From contig JBNKTL010000013.1 in the NCBI GenBank assembly GCA_050298055.1, positions 5,979-69,978 on the forward strand: a DNA stretch of 64,000 bases. The letters are read 5' to 3'. The notes under the pieces were generated by a model that saw only the letters and a program-made list of their open reading frames with translations, was not told the DNA's origin and searched no databases. This document shows, one piece after another, positions 1 through 64,000 of the stretch (positions within the stretch are counted from its first letter, which is position 1; each line of letters begins with the position of its first letter). The translations under genes were made by a program, and so were the position numbers. Origin of the DNA: Spirochaetota bacterium (GTDB taxonomy: Bacteria; Spirochaetota; UBA4802; UBA5550).

Positions 1-96
1 GGCAACAAATGCACCACTGCAGGGGGCAAATGTTACTCCGATTCCGAATGCCCGGGAGGCAGCTGCAGGGGCAACAGGTGTACAAATAGTCTGTAA
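1..96 (+). CDS. 3' end of a Cys-rich repeat protein (truncated by window edge)
   Basis: Frame 1 reads GNKCTTAGGKCYSDSECPGGSCRGNRCTNSL-TAA and is followed by a terminator-like hairpin. Confidence 0.6.
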   Translation, partial: GNKCTTAGGKCYSDSECPGGSCRGNRCTNSL

Positions 97-111
97 ACCT
101 TATCCAGATAA

Positions 112-150
112 AGAGGGGCTCTGTGAAATGATGATCACAAAGCCCCTTTA
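112..150. terminator. Intrinsic terminator-like hairpin between convergent genes
   Basis: AGGGGCT-CTGTGA...TCACA-AAGCCCCTTT stem. Confidence 0.55.
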
Positions 151-243
151 TATGTTTTACTCACGCGAAAGGGAAACCCGGCAACGGAATAATGACTTCC
201 GTTTTTTCGTGGGGCGGGGTCAGAGCATACTTTTTCATTCCCT

Positions 244-2157
244 TTATATCTTCAGGTCAAGTCCCGTAAAGAATGTTCGTCCCGGGGTGTTGTATCCGTA
301 AGCCAATTCATAATCTTCATCAAGAAGGTTTTCGACCCTGAACCGGGCAGAGAGATTTTTTGTTATATCATTATACCTGATATTAAGGTCCAGTTTATCG
401 TAACCCTTCAGGTTGTAATGAGTTGTGGCAGTCTGATATGATTTTGTTTTTGTCTGATAAGTGTACGCGAGGTTCAGATTTATCTTTTCCATGATCACAG
501 CATTTAATGAAGCGTTATGCTTATGGGCCGGTCTTCCCAGGGCCCTTGATTCATCTTCCTTTTCATAATCAACATAGGTATAATTATACGCGGCATAAAG
601 AAAATCAAAAGGCCTGAGTTTCAGATCAACTTCATAACCTCTACTCTTAATCTTTCCTTCAATATTTGTGTAACCGGTACCTGTCCATTTTATCTCATTT
701 TCCATTTCCTGGATAAAATATGTGGCGCCGATTGTTATCATTTTCCCCAAAATACCCTGTTCAATACCCACATCATATGTAAAACTCTCTTCCGGATCAA
801 GGTCTTCATTTCCATAAGAGGGATCATACAGCTCATAAAGAGTGGGAGCTCTGAAACCTGTTCCCGCTGAGGCCCTGATGAGTGTTCCGATAACAGGGAC
901 AGTCAATGATACACCTCCGTCAAAAGTTGTGTGGCTGCCGAACTCTTCATTTTTTTCATACCTCATACCGCCATTGAGGAACAGGATTTTTAAAAGAGAA
1001 ATCTTGTCATGGGCATAAAAACCCACATCATAGATTTCTTTTTCATCATTAACACCCCAGTGAGAACCTGTTTCCCCGGCCTCTTTGTGATAGTCAACAC
1101 CCAGTGTCAGTTCATTAATATCAGCCGCTGACAGGCTTACGAGAAAGTTCGCTCCCAGGTTTCTTCCCTGGTATATGTATAAACTCTCTTCTGTTGTATC
1201 GATAAAATCGTTATTATCAAGATAGTTTCTCACCAGAGATGAATAATTAACTCCTCCCTGGTACATGAGGAAATCCAGGGGTGAATGTCTGAATATAGCC
1301 CCCCCTGTAAAATAACTTCTTATTATTTTGTTATTCGGATCATCATCATCCACCCCATCATCAAATTCATATTCTGAATCCATGTATCTCATGGTCATAT
1401 CCAGAGTGGCGTTACGAAAAACCTTAATGCCCACAGCCCCGGAAGCACTCAGATTGTCATAACCGTCTTTGTCAAATTCGTAACTCTGTGGGGTGATCTC
1501 TTTCACGGAGCTTTCACCTTCGGTTGAGACCTTTGTTATATTAAATGAATAGTTCATTTTTTCCGTGGAACCGGATGTTGAAATATACTCCCTGTGGTAC
1601 TTTAAGGAGCCCCCCTCAGCGCCGGCTGTTACACTTGGTTCTCCTTTACCCTTCTTTGTAATAATATTGATAACTCCCCCTGTTGCTTCCGAACCATACA
1701 GAGAACTCATTGCCCCCTTGATGACCTCAATTCTTTCGATATTATCGGAGGTAAGGATCCCCAGGTCAACCTGTTTGCCTACACTGGTTGGATCAGACAA
1801 CCTCACGCCATCAACAAGGATAAGAGCATTAGCCTTTCTCGACCCCCTGATATAGACTTTTGTTGACGATCCGTAATTCCCGTAACCTGTAATTGTAACG
1901 CCGGGAAGCATCTCGAGAAGTTCAGAGACACTCTTTTTTCCCGATTTTTTGATATCTTCCTCGGTAATGATCTCAATGCTTTTCCCGGTCTCCTTTGCCT
2001 GGGTCTCATACCGGGTTGCGGTGACTACAACCTTACCAAGGTCTTTAACCTTATCCTTCTCTTTCTTCGTTTCCTCTTCCGTTTCCCGGGCAAAGAGAAA
2101 ACCGCTAAATAATAACTGGACAATAAGAACAGTTAAAAAGAACTTTTTCCTTTTCAT
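244..2157 (-). CDS. btuB: TonB-dependent outer-membrane cobalamin receptor
   Basis: Signal peptide, TonB box VVVTATR, plug motif IERIEVIKGAMSSLYGSEATGGVINIITK, C-terminal NLLDEDY...PGRTF; cobalamin riboswitch upstream. Confidence 0.9.
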   Translation of the reverse strand: MKRKKFFLTVLIVQLLFSGFLFARETEEETKKEKDKVKDLGKVVVTATRYETQAKETGKSIEIITEEDIKKSGKKSVSELLEMLPGVTITGYGNYGSSTKVYIRGSRKANALILVDGVRLSDPTSVGKQVDLGILTSDNIERIEVIKGAMSSLYGSEATGGVINIITKKGKGEPSVTAGAEGGSLKYHREYISTSGSTEKMNYSFNITKVSTEGESSVKEITPQSYEFDKDGYDNLSASGAVGIKVFRNATLDMTMRYMDSEYEFDDGVDDDDPNNKIIRSYFTGGAIFRHSPLDFLMYQGGVNYSSLVRNYLDNNDFIDTTEESLYIYQGRNLGANFLVSLSAADINELTLGVDYHKEAGETGSHWGVNDEKEIYDVGFYAHDKISLLKILFLNGGMRYEKNEEFGSHTTFDGGVSLTVPVIGTLIRASAGTGFRAPTLYELYDPSYGNEDLDPEESFTYDVGIEQGILGKMITIGATYFIQEMENEIKWTGTGYTNIEGKIKSRGYEVDLKLRPFDFLYAAYNYTYVDYEKEDESRALGRPAHKHNASLNAVIMEKINLNLAYTYQTKTKSYQTATTHYNLKGYDKLDLNIRYNDITKNLSARFRVENLLDEDYELAYGYNTPGRTFFTGLDLKI

Positions 2158-2221
2158 CCTTTCTTCTCCTAAATTTTTAATAAAATTTAAAAGTTACAGG
2201 CTTCAGCGTCATAAAAGACAC

Positions 2222-2265
2222 AAAAAAACCCGAAACCTTTCAGGCTCCGGGGATTTCCCTTTTTT
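2222..2265 (-). terminator. Riboswitch attenuator terminator of btuB
   Basis: Transcript CCCGGAGCC-TGAA-AGGTTTCGGG followed by a T7 run. Confidence 0.75.
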
Positions 2266-2319
2266 ATCCTCGAATAGATGAACAGAGTGTTTTGCCGGAC
2301 ACACTGTTTTTCCGTTTGC

Positions 2320-2490
2320 GTTGACAGGTCTTCTGGCTCCCGGATCTTCCTACCGGCCAGGCCTTCCCGCTTGATAGGCAGTGGCATGTTCTGGCTTTCG
2401 TCCCCGGTTACAGCGGCGGGCCCGCTCCTGAATCTAACAGGATTCCCTTTAACCTCCGTCTTCATGGAGGATCAACACAGTTAATATACG
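2320..2490 (-). promoter_or_regulatory. Cobalamin riboswitch
   Basis: Minus strand has TTAAAGGGAATCC, GCCCGCCGCTGTAA, GCCACTG, GGGAAGG and B12 box GAGCCAGAAGACCTGTC, upstream of btuB. Confidence 0.93.
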
Positions 2491-2552
2491 TCAAATAACG
2501 AAAGTCAGTGTAAAAGCCTCTTGAGATGTGTCAATAAAAAACTGGATTTTTT

Positions 2553-3032
2553 CTACAGACCTTTACTTTCGAGAATTCGTTTAAGGTTTTCACCTTCTTC
2601 CTTTATATGTTTTTTGCCGGCTTCAACACCGGTATCCACATGATTCCTGGCAATTAAACGATAAAATTCAAACCACCGGATAGAACCAATCATTGTAAAA
2701 ACAGAAGAGGGGCCTTTCGGTTCAATATACCATTCAAATCCTGGAGAGACCAGTGAAAGAGGAAAAGCATAGAGAAAAACAATTTTCCTGCAGGGGATGA
2801 CTTCTCCGATTTTTCCCCTGAGTTTTTTTAACTCTCCCTGCAGAATTTCTTCACCATACCAGCGGGCCCCGGTTTCCATTGGGTTTCCCCCGGTCCATTT
2901 AAAATTGATATGGTCTTCAGGATGCCAGCTCTTATAGTTTTCTTCAAGGTGGGTAAAAAAATCCCAGATCACTTCGGGTGTTGTTTTAATTTCTATGGAC
3001 TCTTTCATTTCCAGCGGCTTAAAGAGGTTCAT
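2553..3032 (-). CDS. SRPBCC/START-family protein
   Basis: SIEIKTTPEVIWDFF...W N-terminus and C-terminal helix ENLKRILES. Confidence 0.7.
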   Translation of the reverse strand: MNLFKPLEMKESIEIKTTPEVIWDFFTHLEENYKSWHPEDHINFKWTGGNPMETGARWYGEEILQGELKKLRGKIGEVIPCRKIVFLYAFPLSLVSPGFEWYIEPKGPSSVFTMIGSIRWFEFYRLIARNHVDTGVEAGKKHIKEEGENLKRILESKGL

Positions 3033-3104
3033 GTTTCACTCTCCCCGCAACACTCAAAATTATCTGTTTCCCCTAAAGCAAAACAGAAGAATATTCCGGT
3101 TTTT

Positions 3105-3662
3105 TCAGGTTTTTGTTAAGATAGCTGTCTTACTTAAAAAGACCTTCGGCCCTTTCGAATCCGCAAGCCCGGTATCCCGGGCAATCTTAAGAGTTTCCTC
3201 AAATGCCGATTTTGATACATGAAAGGGCGGCTCTACAATGAGGATTTTTCCCTTTTCTTTCAACATTCTTCCTATCTCCCGGAAGAACTCCTCTTTATGG
3301 GGGACTTCGTGGACCATATAGAATATCATGATAAAATCAAGATCTTCTGACAAGCCTATTTTCGTCTCCTGGCACTTATGCAGTGTTATCCGCCCTTCAA
3401 CTTCCGTCCCTTTTATCCTGTCTCTCACTTTTTCAAGCATTCCTTCCTGGAGATCGGAAGCGATGACCCGGCCCGATTCGCCTGCCATAAGGGCCATGTC
3501 AAGGGTGAAAAAGCCCGGCCCGCACCCCAGGTCGAGGACCGTCATCCCTTCTTTCACATAAGGTCCCAGGATTTTCCGTGGATTTTGCACCAGCCTTCGA
3601 ATTCCGGTATCAAGACTCCCCGCTCTTTCAACCGGACATATACGGTTACTTTTCTTCCTCAT
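3105..3662 (-). CDS. Class I SAM-dependent methyltransferase
   Basis: VLDLGCGPGFFT motif I; LKEKGKILIVE. Confidence 0.85.
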   Translation of the reverse strand: MRKKSNRICPVERAGSLDTGIRRLVQNPRKILGPYVKEGMTVLDLGCGPGFFTLDMALMAGESGRVIASDLQEGMLEKVRDRIKGTEVEGRITLHKCQETKIGLSEDLDFIMIFYMVHEVPHKEEFFREIGRMLKEKGKILIVEPPFHVSKSAFEETLKIARDTGLADSKGPKVFLSKTAILTKT

Positions 3663-3735
3663 TTTATCCTACTCCTTCATCTGGTCCGACATTCGGATCC
3701 CCCGGCAGACAACGACCTCCCGGTCATAAACTCTT

Positions 3736-4203
3736 TTATTCCCTGCCCGGAGGTTTACGGCGCATTTTTTTTGTTTCCGTCCACCCGTTACCGGCATTTT
3801 CCCGGTAATCAAATTTTGGAACATAGGGTTTGATGTCGATAAGGGGCGTGTTATCAAGTATATCTATTTCACCTACTTCCAGAATATTTTTCTCTCTTCT
3901 TTCCAGTTTAACGATAGAGATACCAATGCCGTTGGGTCTGCAGGGGTGACGGGAGGCAAAGACCCCATGAGGAGCATCATCCAGAAAGGTCTGCCTGGAT
4001 AAGATTATCTCTCCTGCCCTGTCAAATATATACAAGAGGAAAACGTGTGAGAATGTTTCTATTGTCTCCAGTGCTTTTTCATATTCCGGGAATATCTCAA
4101 CCCGCCCTTTTCCCCCGGGTTTTTGGATACCTTGAATGGGGCACTCTTCCTTTGTTTTATAGGGAGAGTAAATTGTTCCGATCTGTTCTATTTCAAATTT
4201 CAT
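3736..4203 (-). CDS. tsaA: tRNA (t6A37-N6)-methyltransferase TrmO/TsaA family
   Basis: IGTIYSPYK, GVFASRHPCRPNGIG, DILDNTPLIDIKPY. Confidence 0.85.
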   Translation of the reverse strand: MKFEIEQIGTIYSPYKTKEECPIQGIQKPGGKGRVEIFPEYEKALETIETFSHVFLLYIFDRAGEIILSRQTFLDDAPHGVFASRHPCRPNGIGISIVKLERREKNILEVGEIDILDNTPLIDIKPYVPKFDYRENAGNGWTETKKMRRKPPGRE

Positions 4204-4368
4204 TATTTTTTCATCTTACAAAACGTGTAGTTGTCCGGTAAAATAAAATTCCGGTACATCCGGAATTAATAAACCGTTGTCCTTTTATAGTGCCTTTAAA
4301 CAATGTGTAAAGAAATATTTAATTATTCAACATTGACAGTTTTTTATTATGACATTATTTGAAATATC

Positions 4369-5127
4369 TTATTGCGGATTATTCACTAAATTCTCAGGAA
4401 CAAATCCGCTTATTATCTTTAATGCTCTTTTAGGCATCAACCGGTTTAATCGATAAATAAAAGCTGCCATTTTTACATATGTTTCATCTTCTCCTTTTTC
4501 TATTCCCCGGAGTGCGATCCTGGCGGCTTCATCAGCTTTAATTGCATGTTTCGGAGTATGTCCCTTCTGAAAAGGAGTATCCACAGCAGGATAAAATATT
4601 TCCATGACTTTAATCCCGAGTCTTTCAAATTGAATTCTCATACTCAATGTCAGTGAATGCAATGCTGCTTTGGTAGCGCAATAATTCGGTCTTATGAAGA
4701 GGGGAACATACGCCAGACCGGAACTTATATTAACAATGGTTCCTCTGCCTTCCGATAACAATTCCATGAACATCTGTGACAGCAGTACCGGGGCGAGATA
4801 ATTTGTCTCCCACTCTTCTCTTATAGGCTCCTCAATATTACCGGCCTGTGTCATTAAAATGTTATTACCTGTTCCGGCGTTATTTACAAGCATGTCTAAA
4901 CGGCCAAAATCATTAAGGATTTTCCCGTAAAGGGCTTTCCGGTCTTTCGAGTCTGTGATGTCACATCTCATTGTAATGAGTTCAGGCTTTTCTTTTTTGG
5001 CGTTTTCAAGCTTTTGCTCTGAACGGCCGCAGATGATAACATGATTTCCCGCATCTGCCACCTGTTTTGCCATTTCAAGTCCAATCCCGGAACTGCCGCC
5101 GGTAATTAAAATAATTTTATTCTTCAT
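4369..5127 (-). CDS. Short-chain dehydrogenase/reductase (DltE-like)
   Basis: TGGSSGIG, NNAG and YCATK motifs. Confidence 0.9.
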   Translation of the reverse strand: MKNKIILITGGSSGIGLEMAKQVADAGNHVIICGRSEQKLENAKKEKPELITMRCDITDSKDRKALYGKILNDFGRLDMLVNNAGTGNNILMTQAGNIEEPIREEWETNYLAPVLLSQMFMELLSEGRGTIVNISSGLAYVPLFIRPNYCATKAALHSLTLSMRIQFERLGIKVMEIFYPAVDTPFQKGHTPKHAIKADEAARIALRGIEKGEDETYVKMAAFIYRLNRLMPKRALKIISGFVPENLVNNPQ

Positions 5128-5154
5128 AACAAACTCCTTATCTTTAAACTTATT

Positions 5155-5293
5155 TAACTACTCAGCTATATGGCTATAATCAACTTATATACTAAAAATA
5201 TTAACAATATGTCCCCGCCGCCATCGGCGCCGGGGACATATCGGTTGTCTTTTTTATTGAATGTGATTATTCTTATACATAGTTAAGTAGTTA
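5155..5293. mobile_element. MITE/REP family A, full copy
   Basis: Ends TAACTACTCAGCTAT...ATAGTTAAGTAGTTA; central hairpin ATATGTCCCCGCCGCC-ATC-GGCGCCGGGGACATAT (5207-5241); recurs elsewhere in the window. Confidence 0.75.
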
Positions 5294-5340
5294 TAAACTT
5301 ATTTAAAAGTATAACTAATAAGGAATTAAATTGCATTGAT

Positions 5341-5934
5341 CTATGTTAATTTCAATTTTTTTCTTATCCGGCTTAATGCTTCCGGGGTAATACCTAAAAA
5401 TGACGCTATGTGAAATAATTTCGCTTTGTCTTCAATTTCAGGATATTCTTTTCTGAATTGCAGGTATCTCTCAGTGGCATCATCCAGGAGAAAAGACTTT
5501 TCCCTCATCTCCTTCATGATATAGACATTTTGCAGGAGCTTAAAAATTACGGGATACCATCTGATATCTTTTTCTATTATCTTTACCCAGTCCTGAAATT
5601 TAAATTCCAGGATATCCGTATCAGTAACAGCTTCTATTGAAAAAAATGATGGTCTATTTTGCACCATCGCGGAATATGAAATGACAAATTTGCCCCGGGT
5701 GGAAAATCCCTTTGTCCAGTCATTACCTTTATCATCGATATAATAGAGTCGAAAAACACCATTCAGGTTAAAACCTGCATATTCAGGGATATCACCTGCG
5801 TTGATAAAAAATTCTCCCTTTTTTATGGTCCTCATCCGGCAAATATCAAAAAAACTCCCGGGAAATTCCTCAGGAACATCTGCCAGTGCTGAAAGATGTT
5901 TTTTGAAAAAGGAGAACGCCTGTTCTTTATTCAT
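5341..5934 (-). CDS. Crp/Fnr-family transcriptional regulator
   Basis: cNMP domain plus HTH HIASFLGITPEALSRIRK. Confidence 0.88.
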   Translation of the reverse strand: MNKEQAFSFFKKHLSALADVPEEFPGSFFDICRMRTIKKGEFFINAGDIPEYAGFNLNGVFRLYYIDDKGNDWTKGFSTRGKFVISYSAMVQNRPSFFSIEAVTDTDILEFKFQDWVKIIEKDIRWYPVIFKLLQNVYIMKEMREKSFLLDDATERYLQFRKEYPEIEDKAKLFHIASFLGITPEALSRIRKKLKLT

Positions 5935-6137
5935 ATTAAATCACCCTGATTTTATTCTCAGAACTTTTGAGAATACTTACAAGAATTTTTTTACTCATTA
6001 TTTCTTATAGTTATTTTGCCATTGGAGGCACAGGGGAATTATAAAGTGACTTTTGCGACCTGGTATAACAGGAAGTTTTAAAAAGTGGGTTTCTCATATA
6101 AAATGTATAAAATCTATGCCACAGAGGCCCGTCTGAT

Positions 6138-6359
6138 TTACATTCCCAGGAAGAACTCCCATCCTTTCCGGGTAAAGGGATCGCTGCACAGCTGAAGCAT
6201 GGATTCCTTTTCTTTCAGAAAATGAAAGCTTTCAGGATCCAGGATGTCCATTTCAATCAAATCATGGATATTCTTAATTTCATCGGAAAAATGAAAAGAG
6301 AATACCTGGTTTTTCTCATAATTTGCATAGACCTTATATATCAGCTGCCAGTTTTCCAT
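6138..6359 (-). CDS. Hypothetical protein, possibly frameshifted (could extend to 6011)
   Basis: 73-aa ATG ORF; an adjacent frame stays open to TAA at 6011. Confidence 0.45.
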   Translation of the reverse strand: MENWQLIYKVYANYEKNQVFSFHFSDEIKNIHDLIEMDILDPESFHFLKEKESMLQLCSDPFTRKGWEFFLGM

Positions 6360-6399
6360 ATTATATGAGTATACATATCAATGGAAAAATGTCAACGGA

Positions 6400-6460
6400 A
6401 GTGTAATGAACGCTACGCAGAGTGTAATGAACGCTACAGGGAGGGTAATGAATGACATCT
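6400..6460. repeat. 21-bp tandem repeat, about 3 copies
   Basis: AGTGTAATGAACGCTACGCAG / AGTGTAATGAACGCTACAGGG / AGGGTAATGAATGACATCT. Confidence 0.7.
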
Positions 6461-6482
6461 TAAGGAATATTCATATTAATAT

Positions 6483-8519
6483 TTATTTGAAATCAATTCT
6501 CCACAGGGAGTGTTTGGGGATCGTTACTTTAAAGGGACTGTTTATTTCGATATTTTCAGTAATCATTGATACATTTTCAGTTGATTCATTATTCGCGCTT
6601 AAATCTGCATTTTCATAGCGATGAAGTTCAGCTTCTCCGGGTGCAAAGTTCTCAAGGTCTATGTTTACTGTAATAGCATCGGAATAATGACGGTTAAGCA
6701 GCAGAACACGGGGTTTTCCTGTTGCGGAATTCTTTGTGGCCAGGGCAGTAACAAAGGGATAAGTAAATCCCGAAGGGACATTGCCGGCGCCCGTATCTAT
6801 TGTCTGAGTACCTGTATCATCAATACTTATGTTGAGCAGCTTTTCGTCTGCCAGGGCAGAGAACAATTTGAAAACAACCCCTGCGGGACGTAAGGCACCG
6901 GTATCAGGATCAAGCAATATCCCAAACCCTCCTCCATGCAGCAGATTGTATATATGTGCGCCCTCTACTTTTCGTGACGATATCACATACATCAGCATAT
7001 CGGCTACAGCAAGTCCCGACTGAAAGTCTTTAAGATATGAAACAAGAATATTCCCGAATTCATCTTCAATTAAAATATTGTACTCGGTAAGCCAGAAAGG
7101 AAGTTTTGTTACAGCTTCAACGTTTGTGTTTATTGTATCAATCAGCAATTTGCCGCCGGTCATCGCGTATTGAAAGTTCGTTTCTTCATCAGCATTATAA
7201 TACCTGGAAGCATAGAAGTGTCCGTTAGTAAAATCTGCCTTTTTTACCCCTGTCTCCGTATCAAAAACCTGGCCGTTCCAGTTGTAAATCAGATCTAAAA
7301 TACCATTATCTCCCGGAACAAGCCAGTCTGCCTTCTGATAACAGGGCTCATTGATAGCGCCGAGAGAGATGGTTTTCCCCAGGGAACCGGCTTTTGTTTT
7401 CATACTTGATATTATCTCATTTGTCAATAACGCGTAATTCGCCCCGGTACCGGGAAGAGAACCTCCGCTGTAGTTCTCACTGGGCTCGTTTCCTATTTCA
7501 AAATACCTCACATTCCACGGAGTTGTTCTGCCGTTTGCCCCGCGGGCAGCCCCCTGAACCGTAGACGCGGATCCCAAAATATATTCCACAAGATCGGCGG
7601 CATTTTCCGGGGTATCCAGGGCATTGACCTGGACTAACGGCTCAATGTTCAGTTCTTCACAGAGATCAAGAAATTCGTGAAGCCCTAATAAAGGGGTCTC
7701 ATAGATATTAAATGCAAAAAATTCCCCTCTTGAAATTACCGGACCTATGGAATCTTTCCAGAAAAACCAGTCCACGAGAGTCCCCCCGGGCCAGCGCAGA
7801 CTTTTTATTCCCAGGTCCCGGATTGCGGTTTTCAGCGATGCTTTAACTTCCGGCTCTGACCCGGCAGGGAGCATTCTGACCTCGTCAATTCTGATAGTGT
7901 TTGTAGAACTGAGATATATTGCGATAACAGGTGTTTCTTCATCAGCAGAAGGAGTAAGAGTCATCTCATGCTGTGTCCATGTTCCGTTTGCTACTGCAAT
8001 TGATGATGAAGCCAGGACAGTGGTGATTCCAGAATCATAAATATAGACTTCCGCATTGGCTGTCGAACCATCACCATAACTGGAAAAATAAACTTTGTAG
8101 CTCTCTCCGGATTTTATTCCAACCAGAGCCTGCTGTAAAATCCCTGTTGATCCGGCCCCTGGCTGTGAAAGTTCAACATAGCCTGCATAGCTTTTCCCCC
8201 CTGCGGGATCTGTATCACCCGGATCTGTTGTATTAAATGTTATGGTACCTCCCGTATTAGTATATGAAGCCCATACCTGAATTTTATTAACCGAATCGTC
8301 TGTGCTTCTGAAAGACCTGTCCCTTAAATAATCTCCATTCTCAACAGTATAGTATGCCCGGTAATTCCAGTCATAATTTGCACCGAATAGTAATGGCGTT
8401 ACAGATGGTTTACTATTTCCATTCGAACCGCAGGATGAACAGGAAAGGAATACAGCTGAAAGAATAACAATAGATAATGTCATTTTAATTCCGGACATCA
8501 CACATGACCTCCCTTGCAT
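6483..8519 (-). CDS. GH51-like alpha-L-arabinofuranosidase lipoprotein with CBM-like domain
   Basis: LRWPGG, YFEIGNEP (acid/base), WLTEYN (nucleophile), C-terminal IPKHS; lipobox-like LSC. Confidence 0.82.
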   Translation of the reverse strand: MQGRSCVMSGIKMTLSIVILSAVFLSCSSCGSNGNSKPSVTPLLFGANYDWNYRAYYTVENGDYLRDRSFRSTDDSVNKIQVWASYTNTGGTITFNTTDPGDTDPAGGKSYAGYVELSQPGAGSTGILQQALVGIKSGESYKVYFSSYGDGSTANAEVYIYDSGITTVLASSSIAVANGTWTQHEMTLTPSADEETPVIAIYLSSTNTIRIDEVRMLPAGSEPEVKASLKTAIRDLGIKSLRWPGGTLVDWFFWKDSIGPVISRGEFFAFNIYETPLLGLHEFLDLCEELNIEPLVQVNALDTPENAADLVEYILGSASTVQGAARGANGRTTPWNVRYFEIGNEPSENYSGGSLPGTGANYALLTNEIISSMKTKAGSLGKTISLGAINEPCYQKADWLVPGDNGILDLIYNWNGQVFDTETGVKKADFTNGHFYASRYYNADEETNFQYAMTGGKLLIDTINTNVEAVTKLPFWLTEYNILIEDEFGNILVSYLKDFQSGLAVADMLMYVISSRKVEGAHIYNLLHGGGFGILLDPDTGALRPAGVVFKLFSALADEKLLNISIDDTGTQTIDTGAGNVPSGFTYPFVTALATKNSATGKPRVLLLNRHYSDAITVNIDLENFAPGEAELHRYENADLSANNESTENVSMITENIEINSPFKVTIPKHSLWRIDFK

Positions 8520-8779
8520 TTGGAGAGTTACATATCATGCATTGAAAACGATATATTTTTGATCTGAGATTGATATTTAACAGAATCAGAAAAGGTTAAT
8601 AATACTACAATTGCTTTGGCATTTAGTGTAATTTTTTTTATTCGTAACTAATATATCCCCTCTGTATTCGATGGTGGGATATATTAATATCTGTACAGTT
8701 ACTTCATATGTCAAATATATTGCCTCTTGAAAGAAATACTACCAGGGAGCAGAGGGGGAAAACTAAGGTTCTGTTTTAG

Positions 8780-9589
8780 CTATTTTTTCAACTCATCCGC
8801 CAGTTCGTTGAGTTCCGCAACCCTGTTTTCAACGGAAGGATGAGTAGAGAAGATCTCCCAGTTCCCCACAGCTGCCATGAGATTACCCATAAGGTGGTGG
8901 GGTGACTTGGGTTTCCTGCTCACAACAGGGCTTCCTCTAAGTTCGGGTGCGATTTTCTGCAGTGCCGATGCCAGGATCATGGGCTCCCCTGTGAGCCTTC
9001 CTGCGTATTCATCGGCCCTGTATTCCTTTTGCCGTGAAACAGCCATTGTAATGATACTTGCAACAGCCGGTGCCATTACTGCAATAATCATGGTCTTGGC
9101 CCATCCAAGCTTCCTGTTGCCTCCGAAAAACAGGGCAAAGAGTGAAAGAAGCGTTATAGCACCGGCAAGGGTAGCTGTAATTCTCTGAAAAATATTGTCA
9201 TGATGCACAATATGGGCAAATTCATGCGCTATGACACTCCTCAGTTCATTGTCATCCAGCTTTGAAAAAAGCCCCTCTGTTGCCGTAACGGTTTTTTGCT
9301 CAGGGCATATAATCACTGCCGACCTGGAGGGAATGATATATAAACCGGGCAGAGGGAGCCCTGACTTCTCACTCACACTCTTTGTTATCCGGACAAATTT
9401 ATGGTTTTCAGGCGCCGGATGGGTCTGATACGCGGATAACATGAGGGAATCGGAATGCCAGGTCAAAAGTACGTTTACAATGAGTGCCGCAACTAAGGCA
9501 ATGGCCATCCCTTTGATGCCTGCAAAAAGCCTGCCAATAAACAGGAAAAATGCGGTAAGAAGAATGACGAGCAATATTATTTTTATCAT
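8780..9589 (-). CDS. htpX: M48 zinc metalloprotease, HtpX-like
   Basis: IAHEFAH, SRQKEYRAD, FSTHPSVENR. Confidence 0.8.
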   Translation of the reverse strand: MIKIILLVILLTAFFLFIGRLFAGIKGMAIALVAALIVNVLLTWHSDSLMLSAYQTHPAPENHKFVRITKSVSEKSGLPLPGLYIIPSRSAVIICPEQKTVTATEGLFSKLDDNELRSVIAHEFAHIVHHDNIFQRITATLAGAITLLSLFALFFGGNRKLGWAKTMIIAVMAPAVASIITMAVSRQKEYRADEYAGRLTGEPMILASALQKIAPELRGSPVVSRKPKSPHHLMGNLMAAVGNWEIFSTHPSVENRVAELNELADELKK

Positions 9590-9979
9590 TTATTTCAATT
9601 CCTGATATACTAAAATTGTAAAAAAGGCCACTTAACATTAATGTACTCTAATTGGGACCATAATCAACATTTTTTACCCTGAAAGCCCTCGAAATACTGT
9701 TATTGATTAATACATAAAGTACTGTTTAGTAATGAATATTAAATTAAGAACTTCCTGAAAAAGTCAATAGGATTTCCTCCACTATAAAAAAAATTTATCA
9801 GATAATATAACTTTTTCTTATTGCTGCTCCATATTCTTCCCAGTTGTAATCTATAATTCTGCCTGTATCCCGGGAAAGGGCGTAAGTATTGGAGGTTGGA
9901 TTTGGAACGGATTTATTGATAAACAAAAATTAACACACAGGATACTCATTACAGCAGTGAGAAGTTATTTAACGACAAA

Positions 9980-10372
9980 TTATGTGTTAAATTCAGAAAA
10001 TATATAAAATGTGCGTCCTTCTTTTTCTGTTTTTCGGGCAATCCCCGAGTTTATCATCGACATTAACTGGGAATCAACTGTTTCGTTGTTTCCAACTTCA
10101 CCTTTAATCACTTCTTCAGGGACCTCCCCCTGTTTTTGAGCGGCAAGTTTTAATATCTTCCTTTTTATTTTTTCATGTGATGCGGGGATACCCTCCCTGA
10201 AAAGGAATATTCCCACTCCACCGGCTGTCAAACCGGCAAGAATAAGGGTTACTCCCCTGTCAAACCTGCCGCCTTCTTCTCCCGATGTAAAAATAAAGAT
10301 AACACCGAGAAACATAAGGTAAAGTCCGCCGAGAATTATAGCTATACCTACAATGACTCTTGGTATCATCAC
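9980..10372 (-). CDS. Hypothetical membrane protein (2 TM plus wHTH-like C-terminus)
   Basis: 130-aa ORF with two hydrophobic segments and an AGGAG RBS. Confidence 0.65.
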   Translation of the reverse strand: MMIPRVIVGIAIILGGLYLMFLGVIFIFTSGEEGGRFDRGVTLILAGLTAGGVGIFLFREGIPASHEKIKRKILKLAAQKQGEVPEEVIKGEVGNNETVDSQLMSMINSGIARKTEKEGRTFYIFSEFNT

Positions 10373-10691
10373 TATTGCTCCTTTGTTATATAATACATTT
10401 CATTTTTTTCAGAAAAAGACTTATTGCATTTTCTCAGGGAACTTTCCCATTTGTCAATGGAGTTTTTTACGTTTTCTCCAGTTTTCTTATAGTTTTTCTT
10501 TTGTTACTTAAATCATTGCAAAGAAATTTTTATTGACAGTGAACATCCTATAAAAGTTATTCTTGAAAGAGATATTCGGATGGTTGTAACTCAATAATAA
10601 ATTTTACATCGGTTTGCATGTTTGATACTGTTGTGCGAATATACAATCTGAAAGTGAATAAACACGGAATTTGTAAACAGGGAGACCTCAT

Positions 10692-11504
10692 ATGACGGAA
10701 AGAAGCAATTATCCGGGAATTGAAAATGTCATTTTACTCTATATGCTTCTTGCTGCCATTATGCTGGCCATCTCGGTACCACTCATCCTTTACAAGGAAG
10801 AATTTTACACCAGCAACAGACACCTGATAGCGCCGCTGGTAAATTTATTTTCAATTGGAATTGTCTTCACTATTGGCTTTAAAAAATCAAAAATGAGAAT
10901 CAATGATATCATTAATTCTCAAACACTCTCATATCCTCTTCTCCTCATTTTGATCGTTTCGTCCTTTGGTTTGACTGTTGTCTTTTCCGAGTTCAATAAT
11001 CTTATCAGGTATTATTACCCGATGCCCGAATCGGTTTTAAAATCAACCATAGATTTTTTAACTTCCGCCAACATCTTTGTGGTTATTTTCAGTACCGGAA
11101 TCGTTATCCCCATCACTGAAGAACTTCTTTTTCGAGGTCTCTTCCTCAGGGGATTAATGAAAAATCATTCTGCAATTTTCTCGATCATTATGACTTCGTT
11201 TCTCTTTGCATTTCTCCATGCAAACCCCTGGGGAATGCTCTCCTATTTTTTAATTGGAGTGGCCCTCTCATGGATTTTTGTGAAAACAAAAAATCTCATC
11301 TACTGTATTACTGTTCACAGTTTTTACAATTTGTGGCTGGTATTTTTTTTACATGCAGATCTGGCTATTCCGGGATTCAGCGATTTCAGCAACCCCAACC
11401 AGTTTCAGCCAATATGGCTGGACGGCCTCGGCATTGTGCTCGTTGGGAGCTGTTTTTACTTAATGGATCATATCCTCAAGAAGAAACCTTTTCTTTCAGA
11501 ATAA
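10692..11504 (+). CDS. CPBP (CAAX/Abi) intramembrane metalloprotease
   Basis: PITEELLFRG, FAFLH, HSFYN. Confidence 0.88.
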   Translation: MTERSNYPGIENVILLYMLLAAIMLAISVPLILYKEEFYTSNRHLIAPLVNLFSIGIVFTIGFKKSKMRINDIINSQTLSYPLLLILIVSSFGLTVVFSEFNNLIRYYYPMPESVLKSTIDFLTSANIFVVIFSTGIVIPITEELLFRGLFLRGLMKNHSAIFSIIMTSFLFAFLHANPWGMLSYFLIGVALSWIFVKTKNLIYCITVHSFYNLWLVFFLHADLAIPGFSDFSNPNQFQPIWLDGLGIVLVGSCFYLMDHILKKKPFLSE

Positions 11505-11508
11505 TTCC

Positions 11509-12039
11509 TCATACCCTACTGTTCTTTTTCCGTTTCTCCAGGTCCTCCAGGGCTTTGTTCAGCGTGCAGAGCGCCAGGGCGGCACAGTGTTCATTCTCTT
11601 TGGGCAAACCGCCTAATTCTTTCAGAACATTTTTTGGCTTAATTTTTTTTACCTTATGGATTTTCATCCCATTTATCATTTCCGCCACCATTCCTCCGGA
11701 AGCAACAGTAGGACCGCACCCATCGGTCTGGAAAGACGAATCAGCGATCACCCCGTCATTGATTTTCAGATAAAACTCCATTGTATCTCCACAGGAGCCG
11801 GTATATTTCGCGTATGCATCGGGAGAGTCCAGCCTGCGGTTGTTAACCGGCATGAGCATTAAATCAAGGGTTTTGTCAGAATAGAGTTCCCGTAACTGGT
11901 CTTTAACGATTTTTTTTAACTTTTCGAAATCGGAGCCGGAATATTCCTCCTTAACGATCCCCTTTGCTATAAGGTTCTCTATTGCCCATAGATCAAGATT
12001 ACTTTCAAATTGGTCTGATAAATTTGTTTTTTTCTTCAT
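11509..12039 (-). CDS. IscU/NifU_N Fe-S scaffold-like protein
   Basis: SCGDTM, TDGCG, LGGLP..NEHCA. Confidence 0.85.
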   Translation of the reverse strand: MKKKTNLSDQFESNLDLWAIENLIAKGIVKEEYSGSDFEKLKKIVKDQLRELYSDKTLDLMLMPVNNRRLDSPDAYAKYTGSCGDTMEFYLKINDGVIADSSFQTDGCGPTVASGGMVAEMINGMKIHKVKKIKPKNVLKELGGLPKENEHCAALALCTLNKALEDLEKRKKNSRV

Positions 12040-12049
12040 ACAGTAATAA

Positions 12050-13564
12050 TTATTTTTTCCTCTTTTTTGATTTTAAGTATTTGCTGTACTCTATCATCCT
12101 TATATACAGACCCCTCTTACAAATAACATAATATTTTTCCCCGGTTTTGATGCTATTGCCATAAAACCCACCTGTAGTTGCATATCCCTTTTTATCAATT
12201 TTTACAACTTCATTAAATAATGGGGTATAGATCCCGGTACCGTTTTTAAGTCCTGCCATATAACCGCCATAATATGTATTGCCATCCAGATCTTGATAAA
12301 AACCATCTCCATGAGCTAATCCATCAAAAAACATGCCCTTGTAATAACTGCCGTTTTTATATGTATAATGCCCGTTTCCATGGGCTTTACGCCTTTTCCA
12401 TTCACCGGTATAGGTATCTCCGTTTTTAAACAGAAAAGTCCCGGTACCATTCACAGTATCACCCGAGATCGTGATACCGTCATATTTATCAAAAAATTTG
12501 GAAAAAGCAAAAGAACAACTCTTGTATAATAAATCAATATTAAGAATTTTACTATTTTTATATTTTGATTTTTTATATGGTGTTCTTTCATCAACCATTT
12601 TTAATCGGTAGTCTGAAGTGGCGATATCAAGTGCCAGATCGAGAATTTCAAATGCAAGATCAGCTTTTGTTTCAACTTTACGTTTCTGACGTTCGCGATC
12701 CTCATTTTCTCGTATCTCATCCCTGCGGTTATTTTCCCTTCTCCTTTTCTCATTTTCTGTAATTATACTGTTCCTCTTTTCACGATACGTTTCATCGGTG
12801 TCATAAGTATCTGCAATACGCGCAAAACCATTAAATATGCCTGTTACCTTTCTGTTTTTAATGTCAATACAATAGAGGTTAACTTTAGCCTCTGCTTCCA
12901 GTTCCATTTCCTTAACTTCAAAGGCAGGCCAGCTGAAACCTGCTTTTCTACTTTCAGGTGCAATTGTTCTCAGAACCTCTTTTTTCTCACTGGAAATTCT
13001 TTCAATCCATGGAATTATAATAAAATCATACTTCAGTTTTTTACCTATTATGAAAATAATCTTTAACTCATTCTCTGTAAGTGTTATGCTTTTTTCTTTA
13101 TCATTATTTTCTTCCTGAGTTTCATCAAAAAGGATATCATCATAATCTTCATGTTTTTTAATTGTATTTAACTCATCCTGTTTTTTCTTAAAAAGAGAAG
13201 CAAGATAATTGATCTTACTCTGCAGCCTTCGGTGAAGAGCTTTTTTTCTAAAATTTTTAACATCATCAATGCTGAACTTGTACCTGTTATTTTTGCTTAC
13301 TATCCTCTTAAATAAATAATATATATCATCGCTTGCTAAAATTTTATCATTCTGCTGCAAATATAATATCCCAAACTTACTGCTTTTATCATTCCTGGCA
13401 TCTCCTTCTTCATGATGTTTACATATAAGTTCTTTTTGATCCGAATACCTGTTATGGGTATTTTTAAAGCTCACACAACCAGTACTAATATAAAGAAAAA
13501 AAGATAAAATTATTACAACTATCCTTTTCGTATTTAATAAAATCATTGTACAATTCTCCTTCAT
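12050..13564 (-). CDS. Lipoprotein with C-terminal MORN repeats (AT-rich)
   Basis: STGC lipobox-like; YTGEWKRRKAHGNG, YKGMFFDGLAHGDG and similar repeats. Confidence 0.7.
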   Translation of the reverse strand: MKENCTMILLNTKRIVVIILSFFLYISTGCVSFKNTHNRYSDQKELICKHHEEGDARNDKSSKFGILYLQQNDKILASDDIYYLFKRIVSKNNRYKFSIDDVKNFRKKALHRRLQSKINYLASLFKKKQDELNTIKKHEDYDDILFDETQEENNDKEKSITLTENELKIIFIIGKKLKYDFIIIPWIERISSEKKEVLRTIAPESRKAGFSWPAFEVKEMELEAEAKVNLYCIDIKNRKVTGIFNGFARIADTYDTDETYREKRNSIITENEKRRRENNRRDEIRENEDRERQKRKVETKADLAFEILDLALDIATSDYRLKMVDERTPYKKSKYKNSKILNIDLLYKSCSFAFSKFFDKYDGITISGDTVNGTGTFLFKNGDTYTGEWKRRKAHGNGHYTYKNGSYYKGMFFDGLAHGDGFYQDLDGNTYYGGYMAGLKNGTGIYTPLFNEVVKIDKKGYATTGGFYGNSIKTGEKYYVICKRGLYIRMIEYSKYLKSKKRKK

Positions 13565-13777
13565 CCATTGAAATGTTGCAATATCCCTTATTTTGCACTA
13601 CTTTCAAAAAATCATTAATAGTATTTGTCCGATTACAGAAGTAAATACCAGCACGCCGCATAAAATTTTTAAATGATAATATCTCATGTCAATGAAATTT
13701 TATTTCTCCACTATGAACACCAATAAGTATTGGTTAGTTTACTTTCTGAGAATAACAGAAACATTAATGATAAAATT

Positions 13778-14482
13778 TCACATCAACCTTGCAACAAGCG
13801 CCGTAACCGCGGTTTCAACCCTGAGAATACGTTCACCGAGGTTTATCCCCCTGAACCCCATACTCAGAAATCTCTCCACCTCCCGCTGTATAAACCCCCC
13901 CTCCGGTCCCACGGCAAGAGTGACGGGATGATCTCCTCTCCCGGTCTCTTCTCCGCCAAAACCGGGATGCGCAAGGAGACATTCTCTCCCCACCATGAGC
14001 CCCGGAAGGACGGCATCAGCAAACTTCGAGAAGAACCTGTGAAACTCTATTGCCGGTAAAATAGTGTCCCGGGACTGCTCCAGCGCGGAAATGATTGTTG
14101 AGTTGAGAAAGCCCGGGACAACCGTATCGCTGTACCAGTAGCTTTTATCGACCCTCCAGGAATTGATGATATGGAAACTCTTTACACCCATGGTTACTGC
14201 AGAGTAGATCACCTTTTTCAGGACCTTGGGCCGGGGAAGGGCAAGTACCAGTACAAGCTCCAGGGGAGGAGGCGGATCATCACTCTGATAAACCTCCAAA
14301 AGCGTATAGTCGCCGCATTCAAGAAGGGTCCCGCTGCCGGTTTTCCCATTGATCATACCGGTCCTCAAAGAGGATGAGACCTGCGCTTTCAGAGTGTTTT
14401 TAATATGGATATGCCTGTGATCAGTAAGTTTTACAATGCTTGTATCAATGAAGTCTTCTGGTTTTAAAAGTATTATATTCAT
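13778..14482 (-). CDS. rsmE: 16S rRNA m3U1498 methyltransferase
   Basis: AVGPEGGF, LGERILRVETA; ATG at 14482 preferred as start. Confidence 0.9.
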   Translation of the reverse strand: MNIILLKPEDFIDTSIVKLTDHRHIHIKNTLKAQVSSSLRTGMINGKTGSGTLLECGDYTLLEVYQSDDPPPPLELVLVLALPRPKVLKKVIYSAVTMGVKSFHIINSWRVDKSYWYSDTVVPGFLNSTIISALEQSRDTILPAIEFHRFFSKFADAVLPGLMVGRECLLAHPGFGGEETGRGDHPVTLAVGPEGGFIQREVERFLSMGFRGINLGERILRVETAVTALVARLM

Positions 14483-14660
14483 CTTAATTTTCCTGGCGCA
14501 GATTAAGCGGTAATATCCGTATCCCAATACTCACTAAAAACAACTTTTTGTCAAATAAACCTGTTTACCAAAATATCAATGGTATGCCCCGCCGCCCAAG
14601 GTAATTACCTTTTTATTCCCTGAACAAAAATTATTAACCCATACTGTTCCAATAATTGAA

Positions 14661-14690
14661 TTGACTCATTCAGAAGAAATATTATATAAT
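14661..14690 (+). promoter_or_regulatory. Putative sigma70 promoter
   Basis: TTGACT-N18-TATAAT upstream of the 14834 gene. Confidence 0.4.
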
Positions 14691-14833
14691 TGATATGCGG
14701 GTAGATCGAACAATTAAATTTTCATTCTCAATTTTACCCCTAAGGGAACATCAGTAAATTAATTTAGCGAGGTTCTCTCATAATTTATAAAATCTGACTT
14801 AAAACTGAACAATTTACTGTTAAATCTGTTACA

Positions 14834-15661
14834 ATGAAAATCAATCAATTTTTATGTAAATTTTCATCCAGAGAAGATGAGAACACCTACAGGTCCCATT
14901 ACCTTAAAAGTGATGCTGTTCAGATTATCGTGGGGATTATTATTGTTATTCTCGCAACCACCGCATTTATTCCCAACGACTTTAAACTTTTTGGTCACAA
15001 TACCGAGTTCATACGATTATTGTCATTCAGGGGGATTTTTGTTCTCTTTTCAATAATTGCCATAAGAGGATTTCTTAAGATCGGAACCATTTTACTCTTT
15101 GACCTGTTGCTTTTATTCTGGCTGCTGGCACTCTGTATTTTGATCTTTTTTGTCAACTATACCAGGCCTCTTGCATATTTACAGCACAGCTATATCGATA
15201 TTCCCACAGTATTTCTTATCTTTGTGCTCTTTCCCAACAGGATATTTTTCCAGATTATACCGGCCGTTCTTTTTTCAGCAGTCAATATAACACTCCTCAT
15301 CATAAAAAATGCAGCATCAACACCAATCGCTTTTAATGTAATCATTATCGCTTACATTCTCTCAATTATCATCGGGTCATTCGTTTCATGGAGATATCAT
15401 ATTTTCAGACGTAAACAGTACAGGGCCTGGAGCAGTGAAAAGAAAGTGAAGGAAGAACTGCAAAAAGCCCATGAGAATGTGAAAGTTCTCTCGGGTCTTA
15501 TGCCGATCTGCGCTTCATGTAAAAAAATCCGTGATGACGAAGGATACTGGAAACAGATTGAAGAGTACATAGAGAAGCATTCAGAAGCCCATTTCAGTCA
15601 CAGTCTCTGTGAAGATTGCGCGGAAAAGCTATACGGCAACCAGGAATGGTTCCGGAAATAG
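14834..15661 (+). CDS. Multi-TM protein with C-terminal CxxC...CxxC zinc-ribbon-like domain
   Basis: About 6 TM, coiled coil, ICASCKKIRDDEGYW...SHSLCEDC. Confidence 0.75.
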   Translation: MKINQFLCKFSSREDENTYRSHYLKSDAVQIIVGIIIVILATTAFIPNDFKLFGHNTEFIRLLSFRGIFVLFSIIAIRGFLKIGTILLFDLLLLFWLLALCILIFFVNYTRPLAYLQHSYIDIPTVFLIFVLFPNRIFFQIIPAVLFSAVNITLLIIKNAASTPIAFNVIIIAYILSIIIGSFVSWRYHIFRRKQYRAWSSEKKVKEELQKAHENVKVLSGLMPICASCKKIRDDEGYWKQIEEYIEKHSEAHFSHSLCEDCAEKLYGNQEWFRK

Positions 15662-15775
15662 CAGGGTGCGGTTTTAAATATATGCCACAAAATCAGAAAT
15701 CTCTGCCATTATACGGGAAAACGATTTTCTGTTGACATTAAGCCCTCAATAGGTTTTGCTCATGTAATAGGCATA

Positions 15776-15898
15776 TAACTGAGTCATTACGTGAATATTT
15801 AATAGAAACAACAATATGTCCCCGTTACCCAAGGCGGCGGGATACATCAGTTATTTTTTTTATTATCATGTCAATTTTATACATAGTTGATCAGTAAC
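15776..15898. mobile_element. MITE/REP family A, degenerate copy
   Basis: ATGTCCCCGTTACCCAAGGCGGCGGGATACAT core and CATAGTTGA end. Confidence 0.6.
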
Positions 15899-15926
15899 TA
15901 AAAATAATATATTAAGAGGAAAAACT

Positions 15927-16556
15927 ATGGAATTCAACGAAGTGGTAAAAAAGAGAAAGAGCAAGCGGTGGTATACAGGCAGGGAAATCCCCAAAGAAAC
16001 AATAGAGAAAATTCTGAAAGAAGCATCACTGGCCCCCAGCTTCATGAACGGTCAGCCCTGGGAGGTCGCCGTGGTGACGGGAGACAAACTTAAGGAGATC
16101 GCGGAACTCTTTGAGAAGATGCTCGTTGAAAAAAAAGACACCCATTCCATACCGTGGGAGATCAACTGGCCGGAGAGACAGAAGGCCATTCTCAATAAAA
16201 TGAAGGAATCAAAGACAAACAGGGTCTACCCCCAGGACCCCTATGGGAAGTGGATCTACTATGCCCCCGTGGTGTTCTTCATTCATATTCACAGGTCGTT
16301 AAACGAATGGGCGCTCTTTGATATCGGCCTCTTTGTGCAGACCCTTCTTCTCTCGGCAACAGACCATGGGCTCCAGACAGTGCCCCAGGCGCGTATGGGG
16401 AACAACAATAAAGAGGTCGCTGAGCTGCTGGGGCTGGGAGAGGAGAGGAGGATCATCATGGGTGTCTGCATGGGCTACGCGGAGACGGACCATCCCAATA
16501 ACAGCTTCCTCTCACCACGGGTTGATCCGGAGGAGTTTACAAGCTGGCATTCGTAA
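15927..16556 (+). CDS. Nitroreductase family protein
   Basis: KRKSKRWY, APSFMNGQPW, DIGLFVQTLLL. Confidence 0.88.
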   Translation: MEFNEVVKKRKSKRWYTGREIPKETIEKILKEASLAPSFMNGQPWEVAVVTGDKLKEIAELFEKMLVEKKDTHSIPWEINWPERQKAILNKMKESKTNRVYPQDPYGKWIYYAPVVFFIHIHRSLNEWALFDIGLFVQTLLLSATDHGLQTVPQARMGNNNKEVAELLGLGEERRIIMGVCMGYAETDHPNNSFLSPRVDPEEFTSWHS

Positions 16557-16565
16557 GTAAAACGG

Positions 16566-17684
16566 TCAGTTTTTTGACCGGGAATACCATTCTTCCCAGG
16601 TGGACAAGGCCTCTCTTCTCTGAAGACTTTCGTCAAAAAGTCCCGTGTCTTTCCAGATCTTGGAGAGATCATCGCTTCCCAGGGTATCTGTCCACAAGGT
16701 GTCGTAATCATATGAAGTGAACCAGATAATTGCTTCCATATCCATGGTATTGGCTTCTTCGAACATCTTTTCGAGATACTCTGCTTGTTTCGCTTCACTG
16801 CCTGTTGCCCATAAGCTATAAGCGGGAATACTGAGATCCTCGGCAATCCAGCCGGTTTCAACAATTGCGTAGCTTTTCCCGGGAGCAATTGTCCGTATCT
16901 GGCTCAACCACGCTGCGGGGAGATTGTCCGGGTCTCCGGCATTGGCATGCCCGTAAAAGGCATAACCGTAGGTGCTGATACCGACAACATCAACATAATC
17001 CTTTATCTCGGCAAAGCCGCCGGTTGCGGTAATCATTTCAGTTGACCCGGGAGCTTTTAAGGCAATGGAAACCATTAACTTTAAATCAGGGAACGCTGCT
17101 TTAATATTTGTATAGACTGTCTGCGCGAATGTCTTAAACTCATCGAATTTTGTTGAATCGTTTATCATAAGTTCACTTATTTCAGGAGCATAGTTAAAGT
17201 AAGCAGGATTAAACCGCGCGATAAGCTCCAGGGCAAAATTAGTATAGCTTGTTATTACATTTGAGTCATCAAAACTTCGTGAGTCCCAGGGAGAAGTCCT
17301 GGACATGTTTGCACCGGTGTCCCATAAATCCGTTAAATCATCCCTGGCAGAATTGAGAGAATCAATGGCAAGATAGATTGTTTTCCCGCTTTGAGTGAGG
17401 TTTATCCTGTTATTCACTTCATCCTTAATATTTATCTCATAATTATCAAAATTCGGAAAAGTTGAAGCATCATCATAGGGAATTCCCTGCTGAAAATGAT
17501 GGGCAACCAGGTCTCCCTTTGAATTAATGAAGGTGTAAACATCCGTTTCTGCCTGTGCTGTGGCCGCGTAGAGCCAGGGAGTGAATCCCATATAAAAAGA
17601 CCGTGAAGAAGCGTTACCCGGCTCATTATCACCGGCACAGGAAATCAAAAAAACCAGAATAACAGGGAAAAGAAAATTTCTCAC
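16566..17684 (-). CDS. Lipoprotein, probable clan GH-A glycoside hydrolase
   Basis: LISC lipobox; NYAPE and IVETGW catalytic-like motifs. Confidence 0.65.
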   Translation of the reverse strand: MRNFLFPVILVFLISCAGDNEPGNASSRSFYMGFTPWLYAATAQAETDVYTFINSKGDLVAHHFQQGIPYDDASTFPNFDNYEINIKDEVNNRINLTQSGKTIYLAIDSLNSARDDLTDLWDTGANMSRTSPWDSRSFDDSNVITSYTNFALELIARFNPAYFNYAPEISELMINDSTKFDEFKTFAQTVYTNIKAAFPDLKLMVSIALKAPGSTEMITATGGFAEIKDYVDVVGISTYGYAFYGHANAGDPDNLPAAWLSQIRTIAPGKSYAIVETGWIAEDLSIPAYSLWATGSEAKQAEYLEKMFEEANTMDMEAIIWFTSYDYDTLWTDTLGSDDLSKIWKDTGLFDESLQRREALSTWEEWYSRSKN

Positions 17685-17899
17685 AGAAACCTCCGAAAAT
17701 CGTAAAAATTTGCCGATTTAAGAAGACAGCATAATCCTGCCCATTAAAAGACAATTGAGCGCATCTCATTTACTTGCTATACCGCTATTAATGAGTAAGG
17801 ATGTAAGTTTTTAAGTATGAGGAAAGATTTTATAAGATATTCAGAAGCCAATAATAACATTTCCCCAAGAAACCGGTTTTAAAAGGGAAAGTCTTTTTT

Positions 17900-18925
17900 T
17901 TAGAACTCGTCTTCGCTTCGGCTTGTGGTGAGAAGTTCATCGGGGATGTCTTCAATCTGCTCGCCCACCTTCACCGCGAGCCTGTTCGCCACAAGTCCCG
18001 GTCTGCATTTGAACTTCTTCCTGCCCGCGATCTTCAGGACCATGTCCGAACCCATTTTTGTGTGAGGAAGCTTGACTACATCCCCTACCGAGAGGCTCAG
18101 GACATCCTGTACTGATATATCAACACCGCCGATCTCCGCGATAATGGGCAGCCCCACGGAGTCGAGCCTTCGCTGAATAATCGACGCGTTCTCATCGGTT
18201 GCTCCCTTCCTGATACTTGAGTACATATACTGCGCGGAAAGCTTGGAGATGATCGGCTCAATAGAGATATAGGGAATACAGAGGTTAGTCATTCCTTCCA
18301 CATCCCCCACCTTTGTCTCAAGAGTAATAAGAACAACCATATCATTGGGAGGGACTATCTGGGCAAACTGGGGGTTTGTCTCGATATTTCCAAGCCGCGG
18401 CCTCAGGTCGATAACATTGGACCACGCCTCACGGAGGTTCCCCAGTATCCTTACGATGATCCCCTCCATAACAGAAAGCTCAATATCTGTCAGTTCACGG
18501 CTGATCTTTGATGCTTCACCCAGACCCCCGAAAAGCTTGTCTATGATGGTAAAGGTAATTGACGGGTCTATTTCCAGGACCGCCGATCCCTTGAGGGGGT
18601 CCATGTTAATGACGGCAAGGGTTGTGGGATTGGGAATTGAACGGATAAATTCCTCGTATGTCAGCTGGTCAACGGAAGCAACATGGACCGACACAAGGGC
18701 ACGAAGCTGCGCGGAAAGAGCGGTTGTTGTCAATCGCGCGAAGGTCTCATGCATCATCTGCAGGGTCCTGATATGGTCCTTGGAAAATTTATCAGGACGC
18801 CGGAAATCATATATCTTTACCTTCTTCTGCTCCTTGGCGGCGGAATAGTCGGTGGCATCAACTTCCCCTGTGGAAATGGCCGTCAAGAGGGCATCAATTT
18901 CATCTTGTGAAAGTATCTCTGTCAT
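17900..18925 (-). CDS. fliM: Flagellar motor switch protein FliM
   Basis: LSQDEIDALL CheY-binding peptide, YDFRRPDKFSK, C-terminal SpoA domain. Confidence 0.97.
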   Translation of the reverse strand: MTEILSQDEIDALLTAISTGEVDATDYSAAKEQKKVKIYDFRRPDKFSKDHIRTLQMMHETFARLTTTALSAQLRALVSVHVASVDQLTYEEFIRSIPNPTTLAVINMDPLKGSAVLEIDPSITFTIIDKLFGGLGEASKISRELTDIELSVMEGIIVRILGNLREAWSNVIDLRPRLGNIETNPQFAQIVPPNDMVVLITLETKVGDVEGMTNLCIPYISIEPIISKLSAQYMYSSIRKGATDENASIIQRRLDSVGLPIIAEIGGVDISVQDVLSLSVGDVVKLPHTKMGSDMVLKIAGRKKFKCRPGLVANRLAVKVGEQIEDIPDELLTTSRSEDEF

Positions 18926-19932
18926 CTCATAACTTCCTTAATTACTGTGGCTTCAAGGGCGACAATCAGCCACATATTTTCATACTTCTCAAGGGTATAC
19001 CTGTAAAGATACCTGTCAGGTTTTCCCGGGGCAAACCTCTTCACTCTCACATTGACGTGGGCGATGTTACCGCCCTTTTCAATTTCACCCCTTACAACAT
19101 TAAAGTCAAGTATATAATCGCTTCTCTCCCTGGAGAGAAAAGCCATGAATTCATTTTCAATATTCATCTTCCCTGCTTTATCGGCAAGATTGAAGATCCT
19201 GACATATTCAGGATACGAGTTGATATATTTTTCTATCCTGTAATACTTAAACATCCTCTTCCAGTTTTTTTCTCTCTCTGCGGCAAGAGAAAGGTTCACG
19301 ATCTCTTCCGGCGAAACATTATGCACAATCGCCGCAGGTTTAAAAAGATCAGGGACCTTCTTTCTGCCTGTGATCATGAAGGAAATCTCATTGCTCAGAG
19401 AAGGTTCATTTCCCCCTGCAAAATCGGGGAAGAAGTATCCCTTTACCCTGTACTTCCTCTCCGGAAGAAGCCTGTATATGCTTCTCAGGTTTATGGTATG
19501 GGACAGTTCTTCATGGGGAGCCAGGGTCAATGTTCTCCTCTTCAGTCCCCTGAGTACCTCATCACGGCTCCTGTTTTCAAGCCTGTACTTTACAATGATC
19601 TCAGCTTCCCTGCCCGTCATATCCAGGACAACCGGTTGAAATGTCGTGTAGTCCTGTTTCCTGTTTGTCTCATTCTCAAATACCATAACATCGGCATTCT
19701 CACTGGATATATTCTTAATGCACATCCTGAGTATAACAGGTTCATTAACATGAAATTTTAACCTGTCAAACCTGATATTCACAGAGAAAGAACTGCCTTT
19801 CTCCTCACTCCCATATGTCCCTCTCACTATAAAAATAAGGATAAGTATTAAAAGAAACTGTTTCTTTCCCTTCATGAGTCGTGCAATTATATTATTTAAT
19901 TTATACATAAATATAAACCGGTTCAATACCAT
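18922..19932 (-). CDS. Hypothetical exported protein coupled to fliM (likely start 19875)
   Basis: Signal peptide after MKGKKQ; 4-bp ATGA overlap with fliM. Confidence 0.7.
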   Translation of the reverse strand: MVLNRFIFMYKLNNIIARLMKGKKQFLLILILIFIVRGTYGSEEKGSSFSVNIRFDRLKFHVNEPVILRMCIKNISSENADVMVFENETNRKQDYTTFQPVVLDMTGREAEIIVKYRLENRSRDEVLRGLKRRTLTLAPHEELSHTINLRSIYRLLPERKYRVKGYFFPDFAGGNEPSLSNEISFMITGRKKVPDLFKPAAIVHNVSPEEIVNLSLAAEREKNWKRMFKYYRIEKYINSYPEYVRIFNLADKAGKMNIENEFMAFLSRERSDYILDFNVVRGEIEKGGNIAHVNVRVKRFAPGKPDRYLYRYTLEKYENMWLIVALEATVIKEVMR

Positions 19933-20042
19933 ATAGTAAATTTCGGTCGATTTTCATCTAATTGTTAAATTTTTATTTAATTGTTAAAAAAATCTCATGG
20001 TTATGTCACTTCTATCAGGGAAAAGATGACTTATGTTTATTT

Positions 20043-20189
20043 TGCTCTGACCCCATTTTAATGCTTAATGATGCTCTGACCCCAAAATCTACTCTGAGCA
20101 AGCGGATATCTATCCCTAAAAGTGCTCTGACCCCAAAATTTGACCCGGAAATTATATTTTGCTCTGACCCCCTGCCATGCTCTGACCCC
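20043..20189 (+). repeat. Cluster of five TGCTCTGACCCC 12-mers (REP-like family F)
   Basis: Exact copies at 20043, 20072, 20123, 20160, 20178; inverted copy at 216-227. Confidence 0.85.
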
Positions 20190-20224
20190 AAATTCTTTTC
20201 AAAATCGGAAATTTCTCCTTGTAA

Positions 20225-20432
20225 CAGATACCGGCTCCCTGTTTAAATACCCTCTATTCACGGGGAATCGGAAGATTTCTGGAAATAGCAGTCTCCGATT
20301 ACGGTTCTGCGCCCCGGGAGGAGTACGAGACAAAGTGTCACCTCTGTTTTGATATCAGGAGCTTCCTTACAGGTAAGAAGAAACTGGATTCCCTTGAATT
20401 GAAGCCGGACGAGCTATACACGAATATTAATG
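20225..20432 (+). pseudogene. 3' remnant of a gene, probably a radical SAM protein C-terminus
   Basis: Start-less frame NTLYSRGIGRFLEIAVSDYG...YETKCHLCFDIRSFL...ELKPDELY. Confidence 0.5.
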
Positions 20433-20437
20433 GCTCG

Positions 20438-20540
20438 TGCTGAGCCCGCATGATTTTGCAGCAATAAGATTCTTTTAATAGTTGGATATTCCGGCAGTTA
20501 ACCAATATCATGATGAGTTAATAATCACGCAGCCGAAGTA
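20438..20540. mobile_element. MITE family B, copy 1
   Basis: TGCTGAGCCCGCATGATTTT...AATCACGCAGCCGAAGTA, abutting CTAG. Confidence 0.8.
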
Positions 20541-22151
20541 CTAGACATCTTCCTCGGATTTCCTGTGAAGCTTATTTGCATGCTCCAGAATCTCACCGGA
20601 AGATTCTGAAAGAACACGCACATTATCCACCATCCTGTTTACGATAGAGGTAAGGTGCTGTACCGCTTCGTTGCTGGATACAATGGCCCGTTTCTGTTCC
20701 TCAGTTCCCTGGCCGATTGACCGCGCGAGTTCAATGTTCTTCCCCATCTGGTTTATGACTTTGTCAATATAATTTTCTTCGGTGATTATGCTGTCCTTGA
20801 GCTTTTGGATATGGCCGGTGCTTTCCTCGATATTTGCGATCATCTTCCTGATCATTCCGGCAGTGGTATTTATCACGCCTACGCTTTCAGAGGTTGTACT
20901 GTCACTTTCAGCCACTACCTGCTCAATCTCCTTTATGCTCTCGGAGGTCCGGAACGCAAGTTTTCCGATCTCATCGGCCACAACGGCAAATCCTCTCCCC
21001 TGCTCTCCGGCCCGTGCGGCCTCTATGCTGGCATTAAGGGAGAGGAGGTTGATCTGGTCGGCAATTTCCACAATGATATTTGTTGTGTTCCTTATCAACT
21101 CCCCCTGTTCCTTAATCCTGTTCATTGCCTTTTCTACCTCACCGATCCTCTCATTTGCCGTATTGGTCTGCTCCATAACAGAGCTGATTCTGGAATCGGT
21201 GGAGTCGAGATTTACCATGGTCTCATTCTTCACTGACTTGTATTCGTTAATGATTGCTTCCATATCCATATTTCCGTTGAGCTGCAGTATGGACGAATCA
21301 TGGATCCCCCCGGCCGACGCCTCCAGCTCTTCAAGGGTCGCTGAGATCTCCTCAAAGGTTGAGGACTGCTCATTAATCTTATCATTAAAATCCTCAACAA
21401 GACGGTTTAACTCCTCCACCCTCCGGAAAAGGGCGCCCATGCTCTCCTTTATTTCCCGGGAAATGTCCTCCCTCTTTTCAAGATGCTCCTCAATTTCACA
21501 GGTCTGCGCGTATGCTCTGCTGTCATATTCACGAATAATCGGAATATTCCTGTATGAGATATAGGCAATCAACAATGATACTATGATATAAAAGACCTCC
21601 CGCAGAATGATGACACCATGAATCAACTCGCTTCCCCGTGTAGCGAAGAAATACATCTCGGCGCCTCTGGAATACGCAAGAATAAAAAACAGTATCCAGT
21701 TAAGGAACCCGTAGAGAGCAAAAACAATAAAGAGCCTTCTGTTGTGAAGCAGCTGGAGCATTACAATAAGGACCACAAGGAGAATTGAAGAGTTGTACGA
21801 TTCTGCCGCAAAGGTCCAGGCATCGGGTGTCCATCCGCCGCTTTTCACCAGGCTATACTTTGCAGCTATGGGAATGCTTATGATAATAAAAGCGGTTATC
21901 CAGGGGTAGACTCCCGCCGGGGCCTTTGATTTCTTCTTTCTGAATATGATATACGCAAGGACTATTGACACCGACATGGGGATCAGCGGGCGTATCACAC
22001 CCATAATTTCAACCCTGGCAATGATCTGAAAGCCCGCAGCTAATGCTGTGAGAACAACCATGAGTATAAAATACATGAAACTGCCCTTAATCTCAAGTAC
22101 ATCCAGTGCTGAGAATTTATTTTTCTTTTTATTCATATGACCTGTTAACAT
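20541..22151 (-). CDS. Methyl-accepting chemotaxis protein with multi-TM sensor
   Basis: [29 protein letters not shown]; about 6 TM at N-terminus. Confidence 0.92.
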
Positions 22152-22487
22152 TCAAAATATTTATTGTTGTATTAGTTAAATTTAATCACTCTTTTTATAT
22201 TTTGCGTAACGACCCGGCAGTATGGCTAAAATAATAGTATGTAATAAAACCAATATCTCCCCACCGCCCACTGCGGCGAAATAAAGATACACCATTAAGT
22301 AGTTACTGTTTTCCTCTCTAAATATTTCATTGACAACAATGGAATTATCTATTATCAATAGATTTGTTATCAACATGACAGTGCATTTAACATATTTTGG
22401 AATATTATTAAATTCCCTGATGCAGATGTCAAAAAGAATATCCAATAATTTTTATAATGTCAATAATAATCCTTCAGGTAGAATGCC

Positions 22488-24770
22488 ATGAATACTCTCA
22501 CAAAGACAGAAACCACCGGAGATTTCAGGATCAGTGATTACAGGAAGAGGGCCGAATATCACATTGACGAAGTGAAAAAAAACGGTGGAATTAAAGAGGC
22601 TCTCTATTCAAAAAAAAATATAAAAAGCGACAGCGTCGCCTACAGTTACCTCTCCGCATACCTGACCTTTCTTGAAAATGACCTGGGAAAAGAAACTGCC
22701 GAATCGGTTATAAGAACCATTGGATTCAGCAGTGATGATCTTGAAGTGATCTACAAAAAGCCCTTCAATAAATGCAGCTACCAGTTAAAGCTGGCGGTCC
22801 AGTATTTCGTCCTTTCCTGTTACGAGCAATACGATTTTGATCATATAAGAAAAGTCGATAAAACCATATCACTCAGGACAATATCCTTTAAACTCAACCT
22901 GTTGAGGAAGGGTTCCCTCCAGTTCATGATTGTTCCCATGTATATAATCGGAAAGCTCGCAGGAAAATTCACATCCAAGTATACCACCGGGACTCTGGGA
23001 GATTCGGAGCATACTACAGGGATGTTCAGCAGGAAGAAAATTCTGCAGATCCACTTTACAGACCATTTTCCAAAAATATTTTACCCGGAGTTAAAGCGCC
23101 CGGACAAGCTGAAAGTAAACGGAAAAGAGTACAGACCGGGAGTTGAAACAATTTACGAAAGAGGGCTTTCCGACTCGTTTTTTGTCTTTTCGGCCATGTG
23201 GAACACACTGGGAATACTCTATTTTAAGAACCTCTATATGAACTCCGGTATCAGCATAATGGAACTTCCCCTTCTCCCCGACCAGTTTCCGCAATTCCTG
23301 GACGGCAGGCAGTACCTGATGAACAGCCGGGGGACATTTTACGATGTGGAAGATCCGGAGAAAAAGCCGCTGCTTGATTCACTGGGTAAGGAAGTCCACT
23401 ACGGCAGCAAGTCCACATTTGCCTTTGACAGCCGGAACAGGATCATCAGGGGACTGAACAGCAGCAGTATCGATACCGATGAATCTGTTACAAATGTTAT
23501 TCTGATAAACAGCGACAGGACAAAGTTCAGGGTCCATTACGATATGCTCATGCCCTGGCAGAAATTCAATGTATCAGTGGCGGCAGACTTGAGAAATGAA
23601 ATCAAACAGGCAACAGGCCGTGAACTCGTTACAATGGGCTACGGCGAAGTGAAAAATGTTCTGCAAAAGAACTTCAGCCGTGAATTAAAAAATCAGAAGA
23701 GATTGAGACGAAGCGGAAGAAGATTTGTCGTACCGGCCGGAATTCTTTCCGCTGCCGCCTCATTTATTCTCATGGAGTACTATCCGCCCCTTCTTCCACT
23801 CCTGCTTTTCATATCGGGTCTGCTCATTACAGGGGGGATATGCCTCGATATTTACATGAACTTTCTCAGAAGAGTCAAAGCCCTTAATGCGGAAGACACC
23901 GCTGACTACAGAGAGAGGGAGAAATTTCTGCTGGGTAAACTGGAAAAAGAAAAATCCAATGCCGTGAATACAGCAGATAAAACACTGGAAATTTTCAACA
24001 GGACCATTGATGAGATGAAACAGACCTCCCGGTCAACATCAGAAATACTCACCGGGCTGGAGGAGTTTACCCGGTCGAACCAGACAAATGTCGAGGCCCA
24101 GGACAAACTCCAGCGTATTGTTAATGACCTGGTAACACTGGTTAATAACCTCAACAAATCAACGGAGGTCCTCATGAACGACCTTGTTAACCAGATTAAC
24201 AGTTCTTTTCGCGAGATAAGGGAAGCAGCGGAAGAGAACAACAGGCACACACAGGTCCTGATAAAGGAAACAGGGAAGATAACCGAATCACAGAAGGTAC
24301 TGGATGAGATCTCCGAACAGATTAATCTCCTCAGCCTCAATGCCAGTATCGAAGCGGCCCGGGCGGGGGAGCAGGGGAGGGGATTTGCCGTTGTTGCCGA
24401 TGAAGTAAGCAAACTTGCGGAAAAATCCCAGGATGGAGTAAAGGAGATCAGCATGGTGAACAAAACCGTTCAGTCGGGGATTAAGAGCATTACGGATAAA
24501 AACATTAATACCATAAACCTCCTGAAAAACGTAAACAGCGACGTATCAAGGATGCTTGAATCAATACATGGAGAGATAAAAAAACTCCCCAAAGATGTTG
24601 TCCGGCTTGTTGATACCGCATCCTCAGAAGTGGAAAAGATTGCCGCTGTCTCCGAAGAACTGACCGCGAGCATAGAAGAGATAACCGCCAACGTTGATTC
24701 AATAAATAAAAACAGCGCCCAGACAATCAGCCAGATAGAACGGGAAAAGGAAGAACTTGCGGAACAATAG
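22488..24770 (+). CDS. Methyl-accepting chemotaxis protein with large N-terminal soluble domain
   Basis: MCP hairpin motif; TM pair only at about aa 412-455. Confidence 0.88.
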
Positions 24771-24869
24771 TACTTCGACTGCGTGATTTTTAACTAATTT
24801 CAAAATGTAACGACTGAATGAATCAGGGGTTACAAAATTTTATCGGTGTAAAATCACGCGGGCTCAGTA
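24771..24869. mobile_element. MITE family B, copy 2
   Basis: TACTTCGACTGCGTGATTTT...AAAATCACGCGGGCTCAGTA directly after a TAG stop. Confidence 0.8.
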
Positions 24870-24879
24870 CCAGGAGTTC

Positions 24880-25314
24880 TTACCTGTACTTCCCGATCTC
24901 ACCTCTGGCAAGCTCGTCGCACCTCTCGTTCTCAGGGTGGCCGCTGTGGCCCTTGATCCACTTCCACTGAATATCATGCTTCTGTGAGAGTTTCCAGAGC
25001 TCTTCCCAGAGTTCCCTGTTCTTGACATTTTTTTTTGCCGACGTCTTCCAGTTGTTCCTCATCCAGGTGTGGATCCATTTGGTAATGCCATTCTTTACAT
25101 ATTCCGAATCTGTAGTAATCTCAAGATTGCATTGCTCATTCAGGGCCCTGAGGGCCTCGATGACCGCAGTGAGCTCCATCCTGTTGTTGGTTGTCTGTTT
25201 CTCTCCTCCTGAGAGTTCTTTCTCCGTACCGTTGAACCTGAGCAGGGCCCCCCAGCCCCCCGGACCGGGATTCCCGCTGCACGCGCCATCCGTATATATA
25301 TACACTTTCTTCAT
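24880..25314 (-). CDS. rnhA: Ribonuclease HI
   Basis: [38 protein letters not shown]. Confidence 0.97.
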
Positions 25315-25388
25315 AGACAAACCTTTAGTATTTTTGAATTTTATTTTCCACAAAAAAGTTTCGGGTTCCGGGTTTCAAGTTTAAGACT

Positions 25389-25526
25389 CTGTCATCATGA
25401 GGAACGAAGTGACGTAATGATCTGTTCCCTCAATTCATTCAGTTATTTTTATACTGTTTGTGTCGCTTCGCTGCCTGTAACAACCGCAATTTAATACAGA
25501 TAGCTACGCTGCGCTCGCTATGACAG
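25389..25526. repeat. REP-like composite palindrome, family C copy 1
   Basis: CTGTCATCATGAGGAACGAAGTGACGTAATGATC...GATAGCTACGCTGCGCTCGCTATGACAG. Confidence 0.75.
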
Positions 25527-25573
25527 TACTATGAAAATACAAAACACGTAACCTGGAACTTGCAACCTGAAAC

Positions 25574-26284
25574 TTATCTCTGACCCATCAACTCACTGAC
25601 TTTCCCTTCTATACTCTCCGCCAATATCCTGTAACCCTTTTCCGTAAGGTGCAGATAATCAAACATGATATCCCTGTTCACCACTCCTTCGCCATTCAGG
25701 AATTTTTTTCCTATGTTCAGGGTGAAGACATTTTTCCTGTCCCGGAATTTCGATATTATACTGTTGCATTTATCGATAAGGACTCTTTTTCTGTTAAATC
25801 CCCTGCCCCGGGGAAAAATATTTAAAAGGAGTATCTTTGTACACGGTGTTTTCTCCCCGATTATATCAAGGACCCTTTTTATCCCAGCAGCAATTTCAGC
25901 AGGTGAATTTTCACCGATATTGTTTGTTCCTATTAGAACAACCGCAAGTGCGGGCTTGATCTTCTCATAGTTCCCGTTCTGAAGTCTCCAGATGAGGTTT
26001 TGTGTCCTGTCTCCCCAGATCCCGAGATTCAGGGCCTTTCTCCCGGAGTAGTATTTTTTCCAGACCCTCTTCCCGGCCTTTTCCCATCCCTGTGTGATGG
26101 AATCACCCATAAAAACAAGCCGTGCGTCACCGGCGGACACATTCTCCTTTATCAATGAAAACCTCTCCCGCCACCACTGTGCATCGACCGGGACAGGCTT
26201 TACTGCAGCCTGTTCTTCCTTACAGCCGCCGGATAAGAGTGTTAAGGATAAAAGAAAGAAGAACAACAATTTATTTCCCGTCAT
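25574..26284 (-). CDS. SGNH/GDSL hydrolase lipoprotein (PAF-AH Ib-like)
   Basis: GDSIT, GIWGD, IGTNN, DYLH; SGGC lipobox-like. Confidence 0.88.
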   Translation of the reverse strand: MTGNKLLFFFLLSLTLLSGGCKEEQAAVKPVPVDAQWWRERFSLIKENVSAGDARLVFMGDSITQGWEKAGKRVWKKYYSGRKALNLGIWGDRTQNLIWRLQNGNYEKIKPALAVVLIGTNNIGENSPAEIAAGIKRVLDIIGEKTPCTKILLLNIFPRGRGFNRKRVLIDKCNSIISKFRDRKNVFTLNIGKKFLNGEGVVNRDIMFDYLHLTEKGYRILAESIEGKVSELMGQR

Positions 26285-26424
26285 TTCAGATCCCTCTCGC
26301 AGGGAAATCGAATAAAATTAATCTCCTCATAAAAAAATCATATCCGAAAAATAACCCTTGAATATTAATAGTGCAAAACTCCCTTTTAACAGGACAAATA
26401 TCAAGTATCTTTTTCACCGGGAAC

Positions 26425-29256
26425 ATGAACAGGAACCTTTTACTCATTGCCGTAACATTTGCCGCGTCTCTTCTCCTTTTCTCTTATCTTGACAGTGTAT
26501 ACCTTTCGGACCATACAAACCGGCTGGTACCCGCAATTGATGAACTTATCCCCGCATGGCCTGTCCCTGTAAAAGAAAAGAAAAAAATTCACCCGCAAGG
26601 AGAGGAAGAGACAAAAAATCCTCTTGTTGCCGGTAAGGAAAAATCCCGCCTCGGGAACTTCTTCCGGAAACTGAAGAAACTGGAAGAGGGTAAAACAGAG
26701 ACCGTACGGATCATCCACTTCGGGGACTCCCTGCTCTGGGGAGACAACCTCACACACAGGCTGAAAAAGCATTTCCAGGACCGGTTCAGGGACGGGGGAA
26801 GGGGCCTGATCCCCGCAGTACAGTTTCCCCGGACACGGTTTAAAGACCTGGGAAACAGGACAATGGAGTCAGGGTTCCAAAGTTTTCACCTGGAACACCT
26901 TTTCGTCAAAGATGGGAGGATCAGGCTGGAACCGGAAACCAGGCCGGACCTCGGCATTACCGGTGAGAGTTCACGGCCCCTCTCCCTGAATTCAAAAATA
27001 AGGTTCTTTCAGCCGGAAGGAAAAAAGAAGTGGCGGAGAGTAGAGGTTTTACTCCGCTCACCCTGCCGGGAGAGGGAGGACCTCTTTGGCTACAGAATTA
27101 ATGTAAGGCATGACAGCGGAGAATTATCCGAAAAAATCGAGCTTCCCCGGGATACAAGCAGGTTAATCTCCTTTCCTATTCCTCCCTCATCAGCTATCGA
27201 GATCGACTTCAGGGGATCAGGACTGCCGCTTCCCTATATCGACGCCGTAAATCTTGAAACCGGCGGGGGCGTGGTCTACGATACCGTTATTAAAACGGGA
27301 ATCCACATGTCCTGGCTCAAGGCTATTCCCGAGAAACACTTTACCTATGCCCTGGAAAAGGCCCGGCCCGACCTTATGATTTTCCAGTTCGGCATTAACG
27401 AATCCGCAAGCATGAAAGCCTTTGGCAGTTTCACACCCGAACTCTACCGCCGGCAGATGAGAAGTTTTCTCAGCCTGCTCAAAAAAAAGATACCCCATAC
27501 GGATATTCTCCTCTTCGGCCCTCTTGAGAGACAGGAGAAACTTAACGGCAGACTGCAGCCAATGAAGGAGGTCCTCCGGATCAGGGAGATTCAGAGAGAA
27601 GAAGCGGATAGACTGGGCATGGCGTTTTTTGACACCTACGGGGCCCTGGGAGGTGAAGACCAGATGAAGAAACTGGTTGGCCGGCACCTGGCAATGGATG
27701 ACTATACCCACCTCACCCTCAGTGGCGGAGATTATCTCGCCGATATTTTTTATCATTCACTGACCGCTTCATACGGGGAATTTTGCGGAAAAGAAGCGGA
27801 AAGGAAACAGCTGGAGGAGATCAGGCTCAGAAAGGAGAAGAATATTCCCATACAGTTCAACTCCAGCTCCTACGCCTGGTTTCTCCTGATTGTCATTATT
27901 CTTACACTGATGTTTCACAGGATGCCCGGTTACAGGATCTTTATCCTCCTTCTGGCTTCATACTACTTCTATGCCACCTGGAAACTCTGGCCCCTTATCC
28001 TCATCATCGGCTCTACACTGATCGATTATTTCTGCGGTATCCGGATACAGAAGATGAGGCTCAGGCTCAAGAGAGGGACCCCTTACCTGCTCCTTTCACT
28101 TACGGGGAACCTCGGCCTTCTCTTTGTTTTTAAGTATTTCGATTTCCTTTCAAACATCCTGGAAAAGGTCATACGCAGTGCCGGGTTTGCTCTCGACCTT
28201 CCGGTGATGGACGTGGTCCTTCCCGTGGGAATATCATTCTACACCTTCCAGACCCTCTCGTATACCATAGATATATGGAGGGGGCAGATGAAACCGGAGA
28301 GGAACTTTTTAAAGTTTGCTCTCTATGTTTCCTTTTTCCCCCAGCTGGTTGCCGGCCCCATTGTCAGGGCAAAGGACTTTATCACCCGGCTGGACAGTGA
28401 CAACAGGCACTTCAGTGTGGACTCGGAGAAGGTGTCCGCGGCGCTCTTTCTCATCCTTACCGGGCTGGTAAAAAAGATCGGCGCGGACTGGCTGGCCGTT
28501 AATATCATCGACCGGGTCTATGACAACCCGGGGATGTTCACCTCCGCGGAGACACTCACCGCGGTCTATGCCTACGGGCTCCAGATATACGGCGACTTTT
28601 CCGGCTACACAGACATCGCCCTGGGAAGCGCCATGCTCCTGGGATACAACCTCACGGAGAACTTTAACAGGCCTTACGCGTCTCTCTCTGTTACCGACTT
28701 CTGGCGCAGGTGGCATATCTCCCTGGGAAGCTGGTTCAGGGATTATCTCTATATCAGCCTGGGAGGCAACCGGAAACGTGTCTCTTTCAACCTCTTCATC
28801 ACCATGCTTCTCTGCGGGCTCTGGCACGGTGCCGGTATTAATTTTGTTCTCTGGGGGATTTACCACGGAGCATTTCTGATACTGGAGAGGCATTTCAAAA
28901 TATCATCGGCACCGGTAAAGGGATGGACGGCATTTTTCAGAAGGTTCCTGGCATTCCACATTGTCATTTTCGGATGGATAATTTTCCGGGCGGCCTCCTG
29001 GAACAATTTCACGGGTATCATGGATTCCCTTTCGGCAATGAACTTTAACACGCGGAACCTGGACCCGGTACTTCTTTCCACGGTTGTCCTTTTTTATCTC
29101 TACCACCTTACTCCTGTGAGCTGGAAAGACGCCGCGGGCAGGTTCTGGGAGCGGCTTGCGCCGCCGGTACAGGGTTTCGCAACGGCACTGGTTTTTCTGT
29201 TTCTCTACAACATAACCATATCGGACGTAAGGCCCTTTATCTACTTTCAGTTTTAA
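26425..29256 (+). CDS. Fused SGNH acetyltransferase + MBOAT O-acyltransferase (PatB/PatA- or AlgJ/AlgI-like)
   Basis: N-half GDSL, FGINE, DYTH; C-half LPVGISFYTFQ, IYGDFSGYTD, FWRRWHISL, GLWHGA, terminal PFIYFQF; ATG at 26425. Confidence 0.88.
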   Translation: MNRNLLLIAVTFAASLLLFSYLDSVYLSDHTNRLVPAIDELIPAWPVPVKEKKKIHPQGEEETKNPLVAGKEKSRLGNFFRKLKKLEEGKTETVRIIHFGDSLLWGDNLTHRLKKHFQDRFRDGGRGLIPAVQFPRTRFKDLGNRTMESGFQSFHLEHLFVKDGRIRLEPETRPDLGITGESSRPLSLNSKIRFFQPEGKKKWRRVEVLLRSPCREREDLFGYRINVRHDSGELSEKIELPRDTSRLISFPIPPSSAIEIDFRGSGLPLPYIDAVNLETGGGVVYDTVIKTGIHMSWLKAIPEKHFTYALEKARPDLMIFQFGINESASMKAFGSFTPELYRRQMRSFLSLLKKKIPHTDILLFGPLERQEKLNGRLQPMKEVLRIREIQREEADRLGMAFFDTYGALGGEDQMKKLVGRHLAMDDYTHLTLSGGDYLADIFYHSLTASYGEFCGKEAERKQLEEIRLRKEKNIPIQFNSSSYAWFLLIVIILTLMFHRMPGYRIFILLLASYYFYATWKLWPLILIIGSTLIDYFCGIRIQKMRLRLKRGTPYLLLSLTGNLGLLFVFKYFDFLSNILEKVIRSAGFALDLPVMDVVLPVGISFYTFQTLSYTIDIWRGQMKPERNFLKFALYVSFFPQLVAGPIVRAKDFITRLDSDNRHFSVDSEKVSAALFLILTGLVKKIGADWLAVNIIDRVYDNPGMFTSAETLTAVYAYGLQIYGDFSGYTDIALGSAMLLGYNLTENFNRPYASLSVTDFWRRWHISLGSWFRDYLYISLGGNRKRVSFNLFITMLLCGLWHGAGINFVLWGIYHGAFLILERHFKISSAPVKGWTAFFRRFLAFHIVIFGWIIFRAASWNNFTGIMDSLSAMNFNTRNLDPVLLSTVVLFYLYHLTPVSWKDAAGRFWERLAPPVQGFATALVFLFLYNITISDVRPFIYFQF

Positions 29257-29287
29257 GTTCATTTTTTTTGAAAACATGCCCCGTTTT

Positions 29288-29367
29288 TTGGAGAAGGCGG
29301 GATCATTTGGAGAAGGCGGGGTCACATGACCCCCCCTTCTCCAAAAAATATGCCCCGCCTTCTCCAA
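29288..29367. repeat. REP cluster (family E) upstream of RAYT
   Basis: TTGGAGAAGGCGGGGTCACATGACCCCCCCTTCTCCAA plus two half copies. Confidence 0.85.
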
Positions 29368-29454
29368 AAAAAATCCATCAAAAATAAAATTTTTTTTTTA
29401 TTTTTTTCCTCTCTCAATCGTATTAATTAAAAATATAACTTGGATTAAATAATT

Positions 29455-29901
29455 ATGAAATTACATAGGAATTCACAAAAGAGATACTATATAAATGGAG
29501 CCATATACTTTATCACAACTGTAACATATGACAGATACCCATATTTTCAAGATGAGATTCTTTGCAGATTTTTTATTGAAGATCTTTACTTATGCAAAGA
29601 TTTGAAAAAATTTGAATTATATGGATATTCTATTATTCCAGATCATGTGCACCTGCTAATTCAACCTGGAAATGATTTTACTATTTCAGAAATAATGAGG
29701 TCATTAAAAACAAATTTTTCAAGGAACATTAATAAAATTATGCCTTATAAATTCAAATGGCAACAATCTTTTCATGATCATATAATAAGAAACGGGGCCG
29801 ATTATCAAAACCATGTGAATTACATCAAGAATCAAGTGAATATACATGATCTTCATGACGATATGTGGATGTGGGTTTCTTCCGAAGGCGGGGTCACGTG
29901 A
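29455..29901 (+). mobile_element. REP-associated tyrosine transposase (RAYT, IS200/Y1 HUH family)
   Basis: YFITTVT, IPDHVHLL (HUH), WQQSFHDHIIR...NYI; AT-rich; flanked by REPs. Confidence 0.9.
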
Positions 29902-29915
29902 CCCCGCCTTCGGAA
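29880..29915. repeat. Perfect 36-bp REP palindrome (family E)
   Basis: TTCCGAAGGCGGGGTCACGTGACCCCGCCTTCGGAA. Confidence 0.9.
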
Positions 29916-30111
29916 AGCACACCCCCCACCTTCGGAAAAAATAATACCGTCGTCATGCAATAATTCTTCGGCAAATTTATGGGATTTAATTCTTGATTGA
30001 CACGACCTGAATAAATAATATAGTGCAGAAAGTTCTGTTCGCTGAAGTGTTAGGAGAGAGCGCAGCATAATAAACAGGGGAATACCTTCACCGGCTACTT
30101 AATCGAAAAAT

Positions 30112-31080
30112 ATGCTTAACCAGGAAAACAAAATACTTCTTTTGAATAAAGTTGATATATTCTCTCCGTTGAAAATCTATGAGCTTGATATCATTGCCCG
30201 GTACAGTGAATATGTCAGGTATAAGAAGGGTGATGTTATCTTTGCCCAGGACTCGGAATCCGACGGGCTCTATGTCATAGAAAGCGGAAGAGTGGGAATT
30301 GTCAGGAGAGAAAGCCGGGACAAATTTATGGTTGCCCAGATCATGTCCGGGGAGTCTTTCGGTGAACTTGACTTTTTCGGAAAGAGCAACAGGAGCGCGA
30401 CGTCTTTTGCCGAGGAAGACACAACCGCATTAAAATTTCCCGCATCGGGCCAGAAGAGCAATCTTATTTTTCAAAAACACGCGTATATATCCGCCCGGAT
30501 GCTGTTAAAGCTTCACCGGATTATTTCAGAAAGGATCAGGAAGATCAATGAGCACCTGAACGAAAAAACAGACTGGCTGAAGGACCTTCGCAAGCAGCTC
30601 TACCAGGACAAGATAACCGGTCTCTATAACAGGGAATTTCTCAACGAAGATTTTATCAAACAGCTCCCCGATCCCGGAAAAGATGCCGCGTTTATTATGA
30701 TTAAACCCGATAACTTCAAGCTTATAAACGATAAATACGGGCATACTGCCGGCGATAACGCCCTTAACCTGCTCTCAATTTTCTTCCAGTCGGAACTGGG
30801 TGAAAACGATATAGGAATTCGGCACAGGGGGGATGAATACGCGGCCCTTCTCGCGGATACGGACAAAAACAGGGCTGTAAAGAGGGCAAAGGAGATCGGT
30901 GCCGCCCTTAAATCCATAGACCTCACGGGGATAACAGGCCCCGGTTCAATAAGCATCAGCGTGAGTATCGGAATATCCCTCTATCCCCTGAATACAACAA
31001 ACAGCCAAATGCTTGTTGATATAGCATACAACAGGATGATGAAGGCGCGAAGCGCCGGGGGCAACAGGATCTGCATCTGA
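30112..31080 (+). CDS. cNMP-binding + degenerate GGDEF protein
   Basis: FGEL...RSAT cNMP motif; KPDNFK and RGDEY replace DxDxFK and GGDEF. Confidence 0.85.
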   Translation: MLNQENKILLLNKVDIFSPLKIYELDIIARYSEYVRYKKGDVIFAQDSESDGLYVIESGRVGIVRRESRDKFMVAQIMSGESFGELDFFGKSNRSATSFAEEDTTALKFPASGQKSNLIFQKHAYISARMLLKLHRIISERIRKINEHLNEKTDWLKDLRKQLYQDKITGLYNREFLNEDFIKQLPDPGKDAAFIMIKPDNFKLINDKYGHTAGDNALNLLSIFFQSELGENDIGIRHRGDEYAALLADTDKNRAVKRAKEIGAALKSIDLTGITGPGSISISVSIGISLYPLNTTNSQMLVDIAYNRMMKARSAGGNRICI

Positions 31081-31081
31081 T

Positions 31082-32053
31082 ATGCGAAAGATGAAAGAGA
31101 TATTCAACGAACTGGCGCTCTTTTCAGGGATCAGCACTGAAAAGGTCAAAGAGATAGAGCCGTATTTTAAACTGAAAACCTTCGGGAAAGACGAGCTGAT
31201 AATATCCCGGGATGACGATCTGAAGACTCTTTTCATCGTGGTCAGCGGATATGTGGCAAGCACACTGAATATTCCCGGGCACATGGACCGAAAACTGAGA
31301 GATTATCTGCCGGGAGATTTCTTCGGGGGAAGTTCACTTTTCGGGGACATGCCGGCCACCGATACCTGCTATTCCCGGGAAGAGACAGAGCTCCTCACAC
31401 TGGGTGATGCAGAGCTTTCAGAGATGATTGAAAAGAACCCGGAAACAGCCGTTGACGTCCTCTCTCACCTCCTCGGTATGACCATACAGCGGTTCAGAAA
31501 ATCAAGCAGGTTTCTTGCCGATGTTCTACAATGGGGAGAGAACGCCAGCAGACGCATTATAACAGATGAATTGACCGGGGTATATAACAGGGCGTTTCTC
31601 GATGACGCGGTAGAGAATTTTTTCAACATCTCACAGAGCAATAAAAAACCGCTGTCTCTTTTCATGATGGATATAGATGACTTCAGGGCCATCAACGATA
31701 CCCACGGGCATGACACCGGCAACAGGATCATTATTGAATTCGCGAAGATTATAAAAGAGATCATCAGCAAACATGGAATAATCGCGCGCTATGGGGGAGA
31801 TGAGTTTGCCATTCTTCTCCCTGAAGCGGGCCTGGAAAAAGCGGAAAAGATAGCGGAAGAGCTCCGGAAGAGGATTGAGTCCCATTATTTCTCAGGTCCG
31901 GAGAAAACGAAAAAATTTGTTCTCACAACCAGTATCGGGATAAGCTGCCTTCCGGAAACCGCAACCGATATCACCACTTTCAAAGAGAAAGCCGATTCCT
32001 CCCTCTACCTTGCAAAAGAACAGGGAAAGAACAGGATCGCCATTGTTTTTTGA
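31082..32053 (+). CDS. cNMP-like + GGDEF diguanylate cyclase
   Basis: DIDDFR, RYGGDEF, ADSSLYLAKEQGKN. Confidence 0.88.
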   Translation: MRKMKEIFNELALFSGISTEKVKEIEPYFKLKTFGKDELIISRDDDLKTLFIVVSGYVASTLNIPGHMDRKLRDYLPGDFFGGSSLFGDMPATDTCYSREETELLTLGDAELSEMIEKNPETAVDVLSHLLGMTIQRFRKSSRFLADVLQWGENASRRIITDELTGVYNRAFLDDAVENFFNISQSNKKPLSLFMMDIDDFRAINDTHGHDTGNRIIIEFAKIIKEIISKHGIIARYGGDEFAILLPEAGLEKAEKIAEELRKRIESHYFSGPEKTKKFVLTTSIGISCLPETATDITTFKEKADSSLYLAKEQGKNRIAIVF

Positions 32054-32065
32054 AGACGGCGTTTC

Positions 32066-32097
32066 CCGAAGGCGGGGTCACGTGACCCCGCCTTCGG
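32066..32097. repeat. Perfect 32-bp REP palindrome (family E)
   Basis: CCGAAGGCGGGGTCACGTGACCCCGCCTTCGG. Confidence 0.9.
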
Positions 32098-32722
32098 CCC
32101 GAATGTCAAATATCATCTTCAGGCCTATGAGCAGGATAAGAAAACCCACAGGTCCCCGGAAAATTATCACAAAGAACCCTCCCAGGATCACCAGGAGCTG
32201 CTGAATGGCCACACGCTTATAGGGAGCCATCATCAGCTCCGCGGGAGCGGTTCTTTTATACTCCTCCTTTCCCATATAATTTTTTTTGTAGGAATAGTAG
32301 TGGCTGAAGATGATTGCCAGCAGGTTTATGATAAAATCAAAGCTGAGAAAATTCCCGGGACCATACTCAGCTCTCAACAGGTGATTTGCCACCAGGACGA
32401 AAACATAGGTCTGCGCAATAACAAATCCGCCGTAGTGGGCAATGAAAAAGGGGACCAGGACAATCTTCATCATGAAGGTGTCCTCCCCGTATGAACCGAG
32501 CTGCAGCAGGCGCCCCGTGAGACTGTCCGAAAACTCCCGGGACATTCTTCCCTGGGCCTTTACCATCCTGGCGGCATTGAATGCTCCGATCACAAGGGAT
32601 TCCATACAGTAAAAGACCACAAGTATGACCGCGTCCCACTGCAGAAAGAGGACCCCTGCCAGGGGGAAGAGGTTGGCTGCCAGAAGCATGAGGACCGAAT
32701 TGTTTTTGTTACTATGTGACAT
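32078..32722 (-). CDS. Membrane protein, DUF6498-like
   Basis: ANLFPLAGVLFLQW, YCMESLVIG, FFIAHYGGF, PYKRV. Confidence 0.7.
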   Translation of the reverse strand: MSHSNKNNSVLMLLAANLFPLAGVLFLQWDAVILVVFYCMESLVIGAFNAARMVKAQGRMSREFSDSLTGRLLQLGSYGEDTFMMKIVLVPFFIAHYGGFVIAQTYVFVLVANHLLRAEYGPGNFLSFDFIINLLAIIFSHYYSYKKNYMGKEEYKRTAPAELMMAPYKRVAIQQLLVILGGFFVIIFRGPVGFLILLIGLKMIFDIRAEGGVT

Positions 32723-33024
32723 TTTTCATAAACACCGGTAAAATCTCATTATTGTTTCTTTCGAAGTTTTTTCAACCGATATTTGTCTTTTAGGTCTTTG
32801 TCATCTCATATTTCCATATTAAATTCCATTTTCTTTGTCCAATTTTCCAATTGACATACATTAATTCATTAAAGAGATCGGTGTTGACAGAAATAAAAAT
32901 TTCGAAAGACATCCGGAAAAGAACAGAAAATATTAAAAAACATCAGCTATTATCTGCATTTTCAATTTTTTTTCTCATTAATTTTGTCGCACCGGTACAA
33001 CAATTTACAATTGAAGTAAAAACT

Positions 33025-33339
33025 ATGGCAAGAAATGATTATATAATAGAAAAACCTGATAGCAGTGATGTTAAAGAATTTGACTCTCTAATAAAAAAAG
33101 TATTGCTGGCAAAGAGAAAAATAGAAGACGGATTTTTAGAGTTGGCTGAAAGCATCTTTTATATTAATAAAAAGAAATTATATAAATTACATTATAAAAC
33201 TTTTAGTGAATTTTGTGAAGAAGGTCTTGGTTTTTCAAGACAAACAATATATGTTTATCTTGGGATTTTAAAATTAATTACTACATATCCAGATCATTTT
33301 CCGAGAAAAAAAGCAATTGAATTTGGACATAAAAAATGA
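33025..33339 (+). CDS. Small DNA-binding/partition-like protein, possibly truncated by a frameshift
   Basis: FLELAESIFYINKKKLYK..YKTFSEFCEEGLGFSRQTIY pattern; AT-rich; ATG at 33025. Confidence 0.55.
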   Translation: MARNDYIIEKPDSSDVKEFDSLIKKVLLAKRKIEDGFLELAESIFYINKKKLYKLHYKTFSEFCEEGLGFSRQTIYVYLGILKLITTYPDHFPRKKAIEFGHKK

Positions 33340-33385
33340 GATATATTACTGAAGCATTTATTGAAGATGTAATTGAAGAATTATA

Positions 33386-33411
33386 AAAATGTCGCACCGG
33401 TGCGACATTTT
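33386..33411. repeat. Perfect 26-bp palindrome; imperfect copy at 32985-33002
   Basis: AAAATGTCGCACCGGTGCGACATTTT versus TGTCGCACCGGTACAACA. Confidence 0.85.
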
Positions 33412-33550
33412 ATCCTTTATCAACATTCATTTTATCCACTAAATTCAGAAAAAAACTTGTCACAACAAACCTTATGTTAATCCTGTAACAATTATTGATG
33501 TCTTCCCGCTGCCGTTGGTGTCGGGAAGACAAAATTAAGAATTTACAAAC

Positions 33551-35767
33551 ATGAACATATACGAAAACCTCAACAAAAACCAGAAGGAAGCGGTACTCCA
33601 CACTGAGGGCCCTCTCCTCATTCTCGCAGGGGCGGGATCGGGAAAGACCCGGGTCATTACCCACAGGATAGCCCATCTCATCGGGGAGAAAAATATCAGC
33701 CCCTCCAGTATCTTCGCCGTAACCTTCACCAACAAGGCCGCGGAAGAGATGAGAAACCGTGTGACAGGTCTTATCGGCGACGCGGGAAGACATGTTTTCA
33801 TCAGGACCTTCCATTCGGCATCGGTCTACATCCTGAGGCATTTCGGGGACAGGATCGGCATCCCCCGGACCTTCACCATCTACGACTCCGCGGACCAGCA
33901 GGCCGTCATCAAGGAGATCCTCCTTAACATGAAGATAGACCCTAAAAAGATCAAGCCCTCCATGATAAACGGGAAGATATCGGAGATCAAGAACAAGCAT
34001 GCCCTGACCGATGAATCAAACCTTCACCTCCACTTTCCCGATTTTTACATGTTCGATTTCCAGGAGGTCTACAAGAGGTATAACATCGGGCTGGAAAAGC
34101 AGAACGCCCTGGACTTCGACGACCTCCTGATCAAGACAGTCAGGCTCTTCAGGGACTCGCCGGAGGTCCTGCGGCACCTGCAGAGAAGGTGGAGGTACCT
34201 CATGGTGGACGAGTACCAGGACACCAACTTCGCCCAGTATCTCATCGCCAAGTACCTGGCTTCCGCCGAACGGAATATCTGTGTGGTGGGGGACGATGAC
34301 CAGTCCATCTACTCCTGGAGAGGGGCGGACATCCGGAACATCCTCAACTTCGAGAACGACTACAACGAAGCAAAGGTCATAACCCTGGAAGAGAACTACC
34401 GCTCAACGGAACCGATCCTGAAAGTCGCTTCCCATGTGATCCGGAACAACATGAACAGGAAGGAGAAGAACCTCCGGGCCTTTAAGGGAGAGGGTGAACT
34501 TCCCGTATGGTGTGAGACTAATAACGAATACGGGGAAGCGGAATACGTGGTCAACTCAATACTCTCCTTCAAAAACCGGGAGGGGTTGAAGAACAGCGAT
34601 TTTGCTGTTTTCTACCGGACCAATGCCCAGTCCCGGGTCTTTGAAGACTTCCTCAGAAAGGAGAATCTCCCCTATAAAATTATCGGGGGCCTCAGGTTCT
34701 ACGACAGGAAGGAGATCAAGGACATCCTGGCCTACCTCAAGTTCATCTCCAACCCCGCGGACACGGTTTCCCTGAACAGGATCATCAACACGCCCTCACG
34801 GGGCATCGGGAACGCTACCATGGACAAGGTTAAAAACGCGTCCGTTGTAAAGTCCCTTACGCCCTGGGAGATCATCCGGGGAGAGCACCTTGAAGGGAAG
34901 GTCACCAAAGGGCTTAAAAACTTCAGGGAGATCATCAACAAGGCCCATACCCTGCTGAAAGATGTACCGGGAAAAATGAAACTCTCACGTTTTGTCAACG
35001 AAGTCATGGATATCTCAGGGTACCGTGACAGCCTCAAAGAGGAGAACTCCATCGAGGCCAATACCCGCCTTGAGAATATGGACGAACTCCTCAACAGCAT
35101 TATCGATTTTGAAATACACGATCCCGAAGCGGGCCTTGACCATCTCCTCCAGGAGGTCTCCCTCTATACATCTGAGGAGAATCCCCGGGAGGAGATCGAC
35201 AACGCGGCAAATTTTGTCACGCTGATGACGGTCCACAACGCCAAGGGCCTGGAGTTCCCGGTGGTCTTTCTCTCGGGCCTGGAGGAGAATACCTTTCCTC
35301 ATAAGTTCTCCATGGATACGGAGGAGGACCTGGAGGAAGAGAGAAGGCTCTTCTACGTGGGTGTCACCCGGGCAATGGAGAGGGTCATTCTCACCAGCTC
35401 CGAGATAAGAAGGTCCTTTATGGGAGTGGATTACCGGGAAGCATCACGGTTTATCGGGGAGATCCCGGAAGATCTCATTGAGATGAAGCGTTTCTCCTCA
35501 GGGGGATATTCCGAAAACGGCGGCAGCAGTTTCAGGGAGAGGAGCTTCAGGGAAACTCCACGGGAAAGGAACGATTTCGGGGAAAAGGATATTCCCGTTT
35601 CAGATTCGGATTTCAGGGTAAAGGAGAGGGTCCTTCATCCGAAATACGGGATGGGGCGGATAATCAGGATCGAGGGGAGCGGTGACAACGTCAAACTTAC
35701 CATCCTCTTCGGCTCTTCGTCCAAGGTGTTCCTTGAAAAATATACTCCCCTTGAGAAGATTAGTTAA
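33551..35767 (+). CDS. pcrA: ATP-dependent DNA helicase PcrA/UvrD
   Basis: AGAGSGKT, VDEYQDTN, MTVHNAKGLEF, C-terminal Tudor-like HPKYGMG. Confidence 0.95.
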   Translation: MNIYENLNKNQKEAVLHTEGPLLILAGAGSGKTRVITHRIAHLIGEKNISPSSIFAVTFTNKAAEEMRNRVTGLIGDAGRHVFIRTFHSASVYILRHFGDRIGIPRTFTIYDSADQQAVIKEILLNMKIDPKKIKPSMINGKISEIKNKHALTDESNLHLHFPDFYMFDFQEVYKRYNIGLEKQNALDFDDLLIKTVRLFRDSPEVLRHLQRRWRYLMVDEYQDTNFAQYLIAKYLASAERNICVVGDDDQSIYSWRGADIRNILNFENDYNEAKVITLEENYRSTEPILKVASHVIRNNMNRKEKNLRAFKGEGELPVWCETNNEYGEAEYVVNSILSFKNREGLKNSDFAVFYRTNAQSRVFEDFLRKENLPYKIIGGLRFYDRKEIKDILAYLKFISNPADTVSLNRIINTPSRGIGNATMDKVKNASVVKSLTPWEIIRGEHLEGKVTKGLKNFREIINKAHTLLKDVPGKMKLSRFVNEVMDISGYRDSLKEENSIEANTRLENMDELLNSIIDFEIHDPEAGLDHLLQEVSLYTSEENPREEIDNAANFVTLMTVHNAKGLEFPVVFLSGLEENTFPHKFSMDTEEDLEEERRLFYVGVTRAMERVILTSSEIRRSFMGVDYREASRFIGEIPEDLIEMKRFSSGGYSENGGSSFRERSFRETPRERNDFGEKDIPVSDSDFRVKERVLHPKYGMGRIIRIEGSGDNVKLTILFGSSSKVFLEKYTPLEKIS

Positions 35768-35839
35768 AGTTCTCCGCCATTTTAATCGAAATAGAGAACA
35801 GCCGGTCATACACCAGAAAATTCCCCGCTGGAGAAGATC

Positions 35840-36643
35840 ATGAAGAAACTGATACTTTTCATCCTGATTATAATCACTCCCCTCTGTAAAACACCCAGGA
35901 AGGAGGCAGCCGTAAGTGAAAAACCTCGCAGGGACATCATTGTCCACAATCTCAAGGACTTCTTTGTAAGGTGCGAGCAGGATGTTCTGAGGGCAAAGAA
36001 GGTCATCGTGGATGAGGATATCGTGAAAAACCTCTCTCATCTTCTCAGGATGGATAACGGCGGGAAAAAATTCTATATTCTCGAACGGGAGAATATAACC
36101 AGGATGATCAGGTCCGTTACCAGGGGCGTCTACACGGATTTCATACTCATAAACCGTAAGGGCGTGGTCATCTATACGGCGGTGAACAACGATATCTTCG
36201 GAAAAAACGTCAGGTCCCATCTGAAGAGTACTCCCCTCTTTCACTGCTACAACAACATAAAGGAAGGGATCTACTTTCACGACATATCAACACTCTCCCC
36301 GGAGATCGAGAGAAACTCGCTCTTTGTGGCAATAAAGGCAAAGGGGGGGATATCCTTCCCGGGCCTCTTTGTGCTTCAGGTGAGCACCGGAAAACTTACA
36401 GGCTACATGGAGAGGGGAAGCTTTGCCTTAAGCATGGACGGGGTCTACAGGCTCTCCCGGGACCCCGAAAAGATCCAGTCATCATATGAAGACTTCAATT
36501 TCATGAACCTCTCCGGTCACGCTCCGGGGAGTACCGCGCATACATATAAAAACAGGAAGGGGATAAAGTTCATCTACCGTCCCTTTACCCACAGGAACAT
36601 CAACTGGATGATCGTCTCGGAGTCCCTGAACGGGAACGGGTGA
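35840..36643 (+). CDS. Exported Cache-domain-like protein with no signalling domain
   Basis: Signal/lipoprotein peptide; YTDFILINRKGVVIYT...DIFGKN resembles dCache. Confidence 0.55.
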   Translation: MKKLILFILIIITPLCKTPRKEAAVSEKPRRDIIVHNLKDFFVRCEQDVLRAKKVIVDEDIVKNLSHLLRMDNGGKKFYILERENITRMIRSVTRGVYTDFILINRKGVVIYTAVNNDIFGKNVRSHLKSTPLFHCYNNIKEGIYFHDISTLSPEIERNSLFVAIKAKGGISFPGLFVLQVSTGKLTGYMERGSFALSMDGVYRLSRDPEKIQSSYEDFNFMNLSGHAPGSTAHTYKNRKGIKFIYRPFTHRNINWMIVSESLNGNG

Positions 36644-36804
36644 TCAAGACCACATATAAGAACAGAGGAACCAGAGACTATATTAATAGTACCAGACCAG
36701 ACAACATTTTTTTTCTCACCAAAACAATTTTTGAAAAAGTTGTTGTATATATTGTAAAATCTACAAAACAATGGATATTACATATTAAATAAAATAATTA
36801 AAAC

Positions 36805-38547
36805 ATGATAACAAGAATTTATATAAAAAATTTCAAAAGGTTTGATGAAGCCAGCATTGATATCGGAAAATCTGTTGTATTAATTGGACCCAACAACTCG
36901 GGGAAAACAACTGCATTACAAGCTTTAGCACTTTGGGAAATTGGATTACGACGTTGGATTGAAAAGCGTCAAGGTAAATCAATAAAAACCCAAAGACAAG
37001 GTGTGGTTATTAACAGACGAGATCTTTCATCTTTACCTGTACCTGTAGCAAACCTGCTTTGGCGTGATTTACATGTCAGAAATGTAGAACGTGACGAAGG
37101 AAAACAAAAAACACAAAATATTCGAATAGATATTCTTGTAGAAGGCATTACCAACGATAAAACTTGGTCATGTGGTTTAGAGTTTGATTATGCCAATGAA
37201 GAATCTTTTTATTGCAGACCTCTTAGATTAAATGATAATGATCCAATAGAGAGAATGCCAATAGCTGAGTCTGCTTTAGAGGTCGAAGTTGCTTTTTTAC
37301 CACCCATGTCTGGATTAGCAGACCGAGAATTTATCAAACAATCAGGAGAAATCAGTGTATTAGTTGGACAAGGACAAACTGCACAAGTTTTACGAAATTT
37401 ATGTTATAGTGTTTGTTACCCAGGAGAATTAATATCACCATCTTCTGAATGGGATGAATTAACACAACATATAATACGCTTATTTGGAATTAAACTTCTT
37501 CCACCAACATTGATACAGGAAAGAAGTGAAATTACAATGCATTATATTGAAGAATCAGGTAAAGGAGTGAAACTTGATCTTTCATCGGCCGGGAGAGGTC
37601 TACAGCAAACTTTATTAATACTTGCTTACTTGTACGCCAACCCAAAAACAGTCTTATTATTGGATGAACCCGATGCTCACCTTGAAGTTTTACGTCAACG
37701 TCAAATTTATCAATTGATAAATGATATTGCTAAAAATAATGGTTCACAAGTAATTGCCGCCAGCCATTCAGAGATAATTTTTAATGAAGCTGCAAATCAA
37801 GGACTCGTTATTGCTTTTGTCGGAAAACCTCATATAATAAATGATCGAGGTTCTCAAGTAATGAAAGCTCTCACCGATTTAGGTTGGGAACAATATTATC
37901 AAGCCGAACAAACTGGTTGGGTACTCTATTTAGAGGGATCGACAGATTTAGCAATTATAAAAACATTTGCTCGAAAATTACAACACCCTGTAGAACAATT
38001 CTTAGATATGGCTTTTGTTCATTATGTTTCTACAAATTTACCACAAAAAGCACGCGATCACTTCTTTGGTCTTTGCGAAGCAAAATCTGATTTAATTGGC
38101 ATAGCTTTGTTTGATAGACTCGATAAAGAATTGAAATCAACTGATCGTTTGATAGAAATTATGTGGGAAAAAAATGAGATTGAAAATTATATTTGCACTA
38201 AAGATATTCTACTCGAATGGGCTGTTCATAATATACCAGATGATTTATTTGGACAAGCGGAGATTCGACATAGGCGAGAAGTGATGCAAAAAGCCATAGA
38301 AGATGTAACTCATTTACTAGAAATTGATGAGAAATCCCCATGGTCAAATGAAGTAAAAGCAACAGATGAAGTTTTAGATCGCATATTCCGTATTTTCTTT
38401 AAAGAGTTAAATTTACCTTTAACATTTCGAAAAGTTGATTATTACAAACTTACAGATTTTATTGGAAAAAATAATATCGATAAAGAAGTTATTGAAAAAC
38501 TCGATTTAATATATTCTGTAGCAAACAAAGCTGTTTCAAAATTTTGA
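36805..38547 (+). CDS. ABC-ATPase + TOPRIM (OLD-like ATP-dependent nuclease)
   Basis: GPNNSGKT, LLLDEPDAHL, ASHS, YLEGSTD, FDRLD, EIENY; AT-rich. Confidence 0.75.
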   Translation: MITRIYIKNFKRFDEASIDIGKSVVLIGPNNSGKTTALQALALWEIGLRRWIEKRQGKSIKTQRQGVVINRRDLSSLPVPVANLLWRDLHVRNVERDEGKQKTQNIRIDILVEGITNDKTWSCGLEFDYANEESFYCRPLRLNDNDPIERMPIAESALEVEVAFLPPMSGLADREFIKQSGEISVLVGQGQTAQVLRNLCYSVCYPGELISPSSEWDELTQHIIRLFGIKLLPPTLIQERSEITMHYIEESGKGVKLDLSSAGRGLQQTLLILAYLYANPKTVLLLDEPDAHLEVLRQRQIYQLINDIAKNNGSQVIAASHSEIIFNEAANQGLVIAFVGKPHIINDRGSQVMKALTDLGWEQYYQAEQTGWVLYLEGSTDLAIIKTFARKLQHPVEQFLDMAFVHYVSTNLPQKARDHFFGLCEAKSDLIGIALFDRLDKELKSTDRLIEIMWEKNEIENYICTKDILLEWAVHNIPDDLFGQAEIRHRREVMQKAIEDVTHLLEIDEKSPWSNEVKATDEVLDRIFRIFFKELNLPLTFRKVDYYKLTDFIGKNNIDKEVIEKLDLIYSVANKAVSKF

Positions 38548-38558
38548 AATATCCTCCA

Positions 38559-38969
38559 TCAGCCCAGGTTGTCGCCCTTTGAACTCATGCTGAGGCTGGA
38601 ATTCTTCACGCCCCGAAGGACCTTGAGTTTCTGGGAGAGCTCCTGAACCCGGGTGGAGGTCCCTTTGACGATGATCACTTCCAGGCAGTTGTCATGGTCA
38701 ACATGGATATGGGTGGAGGAAACAATAAATGAATGGTAGTCGTGCTGGAGTTCGGTTATCTTCTCCTGGATGTTATGGAGATGGTGGTCGAAAACCAGTG
38801 TAATGACACCGAAAACCTCCCTGTCCTCAGTCCACTCATCCAGAACAAGGGCGTCACGGATCAGGTCCCTGATGGCCTCGGAGCGGTTCATGTAGCTCTT
38901 CTTTCCGATATAGCTGTCAAACTTATCCAGCAGACTCTCTTCAAGTGATATGGAAAAACGCTTTAACAT
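38559..38969 (-). CDS. nikR: Nickel-responsive regulator NikR
   Basis: RFSISL, NRSEAIRDLIR, HIHVDHDNCLE. Confidence 0.95.
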   Translation of the reverse strand: MLKRFSISLEESLLDKFDSYIGKKSYMNRSEAIRDLIRDALVLDEWTEDREVFGVITLVFDHHLHNIQEKITELQHDYHSFIVSSTHIHVDHDNCLEVIIVKGTSTRVQELSQKLKVLRGVKNSSLSMSSKGDNLG

Positions 38970-39038
38970 TTGGTTACCACAAATCGTAATTTTGTATTTC
39001 TCTCATCCATTCCCTCTTTTTGTCAACGACAAATATAT

Positions 39039-39806
39039 TTAACTCTGTGAAAAGATCATGGCCGCGCCGTAGGCCACGGTAAATTGAGGGGACGGCAACA
39101 CATGAACATGTGTAAGCAGTTCATTTTCAATGCACCGGACCAGTCCCGGGTTCATGGCAGGCCCCCCGTCAATATAGATATTTTCACCAAGGTCCATATT
39201 CCCGATCATGTTCACAACCCGTTTTGCCACGGATTCATGGAGCCCTTTGATGATTTTCTCTTTACCCGTTCCCTCCGCCAGAAGCGACACGATTTCACTT
39301 TCCGCGAAAACCACGCAGGTACTGTTTATTGAAACAGATGAACCGGGATTCAGGCTTAAATCCCCGAACCGGGAAAGGGGTGTATCGATAATTCTGGCCG
39401 CTATTTCAAAAAACCTGCCGGTCCCGGCGGCACATTTATCGTTCATTTTAAAGTCCGCCACCTTCCCCCCGGGAGAGATCCTGATGACTTTGACGTCCTG
39501 GCCGCCGATATTAATGATCGTGTGGGCCTTTTGACCGCTCAGGAGATATGCCCCGCAGGCGTTGGCGGATATTTCATCCACAACATTGTCCGTGCCGGCG
39601 ATGAGCTTTCTCCCGTAACCGGTGGCAAAAATATTTTCCACGCATGACCTCTCCCGGGAAAGTTCCCGGAGCCCTTCGGATATCATTTTTTCAACAAGCT
39701 CCCCCTGGCCGGGAATTGTGGGAGAGACCTCTTCCCTGAGGATCTCACCATCCCGGATAAACACCATCTTTACGGCAGTGCTTCCAATATCAACACCTAT
39801 CTTCAA
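39039..39806 (-). CDS. ATP-dependent activase (HgdC/BadF; DCCP-reductase type)
   Basis: GVDIGSTAVK, ATGYGR, IGGQDVK, MNDKCAAGTGRF, STCVVFAESE. Confidence 0.92.
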   Translation of the reverse strand: MKIGVDIGSTAVKMVFIRDGEILREEVSPTIPGQGELVEKMISEGLRELSRERSCVENIFATGYGRKLIAGTDNVVDEISANACGAYLLSGQKAHTIINIGGQDVKVIRISPGGKVADFKMNDKCAAGTGRFFEIAARIIDTPLSRFGDLSLNPGSSVSINSTCVVFAESEIVSLLAEGTGKEKIIKGLHESVAKRVVNMIGNMDLGENIYIDGGPAMNPGLVRCIENELLTHVHVLPSPQFTVAYGAAMIFSQS

Positions 39807-39824
39807 ACTGTCTTTCCTCCTTCT

Positions 39825-41051
39825 TTACAGGGTATTTTTAAATGCTTCAAGACGCGTCAGGAGACCCTGACTGTCTTCCTCCACGTAATCGGTTTCAATC
39901 TTTATAAACTTGTACCCGCGCTCTTTCAGTTCTTTTTCAAGAGAGTAACTTTCAATATCATAGGGATGGCATCCTTTCAGCACATGGTAGATAACACCGT
40001 TGATGTCATGATTTTGCAGGGTATTTAAAATTCCTTTGAGCCGGTGGTCGTTGTCCGCGTAGGTGGGACAGATACACGCTTTATGGTACCTGTGAGCAAG
40101 GGCTTTCATGAGGCCCTGTTCCGATGTATCATCGTAACATGCCCCCCCGGGGAATATCCGCTCCGAGGAACAGAGATCGTCCGCGGCAACAGACATACCC
40201 GCTTTTTCAACGAGAGAAAGAAGTTTCAGGTTCGGGAAAACAACCGGCGCCCCCGTAAGAAAGACCCCGGGGGTGTCCGGTTGACTTTTTTCAGTTTTTA
40301 ACCGTTCAATCACGGGCCTGCAATTTCCCGTCCAGGTTTCGATATTTTCAAAGGGGAAGACGTTGGCAATTATTGTAAAGAGCAAAGCGGAGATCTTTTT
40401 CTCTCTTCTCAGTTCAATGAGTTCATTAAAGTCCTTCCATGCGGCAAGGTACCTGTTGAGCGAATGCAGCATTTCTCTGCGCCTGACTCTTTTACCCGTT
40501 ATTCTTTCAAAGAGTTTTTTTAATTCAAAAAGTTCCTGCAGCCAGCGGGACTCCCCTTTCTCACTCTGTTTCATATGGGGGAGCTCAAGGAAATGAATTT
40601 TTTCCCTGTCACAGTCCGCAAGCTCCGGGAATTTCACCACCCAGTCGCATGTTGTGGGGAGTATGATTCTTTCAAAAAGATTTTTATACGAATCATGACT
40701 CTTTAATATTCCCATTGTGGATTTAATCACCGGGCATGTGAGCGCGGGCAATGTTGAAGCGGAGAGGAGCTGGGCGGCATGAGAACCGCCGCATAATTTG
40801 AAAGGCTGAAGATCAAACATATGAAAAAGTTCATGAGGTGACTGAATGCAGAAAAAACCCACAAAGGGCCGCCCGGTCCTCTCCCTGATCTTTTCGGGAA
40901 AGAGGGAATCCGCAACCGTATCAAGGAAGGGGTCCAGTTCATGGATATAGTCAGGCCTGGATTTCAAAGAATCAATCCGGGAATCACACTCCCTTTTCAT
41001 CAGTTCATTGGCATTCTCCAGCAGTCTGGAATGTCTTTTATTTTTTCCCAT
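39825..41051 (-). CDS. 2-hydroxyacyl-CoA dehydratase-family / double-cubane-cluster reductase
   Basis: FFC, LCGG, CPVIK, TTCD, DLCS, CICP, GCHPYDIE, KIETDY...TRLEAF. Confidence 0.85.
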   Translation of the reverse strand: MGKNKRHSRLLENANELMKRECDSRIDSLKSRPDYIHELDPFLDTVADSLFPEKIRERTGRPFVGFFCIQSPHELFHMFDLQPFKLCGGSHAAQLLSASTLPALTCPVIKSTMGILKSHDSYKNLFERIILPTTCDWVVKFPELADCDREKIHFLELPHMKQSEKGESRWLQELFELKKLFERITGKRVRRREMLHSLNRYLAAWKDFNELIELRREKKISALLFTIIANVFPFENIETWTGNCRPVIERLKTEKSQPDTPGVFLTGAPVVFPNLKLLSLVEKAGMSVAADDLCSSERIFPGGACYDDTSEQGLMKALAHRYHKACICPTYADNDHRLKGILNTLQNHDINGVIYHVLKGCHPYDIESYSLEKELKERGYKFIKIETDYVEEDSQGLLTRLEAFKNTL

Positions 41052-41982
41052 GCAGCCTTCCCCACTTTTGAGCAACGTATTTTTTTGAAGAACTGAATAT
41101 CCTGAAGTTCAAAAACTTTATCTGCAGAACATTGTCCCCTGGACATGATTCGGCGCACTTCATGCAGAGCATGCAGTCGTCTTTCATGACGTCCTTTCTC
41201 TTTTTTTCAAGATAGACCTCTTTGATGTCAACGGGACACATCCGCTGGCAGTTTCCGCAGCCGAGACAGGTCCCTATGGATTTTTCAAAACGCACAAACC
41301 CGATCTTTTTGAAGATATGCATCAGGGCCAGCAGGGGACAGAACATGCAGAAAAACCTGTCTTTAAAAAAGATCCCGATGACCATGCTGCCGGTAATGAC
41401 CAGGGAAAGGACCGTAAAGGAGAGGGTAATTGAATTTGTAAAATCCAGTGAAAGATATTTTGTTTCTCCCGCAAAGAGGGGCAGGAGGGGCTTTGCCGGG
41501 CAGATCTGGCAGAAGGGGAGAGCAAAATCAGTGTGGAGCCCGAAATTCGCGATAAAAACAGGGATGAGAATCAGGACTGCCAGTAAAATGTACTTGATAA
41601 TCTTCAACCTCTCCCGTGTTGCCCGGGAAAATCCCGACTCCCTTATCCCCAGCTTCCTTCTCAAAGCCGTGAACCAGTCCTGCAGTGTGCCAAAGGGACA
41701 GACCCAGCCGCACCAGGTTTTAGAGAAGGGGACAAAGAGCAGAATAAAAAACAGAAATACCAGCAGGGCATTGAGTCCCCATTGCGTAAAGAAATCGGGA
41801 AACGCCAGCCCAAACCCCATACGGTTCTGCAGTGCCATAAGATAGCAGTGCCCCGCGCACCCGCCCACATAGGGACAGGCGAAACAGGGCAGCGAATGAC
41901 CCAGGCGTATCCCCAGCCGTCCCCCGTACATGAGAATGATGAAGAAAAAATTCTGTATATAAAACCGTAATTTTCCGACCAT
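41038..41982 (-). CDS. Membrane 4Fe-4S binding protein (NapH/FixG-like)
   Basis: WCGWVCPFG, FCQICP, FCMFCP, CLGCGNCQRMCP, CMLCMKCAESCP. Confidence 0.88.
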   Translation of the reverse strand: MVGKLRFYIQNFFFIILMYGGRLGIRLGHSLPCFACPYVGGCAGHCYLMALQNRMGFGLAFPDFFTQWGLNALLVFLFFILLFVPFSKTWCGWVCPFGTLQDWFTALRRKLGIRESGFSRATRERLKIIKYILLAVLILIPVFIANFGLHTDFALPFCQICPAKPLLPLFAGETKYLSLDFTNSITLSFTVLSLVITGSMVIGIFFKDRFFCMFCPLLALMHIFKKIGFVRFEKSIGTCLGCGNCQRMCPVDIKEVYLEKKRKDVMKDDCMLCMKCAESCPGDNVLQIKFLNFRIFSSSKKYVAQKWGRLHGKK

Positions 41983-42935
41983 CAGACTCTCTGCCGGTTT
42001 TTTTTCCCTCTGGCCCGTATGACCAGGAAGAGGAAAAAAGCCATACTCCCCGAAACAAGGAACAAACCTGATTTAAGATCATGATACGCGTCCCGTGAGC
42101 GGTGCAGCAGGAGTGTATAGGTTCTCCTGAAGATTCTGCCGCCCCTCTTTTCTTTTATCTGAATGAAACTGTTCTTATACGCCGCTGCCCCCCGCGTATC
42201 CAGGTCCCTGTCATGGGGAGGAATACAGGTAAATTCCCCATTACTGTCTGGTTCCAGGGATAAGACAATTCCCTTATCAACGGCCTTTATCTCCGGATAA
42301 TTTCCGGTGTCCCTCCCGGAATTGAGTTTAAACCGGTACACCCGGCCTGTCTGTGGCCAGTAGTTATTCAGAGGGGAGAGAATGCTGACTGCCGGGAAAT
42401 CTTCCGGTTGGTCCGTAAGACCCTCCCTTTCCGGAGGTTTATTCGATTGTCCAAAGAGAGAAAATGAAGTCTCCGCAGTATATACGGCATTTTTCATAAC
42501 TGTAAAAATCCGGACCTCAAAGAAAGATGCCTTCCCGGCTTTGATCTTTATGAGCGCCCTGTTGTCGTGAGAGAGGACTGGAAGCGAATAACAGTTTTTT
42601 TTGTCCACCCTGCAGATTGCCTTAAATTCACTGTGTCTGAAAAGGGAATAGAAGTGTTTTGAACTGCCATTTATCCATAAGACCTGGACAACCGAACCAT
42701 CCTTGTTTTTCAACTGTTTTCCGTACTCTAACCGGATATATCTCTCTTCCGGTACCTGAAAAAGTTCTGCTGAATCTGACGGATATTCAAAGAAAAGACA
42801 TTGAGATATGACTATGAGTGTAAATAACTTATTCACTGTATTCTCATTACAATGGGGACTGCTTTTTTTTACAGGTACTCCGGGATGGGATAAATATACG
42901 GATTCCCCGTAACCGGGTTCTTCTTCATTGAACAC
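41982..42935 (-). CDS. Hypothetical exported protein with C-terminal TM anchor (DUF4198-like?; likely GTG start at 42836)
   Basis: N-terminal hydrophobic peptide, PDSNGEF segment, C-terminal TM plus basic tail. Confidence 0.6.
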   Translation of the reverse strand: MFNEEEPGYGESVYLSHPGVPVKKSSPHCNENTVNKLFTLIVISQCLFFEYPSDSAELFQVPEERYIRLEYGKQLKNKDGSVVQVLWINGSSKHFYSLFRHSEFKAICRVDKKNCYSLPVLSHDNRALIKIKAGKASFFEVRIFTVMKNAVYTAETSFSLFGQSNKPPEREGLTDQPEDFPAVSILSPLNNYWPQTGRVYRFKLNSGRDTGNYPEIKAVDKGIVLSLEPDSNGEFTCIPPHDRDLDTRGAAAYKNSFIQIKEKRGGRIFRRTYTLLLHRSRDAYHDLKSGLFLVSGSMAFFLFLVIRARGKKNRQRV

Positions 42936-43651
42936 TCCCTGTCGAAAAGTGAACTTACCAGCTCCCCGGTCAGGCAGTCCGCCGTTTTCCCGTGGCAGAA
43001 TATCCCGCCCCCCTTGAGACCCATTATGCTGCTGCAGTAATCGGAGGCCATGTTTATGTCGTGCAGGACCGTAATAATCGTGGAGCCCTCCCGGTTCAGC
43101 CTGTGCAGCAGGTCCATGATCCGGATAGAGTGTTTAATGTCCAGGCTTGAGACCGGTTCGTCACAGATGATGACGTCCTTGTTCTGCGCTAATGCCCGTG
43201 CCAGGCAGACCAGCTGAAGCTCACCCCCTGACAAACGGGAGAGAAGGCGGTCCTTTAAGTGGACCGTTCCGGTTATCTTCATTGAATCATTTATTATTTC
43301 CCGGTCTTCCCGGGAATTTTTTTCCCAGAAATTCAGGAAAGGGAACCTTCCCATACCGATGAAATTTTCAACCCTGAAAGGATTGATGTTCGCGAGGAAC
43401 TGCGGTAAAAATGCCATTCGCCGGGCTATTTCCATCGGCTCGTATGATGAAAGTTTTTGACCGTAAAAATCTACAGAACCCTGCAACGGCTCAAGGAGAC
43501 CGGAGAGTGTCTTGAGGAATGTGCTTTTCCCCGCGCCGTTGGGGCCGATAATTCCCAGAAAATCCTTTGGGGCAACGGAAACATTTATGTTCCTCAGTAC
43601 CCGGATCGTGCCGTAACCCGAGTCAAGGGAGTCAACGTCAAATATGTTCAT
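42869..43651 (-). CDS. btuD: Cobalamin/siderophore ABC transporter ATPase
   Basis: GPNGAGKST, LSGGE, CDEP, VLHD. Confidence 0.82.
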   Translation of the reverse strand: MNIFDVDSLDSGYGTIRVLRNINVSVAPKDFLGIIGPNGAGKSTFLKTLSGLLEPLQGSVDFYGQKLSSYEPMEIARRMAFLPQFLANINPFRVENFIGMGRFPFLNFWEKNSREDREIINDSMKITGTVHLKDRLLSRLSGGELQLVCLARALAQNKDVIICDEPVSSLDIKHSIRIMDLLHRLNREGSTIITVLHDINMASDYCSSIMGLKGGGIFCHGKTADCLTGELVSSLFDRECSMKKNPVTGNPYIYPIPEYL

Positions 43652-44622
43652 TACGCCACCCCCCTTCTCATCATGAGGACAAGGAAAAATATCCCCCCGA
43701 AAAAACCCGTGATGACACCGATGGGTATTTCGTAGGGAGGGGCAATACTCCTGCCCAGCATATCACAGAGAGCGAGAAAGACGGCCCCGGTTACCGCCGA
43801 GAAAAGGAGAAGCCTGCCGTGATCGGGACCGAAAATATTCCTGGTTATGTGCGGTATGATAAGCCCCACAAAACCGATGACTCCCGCAAGGGACACGGAG
43901 AGGGCGGCCAGGAGTGAAGCGATCCAGAAAAGACTTTTAACGTCCTTCTGTGACACCCCCATGGACTGCGCCAGTTCGTCCCCGAAAGCTATGATATTCA
44001 GGTGCCGGTGATATGTAAAGGCAAAGACGATAATAACGAGGGACAATAATGCCGCCCTTCCCATCATTTCATACCGGGCTATGGAGAGGTCCCCCATGAG
44101 CCACATGAGCGCTTTATGGACCTGCTGGGAGGGCGAAAGGGCAAAGATCAGAAGCACCGTTGCCCAGAGGATAAAGCTGAGGGAAATTCCCGCAAGGATC
44201 AGCGTTGAGGAACCGAACCGTCTCCGCCTGGACACCATGTAGATAAATGATGCCGCCCCGAGACTTCCCATGAGGGCGCCGGATAAAATAAAAAGACTGC
44301 TTTTTGAAAAAATAATACCGAAACACGCCCCCAGGGAAGCGCCGCTGGAAACGCCGATCATATAGGGGTCCGCGAGGGGGTTCTTCAGAATAGACTGAAA
44401 GATAACGCCGCTCACCGCCAGGGAGGAACCGATAAGAAGGGCCATCCCCAGGCGGGGGACCCTGAGACTGAGGAGCACCCTCATTTCATTTGTTTCCGGC
44501 CTTCCCTGCAGGGTCTTGATAATATTCGCCGGGGATATAAAGGAGGACCCCAGGGAGAGTGACAGCAGAATGATCACACCCCCAGCAAGCAGCAGGAGAA
44601 TATACCTGGATTTATTGCTCAT
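43651..44622 (-). CDS. btuC: Cobalamin ABC permease (FecCD family)
   Basis: LRVPR, NPLADP..GVSSGA, IGFVGLIIPH. Confidence 0.85.
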   Translation of the reverse strand: MSNKSRYILLLLAGGVIILLSLSLGSSFISPANIIKTLQGRPETNEMRVLLSLRVPRLGMALLIGSSLAVSGVIFQSILKNPLADPYMIGVSSGASLGACFGIIFSKSSLFILSGALMGSLGAASFIYMVSRRRRFGSSTLILAGISLSFILWATVLLIFALSPSQQVHKALMWLMGDLSIARYEMMGRAALLSLVIIVFAFTYHRHLNIIAFGDELAQSMGVSQKDVKSLFWIASLLAALSVSLAGVIGFVGLIIPHITRNIFGPDHGRLLLFSAVTGAVFLALCDMLGRSIAPPYEIPIGVITGFFGGIFFLVLMMRRGVA

Positions 44623-45520
44623 TAAGTTTTTCCTTCTCTCTTTTAATGATCCCCGTTACCTGTTCAACGGATTTCACATAATCTCCCGGTGTATAGAGGC
44701 AGATGTTTTCAGATTTCAAGGGATAGATACTTTTGTTTTTCATGACTTTTAAGTCCGGGAAGTCTTTCAACGATCTTACCAGGGACCTGTTGTTTGTTCC
44801 CGTATGGTACAAAATTGAGACGATAATATCGGGATCAAGTTTTACCAGGTGCTCCAGGGAGAGTTTCGGATAGGGACGGCCCAGAAGCCTCATACTGTTT
44901 ATCCCCCCCGCGTCATTGATGACCTTCCCGATATAGGTAACGTTGCTCACTCCCACAATGGGTGTGTTTGACACAAGGAGCGCGATGGACGGTTTACTGC
45001 CGACTGAAATTATTGAGTCCAGCTTCTTCCTGTATTCTTTGAGTTTTTTCTCTGCCAGTTTTCTCTTCCGGATAATTGTTGCAAGTTCAAGATAATTCTC
45101 ACAGATTGAATCAAAACTGCGGTTTCTTCCAAATTTATGGACCGCAATCTTCGTGGCCTTCAACATGTCAACAAACTGGACCACGTTGTCCTCTTCGGAC
45201 ATAAAGACAATATCCGGTTTTAATTTTACGATCTCTTCGATATTCGGCCGCACCAGTGTTCCCACTATTTTGATCTTCCGCGTCAGGGGAGGATGATAGG
45301 ATGTGACCCCCACAAGAAGGTGTTCCGATTCAAGATCAATGACCTGGCGTGTTATCGCGGGCGAAAGGGCGATGATCCTATTGACATTGCCGGCTGTTTT
45401 TGAAACTGCCGGTTTCTCATCCGGGGGGAAGAGAAAAACAGAGAAAGAGACCAGGAGGAGTAAAGGAATTTGATATAACCGGATCTTCTTCAGGTGTATT
45501 AATAATATACTCAGTTTCAT
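44612..45520 (-). CDS. btuF: Periplasmic cobalamin-binding protein
   Basis: RIIALSPAIT, PNIEEIVKLKPD, YPKLSLE...DPD. Confidence 0.8.
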   Translation of the reverse strand: MKLSILLIHLKKIRLYQIPLLLLVSFSVFLFPPDEKPAVSKTAGNVNRIIALSPAITRQVIDLESEHLLVGVTSYHPPLTRKIKIVGTLVRPNIEEIVKLKPDIVFMSEEDNVVQFVDMLKATKIAVHKFGRNRSFDSICENYLELATIIRKRKLAEKKLKEYRKKLDSIISVGSKPSIALLVSNTPIVGVSNVTYIGKVINDAGGINSMRLLGRPYPKLSLEHLVKLDPDIIVSILYHTGTNNRSLVRSLKDFPDLKVMKNKSIYPLKSENICLYTPGDYVKSVEQVTGIIKREKEKLNEQ

Positions 45521-45532
45521 AGTGGATGCCGT

Positions 45533-46171
45533 TTAATATATTAAATTCAGGTTGTATACAAGCTGGACATTAAATTCCATGTTCTCATCCAGATAGACAT
45601 CGGGAAAGGAGGGAAAAGGAAGCGATTTGTATATTGTCTTTACCCCCGCCCTGTTCAGCATTTCATGTTCACAGCCCTTTACAAGCTTTACGGAACCTGC
45701 CAGTGTTCCGTCCTTCCTCAGAATAAATCTCAATACAACAACTCCCTCCTGGTTCATGCGCCGGGCAGTAAGAGGATAGTATTTCATCCTCTGGATTCTC
45801 GAGAGGACCCTGCTTTTATATGTCTTCATGATCTTTTCCACGGGATTTTTTGAGAGGGAGGCGGGCGCCGGGGAGTTTCTGTTCTTTTCCGCCCCGGTTT
45901 TTCCCGCAGGCAGATCTCCCGGTTTTTTAAAAGCACTTTTTTCCCGGTCATCATTCTTGTTATCTTTCAAGTGACGAAATTCATGATGCCGCCCGTTATC
46001 ATTAATGCTGAAGTTAATGAAAGTGAAACCGGCTTTTTTTGAAGGGAGCTCAATCTCCTTATCTGTCCGCCCGGACCGGGGATAGATGATTACAAGGTGT
46101 AATACCATTGATGCTATTAACGCGTAAAGGAATACCCTGTCCCGGCTTTTATTATTTGCCATTACTTTCAT
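45533..46171 (-). CDS. tonB: TonB energy transducer
   Basis: N-terminal TM with HL; YPLTARRMNQEGVV. Confidence 0.85.
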   Translation of the reverse strand: MKVMANNKSRDRVFLYALIASMVLHLVIIYPRSGRTDKEIELPSKKAGFTFINFSINDNGRHHEFRHLKDNKNDDREKSAFKKPGDLPAGKTGAEKNRNSPAPASLSKNPVEKIMKTYKSRVLSRIQRMKYYPLTARRMNQEGVVVLRFILRKDGTLAGSVKLVKGCEHEMLNRAGVKTIYKSLPFPSFPDVYLDENMEFNVQLVYNLNLIY

Positions 46172-46556
46172 GCGCGAGGCTGATCTCCTTTGCTCCGGAA
46201 CTTTTTATTATTCCCATAATATTAATAAATTTTTTATAGAGTATATTTTCATCACCCTGGAAGATTATTTTCTTCTTCTGCGTTTTTTCCAGCTTCTGTT
46301 TTAAGAGTGACGGGAACAGTTCAGCCTCCACTTCATTTCTGTTGAGAAAGATCTTTCCCTCTTTGTCAACGGAAACGATAATCTCCCGGTTTTTTGCTTT
46401 TTCCCTGCTTCCGGCCACGGGAAGTTTCAGGGATATTGCGGGCCGGAGAAAAGACGATGTGAGTAAAAAGAAGAGAAGAAGCATGAACATAACATCCAGC
46501 AGCGGTGCAACGTCCGGTTTAATTGATGATTTTTTGGCCCTCCTGAAACTTTTCAC
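46152..46556 (-). CDS. exbD: ExbD/TolR
   Basis: PLLDVMFMLLLFF. Confidence 0.9.
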   Translation of the reverse strand: MKSFRRAKKSSIKPDVAPLLDVMFMLLLFFLLTSSFLRPAISLKLPVAGSREKAKNREIIVSVDKEGKIFLNRNEVEAELFPSLLKQKLEKTQKKKIIFQGDENILYKKFINIMGIIKSSGAKEISLAHESNGK

Positions 46557-47173
46557 CCCTGGCTTCTCTCCTTATCGTCAAAAAATATATTCAGTTCTGA
46601 AATCAGGTGCTGCATTTCATCGGACCTCTTGTTCACAAGAGTGTCAAAATAATGATGAAGCGCCGTTACGGGAATTGCCACAATCAGCCCGAAGGCAGTT
46701 GTCAAAAGGGCCTCCCAGATTCCGCCTGCAAGCTGAGTCACATCCGCCTGCCCTCCTATTGAGTAAATCTCCTGGAAACATTTAATCATGCCGATCACCG
46801 TACCCAGCAGACCCATGAGAGGTGTCAGGTGCGCTATTGCCGATAAAGACGGAAGCCTTGTTTCAAGTTTTTTTAACTCTTCGCTGCCGCGCTGGTAGAG
46901 TATTTCTTCCAGCTTTTTTTTCCTTGTTTTATAATTTGTGAGATAAGCCCCGGTTATTTCTCCGAAGACAGTCCCGCTGTTTATTGCAAATCCAATAGCG
47001 CCCTGTATGTCATCAGCCCCCAGGAACGACTTTAAATCGTTAAGGAATTTACTATAAGAATTCCCTGTCCGTAAATAATAGAGTGATCTCTCAATTGCCA
47101 CGGCTACGGCAACAACCGAACAGACCAGGATGGCATACATGACCCATCCGCCCCTGTTTAACATATCAAGCAT
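46553..47173 (-). CDS. exbB: ExbB/MotA/TolQ
   Basis: PLMGLLGTVIGMI, GIWEALLTTAFGLIVAIP. Confidence 0.92.
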   Translation of the reverse strand: MLDMLNRGGWVMYAILVCSVVAVAVAIERSLYYLRTGNSYSKFLNDLKSFLGADDIQGAIGFAINSGTVFGEITGAYLTNYKTRKKKLEEILYQRGSEELKKLETRLPSLSAIAHLTPLMGLLGTVIGMIKCFQEIYSIGGQADVTQLAGGIWEALLTTAFGLIVAIPVTALHHYFDTLVNKRSDEMQHLISELNIFFDDKERSQG

Positions 47174-47247
47174 TAAAAAACCTCAAAAGTTAATAATTTT
47201 TACAACCACTCAACTATACAGAGCCGGGTAGTTTCTCCTCATATTAA

Positions 47248-47290
47248 TAAAAAAACCCGGACCAGTAACGCGGCCCGGGGATTCCCTTTT
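47248..47290 (-). terminator. Riboswitch attenuator terminator of the exbB operon
   Basis: Transcript CCCGGGCC...GGTCCGGG followed by a T7 run. Confidence 0.72.
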
Positions 47291-47347
47291 CTCTCCTCAA
47301 GTCAAGTGAACACGCTTTCTTCCCTCGAAAATCCGGTGTTCATCTAT

Positions 47348-47525
47348 ACAGGCAGGTCTTCTGGTTTCCGGATCATCCTACTGACCGCGCCTTCCCGTAA
47401 GCCTTGCCCGGTTAAAGGTCTGCTTACAGTGGCTTCCCTGCGGTTTTCGTCCCCGGCTACAGCGGCGGGTCCACACCCGATTTTGACGGGTTTCCCTCTT
47501 AGCTCACTGATGAGAACCTGTATAT
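47348..47525 (-). promoter_or_regulatory. Cobalamin riboswitch
   Basis: Minus strand AGGTTC...AAGAGGGAAACCCG, CCCGCCGCTGTA, GCCACTG, GGGAAGG, AACCAGAAGACCTGCC. Confidence 0.93.
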
Positions 47526-47666
47526 CATTAAATAAATATTATTTTAAAGATCAATAAAAACAACCTGCAACAAGCAAAAACCGCAGGGTAAATTTTGTCA
47601 ATTTTATTCAGGCTTTATTCTAAAAAATTACTCATCTGCCATAAAGGCTTATTAACTTCCAGGTTG

Positions 47667-47762
47667 CTGTCATAGCGAGCAAAGCATGGCTATCTGTATT
47701 TAAATAACTGATTTTCTTGAGAAAACAGATCATTACGTCACTTCGTTCCTCATGATGACAGA
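47667..47762. repeat. REP-like family C copy 2 (inverted)
   Basis: 39-bp arm identical to 25388-25426 in reverse complement. Confidence 0.8.
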
Positions 47763-47925
47763 ATGGCCTTTGACTCAAAACCTGAAACTAAACTAATCGC
47801 CTCCGTGGATAATCTTTTGATAATAATTTGTAAATCAAGTTTTGTAATTAATACTTAATTTTAATATTAGTTTGACAAATAAAAGAGCATGAATCAAGTA
47901 TTAATTGAATTCACGGGAAAAAATT

Positions 47926-48393
47926 ATGCCAAAGGAAATACTCACAGAAGATATTGTTAAACTGATCACAGAGGTCTTTGAGGAAAAAGTTCCCTTTAAC
48001 AAAATCATTGGAATGAAGCTGGAACAGATTGAACCGGGCCATTCAAAAATATCCTTTGAAATGAAAGATGATCTGATTGGAAATTTTGCCCTGGGTATTC
48101 TCCATGGGGGCGTTATATCGGCCACCCTGGATGTTGCAGGAGGTCTTACCGCTTTCCTGGGGGTCCTTGGCACCATGAAGGGAAAATCCTTCGAAGAACA
48201 GGTCGGGCGTTTTGCAAAGATAGGGACAATTGACCTCAGGGTGGATTACCTCCGTCCCGGGAAGGGAAAGCACTTTACCGCCAGCGGATCGGTCCTCAGG
48301 ACCGGGAACAGGGTGGCAGTTACACGAATGGAACTCCACAATGAAAAGAACCTGCTCATAGCCCTGGGTACCGGGACCTATATTGTGGATTAG
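47926..48393 (+). CDS. PaaI/YigI hotdog-fold thioesterase
   Basis: ILHGGVISATLD, TIDLRVDYLRPG. Confidence 0.88.
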   Translation: MPKEILTEDIVKLITEVFEEKVPFNKIIGMKLEQIEPGHSKISFEMKDDLIGNFALGILHGGVISATLDVAGGLTAFLGVLGTMKGKSFEEQVGRFAKIGTIDLRVDYLRPGKGKHFTASGSVLRTGNRVAVTRMELHNEKNLLIALGTGTYIVD

Positions 48394-48447
48394 CGCTTCT
48401 CTTTTTCCAGGAGGCTCCTTACTCCCAACAAATCTGTGTTTCTTTAG

Positions 48448-48703
48448 CCCCCAAATCCCCCAGGGGGGGACTTAAGATTGCAATTGATAATTTAACAATA
48501 TGTTATTAAACCAATCCTGTAAGTAAAATTGATAGAAAGTCTCATAAAGAAAGAACTGATTATAATAATCATAGGATGACTTTTTGAAAAATAGAGGGAT
48601 TGCAATACTTCATTTCACTATATATAAAAATAGTACAGTGATTGATAAAATATAAAGTATATTATTAAAAGTTTCAAGGTCCCCCTCTGGGGGATTTAGG
48701 GGG
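48448..48703. repeat. Inverted REP pair (family D) around an AT-rich ~200-bp spacer
   Basis: CCCCCAAATCCCCCAGGGGGGGACTT ... AAGGTCCCCCTCTGGGGGATTTAGGGGG. Confidence 0.75.
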
Positions 48704-48725
48704 ACCTTTGTGGGGAGAAATGCTT

Positions 48726-49988
48726 TCAGGAAAAAAGGTCTGATATCTTTTCATGTATGTCGCTGAATATGTCGGGAAGCTGGCATTCTTCGTTTATCAT
48801 CCCGGTGAGTTTTTTCCCGATCCCGATCAGTTTTTCATCATCAAGGGTCCTGCTCCCCGATTCAATGATCCCCCGGGCGAGCCCCGGGAAGAGAACAAGC
48901 AGGCCGGATTCATCAACCTGGATGAATTCCCTGATTCCCCGGTTTGTTATAAGATCCCTGTCGATCTCACTTTCATCCAGAAGAGAGATAATATTCAGGC
49001 CGGGCCTGATTTTTTCAAAGTTCTCATGGGTGAAGCAGTTCTTCAGAAGAATGACAATGTCCGTGTTCCCGAAGATATTGTCCAGGGTTGTGGCGAGGCC
49101 CCCGTTATTTTCAAAAGTCAGCATCTTTTTCTCATTGTGATCATATCCCAGAACCCTGTAAAAACCGGCCTTTAAAAATATCCGGGCACAGCGCATTGCC
49201 ACAAAATCAATACCCACAATACCTATTGCGGTCTCTGCGGGTTTAAGTCTTTTTTTTGAAGCAATTTTGCTGATTGTTGATAGAAGGTAGAGGGGGATAT
49301 CATCATATCTCTTCGATGTGACCGGAAGATTAATATCCGAATATATCTGATCGTAGGAAAGTGATTCCGTATCGTCAATCTCGATAAATCTCAGGGAGGA
49401 GAATGAGTTTTCTATCCGTTGAACGGCTTTGATCAGGTCATCCAGCTGCCTGAAATTAATGATCAGGGGAATTGGATTCAGGTCGGTCATTCTGCTGATC
49501 ACAACAGAGTCCCTTTCCGCCTCGGCATAGTATTTCAATTTTCTTACTCCGGCAGTTTCATCATCCTCCCTGACACAGCTTATGATGCCGATGTTCTTTG
49601 AAATACCGGAAAATTCAAGACCGGATCCTTTTTTTATTTTGCCCTGGATAAGCTCCGCGGCGCCGAGAAGCCCGATCTCATAATCAACCAGGTTCTCAAG
49701 GGGAAATTTTCCGGATACCCTGAGCAGCCCTCCCCTGATCTTTTCTTCCAGGGCATTGGCGACTTTAATGACCCTGTACTTTCCGGGAAAGCTGTCCAGT
49801 TCATTGATCAGCTGAAGAAAACTGTTTCTCTTCCTGTAAACGATCTCCAGCCTGAACTGCTCATTCTTGTCAGAATCCATTACATATTCGGAATTCTGAA
49901 TACCGCAGCCGCTTTTATAGATATCAAAAACAAGCTGGGGGAACATTCCCTTTTTTATTTCTATTATGACTTCAGATAATAATCTCAA
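48726..49988 (-). CDS. Degenerate ACT-domain malic-enzyme homologue
   Basis: Colinear by eye with malic enzyme (GGLLRVSGKFPL, FPGLARG), but the catalytic motifs are substituted. Confidence 0.65.
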   Translation of the reverse strand: MRLLSEVIIEIKKGMFPQLVFDIYKSGCGIQNSEYVMDSDKNEQFRLEIVYRKRNSFLQLINELDSFPGKYRVIKVANALEEKIRGGLLRVSGKFPLENLVDYEIGLLGAAELIQGKIKKGSGLEFSGISKNIGIISCVREDDETAGVRKLKYYAEAERDSVVISRMTDLNPIPLIINFRQLDDLIKAVQRIENSFSSLRFIEIDDTESLSYDQIYSDINLPVTSKRYDDIPLYLLSTISKIASKKRLKPAETAIGIVGIDFVAMRCARIFLKAGFYRVLGYDHNEKKMLTFENNGGLATTLDNIFGNTDIVILLKNCFTHENFEKIRPGLNIISLLDESEIDRDLITNRGIREFIQVDESGLLVLFPGLARGIIESGSRTLDDEKLIGIGKKLTGMINEECQLPDIFSDIHEKISDLFS

Positions 49989-49999
49989 GAGATGTCCCC

Positions 50000-50995
50000 T
50001 TACTTAAGACGGGTAAATATCATTCTGCCCGCTGTTGTCTGCAGTACCGAAGTGACAGTTACATCAACGTCCCTGTTCAGCATCTTTCTGCCGTTTTCAA
50101 CAACGATCATTGTACCGTCATCCAGGTACCCGATTGCCTGGTCCGGGTCTTTCCCTTCTTTTATCAGCGATACATTCATCTCCTCCCCGGGAAGGACGAT
50201 TGGTTTAAGGGAATTGGACAACTGGTTGATATTGAGTACGGGAACACCGTGAAATTCGGCAACCTTGTTGAGGTTATAATCGTTTGTGATGATCTTCGCA
50301 TTCATGACCTTGCCAAGTTTCACAAGCTTGGCATCCACTTCAGATGTGTCTTTAAAATCCATATCCGATATTTTTACCATAATTGACTGGTCCTTCTGCA
50401 TTTTATTGAGGATATCGAGTCCTCTCCTGCCCCTGTTTCTCTTAATCGAATCGGCAGAATCGGCAATCATCTGGAGTTCATTGAGCACGAAGTTTGGGAT
50501 GACCAGTATGCCTTCAAGAAACCCGGTGTCGCAGATATCAGAGATCCTGCCGTCAATGATGACACTTGTGTCAAGAATCTTGTAGGATATTTCACTCCCT
50601 TTTTCATCTAAACCTGCGGGAAGGATCTTGTTGAAAAGACCAATGTTCTCATTATTTATAACAAAGAACATCATCACGGCAAAACCGGAGATATGGTAGA
50701 TCAGCGGTTGAATAATGCCGCTGTAGTCTTTAAGGGCTTCAATATTCATTGATGAAAAACCGAGACTGAGAAGATGACCGGTTATAAGCCCTGTGATAAG
50801 ACCGATAATTGCAGAGAGAAGCAGCCTCACTGAGAAGGTGTGAGAAACATATTCCACAATCATTATTATTATCAGTGAAACAATTGCGGCAATCAGCGCT
50901 GAAAGAAATGCGGTTTTCAGAGATATGTTGATATAGTATAAAAACGAAAAAACTGCCGAGGTCAATATAAATAATATTCGAAATATAATAATCAT
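50000..50995 (-). CDS. Membrane PIN/TRAM domain protein (YacL family)
   Basis: [39 protein letters not shown]. Confidence 0.93.
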
Positions 50996-51032
50996 TATAT
51001 AAAACTCCTTATAAAATGGTATAATATATATT

Positions 51033-51195
51033 GTAACAACTCAGCTATATAACTAAAAATATGTATATTTAATAAAAACATCAACAATGTGTCCCCGCCG
51101 CCTTTGGCGGCGGGGACACATTAGCTATATTTTTTTTTGTTAATATGCCAATTTTAATATATTAACAATATGATTATTCTTAAACATAGCTGAAT
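51033..51195. mobile_element. MITE/REP family A copy
   Basis: GTAACAACTCAGCTAT...AATGTGTCCCCGCCGCC-TTT-GGCGGCGGGGACACATT...CATAGCTGAAT. Confidence 0.78.
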
Positions 51196-51555
51196 CACCG
51201 GGATTATCCTGATAAAGAAAAAATTTTATGGAATAAAAGAATCAGGCAACAGTCCGGATTTTATTTAAATGTATTTAAAAGATCAATAAATCAATCTGTC
51301 AGAAAGACAACAGATTATAAATTCTTTACAGTATCTAGACAATTACTCCGAAAGTGTATCATATAATATTTTCTCTTGCAACACTTCAGAGCAAAAAAAA
51401 CGATTTTTTTGGATTTTTTATAAAAAACCCGGGAAAACCGTTTCATTCAAAGAAAAAATGGAGCAATGTCATTAATAATGAACAATAACCAACTGATAAG
51501 TTACAGGGGAAAGCAGGCATGAGTAAAGAGAAAACGTGAAGAAAATAAAATACAG

Positions 51556-52053
51556 CTATTCCTTATCAGGCTTATATGAAGAGAGCGCTTCGGAAACAAA
51601 ATTCCCCGCATCTTCAATATCAATTTTCTTTACCAGTGCTATTTCATGACAGAGAAGCTGATAAGCGTTCTCATACAGTTTCCTTTCCATAATTGAAAGT
51701 TCTTTTACCGAACCCCTCCTGAAAAGATCCCTGGCAACTTCCGCTACTTCAAAGATCGATCCGCTTTTTACTTTCTCTATATTGTTCTGGTATCTCTGCT
51801 TCCAGTCCTCTTCAAACTCAACCTTTCCCTTAGTTATGATCTTAACGACTTTTTTGATATCTTTCTTCGGGATGATGCTTCTGATACCGATAGTATCCGC
51901 ATTTTTCACAGGTATCATCACCTTCATACCGCTGTTTATGATTGTAAACAGATAATATTCTGCTTTTTTACCTAAAACAACCTTTTTCTCAATTGCTTCG
52001 ATTCTACCCACTCCATACATCGGATAGACTATTTCATCACCAACTTTATACAT
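51556..52053 (-). CDS. carD: CarD/CdnL RNA-polymerase-binding regulator
   Basis: YKVGDEIVYPMYGVG, WKQRY, AEVARDL. Confidence 0.92.
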   Translation of the reverse strand: MYKVGDEIVYPMYGVGRIEAIEKKVVLGKKAEYYLFTIINSGMKVMIPVKNADTIGIRSIIPKKDIKKVVKIITKGKVEFEEDWKQRYQNNIEKVKSGSIFEVAEVARDLFRRGSVKELSIMERKLYENAYQLLCHEIALVKKIDIEDAGNFVSEALSSYKPDKE

Positions 52054-52102
52054 ATTCTTCTCCCTGTCTTCTGTTCACTCAAGATCACTCATCTATAGTA
52101 AA

Positions 52103-52129
52103 CGGGTTTTAAATTTTATTAAAACCCGG
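52103..52129 (-). terminator. Hairpin downstream of PBP1A
   Basis: CGGGTTTTAA...TTAAAACCCG. Confidence 0.45.
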
Positions 52130-52135
52130 AAACAT

Positions 52136-54544
52136 TTATTCTTTTTCTTCCTTATCTTCATCATCGTAACCGGTAAGGCCTTCCTTTTCCATGTACCTCT
52201 CAATGACAGTCCTCATTTCGTAATGTTTTCCGTCACAGATTTTCCCTGTTCTGCCGCTTCCGGGAAGGCCATAACCTGAAGATATCTTTGTACAGTTCGG
52301 ACCGGGCAGGAGGCCTGTATAGGCGCACACACCCTTTCCCACTACACCCGGGGGAATAACGGGAAAAACGGGGTCTTTCATTCCGTTATATATCTCCCTC
52401 ATATAGTTGCCCCAGATTGGAGCGGCTACCGATGAACCTGCCTGGTGCTTTCCCAGCGACATAAACTGTTTGTCATAACCGACCCAGACTACCGCCGCAA
52501 CGTCACTGGTAAATCCGCAGAACCATGCGTCTGTCCAATTGGATGTTGTCCCGGTCTTTCCCGCGGCCCTTTTCGTGAATCTGGACTTGGTCCTCAAGGT
52601 AATTGATGCGGTTCCGTGGTTTACAACCTCCTCCATCAGTGTTCTCATGATGAAAGCGACCTGTTCGGATATGACCTGGATGGAGCCGTTAAGCTCTTTC
52701 AGGGCAATGACTTTACCCACTTCTTCTTCAATATTCAGGATCTCATTGCCGTCCCTGTCCGTTACATATCGTACGGCAAAGGGAATAACATCCCTTCCCC
52801 TGTTTGCGTATATCGCGTATGCCGTTGCTATCTCAAAGGGAGTCACCTCTGTTGAACCAAGTGCCAGTGACGGGTTGGGACTGAAACGTGACACGGGGAT
52901 CTTCAGCATCTTGGCCCCATAATCGATTATCTTTTCGGGACCTACAATATCATAGATCCTTACGGATATAATATTTATGGAATTGGCCAGCGCCCTCTTC
53001 ACGGAAACCATCCCCCTGAAATCACCTTCATAGTTGCTCGGGGACCATGAATCTCCCTGGGCATCGATGTCCATTATTGGAGCATCGGGAAGGACCGTTG
53101 CCGTGCTTATTCTCTTCGATTCAATTGCAGCTCCATAGACGAACGGCTTGAATGCCGAACCGGGCTGCCTCCGTGCCTGTACCGCCCTGTTATACTGGTT
53201 TGATACCTGGAACTCTGAACCTCCGATCATTGTGGTGATATAACCGGTCTTTGGTTCAATGGCCAGCAGCGCGCCCTCCACTTTCATTGATGTTGAAATT
53301 CCCGAAACAAGGGTCCTGAATGTTTCAAGAGAACTGTTTATCCCTGGACTGTCCACCAGGAGAGAGAGGATATCCGCAGAATCCACCATGGAATCTACCA
53401 TTCTTTTCTTGAACTTGGTTGTAATATCATTCCTGATAATAACACCCGGCAGACTGAAGATCAGCCTCATTGTATTATATGAACCTATGAGCCCTCTGTC
53501 AACAGCCTTGTTGTAGTATTCATTTGCAACCGAGGATATTTTGTTCTGTTCACTAATCCCTTCAGAGAGCTGTTTTACACCTATCTTCTGCCGCTTCAGA
53601 TCAAGTGTTGTGTAGACCTTGAGACCTCCCCCGTATACTTCATCCTTACCAAACCGGGAAATGAGAATCTGTCTCACATAGTCGGTAAAGTAGGGGGCGT
53701 TATCGATATTCTTCGATACTGCAGTTTTTGTGGGATACTCGGTTTTAATAGATTCAAGATACCCGGGCCAGAATTCCCGGAACAGCCTGTCTGCAAGTTG
53801 TTTCGGTAAAAATCCCGCATCAACCATCCTGTTGAAAGAGTCCCTGTTTTTATTATACGCTTCCTTAGGATACTTAAGAGGAGAGAAACCGCTCGGTTTT
53901 GACGGAAGAGCAGCCAAGAGCAGACTTTCTGTCACAGTCAGGTTCTTTACATCCTTGTCAAAGAAAAACTCTGCTGCGGCTGAAATACCATGACATCCAT
54001 GACCGAGATAAATCTGGTTGAGGTACATTTCAAGGATCTCATTTTTAGAGAACCGTTTTTCAATCTGAAATGCCAGAACCGCTTCCAGAGCTTTTCTGGC
54101 CACAGTCCTGTTACCCGAGGTAAAAAGTCTCTTTGCAAGCTGCTGTGTAATGGTGGAACCACCCTGTACAACGGTCAGCCTGCCTCTTTTAACGGACGCA
54201 ATCAGGTTCTTGAACATGGCCCGGGCAATTGAAACCGGGGCAATACCAAAATGATCATAGAAATCTCTGTCTTCAACAGCCAGGAAGGAATTTATCAGGC
54301 TTTGAGGAAGGTCCTCGAAAGAGACAAGGTCCCTCTTCTCCTGGAAGAGTTCCGCGATCAATTCCCCGTTAACATCGTAAAGCCTCGTGGGGATGCTGGG
54401 CTGGAACTTTTTCAGATTATCTATCCCGGAGTAATTTTTTATCTGGGCAGTTATATATCCAAAAATTGAACCGCCTGCTACAAGCAGGAGAGCAATGAGA
54501 ACCAGTGCCGTTCTTTCAATAATTATTCTTTTTCTCTTGTTCAT
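52136..54544 (-). CDS. Penicillin-binding protein 1A
   Basis: EDRDFYDHFG, GGSTITQQL, SAFK, SIN, KTG; ATG at 54544 preferred as start. Confidence 0.95.
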   Translation of the reverse strand: MNKRKRIIIERTALVLIALLLVAGGSIFGYITAQIKNYSGIDNLKKFQPSIPTRLYDVNGELIAELFQEKRDLVSFEDLPQSLINSFLAVEDRDFYDHFGIAPVSIARAMFKNLIASVKRGRLTVVQGGSTITQQLAKRLFTSGNRTVARKALEAVLAFQIEKRFSKNEILEMYLNQIYLGHGCHGISAAAEFFFDKDVKNLTVTESLLLAALPSKPSGFSPLKYPKEAYNKNRDSFNRMVDAGFLPKQLADRLFREFWPGYLESIKTEYPTKTAVSKNIDNAPYFTDYVRQILISRFGKDEVYGGGLKVYTTLDLKRQKIGVKQLSEGISEQNKISSVANEYYNKAVDRGLIGSYNTMRLIFSLPGVIIRNDITTKFKKRMVDSMVDSADILSLLVDSPGINSSLETFRTLVSGISTSMKVEGALLAIEPKTGYITTMIGGSEFQVSNQYNRAVQARRQPGSAFKPFVYGAAIESKRISTATVLPDAPIMDIDAQGDSWSPSNYEGDFRGMVSVKRALANSINIISVRIYDIVGPEKIIDYGAKMLKIPVSRFSPNPSLALGSTEVTPFEIATAYAIYANRGRDVIPFAVRYVTDRDGNEILNIEEEVGKVIALKELNGSIQVISEQVAFIMRTLMEEVVNHGTASITLRTKSRFTKRAAGKTGTTSNWTDAWFCGFTSDVAAVVWVGYDKQFMSLGKHQAGSSVAAPIWGNYMREIYNGMKDPVFPVIPPGVVGKGVCAYTGLLPGPNCTKISSGYGLPGSGRTGKICDGKHYEMRTVIERYMEKEGLTGYDDEDKEEKE

Positions 54545-54700
54545 TATTCGTAGATTATTCTCTCTGTTAAAATGACCTGAATTTCCCGTCAGCAAACTAC
54601 AAATTTACAAAAAAATAAATAAACGGAAAATTATCAATAAAAAATCATTCAATTAATTAAATTTCGCAACTAATAAACTCTATAGTAAGAATAATCTTCA

Positions 54701-54826
54701 TCAGCTATAAAATCATATCCATGAAAAAACATAACTGATATATCCCCGCCGCCCAGGGCGGCGGGGATATATTGTTTATATTTTAGTGTAAACAAGTCTA
54801 TTTTGGTCATATAGCTGAATAGTTAC
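54701..54826. mobile_element. MITE/REP family A copy
   Basis: TCAGCTATA...ATATATCCCCGCCGCCCAGGGCGGCGGGGATATAT...ATAGCTGAATAGTTAC. Confidence 0.78.
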
Positions 54827-54834
54827 TTTTCATC

Positions 54835-55041
54835 TTATTCTTGGCCTTTCACAAGTCTTATGATGTAAACCAGAAGAAAGAGTGCAGCAAGTCCGATCAA
54901 TGCCCAGATGATAACAGAAAAAAGTGCACCGACCACAAAACCGAGTAATTTCAGCAGAAAGGGAAGTACATACGCAAGAAATATATAGAGGGCCGCAATT
55001 GCTCCAAGAAGGTATATGACCTTTTTTATCGTTTCATTCAT
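54835..55041 (-). CDS. Small 2-TM membrane protein
   Basis: 68-aa ORF, GGAG RBS, two hydrophobic helices. Confidence 0.65.
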   Translation of the reverse strand: MNETIKKVIYLLGAIAALYIFLAYVLPFLLKLLGFVVGALFSVIIWALIGLAALFLLVYIIRLVKGQE

Positions 55042-55261
55042 ATTCTTGCTCCAGTTTCTCTCTTAATAAAAACACTGTTTGTTACTACTCAGCAATGCTT
55101 AAATAAGCATATTCATCGAAAACATAACGGTTAATATTTATTCTAAATAAATTATTCTCGTCATAGAGCTGAGCAAATATTATTAATTATTCAAAAATAT
55201 ATCAGAAAAACTCTCTTTCCCCATAATTTACTTATGTAATAAAAAGAATTATCAAGTCTAG

Positions 55262-55361
55262 TGCTGAGCCCGCGTGATTTTGTACTAATCTGTTTTTGTA
55301 ACCCCTGGTTCATTAAGTGGTTATATTTTTATAATGAGTTAAAAATCACGCAGTCGAAGTA
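55262..55361. mobile_element. MITE family B, copy 3, flanked by CTAG on both sides
   Basis: CTAG-TGCTGAGCCCGCGTGATTTT...AAAATCACGCAGTCGAAGTA-CTAG. Confidence 0.85.
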
Positions 55362-56495
55362 CTAGGGACGTTCCGTAACCTTAACATTAAGGTTAACAAC
55401 TCTCCTGTCCCTCCATACCGAGACCCTGACTGTTTTCCCAATTGGGGTCTCTCCGATTTTATTGAGCAGATCACGATATCCTTTTATCTTCTTCCCGTCA
55501 AGTTTAAGGATGACATCCCCCACACGGATTCCTCCTCTCTCTGCAGGGCTGCCTGATATTATCTCTCCCACAAGAGTACCGTCCGTAGAATCGAGACCAA
55601 GCTGTTTCGCATACTTCTCATTCAGCTCAATAATCGTAATACCGAAATATCCTCTTTTGACCTTTCCAAATTTTTTCAGCTGGTTAAGTATTGAATGGGC
55701 AATATTGATCGGTATTGCGAACCCTATACCCATATATCCTCCGCTCTTTGAGTAAATCATCCTGTTTATTCCGATAACTTCTCCATATATATTGATCAAC
55801 GGCCCACCCGAATTTCCCGGATTAATAGAAGCATCTGTCTGTAAATGAGACCCGCCCATCATATCAACATCGTTCCTGCCAATGGCGCTTATGACACCCA
55901 CGGTAAAAGTCCTGTCCAGACCGAAGGGATTTCCAATTGCTACCGCCCAGTCACCTACCATGACATCATCGGAGTTTCCGAAATATGCGGGTTTCAGTTC
56001 AGCATTTGATTTTATCTTTATCAGGGCAACATCTGTCCTCTCATCGGAACCTATCACTGTGGCCTCAAAATGTTTGTCGTTTATTTTTACAAAGACCTTA
56101 TCAACACCGCTTACAACATGGTGATTTGTGCATATGTAACCATCCTTTGATATGACAAAACCGGTACCCAGCCCTGTACGTTTCTGAACACGGGACCCAC
56201 TTCGTCTGCCGAAGAACTCCCTGAAAAAGGGATCATTAATATATGGATGAGAAGGGACCCTTACAAGCTGTTCTGTTGTAATGAATACCACACTATCCTT
56301 GTATAGGGTGAAAATTTCCCTGAAGGTATTCTGTATCTCCTCAGCCTTGACTGTTTTCTCACTTCCTTTTAACGGTGAACTATTGCTGTTACCAAATACG
56401 CCTGAAAAATCATGCCTCTGGCAGGAAAACTGGTTGCCGAAGAAAAATGCCGATACAAGGAGAATAACAATAATGGGATAGGCCTGTTTTTTCAT
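55362..56495 (-). CDS. HtrA/DegP-family serine protease with one PDZ domain
   Basis: TNHHV, DVAL, GNSGGPL, PDZ. Confidence 0.95.
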   Translation of the reverse strand: MKKQAYPIIVILLVSAFFFGNQFSCQRHDFSGVFGNSNSSPLKGSEKTVKAEEIQNTFREIFTLYKDSVVFITTEQLVRVPSHPYINDPFFREFFGRRSGSRVQKRTGLGTGFVISKDGYICTNHHVVSGVDKVFVKINDKHFEATVIGSDERTDVALIKIKSNAELKPAYFGNSDDVMVGDWAVAIGNPFGLDRTFTVGVISAIGRNDVDMMGGSHLQTDASINPGNSGGPLINIYGEVIGINRMIYSKSGGYMGIGFAIPINIAHSILNQLKKFGKVKRGYFGITIIELNEKYAKQLGLDSTDGTLVGEIISGSPAERGGIRVGDVILKLDGKKIKGYRDLLNKIGETPIGKTVRVSVWRDRRVVNLNVKVTERP

Positions 56496-56534
56496 GACAT
56501 AACTCCAAATAATTTTAGGTTTAAAAGTCTTTTT

Positions 56535-56735
56535 TTACTCAAAAGGATGTTTTTTATATCGCATTTCACTTTTTTTTTCTTTCTCTATCTCTTCCCTGAA
56601 AATATATTTATCATTGAGCGAACCATCAAGATTGAAATTCTTTATATCAATACGGTTCGGTTTGGTATCTTCACTACAGCATGCAAAATTTATCGTAGTG
56701 AATAAAAGGATTTGAAATAACAGGAAGAGTTTCAT
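56535..56735 (-). CDS. Small hypothetical exported protein
   Basis: 66-aa ORF co-oriented with neighbours; signal-like N-terminus. Confidence 0.4.
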   Translation of the reverse strand: MKLFLLFQILLFTTINFACCSEDTKPNRIDIKNFNLDGSLNDKYIFREEIEKEKKSEMRYKKHPFE

Positions 56736-56794
56736 AATCAGTTTATTCCATAAATATACAAACAGAGAGGGATTGAAGTTCTCCTATAAGATTA

Positions 56795-57244
56795 TTAAAA
56801 AACCTTTTTGCTGTCAATCAATATAGTGACCGGGCCGTCATTAATTAATCTGACTTTCATATCAGCACCAAAAAGTCCCGTTTTTACACCGGGAAATTTG
56901 ACTTTAAAGTGATCAATGAATTCCACAAAAAAATGCTCCGCTTTATGGGGCGGCATGGCACCGGCATAGGAGGGTCTGTTCCCCTTATGGGCATTTCCAT
57001 ACAGGGTAAATTGCGATACGAGAAGAACCTCTCCCCCCGTGTCTTTAAGAGAGAGGTTCATTATACCGTTACTGTCGTTGAAAATCCTGAGATTTATGAT
57101 CTTATTGGTCATATAGTCCCTGTCTTTTTCTGTATCTTCGGGATGCAGTCCAATAAGCACAAGAAGTCCTTCTCTTATTTCTGACATAGTGCTTCCGCTT
57201 ACATCAACGGCAGCACTTTTTACTCTTTGGATTACAGCTCGCAT
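56795..57244 (-). CDS. dtd: D-aminoacyl-tRNA deacylase
   Basis: MRAVIQRV, SQFTL, NDGPVT. Confidence 0.96.
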   Translation of the reverse strand: MRAVIQRVKSAAVDVSGSTMSEIREGLLVLIGLHPEDTEKDRDYMTNKIINLRIFNDSNGIMNLSLKDTGGEVLLVSQFTLYGNAHKGNRPSYAGAMPPHKAEHFFVEFIDHFKVKFPGVKTGLFGADMKVRLINDGPVTILIDSKKVF

Positions 57245-57257
57245 TTTCAGCGAGATA

Positions 57258-57572
57258 CTACTTAAGTTTTTCTCTTAATACGTCTTCAGGCTGTACTCCG
57301 ACAAATCTCTCCTGCTCTTTTCCGTCCTTGAAAAGTATAAGTGTGGGTATTGACACAATCCCCATCTTCTGGGCAATGGACGGGTTGTCATCTGTATTCA
57401 GCTTGGCGATTTTTACATCTATGCTATTATCCCCAGAAAGCTTCTCAAGTATCGGTGTCTGCATTCTGCAGGGCCCGCACCAGGGAGCCCAGAAATCCAC
57501 AAGGACCCTCCCTTCAGCGTTCACTACGTCAGTATCAAAATTGTCATTGGTTAATTCAATAATTGAACTCAT
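57258..57572 (-). CDS. trxA: Thioredoxin
   Basis: DFWAPWCGPC, SIPT. Confidence 0.96.
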   Translation of the reverse strand: MSSIIELTNDNFDTDVVNAEGRVLVDFWAPWCGPCRMQTPILEKLSGDNSIDVKIAKLNTDDNPSIAQKMGIVSIPTLILFKDGKEQERFVGVQPEDVLREKLK

Positions 57573-57581
57573 ACATCTCTC

Positions 57582-58274
57582 CTATTGTTTTAAAAAGTCT
57601 TTCCCTCTGGATCGTCTGATATAATACTTTTCGATATCATCAATTTTATCATGTACTAATTCAGAATCATTAATTATTTTTTCAATGATTTTTTTCGATT
57701 TTCTATCCAGTATACTCAGTTTCATGGAATCGATTTTTCCGTTCCTGTACCTGAGGTAAAAATGCCCGATTTGCATCGGTTTCCCTGTCCCCGGATTAAC
57801 TTCGTATTCAATTATTCTCCGGGTATTGAGTTTCCCATCGCTGTATTCATACTGATCGAGGCCAAATATGATAATCTTGTTCAGGGACTTTTCACGTTCG
57901 TAGTATTCAATACGAATCTGTTTGTTATTTGTATAGTAGTATTTAATCATACCCGTATTTAACCGCTTTTCATTTTTAAAGATAAAGAATGAAAGCTTTA
58001 CCAGGTTGTTAGCCTCAAAAGAGTATTCTTCTTCTTTGTAAGGGACGAGCCTGTTCCCGGACCTGATCTTATAAATTATCCGGGATGGATTGTGCGAATT
58101 TCCGTAATACTTAATTTCTTCGGATTTGCTGATAAGATTTCCTTTGTAATAGAAAACGCTTGAAACCCTGTCAAGGTTGTCCTTTTTTTCAAAAACCCTG
58201 ATTTTCATGCCTGAGCAGTTAACAAATACGAACAGGGAAAACAATATGGTTAATTTCAGAAAATTCACAATCAC
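57582..58274 (-). CDS. Hypothetical lipoprotein
   Basis: FVNC spirochaete-style lipobox; Tyr-rich beta strands. Confidence 0.65.
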   Translation of the reverse strand: MIVNFLKLTILFSLFVFVNCSGMKIRVFEKKDNLDRVSSVFYYKGNLISKSEEIKYYGNSHNPSRIIYKIRSGNRLVPYKEEEYSFEANNLVKLSFFIFKNEKRLNTGMIKYYYTNNKQIRIEYYEREKSLNKIIIFGLDQYEYSDGKLNTRRIIEYEVNPGTGKPMQIGHFYLRYRNGKIDSMKLSILDRKSKKIIEKIINDSELVHDKIDDIEKYYIRRSRGKDFLKQ

Positions 58275-58633
58275 TCCTCAGAATTTGAACAAGCTATAAT
58301 ATTACCCTGAACTTGACAAGGATTTTACTTTATTTTATGGCATGAGAATATACAGATCATTTTGTCACTGCCCTCCTCATGACAGATCGAATTTAATACA
58401 TTTCCGTCTCATTCTCTGAGAATTTACATTTTAAATAAATACATTTAAAAAAACAAAACTTATATCTCCCCTCCCCCTGCGGCGGCGGAGACATATTGTA
58501 AATATTTATGTAAATATGATTTTCTTATTTTACCTTTATAGAAATAATAAAAAACTGCCGATAATTTATTATATTATTACGAGTAGAAAAAAATTATCTT
58601 TGATATTATCAACATCACTGTACAGGTGTTAAA

Positions 58634-59209
58634 ATGAAAAAATACGCTATTTTCGCCATAATCATCTTTTCCGCGTGTCATCTCTTTTCACAAAATGTGA
58701 AGAAGGATACAAAAGATGCAAAAGAAAAGAGAACTGAAAAAAAACAGCTTCCCGATGGTTTTGACAGCATTAAGTGGGGAACCACGCTCAGTGATGCCAA
58801 AAAAAATATCAGAGGAAAGATCTATTTTACCGATGACAGGGAAATCATCATTACAAAAGACGGGGAACTGGAATACAAATATGGGTTTTTCTTTGATGGC
58901 AAAGGAACAGAGGGTAAGTTTTTTTATCTTGCGGTCAGTTTTCCCTACCTGGCATTCAAAGATACCAGGGAAAAATTGGAAATGAACTATGGATCTCCCA
59001 CAGCTGAAAATATCAATAAAAACCAGGGATCTATCGCGTGGGACTCGGAGAAGACGATAATAATCCTTCAGGTTGACAGGTATGAGAAGAAACCTTATAC
59101 CAAGAGAATTGTCTATGTGAGCAAAGAAATTATTAAGGAAGTCAATGAATTCCAGACATCAATTTTTAATAAAGCTGAAATTGAAACAATCAAAAAGATG
59201 AAGCCCTGA
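58634..59209 (+). CDS. Hypothetical exported protein
   Basis: Signal peptide; GFDSIKWG motif. Confidence 0.65.
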   Translation: MKKYAIFAIIIFSACHLFSQNVKKDTKDAKEKRTEKKQLPDGFDSIKWGTTLSDAKKNIRGKIYFTDDREIIITKDGELEYKYGFFFDGKGTEGKFFYLAVSFPYLAFKDTREKLEMNYGSPTAENINKNQGSIAWDSEKTIIILQVDRYEKKPYTKRIVYVSKEIIKEVNEFQTSIFNKAEIETIKKMKP

Positions 59210-59224
59210 TTCTTCTGAAAAGCC

Positions 59225-62200
59225 TCATTTCATCGAGAGAAAAACCGGGATAACTCCTATGCCCTCACCAAGCCCGTCAAGAGCTTTCCCAATCACAGTT
59301 CCAACTTTATTAAAAGAGTCAATATCACCCGCCATTCCACAGCCGGGTGTATTTGATGTTACGATGAGATCTCCCGGCGTTACAGGCCTGTTCCTCGCAT
59401 CAACCTTACACATAACCTTACCCGCCAGCGCAACCGGGTAAAGTTTTTCTTTCTTTCCTGAATTATTCATGATAAGAGCCGGGTTCCCTGCTACCACACC
59501 TATAACTCTTCTGTCATATTCATTTCTCGAATGTGAAAGAACAGAATTTCCCGTTTCACTGACTATAAGCAGATCACCGGAAGAGATAAATTCTTCATTA
59601 TCAATTTCAAACATCTCCACAATAGACCCTGATAAAAGTTTGTCATCCCGGCTGTTAAGATAGATCTCCCCGTTAATGACAGTTTTACCGTTAACAAGAA
59701 GAGCATCTCCGTTTCCCATGAGATTTACATTTTTCTCATAATCACCGATTTTTCCGTATCCGTCAGCTACAAGAGAGTAACTGTGTTCACTGGAAAAAAC
59801 TCCCCCCGGGCCGAACCTCGATATCCCCAGGACACCGCACCCCCTGGTCTTTTCTCCGCCGGGAGATTCCCCCCTGACGCCAATATGCCTGCTGTAACCC
59901 ACGACCCCGTATGACTTGATCTCCTTATCCGTTGACACCCCCGCCACACCGCTGATTCCCACGGAACCGTCTTTGTCAGAATCATTTACTCCCTGTATTA
60001 TTGACGAGTTTTCCGGCGGCGGAACAATCTCGCCGAATATTTCACTCCTGGATTCCTTTATGGAGAGTGTTCCCGAATGACTGTTGAAGTCATGATCAAG
60101 AGGAGCGTAATCATGGTCATGAGGGAGCGGTTCTCTGGAATCAGACAGCCGGGAATCATCAGCCAGGACCGCAGCATTCTTTACTTTCTTTCCGTTTTGA
60201 GCAAAGGTAACAATTCCAAAACTCCCGGTTGATGCTTTTTTCAGCCTTTTGTCATTTCCCTGGACAGCCACTCCTTCACTCTCTTCACCATCCTCGGCAA
60301 GTTCTACAATGCCTTTATATGTGGTTGTGGCATCCCTGAGCCTTTTATCATTTCCCTGGACGGCAACTCCTTCACTCTCCTCACCATCCTCGGCAAGTTC
60401 CACAATACCCTTTGTTGTGGTTGTGGCATCCTTTAACCTTTTATCATTACCCTGGACTGCCGCAAGCTGACTTGTCTCACCATTTGATGCAAACCTGATT
60501 ATTCCTTTTGCCTTTTCGCTTGCGTCCCTGAGCCTGTGATCATCACCCTGGACAGCCACACCTGACTTAACCTCGCCGTTTTCCGCAAGTTCCACGATAC
60601 CCTTTGAACCCACTGTGGCGTCCTTGAGCCTGCTGTCATTTCCCTGGACAGCCACACCTTCACCGGTCTCACCGTCTTCCGCAAGTTCAACGATGCCTTT
60701 GAATGTGGTGGTGGCATCCTTTAACCTTTTGTCATTACCCTGAACAGCAGTAAACGGCTCTTCCTCCCCGTCCCGGGCAAACCTTAAGATCCCCCGGGAA
60801 ACTTCCGTTGCATCTTTGAGCCTGCTGTCATTTCCCTGGACAACAGTCCCCGGCATATCTTCACCGTCTTCCGCAAGTTCCACGATACCCTTTGAACCCA
60901 CTGTGGCGTCCTTGAGCCTGTTATCATCACTCTGTACCACAACACCGGGTTTAACTTCACCATTCTCGGCAAGTTCCACAATACCCTTTGAGCCGGTTGT
61001 GGCGTCTTTCAGTCTTCGATCACTGCCCTGGACCACAGTTTCCGGCGTATCCTCGCCATCCTCGGCAAGTTCAATAATCCCTTTTGAATGAGTTGTTGCG
61101 TTCTTAAGCCGTTTATCATTCCCCTGGACAGCTGTTCCCGGATTCTCCTCTCCATCCTCGGCAAGCTTCACTATCCCGGGAAATTGAGTGGTGGCATTTC
61201 GAAGCCTTCTGTCATTCCCCTGTACAACAGTTCCCGGATCATTCCCGCCGTCCCGTGCCAGCCTGCATATCCCGTAATCATTTTCTCCCGCTTTCTTTAA
61301 CCGTCTGTCACTTCCCCGGACAACACCATAAATTGACTCATCCCCATCCGGACAGAGCTTAACAATTCCAAAACTCTCTTCCGTTGCTTCCTGCAGTCTC
61401 GAATCGCTCCCCTGTACCGCCGTTCCCTGCTTGTTCTCTCTGTCATAGGCAAACCTGACAATGCCCGGCTTCTCATCAGTTGCTTCTTTCAACCGGGAAT
61501 CCGACGCCTGAACCACAAGACCTTCCGTTTCATCGCTGTCACCTGCAAGCTGCACGATTCCCTTAAAAACCGTGGTGGCGCATCTCAGCCTCCTGTCACT
61601 CCCCTGTACCACAGCTGCCGACGAATCATCACCATCCTTTGCAAGCCTGACTATACCCGACTGAAAAATAGACGCATAGGGAACAAGGTCCCCCACATTA
61701 TGGGTATGTGACGGATTGGGCACCGCGGAAAATATCCTGATCTCTGAAACCTTCACAGAGTATTTATCACTGTTATTCTTTACGCTGTCCGTATCAATCC
61801 TTATATACCTGGCCGGTGTAATATCAAAGTCCCAAAAATATTTCTGGTTTTTTTCGGATTTAAAGCCCTTCTCTTCAAAGAGCCGTATCCACACGTTCCT
61901 GTCCGTACTTGTATCAAAAGTGAAATTTTCGGGAAAACCCGAATCTGCCGAACCGAGGATTATTCTGTTAATATGTTCAACCTTTCCAAGATCAATACTT
62001 AAATATTCCCTTGACGCCGATGATTTTTCCTCCGATTCCCAGAATGTGTCCATATTGTTATCGACCAGGTTCTCCGGCCTGCTGTCACCTGACGAACTGC
62101 TTGATGCTATCTCGCTGATGCCGGAAATGCCCACATTGCACCGTGCAATCTCAGAGTAGTAGAGGGAATTGTTCCTGTTGTGGTCCGTTATCAGAAGTTT

Positions 62201-62554
62201 CAGATAGCGTATACTGTTAAGAGGAATATCAAGGACATAACTTTCACCGTCCAGGGAAAAGTCTTTCTCGGTATGAATGACCTTCCAGAAATCACCGTTT
62301 ATGCTGGACTCAATTCGAAAACCCCGGGGAAAAAAAGAAGCACCTTTTTCAGAGGGAACAATCTCAATAAAATCAATCAGTTTAATATTCTGCAGGTCCA
62401 GGACAAAGAACTCCATCCGGTTATCATCATTTTTCCCGGTACTCCAGATCCCTTCCTCCTTCAACAGGTTGTGGACGGAACATTCACTGTCTCGTTCACT
62501 GGAGAAATCTGAGATCTTTCCCGTAAATATTTTTTCATGGCTGATATTCATCAC
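59225..62554 (-). CDS. Two discoidin (F5/8C) domains + tail-fibre-like repeats + peptidase-G2-like chaperone domain
   Basis: Discoidin motifs (LSIDLG, ARYIRI); 16 x 32-aa repeats; C-terminal VALAGKVMCKV...PGDLI...VIGKAL. Confidence 0.8.
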   Translation of the reverse strand: MMNISHEKIFTGKISDFSSERDSECSVHNLLKEEGIWSTGKNDDNRMEFFVLDLQNIKLIDFIEIVPSEKGASFFPRGFRIESSINGDFWKVIHTEKDFSLDGESYVLDIPLNSIRYLKLLITDHNRNNSLYYSEIARCNVGISGISEIASSSSSGDSRPENLVDNNMDTFWESEEKSSASREYLSIDLGKVEHINRIILGSADSGFPENFTFDTSTDRNVWIRLFEEKGFKSEKNQKYFWDFDITPARYIRIDTDSVKNNSDKYSVKVSEIRIFSAVPNPSHTHNVGDLVPYASIFQSGIVRLAKDGDDSSAAVVQGSDRRLRCATTVFKGIVQLAGDSDETEGLVVQASDSRLKEATDEKPGIVRFAYDRENKQGTAVQGSDSRLQEATEESFGIVKLCPDGDESIYGVVRGSDRRLKKAGENDYGICRLARDGGNDPGTVVQGNDRRLRNATTQFPGIVKLAEDGEENPGTAVQGNDKRLKNATTHSKGIIELAEDGEDTPETVVQGSDRRLKDATTGSKGIVELAENGEVKPGVVVQSDDNRLKDATVGSKGIVELAEDGEDMPGTVVQGNDSRLKDATEVSRGILRFARDGEEEPFTAVQGNDKRLKDATTTFKGIVELAEDGETGEGVAVQGNDSRLKDATVGSKGIVELAENGEVKSGVAVQGDDHRLRDASEKAKGIIRFASNGETSQLAAVQGNDKRLKDATTTTKGIVELAEDGEESEGVAVQGNDKRLRDATTTYKGIVELAEDGEESEGVAVQGNDKRLKKASTGSFGIVTFAQNGKKVKNAAVLADDSRLSDSREPLPHDHDYAPLDHDFNSHSGTLSIKESRSEIFGEIVPPPENSSIIQGVNDSDKDGSVGISGVAGVSTDKEIKSYGVVGYSRHIGVRGESPGGEKTRGCGVLGISRFGPGGVFSSEHSYSLVADGYGKIGDYEKNVNLMGNGDALLVNGKTVINGEIYLNSRDDKLLSGSIVEMFEIDNEEFISSGDLLIVSETGNSVLSHSRNEYDRRVIGVVAGNPALIMNNSGKKEKLYPVALAGKVMCKVDARNRPVTPGDLIVTSNTPGCGMAGDIDSFNKVGTVIGKALDGLGEGIGVIPVFLSMK
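60140..61675 (-). repeat. 16 tandem 96-bp coding repeats
   Basis: Consensus ATTxxKGIVELAEDGExxxGxAVQGNDxRLKD. Confidence 0.92.
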
Positions 62555-62599
62555 TCACTCCTGATCAAAAAAACTGAATTTTGAGTTGTTATCTTATTC

Positions 62600-62631
62600 G
62601 TAACTTCTCAGCTGTATGGCTGAGTAGTTAC
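62600..62631. repeat. Collapsed family A ends (32-bp hairpin)
   Basis: GTAACTTCTCAGC-TGTATG-GCTGAGTAGTTAC. Confidence 0.7.
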
Positions 62632-62650
62632 TCTTATTCTTTTTTTTATC

Positions 62651-63427
62651 TCACTGTGTCAAATAAAATCCTGTCAGCCATTCTTTTATATGACCTTTCA
62701 GGGTGTTGATATGATTAATGCTGTTCAGGCAGTGATCTCCGCCGGATATTATGATTTGTCTGCCGGATGATTTAAGATGTTCCCTTATGAGATTGAGGTT
62801 CATGATATCAACGGTTTTATCGGCATCTCCCTGTATGCTCAGCACGGGAATTTCAATATCTTTAATAGATTGAATAATATCCGTTTTACACAATTCACTG
62901 ATAAACCTGTTGTTCACTGTCACTCCGTCAATCTCACTTGCGCCGTTTTCATCAAGCGATTCCGTATCATCAAGACCGGCTAGTTTCCTTACAAGCCCGC
63001 AGAGGTCTACCGGTGCTGCAATGGTCACCAGTGATCTCAGCAGACTTCTCTTTTGAAACAGCCTGTCTCTTGATGCTGCAACAAGTGACACCGTCCCTCC
63101 CATACTCGATCCGATAATGTGGATGTCTCCGGCCCCGGTGGAAGCAAGGTAGTTAAAAACATATTTCAGGTCCAGGACTTCCTGCTCAAGAGAAAGATTA
63201 AAGAAAACATCTTCCGATTCACCGGAAAAGGAAAAGTCAAATGTAAACAGGTCAAATCCCCATTGTATAAAATCATCTCTCATTCCTGATATTTTGTACC
63301 CGTCCTGGGTGGAGAAGAGCCCATGACAGAAAACCACTGTTCTTTTATCCGCAGAACCGGACCTGAAGAGCCTTCCGGATATGGTTTTCTCCCTGTTATT
63401 TTTAATTCTGATGTTTTTATAGTTCAT
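62651..63427 (-). CDS. Alpha/beta hydrolase
   Basis: CHGL, GSSMG, QGDADKTV, GGDH. Confidence 0.9.
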   Translation of the reverse strand: MNYKNIRIKNNREKTISGRLFRSGSADKRTVVFCHGLFSTQDGYKISGMRDDFIQWGFDLFTFDFSFSGESEDVFFNLSLEQEVLDLKYVFNYLASTGAGDIHIIGSSMGGTVSLVAASRDRLFQKRSLLRSLVTIAAPVDLCGLVRKLAGLDDTESLDENGASEIDGVTVNNRFISELCKTDIIQSIKDIEIPVLSIQGDADKTVDIMNLNLIREHLKSSGRQIIISGGDHCLNSINHINTLKGHIKEWLTGFYLTQ

Positions 63428-63975
63428 TTGAATTTTTTCATTAACTTCAGTTTTATCAGGGGCTCAAAGTAACCATGGGAACTCTTTCCGTCTATAATGA
63501 TCTTATCAGGCTTGATAAGAAGTCTATTTTTCCCGTCCCTGCTCTTCCGGTTTCCTTTGAAAATAAAATAGGACCTTTTGGTTTTTGCGAAACCTCTTTG
63601 TGTAAATATCTCCTTTAATGATCCCGCAGACTTCATTTCAAAGATATTGACCCGGATATTATTTGTTTCCTCAAGGGTATAGACTCCCTTAAAGACAATA
63701 GCGCTCTTCTTAAGATAGAGAACAATCAGGGACTTATAATTTTTGTAAAAGCTGAATCTGTACCCGTAACCGGTACCATACTTCAGTTCCCAGATCCCCG
63801 TTAAATCGCTGAAACCCAGTGGAGTACCAGTTTCATTTTCTTCACTGCTTTTCTCAGGTGTTTTTTCATAGGGATCGTCTTTCTCCGATATGCCTCTTTC
63901 ACTGCCGCATGAGGAGAAAAACGCCGCTGTTATAATTAGGGCTGCTAGAAGAAATTTTTTGATATATTCATTCAT
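63424..63975 (-). CDS. Hypothetical lipoprotein
   Basis: FSSC lipobox; ATGA overlap with the hydrolase gene. Confidence 0.7.
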   Translation of the reverse strand: MNEYIKKFLLAALIITAAFFSSCGSERGISEKDDPYEKTPEKSSEENETGTPLGFSDLTGIWELKYGTGYGYRFSFYKNYKSLIVLYLKKSAIVFKGVYTLEETNNIRVNIFEMKSAGSLKEIFTQRGFAKTKRSYFIFKGNRKSRDGKNRLLIKPDKIIIDGKSSHGYFEPLIKLKLMKKFK

Positions 63976-64000
63976 GATATTTAAAGTGTGATATGGTTCT

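Follow-up and report, generated by a model that had tools for sequence, protein, structure and literature searches.

Organization of the predicted operon

The window, by which we mean the whole 64-kb stretch of DNA analysed, carries on its reverse strand a predicted operon that begins with a Cobalamin riboswitch. The aptamer (47334..47536) is matched by Rfam RF00174 over the full model (positions 1-189 of 189) at 100.4 bits (gathering score 31.5; E 6.5e-24). Downstream of the aptamer and ahead of exbB lies a terminator-like hairpin (47256..47279), with a 9-bp stem containing 7 GC pairs and then the T-run TTTTTTTATT, which is likely to be the expression platform of the riboswitch. The six genes that follow on the same strand are exbB-like, for a proton channel subunit (46553..47173; PF01618 MotA_ExbB, E 1.3e-29), exbD-like (46152..46556; PF02472 ExbD, E 1.1e-26), tonB-like (45533..46171; PF03544 TonB_C, E 1.2e-10), btuF-like, for a BtuF-type periplasmic binding protein of the class-III substrate-binding type (44612..45520; PF01497 Peripla_BP_2, E 2.1e-16), btuC-like, for a BtuC/FecCD-type permease (43651..44622; PF01032 FecCD, E 1.6e-85), and btuD-like, for a BtuD/FecE-type ABC ATPase (42869..43651; PF00005 ABC_tran, E 2.8e-28). 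At the level of NCBIfam, the btuF-like product stays under the cut-offs of the IsdE, BtuF and TroA-like models, and the top model for the btuC-like product is BtuC (209 bits, under its cut-off). The Rfam match, the hairpin and the Pfam domains thus bear out the riboswitch and attenuator that the initial annotation had placed ahead of exbB-exbD-tonB-btuF-btuC-btuD.

Four redox genes continue on this strand. The first encodes X317, an anchored periplasmic protein (41982..42836, the longest ORF extending to 42935). It is followed by a NapH-like integral-membrane polyferredoxin (41038..41982; PF12801 Fer4_5 and a dicluster ferredoxin domain), a DCCP-like protein of the HgdB family (39825..41075; PF06050 HGD-D, E 4.5e-65; translation start likely M9 at 41051) and an ATP-dependent electron-transfer activase, or archerase, of the HgdC/HadI type (39039..39806; BcrAD_BadFG; TIGR00241, 241 bits against a cut-off of 125). 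Further downstream lies nikR (38559..38969; NF003381, 172 bits against a cut-off of 105), at the spacing of 69 bp noted previously. Neighbouring genes of the operon overlap or stand 12, 18 or 32 bp apart, in agreement with the close packing first described; the 32-bp gap presupposes a GTG start for X317 at 42836, which is the likely start as read from the sequence. Between btuD and the reductase genes no convincing terminator was found, the only candidates being weak sites with 3-5 GC pairs within coding sequence, and 13 promoter-like sites were counted where shuffled sequence gives 13.8 +/- 3.7, i.e. there was no excess. An uncoupling promoter or terminator had been named beforehand as an argument against a single operon, and none was seen. 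Only one HGD-D gene is present in the operon and the genes scanned included no CoA-transferase, in line with the lone HgdB-type subunit that had been reported. As a whole, the original observation is confirmed.

Together with a separate riboswitch-controlled BtuB-like gene in the window (244-2157), the riboswitch and the first six genes of the operon resemble the known BtuB-TonB-ExbBD and BtuFCD uptake system under a cobalamin riboswitch. The standard BtuB/BtuFCD system has no reductase, whereas here the four redox genes extend the same predicted operon.

The DCCP-like protein, its activase and the membrane partners

In sequence comparisons, the HgdB-family protein resembles double-cubane cluster protein (DCCP) more than it does the beta subunits of dehydratases. 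The NCBIfam double_cubane model NF040772 gave 231 bits (cut-off 350) and the HadC model 96.5 bits (cut-off 700); among PDB entries DCCP 6eno gave 143 bits (E 1.2e-40) and HadC 75 bits. The six double-cubane ligand cysteines are kept in 70 of 70 family members, and the cysteine motif matches the 7-Cys motif given in PMC7317905. The protein had been proposed to be DCCP-like, and these data uphold that proposal; a grouping with dehydratase beta subunits, named in advance as a counter-indication, was not seen. The cluster type is not certain, since classical DCCPs have a seventh, non-ligand cysteine that only 21 of the 70 members retain (the window protein has it) and an extra cysteine, C334, occurs in 68. 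For the activase, the PDB matches were HadI 4eht (185 bits), HgdC 1hux (170) and DCCP-R 7yyl_E (140).

The closest characterized system is DCCP/DCCP-R of Carboxydothermus hydrogenoformans (CHY_0487/0488; PDB 6eno, 7yyl), which shares the combination of one HgdB-family subunit with an HgdC-type ATPase, provides the top PDB and NCBIfam matches, and has all six cluster-ligand cysteines in common with the window protein. Its physiological role is treated as open in the corresponding part of a 2020 review (PMC7317905). The window protein differs in that its 231 bits fall under the equivalog cut-off of 350 and its family forms a branch of its own, apart from the true DCCP of the same genome, which scores 495 bits. 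This family also adjoins or is fused with NapH-like proteins, has an exported partner, and is found under B12 riboswitches. The 2-hydroxyacyl-CoA dehydratases and class I benzoyl-CoA reductases (HadBC/HadI, HgdAB/HgdC, BcrABCD) belong to the same superfamily (PF06050, PF01869) and share the principle of ATP-driven electron injection, and the window activase is most similar to HadI and HgdC. They have two catalytic-type subunits, whereas there is one here, and the HadC, BzdN and BcrC models score far under their cut-offs on the window protein. Relatives are publicly annotated as 2-hydroxyacyl-CoA dehydratase or phenyllactate dehydratase.

The NapH-like protein reached 61-64 bits with NapH models, whose cut-offs are 213-234. 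Its family has 16 invariant cysteines in a 46-row alignment and 17 in a 54-row alignment, with C33 and C42 conserved at 81-90%. Fusions of the NapH-like and DCCP-like proteins exist in the database (P0017, 724 aa, 20 member sequences; P0051, 728 aa). With NapH/NosR/PceC-type proteins it shares the Fer4_5 membrane domain, Cys-x-x(x)-Cys-Pro motifs and two cytoplasmic [4Fe-4S] ferredoxin motifs. CcoG, which reduces Cu(II), joins such a membrane Fe-S domain to an Ig-like domain in the periplasm. In the literature, NapH/NosR/PceC-type proteins are proposed to pass electrons between a cytoplasmic or membrane pool and periplasmic partners. The present protein differs from them in lacking an FMN-binding domain and any partner of the Nap, Nos or Rdh kind: its partner inside is the ATP-driven DCCP-like system, and its partner outside the DUF4198-like protein X317.

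X317 starts with a signal-like segment, continues with a periplasmic beta-sandwich domain and ends in a transmembrane anchor. Neither Pfam nor NCBIfam gave a match for the window copy, and a DUF4198 match was obtained for 3 of 46 family members. The best Foldseek matches of its AlphaFold2 model (pLDDT 84.9) were structures of Zcp with Co, Cu or Zn bound (9mhn, 9mhm, 9mhl; E 9e-06, TM 0.40/0.51), suggesting that X317 is a distant DUF4198/Zcp-like protein, with a modest fold match. Zcp of Neisseria gonorrhoeae (PDB 9mhj-9mhn) would thus share a related beta-sandwich fold; X317 is set apart by its C-terminal membrane anchor, the missing Pfam match of the window copy and the TM values of only 0.40 and 0.51. 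Zcp, which captures metal in the periplasm and belongs to DUF4198, is described as binding Zn, Co, Ni and Cu (PMC12663993). DUF4198 genes have also been reported with PepSY-type transmembrane electron-transfer genes, in clusters some of which hold TonB and for which a role in iron assimilation and siderophore-iron extraction was proposed (bioRxiv 10.1101/2021.01.07.425746). In contrast to these PepSY-DUF2271-DUF4198 flavinylation clusters, the electron source here would be an ATP-driven archerase system, not PepSY/flavin.

A predicted complex of X317 with the NapH-like protein scored 0.73, and the best of 3 controls scored 0.00. Three runs agreed in at least 94% of contacts, with a partner pLDDT of at least 75. 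This score is reached by 116 of 157 solved complexes and by 2 of 215 mismatched pairs, counts that hold only roughly because our own alignments were used. In the models X317 docks on the NapH-like protein, its most conserved motifs touching the periplasmic loops of this partner.

Conservation of the module and linkage to B12 riboswitches

In a tblastn survey of 80 related loci from at least 10 phyla, 71 had a NapH-like gene in the 3.5 kb ahead of the DCCP-like gene, and by ORF clustering an activase was present in 65 and X317 in 47. A different exported protein takes the place of X317 in 4 + 4 further loci, and one of these two families has a weak DUF4198 match. Judging by the taxa in the locus titles, all loci except L023 (labelled Lachnospiraceae) come from outer-membrane lineages. 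The genes for X317, the NapH-like protein, the DCCP-like protein and the activase are a conserved four-gene module, which is new here. The initial annotation had seen a unit in the polyferredoxin, HgdB-family and HgdC-type genes; these do recur together, but the unit comprises four genes and includes X317. It had also pointed to nikR downstream, which is not part of the conserved system: nikR was found by tblastn in 0 of the 80 loci, and is a local neighbour, not a component of the module. Full-text literature searches returned no description of the module, which has apparently never been described before.

A Cobalamin or AdoCbl riboswitch on the same strand, at most 8 kb upstream and with only same-strand ORFs between, precedes the module in 27 of 60 informative loci, where about 0.5 would be expected by chance (background of 336 riboswitches in 176.9 Mb across 40 of the module-bearing genomes). 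In 13 of the 27 there is no called ORF between riboswitch and module, although in two of these the riboswitch is about 2 kb away and a separate check put a receptor gene between; 6 reach the module via a TonB-dependent receptor and 8 via other genes. Two of 11 truncated loci (L040 and L044) are further positives, and in Sporomusa sp. KB1 the four module genes stand alone between two riboswitches. The sequence at hand held no upstream riboswitch in 32 of the 60 informative loci (15 of them checked with Rfam and the other 17 only with our own nhmmer profile), which speaks against a corrinoid role. Among neighbours in the 80 loci, TonB machinery was found in 44, BtuF/BtuC in 18, CobN-like or CbiK in 16, and corrinoid salvage or late-pathway genes (CbiZ, CbiB, BtuR, CobQ-like, CobT, CobD-like) in 12. 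The receptors are BtuB-like, the representative of their family scoring highest with the TonB-B12 model. Another point against a corrinoid role is that neither a TonB nor a B12 signal was found in 23 of the 80 loci, many of which are short or fall into a divergent clade from termite guts that has ApbE. In many diderm anaerobes the module is part of the B12-riboswitch regulon. A linkage to B12/corrinoid uptake beyond this genome, whose absence had been named as a counter-argument, is therefore found in riboswitches, receptors, ExbBD/TonB, BtuFCD and salvage genes alike.

These findings make it most improbable that the HgdB-like protein and the activase are a common CoA-ester dehydratase or reductase placed behind a B12 uptake operon by chance, an explanation already disfavoured. 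It could draw on the dehydratase names given to relatives and on the co-transcription of the operon being only predicted. Against it stand the single subunit without a CoA-transferase among the scanned genes, the HadC score of 96.5 bits where 700 is required, the recurrence across phyla of the riboswitch and uptake linkage far above chance, and the fusion of the DCCP-like protein to a membrane polyferredoxin in some organisms.

The neighbourhoods also bring up the notion that the module delivers reductant to a (de)chelatase of the CobN/HmuS type, which would take out or exchange the metal of tetrapyrroles or corrinoids after their import. CobN-like genes occur in 14 of the 80 loci, often with DUF2162, an ExbB-like gene and DUF2149, and in L024 all of these and the module stand behind one riboswitch. 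HmuS, a CobN homologue, is stated in PMC12583661 to remove heme iron anaerobically and to need a reductant. By contrast, the window and 66 of the 80 loci have no CobN-like gene beside the module, and the sole CobN-like gene of this genome is on another contig, where it is accompanied by Opp/Nik-type ABC transporter genes but by no riboswitch. We regard such a role as improbable.

Candidate substrates and direction of electron flow

The explanation that we favour, with a probability of about one half, is that the module is an ATP-driven low-potential reductase acting on the cobalt of incoming corrinoids. The four proteins would form one envelope-associated reductase of very low potential, in which ATP spent by the activase drives an electron onto the double-cubane cluster. 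This cluster would connect to the ferredoxin domain that the NapH-like protein has in the cytoplasm, the two proteins being one polypeptide in some organisms. The NapH-like protein has conserved cysteine sets on both membrane faces and would hold X317 on the periplasmic face; it may receive electrons instead of supplying them. The most likely substrate would be corrinoid cobalt, Co(III)/Co(II) being reduced towards Co(II)/Co(I), which could strip upper ligands, free the corrinoid for transfer to BtuF/BtuCD, or prime it for adenosylation by BtuR. When corrinoid is scarce, the riboswitch would turn on the whole uptake-plus-reduction operon.

The same machinery might instead act on a cobalt or nickel ion or a metal chelate: a TonB-dependent receptor would import the complex, X317 would capture the metal in the periplasm, and the reductase would release or reduce it, by analogy with periplasmic ferric-siderophore reduction. 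The nearest solved relative of X317, Zcp, binds metal ions, not corrinoids, and the iron role proposed for the PepSY/DUF4198 clusters points the same way. B12 riboswitches also control cobalt transporters, and nikR adjoins the module in the window. A paralogous module of the same genome, with no riboswitch, lies beside a siderophore-type receptor, so the machinery is not corrinoid-specific in itself. CbiD was found in 25 of 40 module-bearing genomes, where cobalt supply for de novo synthesis is thus possible. The relation to Zcp, the paralogous module and the presence of CbiD count against a corrinoid substrate. On the other side, CbiC, CbiD and CbiG_C were not found in this genome (98.3% completeness), CbiJ stands alone among unrelated genes, and CbiB, CobS and BtuR are present, so that the cell appears to need corrinoid rather than cobalt, and cobalt would be no relief for B12 shortage. 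Elsewhere the module lies among BtuB-like receptors, BtuFCD and the salvage genes CbiZ, CbiB, BtuR and CobQ, and nikR is missing from all of the 80 related loci. Finally, no histidine column of X317 is conserved at 90% or more in the 46-row alignment, hence no conserved histidine triad is evident. A metal substrate is therefore rather unlikely, and the metal release or Co/Ni-ion uptake raised initially is less likely than corrinoid processing, because of the missing Cbi genes here and the salvage genes around the module elsewhere.

Electrons could also flow inward, the direction proposed in the initial annotation, with the chemistry taking place in the cytoplasm. The NapH-like protein would feed electrons in, with X317 anchoring and perhaps gating it, and the DCCP-like protein with its activase would be the anaerobic enzyme, long missing, that reduces corrinoid Co(II) to Co(I) for the adenosyltransferase BtuR. 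The module does lie within operons with BtuR, CobQ, CbiB and a CobD-like gene in L012, L013, L019 and L068. Electrons passing from the quinol pool to the activase would have to go strongly uphill, and the fusion joins the NapH-like protein to the DCCP-like protein, not to the activase. Inward flow also leaves no role for a conserved periplasmic partner whose most conserved motifs, in the predicted complex, meet the NapH-like protein at its periplasmic loops, and the near-restriction of the module to outer-membrane lineages argues against it. In all characterized relatives covered by the relevant section of PMC7317905, HgdB/DCCP is the catalytic site and the activase the electron donor, which favours inward flow. 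On balance we consider it unlikely.

Reduction of incoming corrinoids, as we favour it, would have a precedent in chemistry: the corrinoid Co(II)/Co(I) couple is a textbook example of the need for ATP-driven reduction, as in the RACE activators (PMC7317905). RACE-type activators such as RACo and RamA would share with the module the ATP-driven reduction of corrinoid Co(II) to Co(I), an activity that we infer here. The proteins are unrelated, and RACE acts on a protein-bound cytoplasmic corrinoid and is not encoded in an uptake locus.

Operon layout and uptake genes

The operon is headed by a Cobalamin riboswitch (RF00174; 47334-47536, minus strand), whose score of 100.4 bits exceeds the gathering threshold of 31.5 and whose match spans the whole Rfam model (positions 1-189 of 189). 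A terminator-like hairpin with a T-run (47279-47256, minus strand; 9-bp stem with 7 GC pairs) lies upstream of the exbB start at 47173 and is a putative expression platform. The riboswitch is trailed by eleven minus-strand genes: exbB, exbD and tonB, the BtuF-type, BtuC/FecCD and BtuD-type genes, and then the genes for an exported, C-terminally anchored protein that we call X317 (41982-42836), a NapH-like membrane polyferredoxin (41038-41982), an HGD-D protein of the HgdB family that resembles the double-cubane cluster protein (DCCP) of Carboxydothermus hydrogenoformans (39825-41075), an HgdC-type activase (39039-39806) and NikR (38559-38969). The junctions are overlaps or gaps of 12-32 bp, except for the 69 bp ahead of nikR. 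A GTG start at 42836 is suggested for X317 by a reading of the sequence; it lies 32 bp behind btuD and yields a signal-peptide-like N-terminus. This confirms, as written, the initial annotation of a cobalamin riboswitch/attenuator operon running from uptake genes into reductase genes, with nikR 69 bp further on. That reading would have been undone by an internal promoter or terminator that uncouples the reductase genes. From btuD to the reductase genes, the terminator-like sites are all weak and fall within coding sequence, and 13 promoter-like sites were counted, against 13.8 +/- 3.7 in shuffled sequence. Such uncoupling was therefore rejected, the sites being weak and at chance level.

All six proteins of the BtuFCD/ExbBD-TonB uptake set match their families (PF01618, PF02472, PF03544, PF01497, PF01032 and PF00005), and none of the six reaches an NCBIfam equivalog cut-off, so that the substrate specificity assigned to them rests on the riboswitch. 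A second Cobalamin riboswitch (2306-2491, minus strand, 115.9 bits) lies ahead of the gene for a BtuB-like TonB-dependent receptor (244-2157, minus strand). This receptor scores 303 bits with the TonB-B12 model, under the cut-off, and is probably the outer-membrane partner missing from the operon itself. Divergent from the riboswitch promoter region is a gene for a hotdog-fold thioesterase of the PRK11688 family (47905-48393, plus strand, 209 bits). At the other end, the NikR assignment is sound (NF003381, 171.9 bits against 105, with matches to PF08753 and PF01402). Convergent with nikR lies a gene for a 580-aa AAA_21/AAA_15 ATPase (36805-38547, plus strand) whose N-terminus weakly matches the model of the MADS3 anti-phage ATPase; it may be a defence-type gene unrelated to the operon.

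Four proteins of a putative membrane-attached reductase

The best NCBIfam model for the DCCP-like protein is double_cubane (NF040772, 231.4 bits), with HadC (96.5), BzdN (55) and BcrC (48) scoring lower. Of the solved structures, DCCP from C. hydrogenoformans (6eno, 7yyl) is matched at E 1.2e-40 and HadC at 6.3e-20. In the portion of a 2020 review available, the DCCP 7-Cys motif is described as contributing six cysteine ligands to the [8Fe-9S] cluster (PMC7317905). In the window, C76, C95, C114, C143, C302, C336 and C369 have nearly the spacing of this motif. When aligned to DCCP, as the initial annotation had proposed, the six ligand positions (C76, C114, C143, C302, C336 and C369) proved to be retained, and they are cysteine in 70/70 family members. 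The seventh, non-ligand cysteine (classes I and II) corresponds to C95 and is present in just 21/70 members, and an additional family-specific cysteine, C334, is found in 68/70. The protein thus shares with DCCP the six ligand cysteines and an adjacent HgdC-type ATPase, but it differs in scoring under the equivalog cut-off of 350. The window's genome holds nine HGD-D matches, one of which is a true DCCP (494.9 bits, contig C17). In a quick IQ-TREE phylogeny with SH-aLRT, built without three cluster members of under 330 aa, a branch with 97% support separates true DCCP and the dehydratase-like paralogues from the NapH-linked family. The protein does not, then, group with dehydratase beta subunits, the outcome that would have overturned its initial assignment. 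A 2-hydroxyacyl-CoA dehydratase was rejected on further grounds: that enzyme has two homologous subunits against the single PF06050 gene of the operon, the HadC score of 96.5 bits compares with a cut-off of 700, and no CoA-transferase domain was found by Pfam among the 13 genes scanned in the window.

The activase gene starts 18 bp downstream of the DCCP-like gene. Its product scores 241 bits with TIGR00241 and matches HadI (185 bits), HgdC (170) and the DCCP reductase DCCP-R (7yyl_E, 140) in the PDB, with both cysteine-containing motifs aligned; by sequence it is a standard archerase. Proteins of this type inject an energised electron into an HgdB-type partner.

The NapH-like protein matches PF12801 (Fer4_5, E 2.3e-12) and Fer4_10 (E 3.6e-08). 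Its two Cx2Cx2Cx3C ferredoxin motifs (239-249 and 270-280) are invariant across the family, in which 16 cysteines are invariant in a 46-row alignment and 17 in a 54-row alignment, with two more conserved at 81-90%. It is not a NapH/MauN ferredoxin subunit proper, since it scores under the cut-offs of the quinol dehydrogenase models (NF007013, 63.9 bits against 234; TIGR02163, 61.1 against 213) and the operon contains no nap genes. We read its topology by hand from hydropathy and the positive-inside rule. The pairs C91/C95 and C212/C215 lie beside positively charged segments and are read as cytoplasmic, while C33/C36/C42/C46 and C158/C161, in the other two loops, are read as periplasmic. No solved membrane homologue was found, a profile search of the PDB having matched generic ferredoxin domains only.

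In an alignment of 46 homologues, a signal-like N-terminus leads into a domain of about 240 aa that contains the motifs DG..Q, AQT..LFG.S, YWxQTG, PPHD and HRSR, and X317 ends in a hydrophobic helix with a basic tail behind it. DUF4198 (PF10670) is matched by 3/46 family members (best E 4.8e-05); the X317 of the window has no Pfam match to DUF4198, and the X317 profile matched no PDB sequence at E <= 1. An AlphaFold2 model (pLDDT 84.9) shows a beta-sandwich followed by a long terminal helix. The top Foldseek match of the model is Neisseria Zcp in Co-, Cu- and Zn-bound forms (E ~1e-05 (9e-06), TMq 0.40, TMt 0.51), with tandem Ig-like domains ranking close behind. In the ESM Atlas the nearest clusters are labelled "hypothetical protein", and a DUF4198 cluster at 0.88 is a lead only. 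Zcp is presented in the available part of its description as the first characterised DUF4198 protein, periplasmic and metal-binding through a histidine triad of H29, H31 and H142 (PMC12663993). A likeness to Zcp bears on one rival explanation, in which a metal ion or a metal chelate is what is reduced or released. No histidine column of X317 reaches 90% conservation in the 46-row sequence alignment.

A complex of X317 with the NapH-like protein was predicted with a score of 0.73, against 0.00 for the best of three controls. In calibration, 116 of the 157 solved complexes attained this mark, as did 2 of the 215 mismatched pairs, and these counts hold only roughly for our own alignments. Three runs share >= 94% of their contacts, and partner pLDDT is >= 75. 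In the predicted complex the terminal helix of X317 (289-309) packs against NapH-like helix 186-206, and the conserved X317 loops 76-80, 163-164, 246-252 and 279-287 touch NapH-like loops 63-71, 150-154 and 174-183, which are those assigned to the periplasm. The model supports the notion that X317 binds the NapH-like protein.

Conservation of the module and its linkage to B12 riboswitches

The gene content of the module, its conservation, the fusion of two of its members, its linkage to riboswitches and its corrinoid/TonB neighbourhood were all observed. A database search found the DCCP-like family at 45-77% identity in Negativicutes, Desulfobacterota, Spirochaetota, Omnitrophota, Elusimicrobiota and other groups, where its members are annotated as dehydratase-family proteins and nothing else. 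In two database matches, of 724 and 728 aa, an N-terminal NapH-like half is joined to a DCCP-like half; proteins of 729-2080 aa yielded no larger fusions at E <= 1e-30, which is weak evidence. Members are present in cultured organisms, Sporomusa and Desulfospira among them, which makes experiments possible.

We assembled 80 related loci with up to 10 kb on either side and compared them using tblastn together with ORF clustering. In 71/80, the 3.5 kb upstream of the DCCP-like gene contain a NapH-like gene. As to the other nine, two have a partial DCCP-like match, two (L011 and L023) begin at the DCCP-like gene, so that the upstream side falls outside the sequence, two (L059 and L069) have genes inserted between, and three lack a NapH-like gene. 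Members of the activase cluster occur in 65/80 loci and those of the X317 cluster in 47/80; in eight further loci the X317 position is taken by another exported protein, from two families with four loci each, one of which has a weak DUF4198 match. Sporomusa sp. KB1 (L001) has the four genes on their own, with a riboswitch on either side; the junctions are a 4-bp overlap, one of 44 bp and a 15-bp gap.

The initial annotation had called for a neighbourhood survey covering btu, tonB and nikR. Recurrent linkage to B12 riboswitches and to TonB and Btu genes was borne out. NikR fared otherwise: tblastn detected it in 0/80 related loci, and we accordingly rejected nikR as a component of the module and treat it as a local neighbour. 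A TonB-dependent receptor cluster is found in 37/80 loci (its representative matches the TonB-B12 model best, at 168 bits, under the cut-off), and TonB machinery of any kind in 44/80. BtuF/BtuC-type genes, including BtuF-CbiZ fusions, are present in 18/80, corrinoid salvage or late-pathway genes (CbiZ, CbiB, BtuR, CobQ-like, CobT, CobD-like) in 12/80, and CobN-like genes (14 loci) or CbiK in 16/80. At least one riboswitch anywhere in the locus sequence was detected in 34/80, and at least one B12-specific signal in 44/80. The CobN-like genes are often accompanied by DUF2162, an ExbB-like gene and DUF2149. Three Desulfobacteraceae loci have a DUF4019 protein encoded between the CobN-like gene and X317 (L016 7669-8181, L024 7753-8196 and L027 7664-8200, plus strand).

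Rfam was used to call riboswitches in 23/80 loci, and an nhmmer profile made from 11 riboswitches was applied to all 80. The profile regained 10/10 Rfam matches in its source loci and later missed one AdoCbl-type and two Cobalamin riboswitches, so the counts are lower bounds. A locus was taken as informative if the NapH-like and DCCP-like genes are adjacent and at least 1 kb of upstream sequence is available (n=60). In at least 27 of these 60, a riboswitch on the same strand is located within 8 kb upstream, and every ORF between it and the module is also on that strand. In 13 of the 27 there is no called ORF between (two of the 13 lie about 2 kb off, with a receptor gene placed between), 6 reach the module via a TonB-dependent receptor gene, and 8 via other genes such as a CobN-like system or btuF. 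Of the remainder, one has an opposite-strand ORF between, and in 32 no upstream riboswitch was detected; the truncated loci L040 and L044 are riboswitch-positive too. As a background, 40 of these genomes contain 336 Rfam riboswitch matches (150 of the 336 listed) in 176.9 Mb; this density corresponds to a chance of about 0.008 for each locus and hence to an expectation of about 0.5 among 60. The riboswitch-positive loci come from Bacillota (Sporomusa), Desulfobacterota, Spirochaetota, Synergistota, Planctomycetota, Acidobacteriota and Fibrobacterota.

Neither a TonB nor a B12 signal was detected in 23/80 loci; many of these are short contigs or come from a divergent termite-gut clade in which ApbE is found instead. 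Divergent branches devoid of B12 signals comprise L059, L061, L064-L066, L069, L071, L074, L075 and L078, as well as L072, L073, L076, L077 and L079. One consists of termite-gut MAGs with ApbE nearby; another, found in Hyphomicrobiales and Desulfovibrionales, is accompanied by a 390-aa protein with a weak likeness to DUF4198, together with DsbD_2, an ECF sigma factor, TonB receptors and DUF4198. These branches may serve other substrates.

Direction of electron flow and candidate substrate

We infer that the four proteins work together as a single ATP-driven, membrane-attached reductase that faces the periplasm. In the fusion, the DCCP-like protein follows on from the cytoplasmic end of the NapH-like protein. 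Taken with the known role of the activase, this makes an outward route the simplest: electrons would pass from the activase to the double-cubane cluster, on to the NapH-like clusters, and finally to the periplasmic face with X317. NapH-like proteins have been proposed to link cytoplasmic or membrane electron pools with periplasmic partners in the accessible part of a preprint, which also reports DUF4198 genes co-occurring with a PepSY-type transmembrane electron-transfer system, some clusters also with TonB genes (bioRxiv 10.1101/2021.01.07.425746). Alternatively, electrons could flow inward, with Co(II) being reduced to Co(I) in the cytoplasm for BtuR.

The candidate substrate is the cobalt centre of imported corrinoids, which best fits the regulation, the neighbouring genes and the need for ATP. 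RACE activators are described, in the part of the review at hand, as spending ATP on the Co(II)/Co(I) couple (PMC7317905). The window's genome, at 98.3% completeness, was found to contain no CbiC, CbiD or CbiG_C; CbiB, CobS and BtuR are present, and contig C17 (L090) has a lone homologue of the precorrin-6x reductase CbiJ (9089-9835, minus strand) among unrelated genes, for an AMP-binding enzyme, Fic and an acyl-CoA dehydrogenase. Judged by this gene content, the organism looks like a corrinoid salvager. For such an organism, an operon induced through a riboswitch would be expected to bring in corrinoid rather than cobalt, which weighs against a free metal as the substrate. The module is patchy among relatives, an orthologue at E <= 1e-60 being found in 1/30 related genomes and in 0/18 of the same family. 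Across 40 module-bearing genomes of uncertain completeness, CbiD was detected in 25, so the module occurs in B12 producers as well as in apparent non-producers. A further alternative is that the module supplies reductant to CobN/HmuS-type (de)chelatases. HmuS, in the available part of its description, strips heme iron anaerobically and requires a reductant (PMC12583661), and CobN-like genes neighbour the module in the 14 loci counted here.

We put at roughly one in four the chance that the module is an envelope-spanning, ATP-powered electron injector serving nutrient uptake, in which a cytoplasmic archerase and a double-cubane protein drive electrons of very low potential along a NapH-like Fe-S/Cys relay to a periplasmic DUF4198-like partner, at which imported corrinoids are reduced, as far as Co(I), before or during transport. 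DCCPs are among the most reducing ATP-driven enzymes known. The module would bear on how anaerobes bring salvaged corrinoids to the Co(I) state required for adenosylation, and on whether a redox step accompanies uptake. The available part of the 2020 review treats the natural job of DCCPs as open (PMC7317905). With the present family, DCCP-type proteins gain a concrete and testable setting in physiology, namely the B12 regulon and the TonB-dependent uptake of corrinoids. Should the proposed reaction prove true, it would be the first physiological role for a double-cubane-type protein, it would widen the known uses of NapH-like and DUF4198 proteins, and an ATP-spending, membrane-spanning reductase would enter models of corrinoid sharing in anoxic communities as a new step. 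We found no description of the module in openly searchable full texts, and a brief mention in subscription-only work is possible; one paper in which both double-cubane and cobalamin appear is reportedly about methyltransferase gene clusters.

A paralogous system on contig C49 (L084, 2628-10595, minus strand) has the order siderophore-type TonB receptor, DUF4198-like protein (341 aa), NapH-like, DCCP-like, activase, ExbB, ExbD and TonB. Its DCCP-like protein scores 325 bits with NF040772, a GAF/sigma-54 activator lies beside the system, and no riboswitch was detected there at E <= 0.01. From this copy it would seem that TonB-dependent uptake has a general partner in this machinery. On the injector reading, its siderophore-type receptor hints at a general, previously unrecognised class of energised periplasmic reductases associated with TonB-dependent import.

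Other corrinoid-related genes lie elsewhere in the same genome. Its sole CobN-like gene (1299 aa) heads an operon on contig C66 (L088, 1363-11354, minus strand) with Opp/Nik-type ABC permeases, ATPases and a family-5 binding protein, in which no riboswitch was detected. The third B12 riboswitch of the genome, on contig C62 (L089, 6108-6233, minus strand), is of the AdoCbl type (RF01482) and scores 50.3 bits against a gathering threshold of 50. As for Sporomusa ovata, Table S1 of a 2022 riboswitch study in mBio, as available, lists eleven riboswitches, none of them ahead of the module, and one precedes nifH-nifE-nifN-like genes labelled 'Unknown (nitrogenase)' (PMC9600662). Going by that table, S. 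ovata, itself a carrier of the module, would place an unrelated, second family of ATP-driven reductases, encoded by these nif-like genes, under B12 control.
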